Source of the DNA: Clostridiaceae bacterium | GTDB taxonomy: Bacteria; Bacillota; Clostridia; UBA1212; DUPL01 | Assembly: GCA_012522035.1 (NCBI GenBank) | Contig: JAAYLF010000063.1 | Span: 1 to 43,559, forward strand | Direction of reading: 5' to 3' | DNA length: 43,559 nt | Part shown: in pieces, positions 1-43,559 of the stretch | Numbering within the stretch: the first letter of the stretch is position 1 | Layout: each line of letters begins with the position of its first letter | Notes under the pieces: model-generated | Seen by the model: only the letters and a program-made list of their open reading frames with translations | What the model was told of the DNA's origin: nothing | Database searches by the model: none | Made by a program: the position numbers and the translations under genes

Positions 1-1427
1 AGACGGCTCCCTGTTTCAATCAAGGCAGTAGCTACAGTGGTAAGACTTCCTCGCTCACGCAGGTTTCTTGCGGAACTAAAAAACTTCTTTGGTTTGAACA
101 ATGCTCCAGGTTCCAATCCTCTCGACAGCGACCTTCCTGTCGGTGTAATTGTCAGGTTGTATGCCCTTGAAAGCCTTGTCAGGCTGTCAAGAAGAATAAT
201 TACATCCTTTCCGTGTTCAACAAGCCTTTGGGCTCTTTCCAATACCATTTCAGCCACTTTTATATGCCTTTCAGGCATTTCATCAAAGGTGGAGGAAATT
301 ACCTCACCCTTTACAGACTCTTTCATGTCTGTAACTTCTTCAGGTCTTTCGTCTATAAGCAGCACAATAAGTTCCATCTCAGGATAATTGACCGAAATTG
401 CATTGGCAATCTTCTTGAGGAGAACAGTTTTACCCGCCTTTGGAGGCGATACAATAATTCCCCTCTGTCCCTTTCCTATTGGTGCTATCAGGTCGATTAG
501 ACGTGTGGACAATTCATTCGAATCTGTCTCCAAGACTATTTTTGAATCCGGATAAATGGGAGTAAGCTTGTCAAAAGACTTTCTTTTTGACATCGTTTCA
601 GGTGGGAATCCATTAATCGAATTAATATAGTACAATGCCTGATATTTCTCATTGTCCTTCTGGAATCTGCTCTTCCCTACAATCCTGTCTCCTGTTCTCA
701 GATTAAATCTTTTGATGTAAACAGGGGAAACGTATACGTCCTTGCTGCCGGATACATAACTACCAATTCTCAAGAATCCGTAATTGTCAGGCAATATGTC
801 AAGAATACCATCAACATCGTTGTCAGAATGTGCGTCATATTTCGTTTTGTTGTTCTCCTGTCTTCCGTTTACAGGTTCAGTTGTAGTTTCCTGCGGACTT
901 TCCTCGATTTGTGTTGTTTTTTCTTCTACTACTACTTCTTCCTTTGGTTCTTCTTTTTCCACAACTTCTGCTTCTTGATCGGTTTTGTATGCCTTTTCAG
1001 CATCTTCTGTTTTCCCTGCTTCATCCTCTTTAATGGTTTCAGCAGTTTGTGCAGAACCGTTTCTTCTAAAAACCACCGTAGGCTCAAACTTATTGAACGT
1101 AATTTCCGGTTCTTTTGAACCATCATCACTATTTACAATCTGTCTGGCCAGTATCAACGGAGCCCTCTCTGGCTTCTTTTCCTTTGGCGGTCTGCCTCTT
1201 TTTTTTGGTGTGGCAGTCTCCGCAGCGGAAGCTTCAGTCGTGTCTGTTTCATCATCAAGAGATACACTGTCCAAAACAGCATCTATTTTGCTTTTGTAAT
1301 CCGGAATCTCTTTAATAGCTTCAATCAGACCACTTTTATTGTATGTTGTGGGTGATTTCACACCAATTTTTTTCGCAATAATGCGAAGATCCTTTATATT
1401 TTTTTGATGAAGTTCTATATCTTCCAT
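1..1427 (-). CDS. rho: Transcription termination factor Rho, C-terminus cut by the window edge, with a ~150-aa low-complexity insertion
   Basis: Minus-strand ORF running off the window start, so it is absent from the supplied track. My translation from ATG 1427 reads MEDIELHQKNIKDLRIIAKKIGVKSPTTYNKSGLIEAIKEI (Rho N-terminal motif). Further on are LPDNYGFLRIGSYVSGSKDVYVSP (cold-shock-like RNA-binding domain), LIAPIGKGQRGIIVSPPKAGKTVLL (Walker A) and VLLIDERPEEV (Walker B). SD GGTGGTG lies 5 nt upstream. Confidence 0.9.
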   Translation of the reverse strand, partial: MEDIELHQKNIKDLRIIAKKIGVKSPTTYNKSGLIEAIKEIPDYKSKIDAVLDSVSLDDETDTTEASAAETATPKKRGRPPKEKKPERAPLILARQIVNSDDGSKEPEITFNKFEPTVVFRRNGSAQTAETIKEDEAGKTEDAEKAYKTDQEAEVVEKEEPKEEVVVEEKTTQIEESPQETTTEPVNGRQENNKTKYDAHSDNDVDGILDILPDNYGFLRIGSYVSGSKDVYVSPVYIKRFNLRTGDRIVGKSRFQKDNEKYQALYYINSINGFPPETMSKRKSFDKLTPIYPDSKIVLETDSNELSTRLIDLIAPIGKGQRGIIVSPPKAGKTVLLKKIANAISVNYPEMELIVLLIDERPEEVTDMKESVKGEVISSTFDEMPERHIKVAEMVLERAQRLVEHGKDVIILLDSLTRLSRAYNLTITPTGRSLSRGLEPGALFKPKKFFSSARNLRERGSLTTVATALIETGSR

Positions 1428-1550
1428 CAATACACCACCTTATTATTTATTTTTTCATATATTTTCCATGCTACCATATTAATCAATATCAGGGGGATAA
1501 CAAGTCTAACAGATGAAGACCAATTTGAACCGAGCGATATGCTCATGAAT

Positions 1551-1579
1551 ATAATACACAATAATGTAAAAAATGTCAA
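1551..1579 (-). promoter_or_regulatory. Putative sigma-A promoter for rho (TTGACA-17-TATTAT)
   Basis: On the minus strand TTGACA (1579-1574, overlapping the TGA stop of the upstream gene) is followed by a 17-nt spacer and TATTAT (1556-1551). This leaves a ~120-nt leader before the rho ATG. Confidence 0.4.
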
Positions 1580-2580
1580 TACGAAAGGTTTCTAAGCTTT
1601 ATGCGAATGTCATCACCTACAAATTCCAATAGTTCGAATCCTCCAATTATTCGGGATGCAACCCTTTCACCGTAAGCAGAGAATATGTTTTTAAGACTTA
1701 GATTTGTTGAAATTATGGTTTTGCAAATTCTTTTTCTGGACATTAATTCCCTTGAATTTAATATGTCCAAAAGTTCTGCATATCTTGAACCAGTCTGCCT
1801 CTCGGTCCCCAAATCATCGATTATGAGCAGTTCAGCATTTGTCAAAAGTTCATCCAGTTCCAATGCCTTTTCCCGCTCTTCCTCATCCTGTGAGTACTTT
1901 GAGGCTATGTTGTCAAACAAATCCGGAGCACTCATATATACCACGGGAATGCCCTTTTCGATAAGGGCTATCGCTATGCAGTTGCACATAAAAGTCTTCC
2001 CAAGACCTGCTTTACCTACAAATATAAGATTGTCGGTTTGTTTTGTATGAAAGTTCCTTACAAACTCCTTGCATCTTTCTAGATTTCTAGCCTGGATTTC
2101 CCGGGGAGATACTTTGGTTTTCTCATCCGGTTCATCAGGATACAAATCCAGGTTGTAATCATCGAAAGTTCCACCAGCAGGAGTAACATTTGAATCCTTT
2201 AAAAGACTTTTAATGAGAAGGCTTCTGAAACAAGAACACCTTGAAGAACCGGCTTCACTCTTAATATATCCTGTATCCTTGCAATACATGCATGTATGAA
2301 CATTCTCAAGATAGTCTTCAGGATAACCACTTCCTGAAATCAAAGCCTTTTTTCTGCTTATGGCTTCATTGAGTTTTTGCTTTATCACATCCTGTCTGCC
2401 ACTTCCGTTTATGGCTCCCAAACCAAGTCTAATCCCCAGTTTGCGAATCTCATTATCAATGACAGCTACTTGTGGAACCTTGGAATAAATCTCTTCTTTT
2501 CTCTTGTCGGCAAGGAGCATTGCATTAAATCTTCTTCTCTCGAGTTCATCATTGACCTCTTTGTAGATTCTCTTCCTCAT
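1576..2580 (-). CDS. DnaC/DnaI-like replicative helicase loader ATPase
   Basis: 334 aa with Walker A FVGKAGLGKTF and Walker B LLIIDDLGTE. A zinc-type Cys motif CMYCKDTGY...CSCF precedes the ATPase. The ATGA overlap with the upstream DnaD-like gene (2577-2580) indicates co-translation. Confidence 0.8.
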   Translation of the reverse strand: MRKRIYKEVNDELERRRFNAMLLADKRKEEIYSKVPQVAVIDNEIRKLGIRLGLGAINGSGRQDVIKQKLNEAISRKKALISGSGYPEDYLENVHTCMYCKDTGYIKSEAGSSRCSCFRSLLIKSLLKDSNVTPAGGTFDDYNLDLYPDEPDEKTKVSPREIQARNLERCKEFVRNFHTKQTDNLIFVGKAGLGKTFMCNCIAIALIEKGIPVVYMSAPDLFDNIASKYSQDEEEREKALELDELLTNAELLIIDDLGTERQTGSRYAELLDILNSRELMSRKRICKTIISTNLSLKNIFSAYGERVASRIIGGFELLEFVGDDIRIKLRNLSY

Positions 2581-3596
2581 TTAGTCTCCTTTCTCTTGTA
2601 CAGGTTCTCAAAAAACTCATCATCGTACTGTCTTTCCTCATAATTTCTCATTTGAGGAACATTGTCCCTGTAGCTTGCAGGTTTTGCCTTCTTTTCTTTA
2701 CTATCCTGCGCATATTTCTTTCTGCGTTCTTCCTCATACGCATTTATCATGTCAACCGTATTCAGTCCATTTTTAAACCACTCGGTTATCATTGCATCAA
2801 AAACTCTTATAGAAAACTTGGGTCTTGAGGTGGATTTCTTCAAAGCAATCTCAATTATATCAAAATCATACTTGTATGTATAGAACCACTTGGCAACAAT
2901 TTCTTCCTCATACTCGGTAAGATTTCTGCCAAGCCTCAGCTTGCTTGTTATCTTCCTTACAAGCTCTCTGAACTTCTCATAGCGCAGAAGATACTCTTCC
3001 ACATCCTGTACCGATTTGATATTCCTCTTTGCCCACTCCTGGGCAACTTTTCTTATGTACGGCTTTGTCATGACACCATTGGTCTGGCAATGCTGGAACA
3101 GCATGTACATTGCATCAGGACTGAATCCGTATTGATGAAACCAAAGCTCAATTTCAGAATACCAGCTTCCAGGCATCATTCCGCCAAAAAACCTGTCGCT
3201 TATCAGCTTTACAACCTGGTTTCTGGCCTGGTTTTCATTAATATCCTCAATTTCAACATCATCTGGCTTTAAAGAAGTAATTTTTCTGTAAAACCTGTTA
3301 AGTTCCTTTTTATTGATGTCGCTGATGGCAATAATTTCACCTTGAACACTCACAAGTCCGATTGCTTCAAGTTCTATTAATTTTTCCATCAAAACACTCT
3401 TGTCTATACCTAGAGTTTTTGCAATTGCTTCTTCCGTATACTCCTGATTAAGTTTGGACAAGTAGACGCAGTACACATATATCTTGACACCCAAAGGATC
3501 AAGACCCGGCAAATAGTCTGAAAAGAACAAATCGCTTATTGGCGTTTGTTCAAACATGGGATTGTATGTTTTTTCAATTCTTTTAGGTTTGTCCAA
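2577..3596 (-). CDS. DnaD-domain replication initiation / membrane attachment protein
   Basis: 339 aa. N-terminal winged-helix-like region, then DnaD-type repeat segments (WFHQYGFSPDAMYMLFQHC..., KWFYTYKYDFDIIEIALKK). TTG start preceded by GGAGAA. Coupled to the DnaC-like gene. Confidence 0.7.
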   Translation of the reverse strand: MDKPKRIEKTYNPMFEQTPISDLFFSDYLPGLDPLGVKIYVYCVYLSKLNQEYTEEAIAKTLGIDKSVLMEKLIELEAIGLVSVQGEIIAISDINKKELNRFYRKITSLKPDDVEIEDINENQARNQVVKLISDRFFGGMMPGSWYSEIELWFHQYGFSPDAMYMLFQHCQTNGVMTKPYIRKVAQEWAKRNIKSVQDVEEYLLRYEKFRELVRKITSKLRLGRNLTEYEEEIVAKWFYTYKYDFDIIEIALKKSTSRPKFSIRVFDAMITEWFKNGLNTVDMINAYEEERRKKYAQDSKEKKAKPASYRDNVPQMRNYEERQYDDEFFENLYKRKETK

Positions 3597-3613
3597 AACA
3601 ATTCTCCTTTATG

Positions 3614-4816
3614 TTAATTGATAGGTGCAGTGCCCACCTTGACCGCATGCACAACGAAACGTCCGTCCGTGTATGTGTACCTGTGACAGGTGGAAAGAGT
3701 CAGTATGTCGTCTCTTGAAGATAGAACAATATCGGTTTTTACCACGGATTTCTTCTGCAGCCCTCTGGCAAATTCAAGAAAAGCCTCAGGGGTTGGAAAA
3801 TATGTTTGGATGTAGTAATCATCCGTGGTGGTTTCATAAGCAGAAAATATTTTCCACACAGTAACACCTTCTTTTGTATAGGTGTAAAGGTACTGGTGCT
3901 TGAAAAATATTTCCTCTTTCTGATAATACTTGAGCTTGCCAAACATGTTTCCGTTTCTCATGTTGTGCCCATATATTATATTATTACTTCCAATCTTATT
4001 GTCCTTGCCTGAACTTGATATCCTTTCAGGCCTGTTTCTGTAGTCAAGGAACAGCGAACCTGATGTTCTATACTCCTTGTCTATGTCTCTCTTCAGATAA
4101 AACTCGTTGTCATTGGCTTGAAGGACATAGTAATCTATCTCTGCCCCTTCTCCATAAAGCCACATTACAAAATCACTGTTTCTTGCTTCATTCTCCAGCA
4201 AGGACTGCAAAGTGGCCACCTGTGGATATGTAATTCTTGGGGGAGTTGCCATTGGATACTCGGGAATCTCCCTGTCAGGCGTAACTTCTATCAAGCTGCC
4301 CTTCCCTATATTATACTGCTCCCTTATCCTGACCATATGTTCATAGTCCGCCACATAACCGTAGATCTGCTCCCCAATCATGCCAAGGGCAAAAAGCATG
4401 ACAGCAAGAGCAACGGCTCTGCCAAATTTGTAGAACATGAGATTCAGTTTCCTTCTCTCCCTTTCTTTGGCAGATAGTTTCTTTTTCTTTTTCCTGGGAG
4501 TGATTACCTTGACAGAAATGTTTTCTTTGAACTCCTCAATGCTGCCCTTGTCCGGCACCAAAAACTGAGAAGGAAAATCAAATACCAGGTTTTGTCCTTC
4601 CTTCAGCCTGAACACCTTTGATTTTCGAATCGTGGAGTTATTCTCAAGCTGCCTGTTCAAAACTTCCTCATCTTTCAGGACATCACGAACCTCTGTTTCG
4701 ACCTCATCCGCCAGCTTGTCAAAATATGATTCTCCCTCGCGTATCTTCTCTATCTTCGCCATTTTATTTATATCATCCAATGTCTTTTCAACATCTTCAT
4801 TATTAATATCGCTCAT
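3614..4816 (-). CDS. Class B sortase with a long N-terminal extension
   Basis: C-terminal half carries IIYGHNMRNGNMFGKL and the catalytic TLSTC motif typical of SrtB. One TM helix (VALAVMLFALGMIGEQIYGYV). I prefer ATG 4816 (MSDINNED, SD GGGGAG 7 nt upstream) over the track TTG at 4867. Confidence 0.8.
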   Translation of the reverse strand: MSDINNEDVEKTLDDINKMAKIEKIREGESYFDKLADEVETEVRDVLKDEEVLNRQLENNSTIRKSKVFRLKEGQNLVFDFPSQFLVPDKGSIEEFKENISVKVITPRKKKKKLSAKERERRKLNLMFYKFGRAVALAVMLFALGMIGEQIYGYVADYEHMVRIREQYNIGKGSLIEVTPDREIPEYPMATPPRITYPQVATLQSLLENEARNSDFVMWLYGEGAEIDYYVLQANDNEFYLKRDIDKEYRTSGSLFLDYRNRPERISSSGKDNKIGSNNIIYGHNMRNGNMFGKLKYYQKEEIFFKHQYLYTYTKEGVTVWKIFSAYETTTDDYYIQTYFPTPEAFLEFARGLQKKSVVKTDIVLSSRDDILTLSTCHRYTYTDGRFVVHAVKVGTAPIN

Positions 4817-4953
4817 GAGTATCTCCCCAATTAAGATTCGATATATATAATATACAAAACGGGGCAAAAAAGCAAACAGGATAAATTTACCAACACCCCT
4901 TCATGCCAGTACAAAATATCTGAATAACATGTTACACTGAGATTTAGCAAAAA

Positions 4954-5661
4954 TCAAATGTGGAACTTCTTTCTCATCTCATCTTTTACCCTCTTTTTCC
5001 TCTCAATTATGAGCAAAACCAATGAAACAAGGACAAGAGGCACAAATGCAGCAAGCGACCATTGAAGCTGCACACTGTTATCAATATACATGTCGGTGAC
5101 AATCTCAATCACCACCACCATGAGAGCTGTAAAACTGAAGAAAAACGCCATCATTTTCAATACTCCAAACACCACATACTTTGCAGCCAGGATGATAATG
5201 AGTATGAAAAACGCTGCACACACCACAATCGGCAGTGCAAGAGGCATAAACCATCCTTTTACCGGTACCAGCTTCTCTATTAAAAAGAGACCTAAACTCA
5301 GTGAAACCGTACCAATTAAAAGGGATATTACAGCTCTGTGCTTTGTCACCACAACCAGCGGCAGTACAAAGGACCAAAGAACACCCATTGCAATTGCCAC
5401 ATACAAGGACCAGGTTGCCTTTTCACTGATGACGTAGTCGACAATCACACAGGTTAATGCTGGAAGAAAAGTCAATATGGTCGCAAGAAGTGCGGTCATC
5501 ATCCTGTTTTCTGCAGGCAGGACCACATCGTATCTTCTAGGGTACGCCCTCTCCGCATTTTCATTGTATGGTTTTCTGGGATTTACAACCTTCGTGTCGC
5601 ATAATGGACAATGGCTTTCTGATTCTCTCAATTCAACACCACAATTGACACAGTATGACAT
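4954..5661 (-). CDS. Zinc-ribbon membrane protein of unknown function
   Basis: 235 aa. N-terminal CVNCG...CPLCD zinc ribbon followed by about six hydrophobic helices. SD GAGGGTG upstream. Its start lies 2 nt after the stop of the upstream acyltransferase-like gene. Confidence 0.6.
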   Translation of the reverse strand: MSYCVNCGVELRESESHCPLCDTKVVNPRKPYNENAERAYPRRYDVVLPAENRMMTALLATILTFLPALTCVIVDYVISEKATWSLYVAIAMGVLWSFVLPLVVVTKHRAVISLLIGTVSLSLGLFLIEKLVPVKGWFMPLALPIVVCAAFFILIIILAAKYVVFGVLKMMAFFFSFTALMVVVIEIVTDMYIDNSVQLQWSLAAFVPLVLVSLVLLIIERKKRVKDEMRKKFHI

Positions 5662-5663
5662 AT

Positions 5664-6938
5664 TTATTCACCCTCGTAGTTTTTATTGCTCTCTATTTTC
5701 ACAGGTATGCCCATTTTTACAAGAGAGGTAAAAAAGTCCCTCTCCAAATCACTATCCACCAGCTTGCTGGTAAATGTTATGTTCAGCCTGTCTTTGAAAC
5801 CCACCGCGGAAACCGCATGGGCATTGTTTCTCTGCCTGTTAAGTATGAAATCAAACCTTTCCACATATGGCATCATTTCATCGGGAAGGGTCATCTTTCC
5901 AATGTTGCTGAAAGTACATGTGGTAAGGGATTCGCCATACATCCTGTAGGCCACAAGCATTCCAAAATTCTTGATGAACAAAGGCAGAAGCTTCAGGAAA
6001 GGATTCCTTTCACTTGAAATGTTTGTGCTCATCATTGCATTCATGTTCTTTTCATTTATGTTTAATCCCATGAAATGATGCACCTGCGTAATAATCTCCT
6101 CAAAAGTATAGTTTCCGTAAGCCGGATCCACCCCGGGATTCGTATACAGCACAAAGTTCCTAAAGGACTTGCTGGGGTAAAAAGATCTGAGATTCACAGG
6201 AATGCATATCTTTACAGGTTTCTTTTTTCTGGCACCTTCCCTTTCCTGCCTGTCCAAAAAGCATTTAATCAAAAGCGCACACAAAAACTCCGTGATTGTT
6301 GCCTTGTACTCCTTTGATTTTTCGGAAAGTTTTCTAAGATTAATCTGTCCTGTAATTATCTTTATCTCGTTGTACTTAAGCTCTACACCTTTGGGATGAT
6401 AAGCCTTTCTTTCCTTCCTCGGCTTGTTTACCCTGAAGGAAGCATATTTCTGATAGGAGTCCTCCATTTCCTCATCCGAAGGCTTCTCATTAATATCCAG
6501 AACACCATGGGTATTTGGAATCTCAACACCACCCAGCCTGAGATAATTTGCAGCCAGCGTTTTCAGAAACAGCATGGAGCTGTTTCCATCCGCAATAACA
6601 TGAAACATCTCAACCGCTATTCTTCTTTCATAATATCTAACCCTGAACAGAAACCGGTTCTTGTTGGTTCGAAACCGTCTTAATGGATTTGCCGCATCCT
6701 CGGAGACCTGCGGACAACCCTCCCTGTGCTCCAGGTAGTACCAGAAAAGTCCCTTTTTCATGGTAAGGGAGAAATTAGGAAACCTGGGCAAAGTCATCTC
6801 AAGGGCTTTCTGCAGCCTCTCAGGATCAATTTTCTCGTTCAGAGTTACTGATACTCGAAAATTGTTGGACCACATTGAATTTTTTGTAACAGGAAATATC
6901 TTAGCAGCGTTATCAAGTCTATACCATTTCTTCTCCAT
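5664..6938 (-). CDS. Condensation-domain / alcohol-acetyltransferase-like acyltransferase (HxxxDG superfamily)
   Basis: Contains HVIADGNS, an HxxxDG catalytic motif, at the usual ~130-aa position. I prefer ATG 6938 (MEKKWYRLDNAAKIFP, SD GGAAGGG) over ATG 6971. Confidence 0.55.
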   Translation of the reverse strand: MEKKWYRLDNAAKIFPVTKNSMWSNNFRVSVTLNEKIDPERLQKALEMTLPRFPNFSLTMKKGLFWYYLEHREGCPQVSEDAANPLRRFRTNKNRFLFRVRYYERRIAVEMFHVIADGNSSMLFLKTLAANYLRLGGVEIPNTHGVLDINEKPSDEEMEDSYQKYASFRVNKPRKERKAYHPKGVELKYNEIKIITGQINLRKLSEKSKEYKATITEFLCALLIKCFLDRQEREGARKKKPVKICIPVNLRSFYPSKSFRNFVLYTNPGVDPAYGNYTFEEIITQVHHFMGLNINEKNMNAMMSTNISSERNPFLKLLPLFIKNFGMLVAYRMYGESLTTCTFSNIGKMTLPDEMMPYVERFDFILNRQRNNAHAVSAVGFKDRLNITFTSKLVDSDLERDFFTSLVKMGIPVKIESNKNYEGE

Positions 6939-7815
6939 CGGACAACCCTTCCATAAACTCCTTGATTTCATTCAATGCTTTTATTGATTCAGCCACTTCA
7001 AAACCGTGCCATACATGCCACATCCCCTCATATATGCCAAGTCTGGCTTCCACATTGGCCTCTTTAAGCCTTTCGTACAAAACTTTTGAGTCGTCAAGCA
7101 GCACTTCGTTGGAACCTACATGAACAAGCACAGGACAGAATCCTGTAAAATCACCGTATACGGGTGATATGTATGGATTTTTCAAATATTCCCCGTTGCT
7201 GTACTTAAGAGCCGCAATCCTCAGCTCGTCGCTGGAAAGAATCGGGTCTTTTTTATCCAATATGTTGTGGGATTCATTCGTTATGGTCAGATCCGTCCAG
7301 GCAGACAGGGTAACCATGCCTGAAGGAAGCTCCATGTTGTGGTCCCTTAGATAAAGCCCAAGAGCCATGGCAAGACCTCCGCCTGCGCTCTCTCCCACAA
7401 CCACAATGTTTTTCGGATTATGGCTTTTTGTCATATGTTCCCACACTTTCACGGCATCTTCAAGGGCTCTGGGAAACGGATTTTCAGGAGCAAGTCCATA
7501 CTCAAAAGTCAAAACGTGGCTTTCAGTAATCTGGCATAAAAGACCAGCAACAGGTCTTGAACTTACAAGGGAACCGCTCAAATACGCCCCACCATGCACA
7601 AACAAAATGATTTTGTCCGAGTTTGCCTCCTTTGGAATAATCCATTCCGCAGGACACGGATAATCCGGGGCTGGAGCTATGGTCACTTCCTTTGGCACAC
7701 CTTTAATGACACCTAAAAGATTGTGACCTTTTCTCCTCTTGTTCAAACCAAGGCTGTTGATTATCGGTTTTACCGCTTTCATGCCTATACCTAAAAATTT
7801 ACCTGACTTGCTCAC
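6919..7815 (-). CDS. Alpha/beta-hydrolase esterase/lipase (hormone-sensitive-lipase-like HGGG family)
   Basis: Oxyanion-hole motif FVHGGAY, nucleophile elbow GESAGG, and late D/H residues (DDS..., WHVWH). The track start is TTG 7833. GTG 7815 has the better-spaced SD (AAGGGGA), so the start is uncertain. Confidence 0.8.
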   Translation of the reverse strand: MSKSGKFLGIGMKAVKPIINSLGLNKRRKGHNLLGVIKGVPKEVTIAPAPDYPCPAEWIIPKEANSDKIILFVHGGAYLSGSLVSSRPVAGLLCQITESHVLTFEYGLAPENPFPRALEDAVKVWEHMTKSHNPKNIVVVGESAGGGLAMALGLYLRDHNMELPSGMVTLSAWTDLTITNESHNILDKKDPILSSDELRIAALKYSNGEYLKNPYISPVYGDFTGFCPVLVHVGSNEVLLDDSKVLYERLKEANVEARLGIYEGMWHVWHGFEVAESIKALNEIKEFMEGLSDGEEMV

Positions 7816-7874
7816 CTTATCATCCCCTTTCAACTCCTCACTATATTATACCATACAATCTAAATCCATACATA

Positions 7875-7903
7875 TTGTATTTGACACATCCTGAGTATAT
7901 AAT
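7875..7903 (+). promoter_or_regulatory. Putative sigma-A promoter (TTGTAT-17-TATAAT) for the helicase-like gene
   Basis: TTGTAT 7875-7880, 17-nt spacer, perfect TATAAT 7898-7903, then GGAGG 7922-7926 and ATG 7935. On the opposite strand a TGGTATAAT extended -10 (7853-7845) faces the esterase operon. Confidence 0.4.
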
Positions 7904-7934
7904 GTTTATACAAAGATAATCGGAGGTATGAAAA

Positions 7935-9509
7935 ATGCTGGACAGATCTCTTAATAATTGCGAGATTGTTTCAAACGTCAATATGGAGAGAAAAGAAGAC
8001 TTTGAATTTCTTTGCAACCATATTGTCCTGTGCATAAAAACCAACAACAAGCCAAACAGACTGTATACAAACTTTGTAAATACCCAGATGGGGAATGTAA
8101 AGCAAAAAGAGAAAGTGGATGAAAAGGAAGCCCCAATGAGGCATGCAGGTTTTCCGGAAAAGGACGGCTTTCTTTCAGACGGACAAAGGAATGTAATAAA
8201 CAACTTGAACTTCATGAAAAACGGAGAGTTTTTCTCAGTCAAATACTCAAATACCAAGGCAAAACTTTCCACCATCAAAACCATGGTTTTGAACAACCTG
8301 ATTCAATCTGCGCTCGAAAGCGGACCTGCCCCTATCACAGTCTATGCAGGCAGTGAGGAAACCATAAAAGAATTGCTTGCATATATGAACATGCAGGATG
8401 AGAAGGAAACACTGTGCAAAAGGTGGTTGGAAGGTATAAATTCCCTTGCCACATACGTAAACGACAATTACAGCTCCAATGAATTCCTGGCAATTACAAA
8501 GGACGGAAAAGGCTTTATATCAAAAAAGGACGAAATGGTCGCCATTGACGACATGAAGCAGAAGTTCATGTATTACTGCTTCCTTCTTTTCAACAGGAAC
8601 TTTACCGATCAGACCACATGCCGCGACATGCTTCAAACAAGGCTTGTTCTTCTGGAGGATGCAAAGAAAAGAATTATTGAAGCTTCTCAAAATCTGAATT
8701 TTGCCAAATCACCACAGGAACTCAAACAGAAACTCGAAGAAGACATTTCCAAGTTTGCCGAAAAGGAAAGACAGTTGGAAAATAGACTAAATGAATGGAA
8801 AGAATATTTCCACACTCTTCCAAAAGGACTTAAATTCCTCATAAGGAAAAAGATTCAGGAGAAATTTGAAAGTTTTGTGCAGGAGGAAGAAAGAAACATC
8901 TTCACGCCCGATTCTTCCTATGATGATGTGGAAAAACACTACAATGACAAAATTCAGAATGTGAAAAATGAAATTGAGGACTACAAGAAAAACAACAAAT
9001 ATGCTTTTGATGTTTTTGATGCCCTTGAAGCATTGAAAAACCTTGGAGTGGACCTGGAAGAAAGATTGACAAGTCTGAACTTGGATAATGTAATCAAAAT
9101 TCTTGACAGCACCGTCCGTTATTACCAGGTATGGTATGCCCTCCATTATTACGAATGCAGATGGCTTATGGGAGAATACTCATTCAAGGACGTTTACAAA
9201 CATGATGTCACAAAAGATGTTATGGAAAGAAGGTACCGCCGCCTTTCCATGATCACACCACTTCTTGTAATGAAATTTGAGGATGTCCCATACAATTTCT
9301 ATGCCTATGTGTCGGAGGACAAACCCATCTCCCCCATTACCGACTTTATGGATTTGCTGATTGTGGACAATGCGGACAATATTCCTGCCGCAGTTGGCGC
9401 AAATGTCTTTTTCCTCTCCAAACAGGCAGTTGTCTTTGGAAAAGAGGAACAATCAAACGAAAGCCTTTTTGACGTATCGGGCAAAAGCTGTATTGCGAAT
9501 TTGGATTAA
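7935..9509 (+). CDS. Degenerate, C-terminally truncated SF1 (Upf1/DNA2-like) helicase homologue
   Basis: 524 aa. Helicase motif positions are recognisable but mutated. LSDGQRNVI is Q-motif-like. VKYSNTKAKLSTI replaces GPPGTGKTTTI. LLIVDNADN replaces IIDEAGQ. VVFGKEEQ replaces VGDxxQL. The ORF stops right after motif III, so there is no second RecA domain. Good SD and promoter. Confidence 0.6.
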   Translation: MLDRSLNNCEIVSNVNMERKEDFEFLCNHIVLCIKTNNKPNRLYTNFVNTQMGNVKQKEKVDEKEAPMRHAGFPEKDGFLSDGQRNVINNLNFMKNGEFFSVKYSNTKAKLSTIKTMVLNNLIQSALESGPAPITVYAGSEETIKELLAYMNMQDEKETLCKRWLEGINSLATYVNDNYSSNEFLAITKDGKGFISKKDEMVAIDDMKQKFMYYCFLLFNRNFTDQTTCRDMLQTRLVLLEDAKKRIIEASQNLNFAKSPQELKQKLEEDISKFAEKERQLENRLNEWKEYFHTLPKGLKFLIRKKIQEKFESFVQEEERNIFTPDSSYDDVEKHYNDKIQNVKNEIEDYKKNNKYAFDVFDALEALKNLGVDLEERLTSLNLDNVIKILDSTVRYYQVWYALHYYECRWLMGEYSFKDVYKHDVTKDVMERRYRRLSMITPLLVMKFEDVPYNFYAYVSEDKPISPITDFMDLLIVDNADNIPAAVGANVFFLSKQAVVFGKEEQSNESLFDVSGKSCIANLD

Positions 9510-10333
9510 ACTACTGCAAAAGTGGCTTCATATTCTTTTAGTTTCCAGAAAATATCGTATACACTGCTGCCAATTACCTCAAGAGTGTTCAAATCAATTG
9601 AATAAGGCATGTCCTTATTCAATTGATTCATAATCAACTTTAACAGTGTCGTCAACTCCTTGTGAAGTTTCTTGCCCACATACCACCTTTTATCCACAGG
9701 AAAGGAGTACTTGTCCGCATTTATCTTTTTTGACCTCAACCTGCTTTGAACGACACATATGGCATAAAGGTCTGCAAGCAGTACGCACCCAAGATGTTTC
9801 TTTCTAATATCCACATCAATGAACTTTATATTCTCACTTATCAATGTCTTTCTCTGGCATATCTTTTTAACATCGGGATATTCCTTGCTCATTAGTTCAT
9901 ACGCAATCATTCTTGATAAGAATGCATTCCAGAAAGCATAACCCATCATGGAGTCAATCTCAAACTCATCCACCCCTATTCTATCCCTTTCATACTCTCC
10001 TTTGTATATCGCATACACTTTGGCAAGCTCTGAATACAATGCATATGTAAAGTACTTTTCCGTTGAGTACGGTCTGTTGGTGACCAGCACATAAGCACAG
10101 TCATCATATACCAAAGACACACTCCTTAAAAAAGTTGTGCGCTCCTTCAGTTCCTCCAGGGACAATTTGTCCTCTCCCTTCACCAAACTTATCTCACTTA
10201 TCCTGTCGTGTATCAGCTCATAGTGGCAAAACTCCACAAGTATTTCATACTGCGAAAAATCAATATCGCAGTACTCGTCAAAGAACCTCTCCTTTTTAAC
10301 ATTCAAAAGATCAACAACTTCACGCTTAACCAA
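9506..10333 (-). CDS. Hypothetical protein, paralogue A of a tandem pair
   Basis: 275 aa, TTG start with GGAAGGGAG upstream. Clear similarity to the adjacent 10355-11152 product (see findings). No motif I can assign. Confidence 0.6.
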   Translation of the reverse strand: MVKREVVDLLNVKKERFFDEYCDIDFSQYEILVEFCHYELIHDRISEISLVKGEDKLSLEELKERTTFLRSVSLVYDDCAYVLVTNRPYSTEKYFTYALYSELAKVYAIYKGEYERDRIGVDEFEIDSMMGYAFWNAFLSRMIAYELMSKEYPDVKKICQRKTLISENIKFIDVDIRKKHLGCVLLADLYAICVVQSRLRSKKINADKYSFPVDKRWYVGKKLHKELTTLLKLIMNQLNKDMPYSIDLNTLEVIGSSVYDIFWKLKEYEATFAVV

Positions 10334-10354
10334 AACGTAACACTCCCTTCCTTG

Positions 10355-11152
10355 TCAAGAGCCGGTCAGACCCTTGTAGTCGAACAAGGCATCATCAAAT
10401 TTTCTCAGCTCGACTCCAAGTTTTATCAAAATCTTATCAGAAATGATATATGGTTCTTCCTTGAGGCTTTGTTCGAGCAGTATCTCGTAAATGTTGTCCG
10501 CATGCATTTTTAATCTTGCTCCAAGTATAAAGGTGTCATCAATGGGGAAAGAGATACTTCTTGCGCCAAGTTTCTTTCTCAGCATTAGAACGGAAAACAA
10601 ATCCGCCAAAGGATAAAAGCCTGTAAGCTGGTTTATTCCCACATAAGGCAGTTGGGCAAAACCTGCATTTATGTATCTGGCATCGGTACAAAGCTCCCGG
10701 ATTCTGGAAAATTCTTCTGAAAGCAGTTTGTTGGCAATAAGTTTGGTGGCGTATTCAGTCCAGAATCCGTATCCAATTAGGCAGTTTGCATTAAAGGAGA
10801 ATAGCAGAATGTCACTTCTGTTGACACAACAACTTTTCATTACATAAATTCTGGCCGTTTCCGTATATACCGCACCAGTTATATATATATCCGTCGGCTT
10901 TGGCACATCCTTTATCAATACATACGCCTTGTCCTGATAAATCAGGGTGGTGGCATTGGGCATCTGGCCTTGTTCATTCAGAGACATCAGTGTGAACAAG
11001 TCCCTTCCCTTCTTTTCAAATATGCTTTCTATCCTTTCAAGCAGCTTGTCCTCCCTGGCAATTTCAATATCCACAGGGTATTCCTTAAGAATATCGCAGG
11101 GAAACCTTGAAAGGAAGCGCTCTTTTGCACTTAGAATGGAGATTGTCTTCAT
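10355..11152 (-). CDS. Hypothetical protein, paralogue B of a tandem pair
   Basis: I prefer ATG 11152 (MKTISILSAKERF, SD AAGGAGG 9 nt upstream) over the track TTG 11185. Homologous to the 9506-10333 product. Confidence 0.6.
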   Translation of the reverse strand: MKTISILSAKERFLSRFPCDILKEYPVDIEIAREDKLLERIESIFEKKGRDLFTLMSLNEQGQMPNATTLIYQDKAYVLIKDVPKPTDIYITGAVYTETARIYVMKSCCVNRSDILLFSFNANCLIGYGFWTEYATKLIANKLLSEEFSRIRELCTDARYINAGFAQLPYVGINQLTGFYPLADLFSVLMLRKKLGARSISFPIDDTFILGARLKMHADNIYEILLEQSLKEEPYIISDKILIKLGVELRKFDDALFDYKGLTGS

Positions 11153-11183
11153 TTGGGGGAACCTCCTTGAGGGGGTAATATGC

Positions 11184-11240
11184 AAAAAAGCTCCTCACGA
11201 AATTAACACATGGCTGTATTCGTTAATCCGTATAAGGAGC
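11184..11240 (-). terminator. Intrinsic terminator-like hairpin plus U6 downstream of glpK
   Basis: The minus strand reads GCUCCU-UAU-ACGGAUUAAC...GUUAAUUUCGU-G-AGGAGC followed by UUUUUU. This is a long imperfect stem closed by a 6-bp GC-rich base. Confidence 0.55.
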
Positions 11241-11273
11241 ATTTATTATCACGTATCTATTCAGTTTGATATT

Positions 11274-11302
11274 ATTCTAATATGCCCAGGTTCATTTGTC
11301 AA
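11274..11302 (-). promoter_or_regulatory. Near-consensus sigma-A promoter hexamers (TTGACA-17-TAGAAT) between the glpK stop and the hairpin
   Basis: Minus strand TTGACA 11302-11297, 17-nt spacer, TAGAAT 11279-11274. It sits upstream of the terminator-like hairpin, so its role is ambiguous. Confidence 0.35.
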
Positions 11303-11310
11303 ATATTACT

Positions 11311-12786
11311 TCAACTTTTTGCAACAATTTCCACAGCCCATTTCCATCTATCAATCATGCTGCGTCTTTCTGCATCATCCATATTCGGTACAAACCTTCT
11401 GTCAACCTTGTATTTCCGCCTTACTTCATCCTTTGATTCAAAAAACCCAACCGTAAGACCTGCCAGCAAGGCGGCTCCAAAACCGGTGGACTCCGTCATC
11501 TTCGGCCTGACAATTTCCATATTGGTAATATCAGCCTGGAACTGCATGAGGAAGTTGTTGCTCGTAGCTCCTCCGTCCACCTTGAGGCTTGAGATGTCCA
11601 CCATGACATCCTGTTTGACTGCATCAATAACATCCATGCACTGAAACGCTATGGATTCAAGAGCGGCTCTTGCCAGGTGATATTTGTTCGTGCCCCTGGT
11701 TATGCCAAACATGGTCCCTCTGACATCCATGTTCCAGTAAGGAGCACCAAGACCTGTAAAAGCAGGAACAAATACAACACCCAAACTGTCCTGCACCTTT
11801 AAAGCATACTCTTCCGACTGGGCAGAAGTCTCAAGGATACCAAGTTCATCCCTTAGCCACTGTATGACAGAACCTCCTGTAAACACACTGCCTTCCAATG
11901 CGTACTTTTTCATGTCACCCACATCTGAGGCCAGTGTGCCAATCATGCTGCTCTCGCTTTGTATGAACTCATCACCTGTGTTTACCAGCAAAAAGCATCC
12001 TGTGCCATAGGTGTTCTTCATCTCGCCTTTTTCAAAACAGTTCTGCCCGAACAAGGAGGATTGCTGATCTCCGCTTAAGGCCGCAACGGGTATAGGATGA
12101 CCAAAACATGTCGTTTCTCCAAAAACATGCCCTGATGGACAAACCTCCGGGAGCATGCTTTTGGGAATATCAAAACTTGACAAAAGCTTTTCGTCCCACT
12201 TCATGTCCCTTATGTTAAACAGCATGGTTCTTGAGGCATTTGTGCTGTCTGTCATGTGCTTTTTTGTTAAATTGTACAAAAGCCAGGAGTCCACGGTTCC
12301 AAAAACCAAATCTCCATTTTTGGCCCTGGTATACGCACCTTCCACATTGTCAAGTATCCACTTCACCTTGGTGGCGGAAAAATATGCATCAACTATCAAG
12401 CCCGTATTCTCTTTTATATACCCAAAAAGGCCTTTGTCTTTTTTAATCTCGTCACACATAAAAGCGCTGCGCCTGCACTGCCACACAATGGCATTGTAAA
12501 CAGGCTCCCCTGTGTACCTGTCCCAGACGATTGCCGTCTCTCTTTGGTTTGTTATGCCAATGGCACAAATCTCTGAAGCGGAAACTCCCGCCTCCTTTAT
12601 GACATCATTAATTACACTGAAGGACGACTCATATATCTCCTTGGGATCATGCTCAACCCATCCCGCCTTCGGATATATCTGAGTCAGCTCTTTCTGCTTC
12701 TTGTGAATAAGATTCAAGTCCCTGTCAAAAAGAAGCGCCTTTGACGATGTGGTGCCTTGGTCAAGACTTATGACATACCTTTTCAC
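11311..12786 (-). CDS. glpK: Glycerol kinase
   Basis: 491 aa. N-terminal YVISLDQGTTSSK (FGGY kinase phosphate-1 motif), with full-length similarity to GlpK as I recall it. GTG start in a GTGA overlap with the upstream gene, SD GAGGAGG. Confidence 0.95.
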   Translation of the reverse strand: MKRYVISLDQGTTSSKALLFDRDLNLIHKKQKELTQIYPKAGWVEHDPKEIYESSFSVINDVIKEAGVSASEICAIGITNQRETAIVWDRYTGEPVYNAIVWQCRRSAFMCDEIKKDKGLFGYIKENTGLIVDAYFSATKVKWILDNVEGAYTRAKNGDLVFGTVDSWLLYNLTKKHMTDSTNASRTMLFNIRDMKWDEKLLSSFDIPKSMLPEVCPSGHVFGETTCFGHPIPVAALSGDQQSSLFGQNCFEKGEMKNTYGTGCFLLVNTGDEFIQSESSMIGTLASDVGDMKKYALEGSVFTGGSVIQWLRDELGILETSAQSEEYALKVQDSLGVVFVPAFTGLGAPYWNMDVRGTMFGITRGTNKYHLARAALESIAFQCMDVIDAVKQDVMVDISSLKVDGGATSNNFLMQFQADITNMEIVRPKMTESTGFGAALLAGLTVGFFESKDEVRRKYKVDRRFVPNMDDAERRSMIDRWKWAVEIVAKS

Positions 12787-13658
12787 CTTGCTACCTCCTC
12801 TGCAAAATCAAGAATATCCATATAAACCATCTCCCTGTTCAGTTCATTCAGAAGCTCGTGTCTGCAGTCTTCGTACAGTTTGACCCTTACATCCTTGACC
12901 TTTGCCTTCTTCATCCTCTCGACCAGCTTCAAAACCCCTTTTCCATTGTTTGAAACCGGATCCCTTTTTCCCGATACGAACAGATATTTCAAATCCTTGT
13001 CAAGGCTTTCTGCCCATTTTGAGCTGTTAACCACTTTCAAAACCTTGAACATCTCAAGATATGCTTTGGAGGTAAAAGTAAAACCGCACAAATCATCTTT
13101 GACATACTCCATAACCTTTTCATGGTCTCTTGTAAGCCAGTCGAAATCCGTCCTGACTGGCTTGAACGCTTTGTTGTACATGCCAAAACTGAGTTTTGAC
13201 AGCAGTTTGCTCTCATGTTTTTCATCCCGGAGCAAAACTTCCATTCCGGCAATAAATTTGGCAAGAGGTATCATTCCGCTTATTCCCTGGGTTCCACTGA
13301 AAACATATGCATCAAATTCCCCTTTATGCCTTGATGCAATATATTCTGCAAAAAACGAACCCATGGAATGCCCAAAGCATATTACCCTCTTGCCCTTGAA
13401 CATTTCCCGAATTCTTCTGTTAAGATCCAAAACCGCCTTGATAACATCCTCATGGCTTTTGAAATATCCCTTTTTTTCACCAACAGACCTGCCGTGTCCC
13501 GGCAGGTCAATACCACAAACCACATACCCATGAGCATTCAAAAAGGACGCAAACTCCCTGTATCTGTCAAAATGTTCCGCCATGCCATGTATGACATGCA
13601 CCACACCTTTGACATCATTCACAGGAGTATAGATATATGTTCCGCTTGCTTGATTCAT
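12783..13658 (-). CDS. Alpha/beta hydrolase, lysophospholipase / monoacylglycerol-lipase-like
   Basis: 291 aa. HGMAEH early motif, nucleophile elbow GHSMGS, and a late D...H (RDPV, CRHELL). ATGA overlap with the upstream gene. Confidence 0.8.
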   Translation of the reverse strand: MNQASGTYIYTPVNDVKGVVHVIHGMAEHFDRYREFASFLNAHGYVVCGIDLPGHGRSVGEKKGYFKSHEDVIKAVLDLNRRIREMFKGKRVICFGHSMGSFFAEYIASRHKGEFDAYVFSGTQGISGMIPLAKFIAGMEVLLRDEKHESKLLSKLSFGMYNKAFKPVRTDFDWLTRDHEKVMEYVKDDLCGFTFTSKAYLEMFKVLKVVNSSKWAESLDKDLKYLFVSGKRDPVSNNGKGVLKLVERMKKAKVKDVRVKLYEDCRHELLNELNREMVYMDILDFAEEVAR

Positions 13659-15583
13659 TTCTTGACATACTCCTTTATGTTATTGTAGTTTTCAGCAAAC
13701 TCAATCAGCGCCTTGATGTTTATTGCACTCTCCCAGGGCCTGTACTGGGTTCCGGAACACTTAAGGTCATTGTAGTATTCGCACCAAGTGTATGTCCTGT
13801 CAACCAGATTGAGAGTATCCTCGTAAATGCGCATTATTGCCCTTAGGAACACATCAAACCTTTCATCTTCCTTGTCAACAACTTTCAAAACCTCGTTCAA
13901 ACTGCCCAGAAGAAAACCAAAGTCATAACCGAGGTTTCTGTCCATGCCTGATGCGGAGGGTATTCTTCTTGTTTCAAGATATTCCAAAGATATCTCATAT
14001 ATCTCATCCATAATATCATTAATGGTGATGACGGTAGAGTTGATGAAAACAGGCAGTAGCAGAACACTTTTTAATTTGTGCACTTTCTTGTGATTCTTGA
14101 ACTCCCTTTCTCCAAGGACTTCCTTTTCAAGACAGTCCACACACAGATAAAGGGCCTCTTTGCTTTTTTCAACCCAGCCAAAATAGCCACAGTAGCCTTC
14201 ACAAACACCGTGCCTGTACATCGGTTTTTCATCGTCTGTCATTCTGTCAGGATTGTTGGTTATGAATTTTCCGTCAACAATGAAATTCCCTGCGTATAGT
14301 TTTCTGCACTCCTCCATCTTCTTTTCAATATACTGAACATCAAAGTCAATTCCCAATCTCTTGACTTCCTCTGTAAATCTTTTGGCAGAATCAATAAACA
14401 TTAGGGTTGCTTCGGAAGAGCCATCAAAAATTGCATTCCTTGGCAGTATGCCTCCTGCTATGTATGTTTCATCACCGTTGAAAGGAAGCATTCCCTTTAC
14501 AATCTGATTGATTTGCGCATCCAAAGCCCACTTTAAAAGCGGCAGAAATTCATCAAACAGTCTTCTTCTCTCAGCTTCGTCCTGGACATGTGCCAGGTAG
14601 TCAAAGAACATAAGGACAATATATCCTGTTATCTCAACATCATCGTTTTCATGTATGTGCTTTACACCCCGGATGCCCATGCCATGGGCGTTGTTTATTC
14701 TTCCTTCCCGCTTGAACTCATTGAGGAAGAAACAAAGAACAGAAAGGGCCTCTTTCTTCATCCCCAGCTTAAGCATTCCTCTCACAACACCATAATTATC
14801 CCTTACATAACACAGGTGATAGGGATATCCTGCAATAACTCCGCCTTCCTCATGCTGCTGTGTCTTTATGTTAATCACATTGGCTTCAATCGCCTTTAAA
14901 AGCGTCTCCCTCATCGGAAGGTCCTGAGGAATCAATGAATCAAAATCGGGAAGTTTTTTGAAATACTCGGTGTATCTCTCTCTTGCCTTTTTCTTTTCTT
15001 CCTCTACATTCATCTCAAAATACTTCTTCGTTTCTTCCACCGTATCAGGATAACGGCCACCGGCAACAAAGGCAATCCTTCCACTGCCATTGAGACAGAT
15101 GGTCCTTCCATCAAAAGAAACATTTTCGTCCCTTGCATTGGAAATCACTATGGAAGCGTACATGTGGTCAAATAGCGGGTATGAAAAGTATATGTATGTA
15201 CCGGAGATGATTTTCAGTTCGAAAACTTTGACATCACTCCTTCCATACCTGAAAGATACATCCTTTACCGTAACATAATCATGAACGGATATGGTGTGGA
15301 CAATATCCTTCCCTTCAATCTCCCTTGCAAAAACAGGAGACTCACAAAAGCAAAAGTCATTAATCCTGGCACCATTTACATTGTATGTGTAAAAGTTGGT
15401 ATTCGGCTCTTTTTCAATAGCTATATCATTAAAAGGATTCTTGTTATTGTCTGTTACCCGTATTTCACCAAAGGACGGCAGACTGTAGAACGGACCAAAG
15501 AACTGAAATACATCTGCGTTGTGATGATAGGTAAGAACTTTCCCATTGCCGCACGCATGTACAGAAAAACTATTTTCTTGCAT
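13655..15583 (-). CDS. Six-hairpin (alpha/alpha)6 glycoside-hydrolase-like protein (GH15-related) with a Cys4 insertion
   Basis: 642 aa. HLCYVRDNYGVV resembles the GH15-type YxxxWxRD segment and C-terminal YRPWESAINIKALIEF is typical of six-hairpin glycosidases. CX3C-X15-CX2C lies at residues 461-484. The family call is tentative. Confidence 0.5.
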   Translation of the reverse strand: MQENSFSVHACGNGKVLTYHHNADVFQFFGPFYSLPSFGEIRVTDNNKNPFNDIAIEKEPNTNFYTYNVNGARINDFCFCESPVFAREIEGKDIVHTISVHDYVTVKDVSFRYGRSDVKVFELKIISGTYIYFSYPLFDHMYASIVISNARDENVSFDGRTICLNGSGRIAFVAGGRYPDTVEETKKYFEMNVEEEKKKARERYTEYFKKLPDFDSLIPQDLPMRETLLKAIEANVINIKTQQHEEGGVIAGYPYHLCYVRDNYGVVRGMLKLGMKKEALSVLCFFLNEFKREGRINNAHGMGIRGVKHIHENDDVEITGYIVLMFFDYLAHVQDEAERRRLFDEFLPLLKWALDAQINQIVKGMLPFNGDETYIAGGILPRNAIFDGSSEATLMFIDSAKRFTEEVKRLGIDFDVQYIEKKMEECRKLYAGNFIVDGKFITNNPDRMTDDEKPMYRHGVCEGYCGYFGWVEKSKEALYLCVDCLEKEVLGEREFKNHKKVHKLKSVLLLPVFINSTVITINDIMDEIYEISLEYLETRRIPSASGMDRNLGYDFGFLLGSLNEVLKVVDKEDERFDVFLRAIMRIYEDTLNLVDRTYTWCEYYNDLKCSGTQYRPWESAINIKALIEFAENYNNIKEYVKK

Positions 15584-15690
15584 GTTATCCTCCCATACAT
15601 ATTGTTTTCCCCATTATATCACAAAACATGATACAGTTTTCATTTTTGTGCTATAATTATCATTGAAAATTTATATCAAAGGAGTTTCAC

Positions 15691-17844
15691 ATGAACATCG
15701 TCAGAAGAATTGCAAAAGAACTTGAAATCAAAGAATATCAGGTGGAAAACACCATCAAGCTAATCGATGAAGGAAACACCATCCCCTTCATAGCAAGATA
15801 CAGAAAAGAAGCCCACGGTTCATTGGACGACACAACCTTGAGAGAACTTGAAAAAAAGCTCAACTACCTAAGAAGCCTTGAAAGCAAAAAAGAAGAGGTT
15901 AAAAATCTGCTTGAAAAACAAGGGGTTTTGGATGAAAAACTGATTCAGGAAATTGAAAAGGCAGACACTTTGTCTGAAATTGAAGACATTTATAGACCCT
16001 ACAGACCAAAAAGAAGAACAAGAGCCACTATCGCAAAGGAAAAAGGCCTTAATCCCTTGGAAGAAGCTATCTACAATCAAACAAAGTTTGGTATGCCTTT
16101 GGAAGAATATATTCAAAAATATATCGACGACAACAAGGACACAGTCACTGTGGAGTCCCTTGAGGAAGCAATAAATGGTATCAGCGACATTATCGCTGAA
16201 TTTGTAAGTGATGATGCTGAAATCAGAAAGAGAGTAAGAGGCCACTTCATTCTAAACAGCCAGATAGTATCCAAGGCTACGGATCCTGAAGCAGAGTCGG
16301 TTTACTCAAACTACTACGACTATGCTGAATCCACGATTAAAATTGCAGACCACAGGATACTGGCAGTTAACAGAGGAGAAAAGGAAGGCTTCCTAAAAGT
16401 CACAATCCAGGTTAGCAAGGAAAATGTACTCAGGTTGATAAACAACTATGTCATCAAGAATGACTGCCAGTACCGCGACTTTTTGGAAAAAGCCATAGAA
16501 GACTCCTATACCCGCCTCATTGAGCCCTCTATCGAAAGAGAGATAAGAAACTCCCTTACTGAAAGGGCTGTTGAAGGCGCTATTAAAAACTTTTCCAAAA
16601 ACCTCAAGCAGCTTCTTATGCAGAGACCTTTGAAAGGAAAAGTGGTAATGGGAATAGATCCCGCCTACAGAACCGGATGCAAATTTGCAGTATGCGATGA
16701 CACAGGCAAAGTGCTGGATACAGGGGTCATCTATCCTACTCCACCCCACAACAAGGTTGAAGAGGCTGCAAAAATACTGAAGGCTGCAATTGAAAAACAT
16801 GATGTGGATGTAATTGCCATAGGCAACGGCACCGCATCCGGTGAAACTGAAATGTTTGCTGCTTCACTGCATATGGATCTTAAAAGAAACATAGGATATA
16901 TTGTTGTAAATGAAGCTGGGGCGAGCGTTTACTCGGCCTCCGAACTTGCCGCAGAAGAGTTTCCGGATTTTGATGTTGCATTAAGAAGCGCAGTATCCAT
17001 TGCAAGAAGACTGCAGGATCCGCTGACAGAGCTTGTAAAGATTGATCCCAAGGCAATTGGTGTAGGACAATACCAGCACGACATGCCCACCAACCTTTTG
17101 GATTCTGCACTAAAGGGCGTAGTGGAAGACAGCGTCAACACTGTAGGAGTGGACCTTAATACCGCCTCTTTCTCCATCCTCTCCTATGTTTCCGGAATTA
17201 ACACTTCTGTAGCCAGGGAGATTGTGAAGTACAGGGAGGAAAACGGCAAATTCAAAAACAGAAAAGAACTTCTAAAGGTGCCCAAACTTGGCGCAAAGAC
17301 TTTCGAGATGTGCGCAGGATTTTTAAGAATACCAGAAAGTGATGATTTTCTTGACAACACTGCGGTTCACCCCGAGTCCTATGAGCCTGCAAGGAAACTC
17401 CTTGAGATGTGCGGAATCGAATCCACCAAGGATTTGAAACTGGTTGAGGAAAGGGCAAGGAAACTGGGTATTGAAAAAATAGCCAAGGCCATTGAAGTGG
17501 GAGTTCCAACCCTTGTTGACATTATTGAGGAGATAAAGAAGCCTGGAAGAGATATAAGGGATACATTACCCTCACCGATTGTCCGCACCGAACTACTAAC
17601 CCTTGAGAACCTGAAGGAAGGCATGATTCTGACCGGGACTGTAAGGAATGTAATAGACTTTGGTGCCTTTGTAGACATTGGAGTTCATCAGGACGGCCTT
17701 GTGCACATATCTGAAATCTGCGACAAATACATCAAACACCCGTCGGAAGTTCTAAGCGTGGGAGATATAATCAAAGTAAAGGTTATTAGTGTTGACGCTG
17801 GCAGAAAAAGAATATCTCTCAGCATGAAAAACATTCCACAATAG
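15691..17844 (+). CDS. tex: Tex-like transcription accessory protein (YqgF/RuvC-like, HhH and C-terminal S1 domain)
   Basis: 717 aa. N-terminal IPFIARYRKE, central GIDPAYRTGCKFAV (YqgF-like), C-terminal S1 domain GTVRNVIDFGAFVDIG...GLVHISE. A TGCTATAAT extended -10 lies at 15649-15657. Confidence 0.93.
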   Translation: MNIVRRIAKELEIKEYQVENTIKLIDEGNTIPFIARYRKEAHGSLDDTTLRELEKKLNYLRSLESKKEEVKNLLEKQGVLDEKLIQEIEKADTLSEIEDIYRPYRPKRRTRATIAKEKGLNPLEEAIYNQTKFGMPLEEYIQKYIDDNKDTVTVESLEEAINGISDIIAEFVSDDAEIRKRVRGHFILNSQIVSKATDPEAESVYSNYYDYAESTIKIADHRILAVNRGEKEGFLKVTIQVSKENVLRLINNYVIKNDCQYRDFLEKAIEDSYTRLIEPSIEREIRNSLTERAVEGAIKNFSKNLKQLLMQRPLKGKVVMGIDPAYRTGCKFAVCDDTGKVLDTGVIYPTPPHNKVEEAAKILKAAIEKHDVDVIAIGNGTASGETEMFAASLHMDLKRNIGYIVVNEAGASVYSASELAAEEFPDFDVALRSAVSIARRLQDPLTELVKIDPKAIGVGQYQHDMPTNLLDSALKGVVEDSVNTVGVDLNTASFSILSYVSGINTSVAREIVKYREENGKFKNRKELLKVPKLGAKTFEMCAGFLRIPESDDFLDNTAVHPESYEPARKLLEMCGIESTKDLKLVEERARKLGIEKIAKAIEVGVPTLVDIIEEIKKPGRDIRDTLPSPIVRTELLTLENLKEGMILTGTVRNVIDFGAFVDIGVHQDGLVHISEICDKYIKHPSEVLSVGDIIKVKVISVDAGRKRISLSMKNIPQ

Positions 17845-17852
17845 GTGATTCT

Positions 17853-20489
17853 ATGAAGTATTCCACGGAAAGAATTCTTTCTTTGGCTTTCGCTATGGTA
17901 CTGGTTGTAATTATGCTTGTGACCAGCAAGCATAATTACGACAAACACCCTCCTACAGGGCATTTGAAACTTACTGTGGGAGAGGTATGCATATTCTCAC
18001 TCATGGATAACAAATACATGCAGTTCAGTCTTGAAAAGGATAAATCTTACGAAATTTCTCTTGACATGGATACAAAAGTCTTCAAGGACACATACATAGG
18101 TCTTTCCAGCGATCAGGGAAACATTCAAATTGACGGAAAACACGCAAACAACACCCTTTTTCCATTAACAAACGGCAAATCCATAACAATAAAATCGGAC
18201 AAAAACGCAGTTCTTTTCGTATCAGTCTTTACATACAACAAAACCATAAACAAGGAAATACTCTATACCGGCAGTTTTTATTTTCTAAACAGCATAAAAG
18301 ACTTTTCGAATGAGAAAGAGGATTTGATTCTAGTTCTTACAGGGGATGTCAAGACAAATGAAACATTGATAATAAACAGGCCCTGTGAGTTCTATTTGAA
18401 TGGATACAGCTTTGAGTCCACACAAGACTTTATAGTGGATTTTGAATCCGACAAACCCTTTGCAATCCACTTGCAAGACAAAAAACAGATCAAGGTCGGC
18501 GCCTTTTATGCAAATACTCCAAACAGCAGCATAACCATTGACAAGAAATTTTTCAGTGATGAACTGGAGTATGCAATAAAAGCCAAAACCTTGAACGGTA
18601 AATCCCTCGGAACACGAATCACTGTAAAAAGTGCGGAAAAGTTCCTTCAGCTTGTTGACGACAACCACTACCCCCTTCTTTATCCGGATACCACAATTGC
18701 AGTCGAAGGCTTTGTTCTTGATGCAAAAGCCGTTGAATCCTTCTACAAAACACACAAGAAGGAAGTGACTGTCACAAAACCCATCAGGATTGATGTTGGC
18801 AAAGGGTTTGAAATAAAAGGTGTGATGCTAAACATCCAAACGGATGATAGCGGCACATTGGTTTTCAATTTGGCAAAGAACGCAAAATTCTTCCACCACC
18901 AAATTTCAATAGATGCACCTAACTGCTCCCTTTTATGGACAAATTCAGCTCCGAAAGAAGATTATGTGGCAAAATACATGAATGTTAAAACATACCAGGG
19001 AAAACCTTTAAAAAGCATTCTTGGCGGCAGCGGAAAAGGAAGAATTATTGATTTTAAAAGCAGTGATTCTTTAGACCTTGAATGGGTGGTAAAAGGAAAT
19101 GTAATTGAAGCCCAAGTTCCTTTTAATACCAGCGACAAGCAGCTTGCCAATATTGAAATCAGTTTTAATAGCAGCGAAGGTACAGCTGAAATAGATAAGG
19201 AGTATGATAAAGGGAACAATGTGGTAGACCTGTTTAAATCTCCCTTGATTGTTGTAACCGATGAGGAAGGCAAAACAAGAACGTACATGGTAGCTGTAAA
19301 AAGAAAAGCAAACTCTCTTCCTATCATCTATATATACACAGATAACCACAGGACTATTGATTCAAAGGAAGAGTACATAGCAGGATCCTTCATGATGGAT
19401 GCAGACCATGTAGATGAAAATCTGACAATACCAACCACAAACATGAATATTAGAGGGAGGGGCAATTCCACCTGGAGACTTTTTGACAAGAAACCATATA
19501 GGATCAAGTTTAATGAAAAAGTATCCCTGTTTGGCCTTGCACCTAACAGGGACTGGGTGCTTCTTGCAAACTATGCCGATCAGTCCCTGCTTAGAAATTA
19601 CGTTGCCATGGAAATGGGGAAGAAACTTACAAACCTTAAATTCACGCCTTCTTCCTACCCTGTTGACCTGTTTGTCAATGGCGAGTACATGGGTGTATAT
19701 TCCATTGGTGAGCAGATAGAAGTTGCAAAAAGCCGCGTGGATATTGACGAGGACTATGACGACCCTGATACCGGATATCTCCTGGAGGTGGGCGGTACTG
19801 ACAATGTCCTCGAGCTGGGTGTTAACTTTTTCCACTGTCTGATTCTAAAATGGGTCGCCATAAAGAGTCCGGACACAAGAACAATGTCAAAAGAACACTT
19901 TGACTTCATATCACGATTTACGAAAGATGCAGACAATGCCATCGTCAGAAACCAGGATTATGAAAACTACGTGGACATAGACTCGGTTATAGACTGGGTA
20001 ATTCTCCACGAGTTTACCTGCAATCTCGATTCAGGTTTTAGAAGAAGCTGTTTTCTGTACAAGGAAAAAGGCGGAAAACTCCACATGGGACCTGTTTGGG
20101 ATTTTGACCTTGCCTTTGGCAACTACTTCCGGGACGGCTCCTATGACACATGGTTTACCTGCGGTGGAGAAACTTTGGGAAATACCTGGACCACATTCCT
20201 TTATCAATATCCTGAGTTTAACGAAAAATACAAAAAGAGATGGAACGAGATAAAGGGCGTTCTTAAAGAAACAGCTCTTTCTGCGGTAAACAACGGAAAA
20301 GACATGGTTTTTGAGTCTGCCAGGTACAACTTTGAAAAATGGAACAAGCTGCTTGGAAACAAGACTTCCCTTCAGCCTGACCATATCAGGGAATTAAAAA
20401 CATATGACGACCATATCAACTATCTAATTGATTTCATAAACACACGTTATGAATGGCTTGACAACGCCATAAACAACCTGCCCTCGTAG
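17853..20489 (+). CDS. cotH: CotH-family (atypical kinase) spore-coat-like protein with a large N-terminal region
   Basis: 878 aa. N-terminal signal anchor. The C-terminal ~400 aa carries CotH landmarks NIRGRGNSTW...KKPYRIKF, NYADQSLLRNYVA and GPVWDFDLAFGN. The start is 8 nt after the tex stop. Confidence 0.85.
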   Translation: MKYSTERILSLAFAMVLVVIMLVTSKHNYDKHPPTGHLKLTVGEVCIFSLMDNKYMQFSLEKDKSYEISLDMDTKVFKDTYIGLSSDQGNIQIDGKHANNTLFPLTNGKSITIKSDKNAVLFVSVFTYNKTINKEILYTGSFYFLNSIKDFSNEKEDLILVLTGDVKTNETLIINRPCEFYLNGYSFESTQDFIVDFESDKPFAIHLQDKKQIKVGAFYANTPNSSITIDKKFFSDELEYAIKAKTLNGKSLGTRITVKSAEKFLQLVDDNHYPLLYPDTTIAVEGFVLDAKAVESFYKTHKKEVTVTKPIRIDVGKGFEIKGVMLNIQTDDSGTLVFNLAKNAKFFHHQISIDAPNCSLLWTNSAPKEDYVAKYMNVKTYQGKPLKSILGGSGKGRIIDFKSSDSLDLEWVVKGNVIEAQVPFNTSDKQLANIEISFNSSEGTAEIDKEYDKGNNVVDLFKSPLIVVTDEEGKTRTYMVAVKRKANSLPIIYIYTDNHRTIDSKEEYIAGSFMMDADHVDENLTIPTTNMNIRGRGNSTWRLFDKKPYRIKFNEKVSLFGLAPNRDWVLLANYADQSLLRNYVAMEMGKKLTNLKFTPSSYPVDLFVNGEYMGVYSIGEQIEVAKSRVDIDEDYDDPDTGYLLEVGGTDNVLELGVNFFHCLILKWVAIKSPDTRTMSKEHFDFISRFTKDADNAIVRNQDYENYVDIDSVIDWVILHEFTCNLDSGFRRSCFLYKEKGGKLHMGPVWDFDLAFGNYFRDGSYDTWFTCGGETLGNTWTTFLYQYPEFNEKYKKRWNEIKGVLKETALSAVNNGKDMVFESARYNFEKWNKLLGNKTSLQPDHIRELKTYDDHINYLIDFINTRYEWLDNAINNLPS

Positions 20490-20552
20490 AAAAAGTAATA
20501 TTTACGAAAGCTTGTCATATAATTTACCATAACTATTTAGTGAGGGATATGT

Positions 20553-21674
20553 ATGAGCTTTAACAATGGATATTACTTTTTCGAGCATAGCGACAAAAGT
20601 GTAAGCGGGTACATCATGTTCAGAAAGACAAACGGAATTGTACGCGTTCAAATCCTGGTTGAAGGACTTAACGTACCTGCTGACAAGGGACAAGTGTATG
20701 TCTCAAATGCCCACGGTGTCAAGCTGCATTTGGCGGATGTTCCTTTGAGAAAGATGAAAAATGGAAGAAGGAGCGTTAACTGCGACGTACGCTTCGATAA
20801 AAGCAAAAAACCATTGAGCAGTTTTGACTGCGCCCACATAGTCGTAAGGAACAAATCCGTCATTGAGGCTTTTTCCGGAAAAATAAGAAGCTTTGACAGG
20901 GACATGTTCAGCGACAGCTACCAAAAAAAGCCTGAAAAAAAGGAGTTGGACAAGACCGCTGAAAAACCCAAACCAGAACCAAAGCCAGAACCAAAACCAG
21001 AACCCAAGCCTCAACCCAAGCCGGAACCAAAACCTCAACCTCAACCTAAACCAGAACCCAGGCAGCTTGTTGATATTGAAACCAAGCCCGAAATCAAGGA
21101 GGTAAAACCTCCCGAGCCCAAGAAGGTTGAAAATGGCAATGCTAACGGTCGTGAACTCGCACCTCAAAAAACCGAGCAGTTATCAAAACCTCAGCTTTCG
21201 GAAAAACCCAGCTTTGACTGGGATGAATTCCTGAACAAGGAACTTAGGGCAGCAGATATAAACAAGGAAGTCAAAAAGGAGGAAAAGTCTCCTGACGACA
21301 TTTTCAATGAAATGCTCCTTCCCTTTGATCCATTCAACACCACAAACAAGGCATATAGCTGGTGGGTTGCAGACAGCTATCAGCAGGCATACGATGCTTT
21401 CAAGGCTGTAAATGTGCTAATGCCTACAATAATTACCAAGTTTCTGTACAATAATATTGAAAACCATAAGCATGCACTAATTGGCAGGTACGAACAGGAC
21501 GGCCGTAAATTCGTGATCCTTGGAATACCTTCTGCCAATGTCATTACCAACTCCGTCGCCCGCTGGATGAAGTGTTCAGTCTTCTATACGGATGCAGAAT
21601 ATGTTGGCTATCTTCTCTACTACATAGACGCAAAAACATCTTCATTGGTTAAGGCGGTGCCCCAGGAAGACTGA
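20553..21674 (+). CDS. Hypothetical protein with a central (PEPK)n proline-rich linker
   Basis: 373 aa, SD GAGGGA. N- and C-terminal globular parts flank EKPKPEPKPEPKPEPKPQPKPEPKPQPQPKPEP. Confidence 0.6.
   Translation: MSFNNGYYFFEHSDKSVSGYIMFRKTNGIVRVQILVEGLNVPADKGQVYVSNAHGVKLHLADVPLRKMKNGRRSVNCDVRFDKSKKPLSSFDCAHIVVRNKSVIEAFSGKIRSFDRDMFSDSYQKKPEKKELDKTAEKPKPEPKPEPKPEPKPQPKPEPKPQPQPKPEPRQLVDIETKPEIKEVKPPEPKKVENGNANGRELAPQKTEQLSKPQLSEKPSFDWDEFLNKELRAADINKEVKKEEKSPDDIFNEMLLPFDPFNTTNKAYSWWVADSYQQAYDAFKAVNVLMPTIITKFLYNNIENHKHALIGRYEQDGRKFVILGIPSANVITNSVARWMKCSVFYTDAEYVGYLLYYIDAKTSSLVKAVPQED
20964..21059 (+). repeat. In-frame imperfect tandem repeat (about 12-nt period) encoding PEPK/PQPK units
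   Basis: AAA CCC AAA CCA GAA CCA AAG CCA GAA CCA AAA CCA GAA CCC AAG CCT CAA ... read directly, in frame with the 20553 ORF. Confidence 0.85.
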
Positions 21675-21676
21675 TA

Positions 21677-22201
21677 TCAAATGCCAAAAAGCAAGGATAT
21701 GAAAACCCCTGCATAGAAAGCGGATGCAAAACTTGCAATAAGAGCAGCTGTCAAAACATTGGGGGTTTTCCTTATTCTTGTATTCTGGGTGTAAACAGTC
21801 AAGGTATAAAGAATGGTTTCTGTAGAACCCATCATAACGGATGCAATCATGCCCGCTTTTGAATCCGCACCGTAAGTTTTGAATATGTCTGCAAGAAGGG
21901 CAAGGGATCCGCTGCCTGACACCGGTCTCATGATCAGAAAAGGAACAAGGGCGTCGTCAAGACCAAGAAAACTTGTAACCGGGTGCAAAAAAGACACCAG
22001 TATATCCAAAGCACCGGATGCCCTGAACACGCTGATTGCTACAATCAGACCTACCAGAGAAGGAAGAAGCTTTACAATTGTGGTTGCTCCTTCCTTTGCT
22101 CCTGATATAAAAGAATCAAAACATTTTACCTTTCTGAACACTCCGGAAACAAGAATCAAGAGAACCATTACCGGTATTACATATGAAATAAATTTGGTCA
22201 C
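21677..22201 (-). CDS. spmB: Spore maturation protein B (nucleoside-recognition/Gate-domain membrane protein)
   Basis: 174 aa polytopic membrane protein. GTG start in a GTGA overlap with spmA. The pair arrangement and size match SpmA/SpmB. Confidence 0.8.
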   Translation of the reverse strand: MTKFISYVIPVMVLLILVSGVFRKVKCFDSFISGAKEGATTIVKLLPSLVGLIVAISVFRASGALDILVSFLHPVTSFLGLDDALVPFLIMRPVSGSGSLALLADIFKTYGADSKAGMIASVMMGSTETILYTLTVYTQNTRIRKTPNVLTAALIASFASAFYAGVFISLLFGI

Positions 22202-22779
22202 TGACGCTTCCTCCTTCCATCAAGAATGAAGAATAGAAGAAGGGCTGTCAAAAGAGTTAGAACTGACGTTATCCAAATAGGCACCAAAACATCCGCAGGA
22301 TTCCTTGCACCAAAGGAGCTTCTCAATGCAATAATGGTTGTTGGAACAAGTTGAAGACATGCAGAATTTACAACAAGGAACAGACATGTGCTTTTCCTGG
22401 CCGTGGTGTTTGGATTCGTCCTTTCAAGTTCCTGGACGGCTGCAATTCCTGATGGAGTGGCTCCATTACCCAAGCCAAGAAAGTTGGCTGTCAGGTTTGT
22501 TACAATATGCTTTTCCGCTTCCTTGTTGTACCTTGTTTCAGGAAACAACCTTCTGATTACGGGACTTATTAGTCTGGAGATAAAATTAATGCCTCCTGCA
22601 TCCTGGAAAATGCGCATCAAGCCGCACCAAAGGGATACAACACCTATAAGGCCTATGCAAAAAGTCACCGCATCATTTGACGCATCCAATAATGTTTTGC
22701 CAACAGCATCAATTTTTCCGCCAGCTATACCAACGACCAGACCTACAATCAATAAAGCGACCCAGATATAGTTTAGCAT
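22198..22779 (-). CDS. spmA: Spore maturation protein A
   Basis: 193 aa beginning MLNYIWVALLIVG. Membrane protein with NFLGLGNGATP-type nucleoside-recognition motifs. Coupled to spmB. Confidence 0.8.
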   Translation of the reverse strand: MLNYIWVALLIVGLVVGIAGGKIDAVGKTLLDASNDAVTFCIGLIGVVSLWCGLMRIFQDAGGINFISRLISPVIRRLFPETRYNKEAEKHIVTNLTANFLGLGNGATPSGIAAVQELERTNPNTTARKSTCLFLVVNSACLQLVPTTIIALRSSFGARNPADVLVPIWITSVLTLLTALLLFFILDGRRKRQ

Positions 22780-22866
22780 ATTACCTACCCATTCAATTTC
22801 CTTTTTAAATGTATATGCCTGGCCAATTCCAAATATTTGTTGTAATATTAAATTATCCTATTTCTA

Positions 22867-22895
22867 TTGACTTTAATTTACATTTGGGGTAAGAT
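22867..22895 (+). promoter_or_regulatory. Putative sigma-A promoter of abrB (TTGACT-17-TAAGAT)
   Basis: TTGACT 22867-22872, 17-nt spacer, TAAGAT 22890-22895, then GGGGAGGAG and ATG 22935. Confidence 0.5.
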
Positions 22896-22934
22896 TATAG
22901 GTGTAATTATTATTGTAAAGGGGAGGAGAATAAT

Positions 22935-23177
22935 ATGATGAAATCAACGGGTATAGTTAGACGAGTTGACGAGCTAGGAAGAGTTGTACTTCCCATTGAA
23001 CTTAGAAGAACACTCGACATCCAAGAAAAGGACGCCCTCGAGATCTACGTGGATGCCAATTCAATTATATTGAAGAAATATGAACCATCCTGTGTTTTCT
23101 GCGGCAATGCCAGAGATGTGATTCAATACAAGGGAAAAAACATTTGCCCGGATTGCATTTACGACCTTAAAAAGTAA
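22935..23177 (+). CDS. abrB: AbrB-family transition-state regulator (SpoVT/AbrB swapped-hairpin N-domain, Cys4 C-terminus)
   Basis: MKSTGIVRRVDELGRVVLPIELRRTLDIQEKDALEIYVD is almost the B. subtilis AbrB N-domain. The C-terminus has CVFCG...CPDC. Confidence 0.9.
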   Translation: MMKSTGIVRRVDELGRVVLPIELRRTLDIQEKDALEIYVDANSIILKKYEPSCVFCGNARDVIQYKGKNICPDCIYDLKK

Positions 23178-23185
23178 CATATTAC

Positions 23186-23215
23186 AGGCGCTATCAAAGT
23201 ATAGTGCCTTTTTTC
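23186..23215 (+). terminator. Intrinsic terminator of abrB, overlapping the 3' end of convergent rsmI
   Basis: AGGCGCTAT (23186-23194) pairs with ATAGTGCCT (23201-23209), giving 9 bp including one G-U and a 6-nt loop. It is followed by TTTTTCTTTT. Confidence 0.55.
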
Positions 23216-24030
23216 TTTTCATAAATGGCATAAACATCATTTCTTGAAAGATTGGTTTCCTTTGCGACTTCTTTAATCGCATTGTTTCTCTTGTGGCCCT
23301 TTTCTATCTTATCATTAACCATTTTGAATATTTCATCATCTTCGTATTCATTAACCTGTTCCACTTCCCGAGCCCCTTCAATAACTATAACAAACTCGCC
23401 TCTTGGATTGTTTTCTTCATAGAACTCAATCAAACTGTCCACACTACCCCATTTCAACTCTTCAAACTTTTTCGTAAGTTCTCTGGCAAGACAAATCTGC
23501 CTGTCCCCTACATATTCTTTCATTTCCTTGAGAGTGGAAAGAATGTGGTGAGGTGGGGCATAAAACACAAGAGTCCTTTTTTCATTTGATATTCTTTCAA
23601 GGACTTCCTTTCTTTTTTTCTTGTCCTGGGGAAGAAATCCTTCGAAAACAAAGCTTCTTGTATTGAAGCCGGACAAAACAGCGCCCATTATCAAAGCACA
23701 GGGACCGGGGATCAAAGTATATTCAATGCCGTTTTCTATAGCAAGTTTCACCAAATCCTCACCAGGATCAGAAATGCCAGGAGTACCCGCATCGGTAACA
23801 TACGCAATGGACTCTCCATTTTTCAGCTTCCCTATCAATACTTCTCCCAAAGAATCCTTGTTGTGCTCATGGTAGCTTACAAGAGGCTTTTTGATATCGA
23901 AATGCATGAGAAGTTTTGAAGTGTGTCTTGTGTCTTCCGCAGCAATCAAATCCACACTTCTCAAAGTATTCAGCGCTCTTAACGATATATCTTCAAGGTT
24001 TCCTATCGGGGTTGCAACCAAGTACAGCAT
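23194..24030 (-). CDS. rsmI: 16S rRNA (cytidine1402-2'-O)-methyltransferase
   Basis: 278 aa beginning MLYLVATPIGNLEDISLRAL, with AEDTRHT and GTPGISDPG, the tetrapyrrole-methylase-fold RsmI signatures. Confidence 0.9.
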   Translation of the reverse strand: MLYLVATPIGNLEDISLRALNTLRSVDLIAAEDTRHTSKLLMHFDIKKPLVSYHEHNKDSLGEVLIGKLKNGESIAYVTDAGTPGISDPGEDLVKLAIENGIEYTLIPGPCALIMGAVLSGFNTRSFVFEGFLPQDKKKRKEVLERISNEKRTLVFYAPPHHILSTLKEMKEYVGDRQICLARELTKKFEELKWGSVDSLIEFYEENNPRGEFVIVIEGAREVEQVNEYEDDEIFKMVNDKIEKGHKRNNAIKEVAKETNLSRNDVYAIYEKKKGTIL

Positions 24031-24039
24031 TTCCTTCTC

Positions 24040-24759
24040 CTATAAATTCACTTTTTTCTCAATCATTTTGCACGGAAGTTCAGGATCCACAAGCACTGGC
24101 GGTCCCACTTTCAAATTCTCACCGCCATACAGATTTGCCTTAAGCAAAAACAATATGGGACCGTCTGAAAGTTTTGAGTGCACAAACCTTATCAGTTTAG
24201 GTTCAAGCTTGTATTTTCTTAATGCACCCAGAGTGTCGCACAGCCTGTCCGGTCTGTTTACCATATACAAGGCACCTTTGGGTACCAAAACCATTGCTGC
24301 ACCTTTTACAACATCCTCAATGGTACAAAGGACCTCGTGCCTTGCAGCAGCATTGCTTTCATTGACATTCATAAGACCTGTCCCAAGTTTTTTATACGGG
24401 GGATTTGTAACCACCACATCGAAACTGGCTCTGGGAAAGTAGTCAAGAATGCTTTTGACATCTCCTCTAACAATGGAAATCCTATCGTTCAGGTTGTTCA
24501 AACTGACACTTCTTGCTGCCATGTCGGCTATATGGTCCTGTATTTCAAGTCCTGTAAAAGTGCTTTCAGAATTTTTATAAGACAAAAGAATGGGGATGAT
24601 ACCAGAACCGGTTCCTATGTCAAGAACTCTTTGCTTTCCCTTCAATTCCACAAAAAGCGACAAAAGGATGCTGTCAGTACCAAATCTGAAACTGTCCTTT
24701 TTCTGTATTATTCTTAAATTGCCAATCATCAAGTCTTCTATTCTTTCATCCGGCAGCAT
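24040..24759 (-). CDS. SAM-dependent methyltransferase, YabB/TrmN6-like (NPPY motif)
   Basis: VLDIGTGSGIIP (SAM motif I) and VVTNPPY (motif IV). I prefer ATG 24759 (MLPDERIEDL, SD AAGGGG) over the track TTG 24801. Confidence 0.8.
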   Translation of the reverse strand: MLPDERIEDLMIGNLRIIQKKDSFRFGTDSILLSLFVELKGKQRVLDIGTGSGIIPILLSYKNSESTFTGLEIQDHIADMAARSVSLNNLNDRISIVRGDVKSILDYFPRASFDVVVTNPPYKKLGTGLMNVNESNAAARHEVLCTIEDVVKGAAMVLVPKGALYMVNRPDRLCDTLGALRKYKLEPKLIRFVHSKLSDGPILFLLKANLYGGENLKVGPPVLVDPELPCKMIEKKVNL

Positions 24760-24775
24760 AAAAACCCCTTTAATC

Positions 24776-24802
24776 AAAAAAGCTTGCTTGATACCAAGCA
24801 AA
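24776..24802 (-). terminator. Terminator-like hairpin plus U6 after the ferredoxin gene
   Basis: Minus strand UUUGCUUG-GUAU-CAAGCAAG (8 bp with one G-U) then C-UUUUUU. It lies only about 17 nt before the methyltransferase ATG. Confidence 0.5.
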
Positions 24803-24836
24803 CTTTTTTATTAGTTATTCCAAAGTCATGTACTTA

Positions 24837-25007
24837 TTATTCCTGTGGCTTTGGAGCATCAGTAGGGCATACAGCCGCGCAGCTGCCACAATCTATGCAT
24901 TGCTCAGCATCTATTACGTAAATATCACCCTCTGAAATACAATCTGTTGGACACTCTGCCACACACGCTCCGCATGCGATGCAGTCATCTGTAATATGAT
25001 ATGCCAT
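24837..25007 (-). CDS. 2x[4Fe-4S] ferredoxin (56 aa), missing from the supplied ORF track
   Basis: My translation is MAYHITDDCIACGACVAECPTDCISEGDIYVIDAEQCIDCGSCAAVCPTDAPKPQE. It has two CxxCxxCxxxCP clusters, SD GGGGGTG 5 nt upstream and a TAA stop at 24837-24839. Confidence 0.85.
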   Translation of the reverse strand: MAYHITDDCIACGACVAECPTDCISEGDIYVIDAEQCIDCGSCAAVCPTDAPKPQE

Positions 25008-25060
25008 AAATACACCCCCAAATAATTTACGTACTATTTTATTTTACCACCAAATACGTA

Positions 25061-25936
25061 TTAGTCAAGCTCTTCTTCTAATTCCTGTAAATCAAGGTTG
25101 AAATCGTCCACATCGCAAACATCAGCATCCCTTATAACCTTGATCTCAGAAACCGAATATGTAGTAAGTTCGGTTTCGTTTTCCTTGTCCAGCCTTACCT
25201 GTACAGTCTCCTTCAGCAGATTGGAAGAAACAACAACTCCATTACCATCAGGAGTCTCCACCACTGCCCCTACTCCGGGCATTACTGACAAGGCTTTTTC
25301 GTAAGCATCCTGTTCATAATTCAAACAGCACATGAGTCTGCCGCAGGTGCCCGATATTTTGTTCGGGCTCAAGGATAGACCCTGCTCCTTTGCCATTCTG
25401 ATGGACACAGGCTGAAACTCATCCAGGCAGGATGCACAGCACAAAACTCTTCCACACACACCAAGACCACCAATGGTCTTTGCCTCGTCTCTTACTCCAA
25501 CCTGTCTGAGCTCAATTCGCGTTTTAAATATTGATGCAAGATCCTTTACAAGCTCTCTGAAATCTATTCTACCATCCGCTGTGAAATAAAAGAGAAGCTT
25601 GTTGTTGTCAAAGGTATACTCACAGTCAATAAGTTTCATTGCAAGCCCATGCTCGCGAATCTTGTCCAGACAAATGCTGTATGCCCTTTTTGCTTTCTCT
25701 ATATTCCTAAGATGTGTTTCATGGTCTTCATCCGTTGCGACCCGCACCACGTCCTTGAGCGGAGGAACAATTTCCTCTTCGTCCACCATTCTGTTTGGTA
25801 TGACCACTTCCCCGTACTCAAGTTCCCTGGAAGTTTCAACAATTACATATGTCCCTCTGTCAAACTTCTGACCTTTGGGATTGAAATAATATATTTTACC
25901 ATTCGGTCTGAATCTTACTCCTACTACTTCAATCAT
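25061..25936 (-). CDS. ricT: PSP1-domain protein, stage 0 sporulation / RicT (YaaT)-like
   Basis: Starts MIEVVGVRFRPNGKIYYF (ATG 25936, ATGATTGA overlap with the holB stop). Cys-rich CGRVLCCASC...CGRLMCCL is typical of YaaT. Confidence 0.85.
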   Translation of the reverse strand: MIEVVGVRFRPNGKIYYFNPKGQKFDRGTYVIVETSRELEYGEVVIPNRMVDEEEIVPPLKDVVRVATDEDHETHLRNIEKAKRAYSICLDKIREHGLAMKLIDCEYTFDNNKLLFYFTADGRIDFRELVKDLASIFKTRIELRQVGVRDEAKTIGGLGVCGRVLCCASCLDEFQPVSIRMAKEQGLSLSPNKISGTCGRLMCCLNYEQDAYEKALSVMPGVGAVVETPDGNGVVVSSNLLKETVQVRLDKENETELTTYSVSEIKVIRDADVCDVDDFNLDLQELEEELD

Positions 25937-26921
25937 TAATGACCTCCTGTAGTTTAACCAGCATAAGTTCGCAAGACAGCTTGAAGTTGACATTCTTTCC
26001 TATGCGTTTCCACGTGGAATCAACAACTTCAATGCACTCCTTGGCTTTATGAAAGCCCAATTTGCGTGCAAGGCTGTAAAGCTCCTTATCGTAACCTGCA
26101 TTTTGTATTTTCACATTCCGTGCATATCTGGACATAATCATTATGTCCCTGTATATAGACATAAAGGTATAAAATACAAAATCCCTCTTATCCTGATACC
26201 CCTCTATTACCTTCATCGCTTTCTTTCTGTCAGCGACACCGCCATTTGTAACCTGAACAACAATATTGATAATATCCTTTCTCACTTCTTCAACATCGGA
26301 ATCAACAAGTGACAAAGCACGGCCAGGAATTCCGTCCGCATATGAATATATCATGTCGCTAGGCTCCACACCTTTTCTCCTAAGTATTTCTCCTATCTCT
26401 TCGTCAGTATTCCTGGAAAAATCCATTCTACTTAATCTGGATTTTACCGTCTCCAGCAAAAGAGACACATTCTGACAAACAAGCACAAGCACTACATATT
26501 CCGGCGGTTCCTCCAATGTTTTCAAAAGAGCATTCTGCGCCTGTACAGTCATTTTCTCCGCATTATTTATCACATAAAAACTCCTCCTCCCATAAAGAGG
26601 AGCTCTGGTCATCGATTCCTGTATTTCTCGTATTGCATCTATTCCAATAGCATTTTTACCCTCAGGCTCGGATATAATCTTGTAGTCAGGATTGGTATCG
26701 CTTCTATGCAGCTTACAGCTTGTGCAAACGCTGCACACTTCGCCTCTTTTTGTCGTATCTCCCATGCACATTACCAGCTGGGCAAACCTTTTGGCAATGC
26801 TTTTACGACCAATCCCTTCAGGACCTACAAACAGATAGGCATGTCCTACTCTGCCCGACTCAACAATGTCGAGCAAGGTTCTTTTCACTTTATCCTGTCC
26901 TGCTATATCTTCAAAAACCAT
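25929..26921 (-). CDS. holB: DNA polymerase III delta-prime subunit
   Basis: 330 aa. HAYLFVGPEGIGRKS (degenerate P-loop), Cys cluster CSVCTSCKL, and LKTLEEPP, the clamp-loader signature. Confidence 0.88.
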   Translation of the reverse strand: MVFEDIAGQDKVKRTLLDIVESGRVGHAYLFVGPEGIGRKSIAKRFAQLVMCMGDTTKRGEVCSVCTSCKLHRSDTNPDYKIISEPEGKNAIGIDAIREIQESMTRAPLYGRRSFYVINNAEKMTVQAQNALLKTLEEPPEYVVLVLVCQNVSLLLETVKSRLSRMDFSRNTDEEIGEILRRKGVEPSDMIYSYADGIPGRALSLVDSDVEEVRKDIINIVVQVTNGGVADRKKAMKVIEGYQDKRDFVFYTFMSIYRDIMIMSRYARNVKIQNAGYDKELYSLARKLGFHKAKECIEVVDSTWKRIGKNVNFKLSCELMLVKLQEVIND

Positions 26922-26946
26922 GATATGTCTTTAAATAATGCCTCCA

Positions 26947-27282
26947 TTAATACTTCTGAAATCTTTCAACATCAAGTACAAATACTGTTGCTCCACCTAC
27001 AGTTACCTCAACCGGGTACGACATGTATACCCCTCCTCCAATGGCGGAACTGTTGGTGACGGAAGAATCTATAATCTGTTTTCGGCTTCTTGATTTTGAC
27101 TCTATTATCTGCAGTACCTGATCCACACGGGTTTCGTCAATACCCACAAGCAGCGTGGTATTGCCTGACTTCAGGAACCCGCCAGATGAACACATTTTGG
27201 TTACCATAAAACCATTTTTATTCAGTTCATCCATAACTCTTGGTGCATCATCATCGTGCACAATCGCCAATACCAGTTTCAT
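26947..27282 (-). CDS. darA: PII-like cyclic-di-AMP receptor (YaaQ/DarA)
   Basis: MKLVLAIVHDDDAPRVMDELNKNGFMVTKMCSSGGFLKSGNTTLLVG matches the YaaQ family. The second ATG (27282) has proper GGAGG spacing. Confidence 0.8.
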   Translation of the reverse strand: MKLVLAIVHDDDAPRVMDELNKNGFMVTKMCSSGGFLKSGNTTLLVGIDETRVDQVLQIIESKSRSRKQIIDSSVTNSSAIGGGVYMSYPVEVTVGGATVFVLDVERFQKY

Positions 27283-27305
27283 AACCATGCCCTCCTAACA
27301 TTGGA

Positions 27306-28712
27306 TTAGCTATATTTTATCACATTTATCCTTTCAATACAATAACGCCGGCATATATCGGCATGTATATGGGTTATACTGTCTCCAGGATATATAACCG
27401 GTATTCCAGGAGGGTATGGTATTACAAACTGACTGCTTGTCCTGCCTACAGCCTTCCCTACATCAACAGTCTCAAACTCATAATTCGTGTACGTGTCAAA
27501 GTCGGGAAGATTTATTTTTCTAATATCGTCCTTGTACACCTTTATACCCTTCTCTTCAGCCTCCACCTCTGCCAGATCGCCATAGACTGACACAAGATTG
27601 TCAAACAGATGGTCAAGGACTGCCTTGTCATCCGCGCATGTCACTATAAATACAACGCAGTTTTCATTATACATCTCGCAGTAAATTCCCCTGTCGGCAA
27701 GCGTTTTTGCAAGATGAACGCCCTTTCCTTTTACACACAGAACCAGCCTGGTAATGTCCTTTTCAAAGCCGCAGCCATCAAAGATCCTGTATGCCTCATA
27801 TTTGCCAAGACGATAAGCAAAATCCTTGAGAATATCGGAAAGCTTGTCAAGCTTCTCTCTGCCTGTGTTTTTCATATACTCTCTTGTAAAGTCAAGAGTA
27901 GCCAGTATCAAAAAGGAAGGACTGGTTGTTTCAATAACCTTTAATGCCTTGAAAACCTTATCCTTGTATTTGCTGTCTGCAATATGCAAAAAAGCCCCCT
28001 GATTCAATGACTGTAAAGTTTTGTGTGCACTCTGGACACACATGTCGCACCCCAGACTCAATGCACTTTCAGGGACTTTGCTGGAAAAACCAAAATGGCC
28101 GCCGTGGGCTTCATCCACAAGCACCACACCTTTATTCTCATGTACAATTTCAGAGATGGACAAAAGATCTGCACAAACTCCGTAATAGTTGGGTCTTGTC
28201 ATAACAATACCCTTTGAATCAGGAAACATTTCATACGCTTTTCTTACGTCCTGCGGTGTAATTGCCAGCGGGATCAATGTTTCCTCATCCACTTTAACAG
28301 GTAGGACCACCACATTGCAGCCAATTACCATTAAAGCGTTGAATACGGACATATGGCAGTCGGAAGATACAAAAACCGTATCTCCTTTGCTGAAAGAGGA
28401 ATAAATCATGGCATGGACGCCGCAGGTGGAACCGTTCACCAATAAAAAGGAAGACGCAGCACCGTATACGGAAGCTGTAAGTTCCATCGCTTTTAAAATT
28501 GCACCTTTCGGATCGTGCAGACTGTCCACACCTATTGTTTCAGTTAAGTCATGTCTTGCAACTTCCGCAAGCTTGCTGAAAAAAGATGCATATTCCTCCG
28601 TCAGAAAAGAATGCGAACAAGAAAAAAGCATGCCCGCTTTATGACCGGGCATGTGCATTGATATTTTCTCCTTTTTCGCGTGTTGAACAAGCATGTCAAC
28701 TATTGGCATCAT
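27306..28712 (-). CDS. Orn/Lys/Arg decarboxylase-family PLP enzyme (YaaO-like)
   Basis: 468 aa. N-terminal MHMPGHKAG and SAHKTL (PLP lysine) are typical of the fold-I OKR decarboxylase family. ATGA overlap with the malic enzyme stop. Confidence 0.8.
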   Translation of the reverse strand: MMPIVDMLVQHAKKEKISMHMPGHKAGMLFSCSHSFLTEEYASFFSKLAEVARHDLTETIGVDSLHDPKGAILKAMELTASVYGAASSFLLVNGSTCGVHAMIYSSFSKGDTVFVSSDCHMSVFNALMVIGCNVVVLPVKVDEETLIPLAITPQDVRKAYEMFPDSKGIVMTRPNYYGVCADLLSISEIVHENKGVVLVDEAHGGHFGFSSKVPESALSLGCDMCVQSAHKTLQSLNQGAFLHIADSKYKDKVFKALKVIETTSPSFLILATLDFTREYMKNTGREKLDKLSDILKDFAYRLGKYEAYRIFDGCGFEKDITRLVLCVKGKGVHLAKTLADRGIYCEMYNENCVVFIVTCADDKAVLDHLFDNLVSVYGDLAEVEAEEKGIKVYKDDIRKINLPDFDTYTNYEFETVDVGKAVGRTSSQFVIPYPPGIPVIYPGDSITHIHADICRRYCIERINVIKYS

Positions 28713-29869
28713 ATTCTTGCTACACCTGTATCTCTTGCAGCTTGTGCCACCGCTTCCGCAACAACCTTTGCCACATCCTTGTTGAAAGGATCGGGCATCA
28801 CGTAATCGGGATTAAGCTCATTTTCAGGAATCAAATCCGCCAAAGCCTTTGCTGCTGCAATCTTCATTTCATCATTTATATCGCTTGCCCTTACATCAAG
28901 CGCACCTCTGAAAATGCCTGGGAATGCAAGGACATTGTTAATCTGGTTTGGAAAATCGCTTCTGCCGGTGCCAACCACACGAGCGCCTGCCTTCTTTGCA
29001 TCATCTGGCAAAATCTCAGGAATTGGATTTGCCAAGGCAAAGATTACAGGATCCTGTGCCATGGACTGAACCATCTCAGGAGTAACCATGTTCGGACCAG
29101 ACACCCCGATAAATACATCCGCACCCTTGATTACATCCGCAAGAGTTCCTTTTTTCATTTGTGTATTTGTGATTTCCGCCATAAGGGCCTTTTCACTGTT
29201 CAAGTCTTCCCTGCCCTTGTAGATAGCACCCTTTCTGTCACACAGAACTACATTCTTAAGTCCCATGGACATGAGCAGCTTTGTTATGGCTATTCCTGCA
29301 GCTCCACTGCCATTTACAACCACTTCCATATCCTCCAGCTTCTTGTTGACGATCTTAAGACCATTCAACATGGCAGCAAGAACAACAACAGCTGTTCCAT
29401 GCTGGTCGTCATGGAATATGGGGATGTCACATACTTCCTTCAATCTTCTCTCTATTTCAAAGCATCTTGGTGCAGATATGTCTTCCAGATTCACGCCACC
29501 AAAACTGCCTGCCAAAAGACTGATGGTCTTGACAATTTCATCCACGTCCTTTGAGCGAATACATAGAGGTATTGCATCCACTCCACCAAATTCCTTGAAA
29601 AGAACACATTTTCCTTCCATAACAGGCATTCCTGCTTCGGGACCAATGTCACCAAGACCGAGTACGGCAGTACCGTCCGTTACAACACATACAGTATTCC
29701 ATCTTCTTGTGTAGATATAGGATTTGTCCACATCCTTGCTTATCTCCTTGCAGGGCTCTGCAACCCCTGGTGTGTAGGCTACAGCAAGCTCGGCTCTGTT
29801 GCTTACCTGCGCTCTTACCTTTACCTCGATTTTACCCTGCCATTCCTCATGTTTTTTTAATGCATCCAT
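28709..29869 (-). CDS. NAD(P)-dependent malic enzyme (short form)
   Basis: 386 aa. AYTPGVA, VVTDGTAVLGLGDIG, FHDDQHGTA and VVNGSGAAG (Rossmann) are characteristic malic-enzyme motifs. Confidence 0.9.
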   Translation of the reverse strand: MDALKKHEEWQGKIEVKVRAQVSNRAELAVAYTPGVAEPCKEISKDVDKSYIYTRRWNTVCVVTDGTAVLGLGDIGPEAGMPVMEGKCVLFKEFGGVDAIPLCIRSKDVDEIVKTISLLAGSFGGVNLEDISAPRCFEIERRLKEVCDIPIFHDDQHGTAVVVLAAMLNGLKIVNKKLEDMEVVVNGSGAAGIAITKLLMSMGLKNVVLCDRKGAIYKGREDLNSEKALMAEITNTQMKKGTLADVIKGADVFIGVSGPNMVTPEMVQSMAQDPVIFALANPIPEILPDDAKKAGARVVGTGRSDFPNQINNVLAFPGIFRGALDVRASDINDEMKIAAAKALADLIPENELNPDYVMPDPFNKDVAKVVAEAVAQAARDTGVARI

Positions 29870-29886
29870 AAATACCCTCCGATAAA

Positions 29887-30177
29887 TTATAATCCAAGCT
29901 TTAAAGCCATTATTTCTTTAATTTCCAAATCTATTTCCTTTTCTATTCTCGCTATGTCTTTTGCAATATCTTCAATGGTTTCCTCAACCTTAATCTTTTT
30001 GAAATCTTTTGTATTGGTCCTGGCTTGCTTGCCGGCCTTTGCAAAACTTTCATTTCTCCTAACCCCAGAGGCATTCTTTTTGTTTTCGTTCATGCCCTGC
30101 TCGGTATCCTTATCCATTCTTTTTCCATTATTAGGATTCCTTCGGTTTTTGTTACCCCTGTTAATATTCTCCGACAT
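29887..30177 (-). CDS. Small basic hypothetical protein (Asn/Lys/Arg-rich N-terminus, C-terminal amphipathic helix)
   Basis: 96 aa, ATG with GGAGG upstream. It overlaps the upstream gene by 17 nt and ends 18 nt before the malic enzyme start. No family recognised. Confidence 0.5.
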   Translation of the reverse strand: MSENINRGNKNRRNPNNGKRMDKDTEQGMNENKKNASGVRRNESFAKAGKQARTNTKDFKKIKVEETIEDIAKDIARIEKEIDLEIKEIMALKLGL

Positions 30178-30769
30178 CCATCTGCCTCCATTTCCTTATG
30201 GTAATTATTTCATTGTCTTCCTTGTTGATATATACATTAAATCCAGCACTTTCTTCTTTAATGTATTTTCCCTCGTCCACCAGTATGTCATAATATCTTT
30301 CCAGTGCCAAATCATCAAAAAACGGAAACTCTTCCCTTGCTTTATACACTACCCTGTTCATGTACAAATTCTCAGAACCATCGTACAAAAGAGGTTCGTC
30401 CCGCCTCCTGTCAAAATCCTCAATCTGATGTGGCAGCAAGGTGCATTGTATCAGGCATTCGGGTTTTCTGTAAGTACCTAGCCTGTACTCACGGATGGGA
30501 ACAAGACTTGATTCATAAAGAGCCATATTCTCCTCATCATACAGCGCTCCTTCCGCTATGTAGTAAGTATCCTCCGGCGCTTTGATTTTCACAGCCTTGT
30601 AGGTATCGTCATAAAACTTTGAGCAGTCGGCAGGATGCAGATACGCAAGAAGAAATCTTTTTTGAAATCCGTTTACCGTAATCTCCCTTTCGAAATACTG
30701 GTTCAGTTTTATGCCGCAATCCATTATTTCATCAGCGCTGTCGATTTTTGTAAAATAGAATACCTTCAA
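30161..30769 (-). CDS. Hypothetical cytoplasmic protein
   Basis: The track ORF runs 30161-30787. The in-frame TTG at 30769 has the better SD (GGAGGAG 8 nt upstream). No TM segment or recognisable motif. Confidence 0.5.
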   Translation of the reverse strand: MKVFYFTKIDSADEIMDCGIKLNQYFEREITVNGFQKRFLLAYLHPADCSKFYDDTYKAVKIKAPEDTYYIAEGALYDEENMALYESSLVPIREYRLGTYRKPECLIQCTLLPHQIEDFDRRRDEPLLYDGSENLYMNRVVYKAREEFPFFDDLALERYYDILVDEGKYIKEESAGFNVYINKEDNEIITIRKWRQMDVGEY

Positions 30770-30804
30770 TGTATGAACTCCTCCCATGCCGATCTCAATT
30801 AGAG

Positions 30805-30833
30805 ATTATAGCAAAAACAAGGAGTTATTGCAA
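30805..30833 (-). promoter_or_regulatory. Strong sigma-A-type promoter (TTGCAA-17-TGC-TATAAT)
   Basis: Minus strand TTGCAA 30833-30828, 17-nt spacer ending in TGC (extended -10), perfect TATAAT 30810-30805. It sits between the last Tad-like gene and the 30769 gene. Confidence 0.5.
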
Positions 30834-30841
30834 ATAAAACG

Positions 30842-31333
30842 TTAAATATAAAGACTGAAACCCGAAACGCTAAAAAAACTTTCGTGCTCTGATACAAGGA
30901 ATACGTAAATGCCCTCCCCCAGCTCGTTAAAAAAAGAATCCTCCACCCCATTATATGCAAATTCTATCCTCGCTGCCTTATCAATCATCAAATTCAACAC
31001 CCGGTTTACACAAGAAGCCTTTTCCTCATCTTCGATATTAACATTTATCATTTTGCTTTCCGACATGCCAACTACAACATCTTCGTACACAAAAATCATA
31101 ACCTTGAGGTTTTGAGAATTAGGAAAATTCTTAACATTTTCAAAGCATTTTTCCCTATCAATTACCAATTTTCCATCATCCATGGACATGCAGTTTACTA
31201 TCTCTTTACCTAACAGATTCAAATTTCTTTTTTCTTCCCGCTTTAAGAATCCTTCATGCATTGTATCAACGCCCGTTAATACAAGCACCAAAAACATCCA
31301 TATTGCAACAACCCATGCAGCCAGCTGATGCAT
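30842..31333 (-). CDS. Small N-terminally anchored protein, last gene of the Tad-like operon
   Basis: 163 aa. MHQLAAWVVAIWMFLVLVLTGV is a single N-terminal TM followed by a soluble domain. SD GGTGG. Confidence 0.55.
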   Translation of the reverse strand: MHQLAAWVVAIWMFLVLVLTGVDTMHEGFLKREEKRNLNLLGKEIVNCMSMDDGKLVIDREKCFENVKNFPNSQNLKVMIFVYEDVVVGMSESKMINVNIEDEEKASCVNRVLNLMIDKAARIEFAYNGVEDSFFNELGEGIYVFLVSEHESFFSVSGFSLYI

Positions 31334-31341
31334 ACAACCAC

Positions 31342-31752
31342 CTACACAATAATCGAAACCTTCACACCTGCAGTCCTTAATACCACGCCGGTGATCTTTT
31401 CAAAAATGGAAGGCTCCAGGCTGTACGCCACAATCGTAAGCCTGTCGCCTGTTGCAAGCTCCCTGTTCAATATGTCTTCGAGTTTGTAATATGTATCTGT
31501 CCGACCGGCCATGACGTTGACTTCCAGCTTCAGTTCAACACAAAAATCTCCCATTTTCGACAGCTCTTCGTTCAGATACGTCCAAACCTCGTCCGACATT
31601 ACACCTTTGGTGCTGACTGTTTCAGCCACGTCAAACAAAAGGTCGTTGGTCCTTTCATTGACACCCGCATATATGCAAAATGATACGCCCGACAATATCA
31701 AATACACAAATACGAATATCGATAGAAAGTTTGCAATAACCTTGCCGGCCAT
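31342..31752 (-). CDS. Small N-terminally anchored protein (possible minor pilin / TadE-like role)
   Basis: 136 aa. MAGKVIANFLSIFVFVYLILSGVSF is the N-terminal TM. SD GGAGG 7 nt upstream. Confidence 0.55.
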   Translation of the reverse strand: MAGKVIANFLSIFVFVYLILSGVSFCIYAGVNERTNDLLFDVAETVSTKGVMSDEVWTYLNEELSKMGDFCVELKLEVNVMAGRTDTYYKLEDILNRELATGDRLTIVAYSLEPSIFEKITGVVLRTAGVKVSIIV

Positions 31753-31777
31753 CCAGACACCTCCCTAAGACAGTTTC

Positions 31778-32140
31778 CTACGCTATTGCCTGTGATTCAA
31801 TCACAAACAATATTTCTTTCAATGAACCATCTTCCTTGTAGGTCTTGGTCATCCTGTACAGAGCGGTATCACTGACCTTTTCAATGTCAGCCATGGTTGC
31901 TTCCTGCTCTCTGTCGTCAATATATACCTTTATTCCAAGCAATGCCGCATTTTGAATATAATACTTTACCGTATTCTTTGACACCAGAGAACTGTCATTA
32001 ATCATCATGTTTAACCTTGTCTGATCCGCGCTGACAATGTCTGCGGTATCTCTAAAACCGCTCATCTGTCCAATAACAGCGTAACTTATCAAACCTAGAG
32101 TAAGAACAATAATAACTATGGAAGCAATAGCTTTCTCCAT
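31778..32140 (-). CDS. Pilin-like small protein, MEK-type N-terminus (paralogue of 32154-32564)
   Basis: ATG 32140 (SD AAGGGG) gives MEKAIASIVIIVLTLGLISYAVIGQ followed by a ~95-aa soluble domain. Confidence 0.6.
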   Translation of the reverse strand: MEKAIASIVIIVLTLGLISYAVIGQMSGFRDTADIVSADQTRLNMMINDSSLVSKNTVKYYIQNAALLGIKVYIDDREQEATMADIEKVSDTALYRMTKTYKEDGSLKEILFVIESQAIA

Positions 32141-32153
32141 CAATAATCCCCTT

Positions 32154-32564
32154 TCATTTTGATAGATCAATCATGGTTACCTCGACACGCACCACTTTCC
32201 CGTCGTGTCCGGTTTGCTTGTTCAACTTGAACATTGCTCTTGAGGACAGCGACTCAATATCTTTTGCTATCAAGCGCTTTGCCTCTTTGTTTATCGCCGA
32301 ATCCTTGTTGGGTAATGCGAAATAATTTGCCATGTTTGATGCGTATACAAACTCATACCCCAGTTTGTCCATGTTGTTGAAGTATCGTAGAACTTCTTCT
32401 TTTCCGATTATGCTTCCATCCTTTACTCTCATGTTTAGTGCGGATGCGTCACTGCCAATGTTGTCTGAAATGTCCTTGTACTGACTGTCAACCTGGAACA
32501 AGGCATATCCAATCAGGCCAACAGTAATTACCAGAATAACACATAATGCAATTACCTTTTCCAA
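32154..32564 (-). CDS. Pilin-like small protein, MEK-type N-terminus (candidate major subunit)
   Basis: TTG 32564 with SD GGAGGG gives (M)EKVIALCVILVITVGLIGYALFQ. It is preceded by the only sizeable (106-nt) gap in the operon. Confidence 0.6.
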   Translation of the reverse strand: MEKVIALCVILVITVGLIGYALFQVDSQYKDISDNIGSDASALNMRVKDGSIIGKEEVLRYFNNMDKLGYEFVYASNMANYFALPNKDSAINKEAKRLIAKDIESLSSRAMFKLNKQTGHDGKVVRVEVTMIDLSK

Positions 32565-32670
32565 CTAGTACATCCCTCCATAATGTTTTTATCAGGTTTG
32601 GAACATACTTGCCAAGGTCAAAGCTCCCCCCAATAGCTTTGCCTTATGGCAAGCATCTCCATAAACCTTT

Positions 32671-33063
32671 TCATTCCACGGATGTAAACACAATTTCGAC
32701 AATACCAGCACTCTCAGAGCGCGTTATTCTGACTTCAAACACACTCTGCGGGTCTATTGAATAAGAGTCCGGATCGTATGCCTCCCCCTCATAAACACAG
32801 GATCCGTTTACCCTATCCCAAACCCTGATAACAGCACCTCCTTTTAATTCATAATACCGGATTGTCGATATTACATCCGCGCCCAGACATCTTGAGCCAT
32901 CCCGTAGATTGGGCAGCATCACCTCCTTTATCTTTTCACTGTAGTCGGCCTTTTCAGCCATGGTATTTAGAAGGTCGCTGTTCTGCCTGTATAAAGGTAT
33001 GATGAATATCAACAAAGACAAAACCAGCGCACCTATTACCACCTCTGCCACAACCTTGTCCAT
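32671..33063 (-). CDS. Pilin-like small protein, MDK-type N-terminus
   Basis: ATG 33063, 4 nt after the upstream stop, gives MDKVVAEVVIGALVLSLLIFIIPLY followed by a soluble domain. The track start 33129 would overlap the upstream gene by 62 nt. Confidence 0.55.
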   Translation of the reverse strand: MDKVVAEVVIGALVLSLLIFIIPLYRQNSDLLNTMAEKADYSEKIKEVMLPNLRDGSRCLGADVISTIRYYELKGGAVIRVWDRVNGSCVYEGEAYDPDSYSIDPQSVFEVRITRSESAGIVEIVFTSVE

Positions 33064-33067
33064 GAAA

Positions 33068-33715
33068 TCACCATCCCAAACCACTGAATTCAAGCATTTT
33101 GATCCAGGGTGCCAACAGATATACAACAAGCACCGTTAAGGCAACAAACAATCCCAAAACTCCTACCACATTGATTAGCTCCACTTTTTTCTTAACTTTC
33201 CTTATGCTTTCCCTTTTCTCCCTTGCAAAATCATCCTTAATGGTTTTAACTGACAAATCAAAATCATAGTAGCATGCCATGTCAAGTTTTTCGTAAAAAA
33301 GCTTTACTTCCAAATCCTTTGCACCAGCTTTGAGTTCCTGGTAGAACATTTCAGTGTCAGTACTGCTTTTCTGGTGAGCTTCATATATCGCCACAAGATC
33401 CTTTTTAAAATGCTCCGACCTTGCTATCAGGGATTTCATGAGTTTTCCAAAGTCCACTGGTTTTACACTTCCGCATATAACAAACAGCTTTTTGAGAAAG
33501 TACAGTTCTTTTGAAAGTTTCGTCTTTAGGTAAACTTTTTTTAAATGCCTGTAGACCTCGGGTAAAAAGTAGCAAACGCAGCTTGCAATAATGATTCTGT
33601 ATATGTAAAGCAATTTATTAATTCTGCCATCCAACATCAAATCAGTAAAAAACATGGATAAACCAAATATGAGACATATTCCCATACAAACAACATTCAC
33701 TTTTATACGTTTCAT
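33068..33715 (-). CDS. TadC-like (T2SS-F-domain-like) inner-membrane platform protein
   Basis: 215 aa. N-terminal TM helices, a central cytoplasmic helical region and a C-terminal TM pair. This is the TadB/C topology, and the gene sits after the TadB-like gene. Confidence 0.55.
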   Translation of the reverse strand: MKRIKVNVVCMGICLIFGLSMFFTDLMLDGRINKLLYIYRIIIASCVCYFLPEVYRHLKKVYLKTKLSKELYFLKKLFVICGSVKPVDFGKLMKSLIARSEHFKKDLVAIYEAHQKSSTDTEMFYQELKAGAKDLEVKLFYEKLDMACYYDFDLSVKTIKDDFAREKRESIRKVKKKVELINVVGVLGLFVALTVLVVYLLAPWIKMLEFSGLGW

Positions 33716-33718
33716 ACT

Positions 33719-41191: not shown

Positions 41192-43559
41192 TTACCTTAT
41201 TACCACTTTGCCCTTCTCGTCCATGTACAAAAGTTTTCTGGCAGTAAGATATATGGGTATTCCGTTAAGAATGACACCTTCTTTCTTGAGCCAGTTCCTC
41301 ACTTCCACAAGAGACTTGAACGGCTTCTGTTCGTGCTGCAGCTTGATAATCCACCTTACTATCTCCTTGTAATCATCTGCATAAGGATTATCGGATTTTA
41401 CAAAGATACAGTTAGGCAAATTGTAATTCCTGGTAGGTATTTCCACAATGTTGACGTACTGCATGTAGTTTTGCACTATCGATATCAGCAAAAACGGAGT
41501 CCATTCAACACCCAAATCAGGAAATGCGGAAAAATCCTCCATGCCCATCATCGCCATATACTTCTTTTCCTCAAGTATATTCAACACTTCCAGCTTGATT
41601 GCAGTTAGCTTGTCCTCTGTCAAACCCAGTTTTGAAACATGGACAAGCTTGTTTACATCACTTCTTAAAAACTCATCAGACAAACAACTTATAAGTTTTG
41701 CCTTCTTCATAATCTTTATCTGATTATCCTCACAAAACTTGAACAGTTCGTTTATCTCTATTTCCTTCTTATCCCTCAAAAACTTTTTCACTATTGTGAA
41801 ATTGCATGCATCATCCGTGCCTTTTGCACCTATGTTTGGTCGTGAAAATTCATACTCATCCTCAAACATATACTTAAGTATACCATAAAGTTTTGAATAA
41901 TTGGTAATACTATTTCGTTTTATAAAATCCGCAAAAGCATTTTCTTTCCTTATGACACCGTAAACCTTCCTGCAGGATACCGGAATGCCTTTAATGAGAT
42001 CGTCCAGCTTCTCACGAAGATTTATATAATCCTCCTGAGTTATATTCAGCCTGTCTGCATGCATGTATGTGTTGTAGTCTATGGTTATGATGTCCTTGCA
42101 TCTTGCCATCGTCTGGGCAATCATGGAATCGGAAGTTCCCATGAAGTAGCTTTTTAGCTCTTTCTTGGTCACCTCTCCATTTTTCCTGATAAACTCCCTC
42201 AGCTCATAAGCAAAATCAATACCCCTGTCCTTCGATATCAGATCCTTGGTAAAGTAATACTTGTTTTTGAGTTTGTATTTCAAAAACCCTTGCAGGAAAT
42301 ACCTGTTGTCAATATTCGACCTTGCAAGAAGCTCATCCTTGAAAGCCTCAAAGACTTCAAGATATGAAAGTGCAACCCTGTCACTTTGATCAATATATTC
42401 CTCTATTCTCTGCACAAGGTCGTCAGGTATGGAAATGAAGTCAGGGTGGATGTAAGTACTCCTGTCACACAACACAGTTATTTCCACAATGCGCGCCTCC
42501 ACAGCCTTGTTGGACTGCGGCAGCTTTATATTCCCAAACATATCCGTAATTCTTCTTCTAAATATCTCCATTTCCTCTTCATCGGAAACCTTGATACCTA
42601 GAGGATAATATTTTTTCATGACAACCTCGTACTTTTCACCAAGACTCATTTGGTTGTTGCAAAACACCGTATCAAAGCATGTGTAATTCTTCTCTATGAC
42701 TTTTTCAACCAAAAGCGCAGGTATCGCAAGCTCATTTGAAGTCTTTTCCACCACTTCGTACAGCTCGTCACTCTTGAAGTATGGATTCGATTCCGCCATG
42801 TGTTTTTCAATGTTGGCATAGCTGAAATCGCCAGTCATTGAAAACAGGCCATACTTCTTATTGTAGCTCTGATGTGGTTTTAATGTGCTTTTGAGCAGGT
42901 ATATGAATATATCAACAATACTGTCATCAACCATATTGGTTATGACATTCTCAAGAGCAATGTCGGTATTGTCCGAAATAGCGGCAAAAAGGTTAAGAAA
43001 CCTCTTTCTTTTGTCGCATTGTACAAAGCCTTTGCACATGATATCTTCCAGCTGTCTTACCCTCTCCCTGGTGATACCACTGCCCCTGCCAATATCCTCC
43101 AGGGGTCTGCCCTGGGATCGGCTCTGCAGTATGTACATACATCTTTCAGTACCCGCAATCTTTTCCAAGGCATCCACAACCATGTCGTTGACATCGATAC
43201 CCAGATACCTGACAAAGCATTTTACAACAAGCATCTCTTCCTCGTTGCACTTTAATTCCTTTATGACCTTTTCAATATCGGACACGTACTCCAGCTCGCC
43301 AAAATACCTGTTTAGAACTTCCAGAGAATGAATGTTGTCAGTATACGCAATAATATACGGCTTAAGTTTTCTCTGTTTAACATGGTTGGAAATTGAGTCA
43401 AAATGTCTAGAAAGAAAATGGGTATCTCCCATGCCTTCATCATCCAAGAGTTTTTTGGAGTTCCTGTCTATGGCATCAACCTTTTCCCTTATATCCTTCA
43501 AACTACCTTTTCCGAGTCTGCTGATAGACAATAGAGCTTCATCAGGCATTTCCCTAATG
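41192..43559 (-). CDS. Large protein with RpoA-CTD-like helix-hairpin-helix and sigma-70 region-4-like HTH, remainder unknown, possibly 5'-partial
   Basis: At least 785 aa. N-terminal ALLSISRLGKGSLKDIREKV looks like the second half of an HhH. ILQSRSQGRPLEDIGRGSGITRERVRQLEDIMCKGF matches sigma-70 region 4.2. There is no in-frame stop between ATG 43549 and the window end, so the real start may lie outside. Confidence 0.6.
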   Translation of the reverse strand, partial: IREMPDEALLSISRLGKGSLKDIREKVDAIDRNSKKLLDDEGMGDTHFLSRHFDSISNHVKQRKLKPYIIAYTDNIHSLEVLNRYFGELEYVSDIEKVIKELKCNEEEMLVVKCFVRYLGIDVNDMVVDALEKIAGTERCMYILQSRSQGRPLEDIGRGSGITRERVRQLEDIMCKGFVQCDKRKRFLNLFAAISDNTDIALENVITNMVDDSIVDIFIYLLKSTLKPHQSYNKKYGLFSMTGDFSYANIEKHMAESNPYFKSDELYEVVEKTSNELAIPALLVEKVIEKNYTCFDTVFCNNQMSLGEKYEVVMKKYYPLGIKVSDEEEMEIFRRRITDMFGNIKLPQSNKAVEARIVEITVLCDRSTYIHPDFISIPDDLVQRIEEYIDQSDRVALSYLEVFEAFKDELLARSNIDNRYFLQGFLKYKLKNKYYFTKDLISKDRGIDFAYELREFIRKNGEVTKKELKSYFMGTSDSMIAQTMARCKDIITIDYNTYMHADRLNITQEDYINLREKLDDLIKGIPVSCRKVYGVIRKENAFADFIKRNSITNYSKLYGILKYMFEDEYEFSRPNIGAKGTDDACNFTIVKKFLRDKKEIEINELFKFCEDNQIKIMKKAKLISCLSDEFLRSDVNKLVHVSKLGLTEDKLTAIKLEVLNILEEKKYMAMMGMEDFSAFPDLGVEWTPFLLISIVQNYMQYVNIVEIPTRNYNLPNCIFVKSDNPYADDYKEIVRWIIKLQHEQKPFKSLVEVRNWLKKEGVILNGIPIYLTARKLLYMDEKGKVVIR

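Follow-up and report, generated by a model that had tools for sequence, protein, structure and literature searches.

The window analysed here is a stretch of 43,559 nucleotides from a Clostridiaceae bacterium. Its minus strand carries an operon that opens with a Ser/Thr kinase gene, continues with genes for a CpaB/RcpC-like protein, an ATPase distantly similar to CpaF and two membrane proteins that occupy the positions of TadB and TadC, and closes with five small genes, here called S1 to S5, that make up its 3' end (33063..30842; Table 1). The order of the genes for the kinase, the CpaB-like protein, the CpaF-like ATPase, the two membrane proteins, S1, S3, S4 and S5 is constant across 18 related loci wherever the recovered DNA covers these genes, and the flanking genes vary among the same loci; all of the compared sequences are metagenome-derived. 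Wherever the upstream flank of a related locus was recovered, the operon starts with the kinase. In the window, a terminator-like site (38729..38704) and a promoter-like site (38645..38617) lie upstream of it.

Table 1. Genes and features of the operon in the window
Feature	Position	Strand	Length (aa)	Description	Sequence or evidence
Hanks-type Ser/Thr protein kinase	37009..38580	-	523 (public gene call)	First operon gene	Pfam Pkinase, E 4.5e-29
CpaB/RcpC-like protein (presumed)	36320..37003	-	227	Single N-terminal membrane helix	Via the L019 orthologue
Divergent CpaF/TadA-like secretion ATPase	34671..36323	-	550		CpaF match in PDB sequences
Membrane protein, TadB position	33719..34678	-	319	Multi-pass, three hydrophobic regions	
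Membrane protein, TadC position	33068..33715	-	215	Helices at both ends; present in all loci	
S1, leaderless pilin-like	33063..32671	-	130	Starts MDKVVAEVVIG	MDKVVAEVVIGALVL
Long imperfect RNA hairpin	about 32668..32594	-		In the S1-S2 gap, the operon's sole large intergenic gap	
S2, leaderless pilin-like	32564..32154	-	136	TTG start	(M)EKVIALCVILV
S3, leaderless pilin-like	32140..31778	-	120		MEKAIASIVIIVL / MEKAIASIVIIVLTLGLISYAVIGQ
S4	31752..31342	-	136	Starts M-x-G-K; one N-terminal membrane helix	MAGKVIANFLSIF
S5	31333..30842	-	163	One N-terminal membrane helix; last operon gene	MHQLAAWVVAIW

The gene preceding the ATPase most likely encodes a CpaB/RcpC-like protein, judging by its orthologue at locus L019 (BLASTP E 1e-18), which has a faint match to RcpC (PF16976); the window's protein has no Pfam match of its own. 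Residues 171-459 of the ATPase (~290 residues) find the CpaF pilus assembly ATPase as their best match in the PDB (phmmer E 7.8e-07). The same protein matches the NCBIfam model of the TadA family, TIGR03819, with E 8.5e-09 at a score far below the cut-off (35 vs 373 bits); it does not match Pfam T2SSE at E <= 0.01, and its L019 orthologue gives a weak T2SSE match. We presume that this ATPase is the assembly motor. Neither of the two following membrane proteins has a Pfam (T2SSF included), NCBIfam or PDB sequence or profile match, and together with S1-S5 they are also without a meaningful match in PADLOC and PHROGs, as S1-S5 are in Pfam and NCBIfam. The C-terminal region of the TadB-position protein (~105 residues) weakly resembles that of the TadC-position protein (hhalign 52%, E 1.5e-4), and the two genes are fused in L016. 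From its position and topology, the TadB-position protein would be a platform subunit, and the TadC-position protein is a putative second one.

Overall, the operon recalls the Tad/Flp systems (type IVc; Caulobacter Cpa, Aggregatibacter Tad) in an ATPase whose best solved match is CpaF, followed by two membrane proteins where TadB and TadC would stand, in the CpaB/RcpC-like single-pass protein upstream, in the ParA-like TadZ/CpaE gene of relatives (AAA_31 in L023) and in the several small single-pass subunits at the 3' end, comparable to flp-tadE-tadF. However, the window contains neither a Flp-type short pilin with the G/XXXXEY motif nor a TadE/TadF Pfam signature, the T2SSF domain of the paralogous TadB and TadC is not detected in its platform candidates, the locus lacks TadV (Peptidase_A24) and the window's clade lacks a separate TadZ. 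The idea that the C-terminal half of the kinase (~240 aa) is a fused TadZ finds no support: it has no BLASTP similarity and only a weak hhalign match (19%) to the TadZ-like proteins of L019-L025. Also unlike Tad/Flp, a Hanks kinase comes first, and the window's S1-S3 are leaderless subunits of 120-136 aa with a head domain.

All five small genes are minus-strand ORFs whose products have a single N-terminal helix, just as the preliminary description had reported, and their starts match the public gene calls for the same contig (GCA_023622725.1). The sole hydrophobic stretch of each protein spans residues about 1-27/32. The TTG of S2 has an in-frame TAG immediately upstream and GGAGGG 9 nt upstream, and the ATG of S1 lies 4 nt past the stop codon of the TadC-like gene. 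Among the leaderless orthologues of S1 and S3, a Shine-Dalgarno site precedes nearly all starts, and in-frame stops occur 0-8 codons upstream of several of them. Such sites and nearby stops exclude a hidden leader in the window genes. Longer upstream starts for S1 and S3 were rejected, as they would run into the preceding gene, take in the Shine-Dalgarno site and lack a GG site, and as they are interrupted by stops in orthologues; the apparent extensions of P0007, P0009, P0017 and P0050 are over-long ORF calls of genes whose products start with M-E-K. The start codons of the leaderless genes can be taken as reliable.

Word-based homologue searches returned 6 proteins with S2 and 10 with S3; the S3 family was exposed by an exhaustive profile search alone, which found 58 representatives among 1.84 billion proteins. 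Nine of these 58 have a basic leader that runs right up to the helix and ends in GG (GE in one), and a second search added ~30 leader-bearing S3 homologues (consensus [KR]x[KS][SR]xGG|I[GP][AT]II), for a total of ~40. When the register is counted by HMM alignment coordinates for 41 leader-bearing members, profile position 1, which is Met1 of leaderless S3, falls on the residue right behind GG in 31 and is off by one in nine. In the S1 family (17 orthologues aligned, with Glu7 conserved), two members have a leader, namely those of L019 (..KSQRGG|ISGIIFEIIL) and L022 (..KTNKGG|ISNLVFEVVM), and Met1 of the window's S1 again aligns with the residue after GG. In the leader-bearing genes, it is the long start that has the Shine-Dalgarno site, and no start codon occurs close to the helix. 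The homology extends to the two families themselves: S1 aligns with S3 over 129 columns, the GG site included (hhalign 96.4%, E 1.4e-9). At the level of sequence comparison, S1 and S3 are thus homologous to leader-bearing proteins, with Met1 corresponding to the residue after Gly-Gly.

The leader of the relatives, a basic segment followed by GG and ~22 hydrophobic residues, resembles a class III (prepilin) signal in its pattern, and the Gly-Gly site is presumably cleaved there. The Pfam prepilin (N_methyl) and class III signal models do not match the leader-bearing relatives. Residues 1-30 are 91% identical in S3 vs 47% for the remainder and 60% vs 31% in S1. In pilins, ~20-25 hydrophobic residues directly behind the cut site form the conserved helix of polymerisation; in S1-S3, the hydrophobic stretch covers residues 1-27/29. 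The two residues after Met1 are an acidic and a basic one in 42 of 57 leaderless S3-type proteins; the leader-bearing ones have an uncharged I-G-A or I-P-T at the positions matching this M-[D/E]-K cap, and their helix has no acidic residue. Glutamate at position 5 of the mature type IV pilin is common in bacteria and often absent in archaea. S2 and S3 have Glu2 and S1 has Glu7, and none has Glu at +5.

Comparison with the type IV pilins (PilA/ComGC type, archaeal pilins, archaellins) cuts both ways. The basic leader ending in Gly and the ~22 hydrophobic residues of the relatives, the conserved N-terminal helix with a variable head, and the presumed assembly ATPase encoded alongside are all shared with them; unlike pilins, the window's proteins have no leader, no Gly before the helix and no Glu5. 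Type IV pilins adopt a lollipop fold, in which a long N-terminal helix packs on an antiparallel beta-sheet head. The AlphaFold2 model of S3, in which residues 2-48 form a helix and the head is a small four-stranded sheet with two short helices (pLDDT 72 for the whole protein and 84 for the head alone), would be a lollipop in shape, but the modelled head matches no solved pilin. A Foldseek search of the PDB with the full and head-only models of S3 gave no significant match (best E 0.25-0.3) and no pilin among the top ones; the top matches, NTF2/SnoaL-like folds with E about 0.3, were regarded as noise. Sequence and profile searches of the PDB with alignments of S1, S3, S4 and S5 came back empty. 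The models thus offer weak structural evidence for a pilin fold.

The case is different for S4 and S5. S4 occurs in all of the loci and S5 in nearly all, and neither has a leader in any of them. In hhalign comparisons, S4 shows no profile similarity to S3 or S5, and S5 is unrelated to S3. The pilin-like conservation pattern is confined to S1 and S3: the N-terminus of S4 is 46% identical vs 47% for the remainder, and residues 1-30 of S5 are 31% identical vs 33%. Gly3 of S4 is nearly invariant and is followed by Lys or Arg. S4 and S5 are separate families, pilin-like by topology and not demonstrably pilins. The proposal that all five products are pilin-like subunits without a class III leader is supported for S1, S2 and S3 by the GG leaders of relatives and the register of Met1, and is not supported for S4 and S5. 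After S5, a promoter-like site (30834..30805) precedes the next gene.

S2 and S3 were rightly described as tandem paralogues, since the two families share 28-32% identity in BLASTP (E about 1e-14 to 1e-15) and the S3 profile matches S2 at E 6e-16. S2 is a recent, lineage-specific copy of S3, present in the window and in L007 and absent from the ten other loci compared. Its suggested role as an over-expressed major subunit is unlikely for such a duplicate with a TTG start, when S3 is universally retained and the most conserved. Two signals in the S1-S2 gap (32565-32670) had been linked to this role. The 7-bp hairpin exists, but it is the core of a far longer imperfect one (-38.3 kcal/mol, z = -4.26; none of 200 shuffles folds equally well), which is 92% conserved in L007 with stem changes compatible with G-U pairs. 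As this hairpin lacks a run of U, it is not a classical terminator. The promoter placed at 32615-32586 did not survive a consensus scan, in which it reached fewer than 9 of 12 matches, and no promoter was found elsewhere in the gap; across the region, 25 promoter-like sites were found vs 22.9 expected from shuffled sequence, i.e. there is no enrichment.

A further argument of the preliminary description was that the missing prepilin peptidase gene fits leaderless proteins. No A24 peptidase is found among the 18 scanned window ORFs outside the operon, multi-pass membrane proteins included; four further long ORFs (13655-21674) were screened for hydrophobic segments instead, and none has three or more. 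The GxGD-hydrophobic-K motif occurs in no multi-pass ORF across 373 kb (the window and the loci). However, the leader-bearing relatives have no A24 gene within 10 kb on either side, and none was found near the other loci, so its absence from the window says little. No hidden Flp-like or other prepilin ORF turned up when every start codon of the window was scanned.

At L016, L024 and L025, a leaderless S1 stands beside a leader-bearing S3, which indicates that one machine accepts both kinds. In a tree of 16 ATPases (neighbour-joining, midpoint-rooted), the window's clade is monophyletic and wholly leaderless, and L023 lost both leaders independently. For S1, the topology is ambiguous between several losses and one gain.

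Such evidence leads us to regard as probable that S1-S3 belong, as subunits, to a divergent, Tad/CpaF-like machine for type IV filaments, and that their leader-coding segment was lost in the window's lineage. We propose that these proteins descend from ones with a prepilin-type (class III-like) leader and that, in the window's lineage, translation begins at the residue equivalent to mature +1; the hosts would be a small set of mostly uncultured Clostridia. S1-S3 would be inserted with the head facing outward and the N-terminus inward, the N-terminal helix serving as a signal-anchor. The M-[D/E]-K cap, with one positive and one negative charge, might be sufficient to orient the helix and yet nearly neutral, so that the ATPase and the platform could draw the helix out and build it into a filament or a short pseudopilus. 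The prepilin peptidase step would then be unnecessary for S1-S3: with genes that start exactly at the cut position, the Tad-like machine of these gut Clostridia may need no leader-cutting enzyme. Both the assembly of the leaderless forms without processing and the role of the cap are what we infer from this arrangement. S3 is likely the main subunit and S1 a second conserved one, perhaps minor or priming; S4 and S5 are probably accessory membrane-anchored components.

It is tempting to go further and to suppose that the type IV filament machine of this clade works wholly without a prepilin peptidase on subunits that are born already mature, the M-[D/E]-K cap replacing the leader. The two jobs of the leader, membrane orientation and then removal of charge, would both be taken over by the cap. 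With at least two losses for S3, the leader would be dispensable for assembly in this family. We offer this stronger version tentatively, as a possibility that we do not expect to be the likelier outcome.

By analogy with the archaellum, S1-S3 might instead be pilin-derived, membrane-anchored parts of the machine, such as a stator, an alignment complex or a cell-wall-spanning collar, and not filament subunits. FlaF and FlaG (ArlF/ArlG) combine a pilin-like helix with a head, have no class III signal, are not cut and do not polymerise, and action as an S-layer-binding stator is on record among them (PMC4425475). The leaderless state of S4 and S5 throughout, with their ordinary anchor-like conservation, agrees with such a role, as does the lack of a structural match of the models to pilins, and at L016, L024 and L025, where S3 alone bears a leader, S1 at least could be non-polymerising. 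However, FlaF and FlaG form accessory families of their own, alongside processed archaellins, whereas the window's operon has no gene for a processed subunit, and the leader is missing here from the very subunit that corresponds in position to the leader-bearing one. In several relatives, S3 is the counterpart of the only leader-bearing protein; if S3 were not the filament subunit, the window's operon would have none, Flp-like or other. The near-invariant helix of S3 (91% identity) is the signature of a polymerisation interface. There is no Pfam archaellin, FlaF or FlaG match, and the modelled S3 head is a small alpha/beta domain without a Pfam match and not an eight-stranded archaellin-type beta-sandwich. 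We thus judge this explanation unlikely, though it is the strongest of the alternatives.

According to a second alternative, the small proteins are still processed by a prepilin peptidase or another protease that removes a very short N-terminal piece, the leader having shrunk and not vanished. Possible cuts would lie after Lys3-Ala4 in S3, which has K-A at positions 3-4, and after the nearly invariant Gly3 of S4. Very short leaders suffice for PibD, a peptidase of archaea. Some systems also tolerate experimentally shortened leaders with processing retained (PMC4471445). However, Gly or Ala is described as always preceding the cut (PMC10191384), while positions 3-4 read K-V in most S3 orthologues, neither K-A nor K-G, and K-[IV] in S1. 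By the alignment register, +1 falls on Met1 itself and not on residue 4 or 5, and a cut after Gly3 of S4 would leave an atypical Lys/Arg N-terminus. We hold continued processing of this kind to be improbable.

Finally, it is hardly credible that these are ordinary single-pass or Sec-secreted proteins placed beside an ATPase operon by chance, the leader of the relatives being a cytoplasmic tail: the lack of Pfam, NCBIfam, PADLOC, PHROGs and structural matches would allow it, but the gene order with the ATPase and membrane proteins is strict across 18 loci with differing flanks, GG stands directly before the helix in two paralogous families, and the hydrophobic stretch, at 22-29 residues, exceeds what a Sec signal peptide would have and is conserved far better than the remainder.

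Returning to S1-S3 as leaderless filament subunits, a published parallel comes from the uncultured gut order TANB77, whose Tad-like cluster encodes CpaB, TadZ/CpaE, TadA/CpaF and TadB/C, followed by seven small one-helix 'pilin-like' proteins not assignable by homology (Nat Commun 2024, PMC11680825). Going by the description in that paper, the two systems share a Tad-like cluster with small one-helix proteins in uncultured Clostridia. The TANB77 cluster differs from ours in having no kinase, a fused TadC-TadB of 693 aa, an ATPase of 640 aa and other subunit sizes, one of 621 aa among them. Leaders and prepilin peptidases are not discussed there, and Tad-like clusters of uncultured gut Clostridia are linked to host immune effects (PMC11680825).

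In reviews, a class III signal peptide with its dedicated peptidase is a defining and universal trait of type IV filaments, and cleavage must come before assembly (PMC10191384, PMC4471445). Neither natural leaderless type IV pilins nor peptidase-independent assembly is described in the literature that we searched. On the stronger version of our reading, a natural type IV filament that is independent of a peptidase would be seen here for the first time. The family also predicts that a minimal system could be rebuilt in another host without a peptidase. Tools that find pilins by a Gly-ending leader will miss such systems. Above all, orthologous subunits that either carry a leader or start at the cut site, sometimes within the same operon, provide a natural comparison that bears on the purpose of the leader (membrane orientation, timing or quality control) and on whether cutting is mechanistically required.

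The five small proteins S1-S5, each carrying one N-terminal membrane helix, are encoded on the minus strand at the positions and with the N-termini that the preliminary description had assigned to them, and the public gene calls for the same contig in MAG GCA_023622725.1 use identical starts. The single hydrophobic stretch of each protein lies at the extreme N-terminus, as had been proposed, and none of the five matched an entry in Pfam, NCBIfam, PADLOC or PHROGs. Their genes form the 3' end of a tightly packed operon (about 38580 to 30842), which opens with a Ser/Thr kinase gene preceded by a terminator-like and a promoter-like site; a promoter-like site also follows S5. Among solved structures, the 550-aa ATPase encoded in the operon comes closest to CpaF, the motor of Tad pili (E 7.8e-07 over 290 residues); the ATPase also matches TIGR03819 (TadA family) with E 8.5e-09, but under the family cut-off, and does not match Pfam T2SSE. 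Two membrane proteins occupying the TadB and TadC positions found no family or PDB match in Pfam, NCBIfam and PDB searches, and their mutual similarity is weak (hhalign 52%).

Features of the window and of related loci (L numbers denote loci related to the window operon)
Feature	Locus	Coordinates	Strand	Remarks
S1	window	33063..32671	minus	130 aa; MDKVVAEVVIG
S2	window	32564..32154	minus	136 aa; (M)EKVIALCV, TTG start
S3	window	32140..31778	minus	120 aa; MEKAIASIV
S4	window	31752..31342	minus	136 aa; MAGKVIANF
S5	window	31333..30842	minus	163 aa; MHQLAAWVV
Hanks Ser/Thr kinase	window	37009-38580	minus	first operon gene; Pkinase E 4.5e-29
CpaB/RcpC-like protein	window	36320-37003	minus	one membrane helix
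Two membrane proteins	window		minus	between ATPase and S1
S1-S2 hairpin	window	about 32668..32594	minus	
N-acetylmuramoyl-L-alanine amidase	window	38792-39589	minus	Amidase_3 E 9e-49; N-terminal membrane helix; directly upstream of operon
208-aa soluble protein	window	30161-30787	minus	downstream of S5; no family match
96-aa Lys/Asn-rich protein	window	29887-30177	minus	downstream of S5; no family match
Promoter-like site of 208-aa and 96-aa genes	window	30834..30805		extended -10
417-aa protein	window	3614-4867	minus	C-terminal sortase domain E 4e-13; several hydrophobic segments
785-aa protein	window	41192-43549	minus	marginal sigma-70 region 4 match; RNA_pol_A_CTD on record for public call
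192-aa multi-pass membrane protein	window	40553-41131	minus	no family match, not A24-like; adjoins 785-aa gene
TadZ/CpaE-like gene	L019	4859-5677		between CpaB-like gene and ATPase
TadZ/CpaE-like gene	L020	4698-5531		between CpaB-like gene and ATPase
TadZ/CpaE-like gene	L022	4729-5559		between CpaB-like gene and ATPase
TadZ/CpaE-like gene	L023	5454-6296		AAA_31; between CpaB-like gene and ATPase
TadZ/CpaE-like gene	L025	2576-3133		between CpaB-like gene and ATPase
TadB-like/TadC-like fusion	L016	1639-3072		one 477-aa protein
S1 orthologue	L020	9446-9880		ambiguous N-terminus

A genome scan with the ATPase recovered 12 loci in MAGs of Clostridia that bear names such as Oscillospiraceae, Candidatus Egerieisoma and Mageeibacillus. 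Gene order is shared across them, and the small genes are usually four: S1, S3, S4 and S5. S2 and S3 are paralogues, as had been suspected (28-32% identity between the families, E about 1e-14 to 1e-15; the S3 profile matches S2 with E 6e-16), and S2 is a recent duplicate of S3, because among the loci it is restricted to the window and L007, a relative with 91% identity. The S3 family itself is small: an exhaustive profile search of 1.84 billion proteins returned 58 representatives, every named member being annotated as a hypothetical protein.

A kinase with a conserved C-terminal half (~240 aa, no known family) heads the operon wherever the upstream flank was recovered (the window, L007-L015, L017, L019, L020, L022, L023 and L025). 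Standard Tad systems are not known to include a kinase, and its place in this operon suggests phosphorylation control of assembly. The more distant relatives carry a separate gene for a ParA-like TadZ/CpaE protein, which is absent from the window clade (the window and its closest loci); the C-terminal half of the kinase shows at best very weak similarity to TadZ-like proteins (hhalign 19%). The amidase gene stays directly upstream of the operon across the window clade (64-97% identity, L007-L017) but not in leader-bearing loci; its product might assist the system by remodelling the cell wall, or the arrangement could be plain synteny. Upstream of it lie the genes of the 785-aa and 192-aa proteins. 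The 208-aa and 96-aa genes, served by a promoter-like site of their own, show conservation only in L007 and, in part, in L010, and therefore probably stand outside the system. About 26 kb separate the operon from the gene of the sortase-domain protein, which has no bearing on the finding, though it is of interest for the display of surface proteins.

The most telling evidence on S1-S3 comes from their homologues. Nine of the 58 S3 representatives carry a Lys/Arg-rich N-terminal extension with Gly-Gly (Gly-Glu in one) directly before the hydrophobic helix, that is, a leader resembling class III (prepilin) signals by pattern; examples are MEKKGVVKLFKSKTGG/IGAIIAMVV and MFDNFAKKLFDLKVAVKFSKPALRSRKGG/ISTVIAVLV, the slash marking the leader end. 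A search seeded with these nine added about 30 leader-bearing members, with the consensus [KR]x[KS][SR]xGG/I[GP][AT]II. For 31 of the 41 members with a leader, HMM coordinates put Met1 of the leaderless forms on the residue that follows GG; the register is shifted by one position in nine more. Profile position 1 is the exact start of 57 members, 40 of which begin MEK or MDK. S1 shows the same relationship: leaders end ..LLKSQRGG/ISGIIFEIIL in L019 and ..YLKTNKGG/ISNLVFEVVM in L022, and window S1 aligns with both without gaps, Met1 following GG and Glu7 being conserved. The two families are homologous (hhalign 96.4%, E 1.4e-9, over 129 columns that take in the GG site). The S1 orthologue of L020 begins either MDFKNKKNERMWYA/VKEIIYD (TTG start) or MWYA/VKEIIYD; under either start, Ala rather than GG stands at the aligned cut position, and this protein may represent an intermediate state of leader loss. 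The window CpaB-like protein begins MKKG/AFFTVAIYLASLALLAAL, which, on pattern alone, resembles a short class III signal more than any of S1-S5 does.

The start codons agree with this division. An in-frame TAG immediately precedes the TTG of S2, with GGAGGG 9 nt ahead of the same codon, and the ATG of S1 lies 4 nt past the stop codon of the preceding gene. In several leaderless orthologues, stops occur in frame 0-8 codons before the start, and nearly all have a Shine-Dalgarno site. In leader-bearing genes, such a site precedes the long start, and since no start codon occurs within the last six codons ahead of the helix, the leader is unavoidable. Four database 'extensions' are not leaders but belong to MEK-type genes whose ORFs had been called too long.

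A neighbour-joining tree built from 16 ATPases groups the ten loci of the window clade as monophyletic, with S1 and S3 both leaderless throughout. L023 is placed among leader-bearing loci, yet its S1 and S3 are leaderless too; on this tree, it lost both leaders independently. Such separate positions indicate that the S3 leader was lost at least twice. In L016, L024 and L025, a leaderless S1 stands beside a leader-bearing S3, and either several losses or one gain is possible for the S1 leader.

The preliminary description had connected the missing leaders with a missing prepilin peptidase. Indeed, no Peptidase_A24 (A24, TadV in Tad systems) was found among the Pfam-scanned ORFs of the window, unassigned multi-pass membrane proteins included (four long ORFs at 13655-21674 lay outside the scan), nor within 10 kb on either side of the loci with precomputed Pfam annotation, leader-bearing ones included; the 373 kb of window and loci held no multi-pass ORF with a GxGD-hydrophobic-K motif. 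As far as these scans reach, no locus of either kind, leader-bearing or leaderless, has a peptidase gene of its own. As leader-bearing loci equally do without A24, its absence from the window says nothing by itself.

A conserved helix joined to a variable head is typical of type IV pilins. Mean pairwise identity over ten orthologues per family, for residues 1-30 and for the rest of the protein, was 91% and 47% in S3, 60% and 31% in S1, 46% and 47% in S4, and 31% and 33% in S5; among these four, only S1 and S3 show the pattern. By profile comparison, S4 and S5 are related neither to S3 nor to one another, and they have a leader in no lineage examined. The reading of all five as pilin-like, leader-free proteins is supported for S1-S3 but not for S4 and S5; for these two, 'pilin-like' is a statement on topology only. 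The full S3 model (9-sequence alignment, pLDDT 72) places a helix at residues 2-48 ahead of a small domain made of four strands and short helices, and a head-only model (45 sequences, pLDDT 84) has the same elements. This predicted shape would be compatible with the pilin 'lollipop'; in Foldseek searches against PDB, neither model had a significant match, and no pilin was among the top matches. Overall, S1-S3 are very probably leaderless descendants of leader-bearing pilin-like proteins.

Two further proposals, an internal promoter between S1 and S2 and the over-expression of S2 as a major subunit, found no support. No promoter-like site in the 106-nt gap reaches the scan threshold. The gap, the only sizeable one of the operon, exists only where S2 was inserted, and S2 starts with TTG, which leaves its role as an over-expressed major subunit without support. 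The gap folds as a long imperfect hairpin (-38.3 kcal/mol, z = -4.26), conserved in L007 and carrying no run of U; its possible roles include RNA processing, stabilisation and attenuation.

The window machine would work like a Tad-like type IV filament system, but a Flp pilin is missing from the window, T2SSF, TadZ and TadV are not recognisable there, and S1-S3 differ from type IV pilins in lacking the defining leader ending in Gly or Ala, which their homologues have by pattern. In 2024, a paper silent on leaders and peptidases described, in the uncultured gut order TANB77, a Tad-like cluster whose seven 'pilin-like' proteins of one helix each could not be assigned (PMC11680825); the TadC-TadB fusion reported for that cluster is echoed in L016. 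Our literature search on leaderless pilins or peptidase-independent assembly found none. Unprocessed pilin-like proteins have their closest parallel in archaellum FlaF/FlaG, which serve as parts of a stator and not as filament subunits (PMC4425475). By analogy, S1-S3 might likewise be non-filament parts; we regard this main rival reading as unlikely.

We favour S1-S3 as filament subunits. According to reviews, a leader holds the N-terminus cytoplasmic by the positive-inside rule, and its removal is required ahead of subunit extraction and polymerisation (PMC10191384, PMC4471445). In 42 of 57 leaderless proteins, positions 2-3 hold one acidic and one basic residue (MEK, MDK, MKE, MKD); the aligned residues of leader-bearing homologues are uncharged. 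We propose that such a near-neutral cap would suffice to orient the helix and would not block its extraction, so that the subunit would be made already 'mature'. S3 would probably serve as the main subunit, with S1 as another conserved subunit and S2 as a young S3 copy; S4 and S5 would be accessory anchored parts. We consider this model as a whole, including assembly without cleavage, somewhat probable. The mixed operons of L016, L024 and L025 indicate that a single machine accepts subunits with and without a leader.
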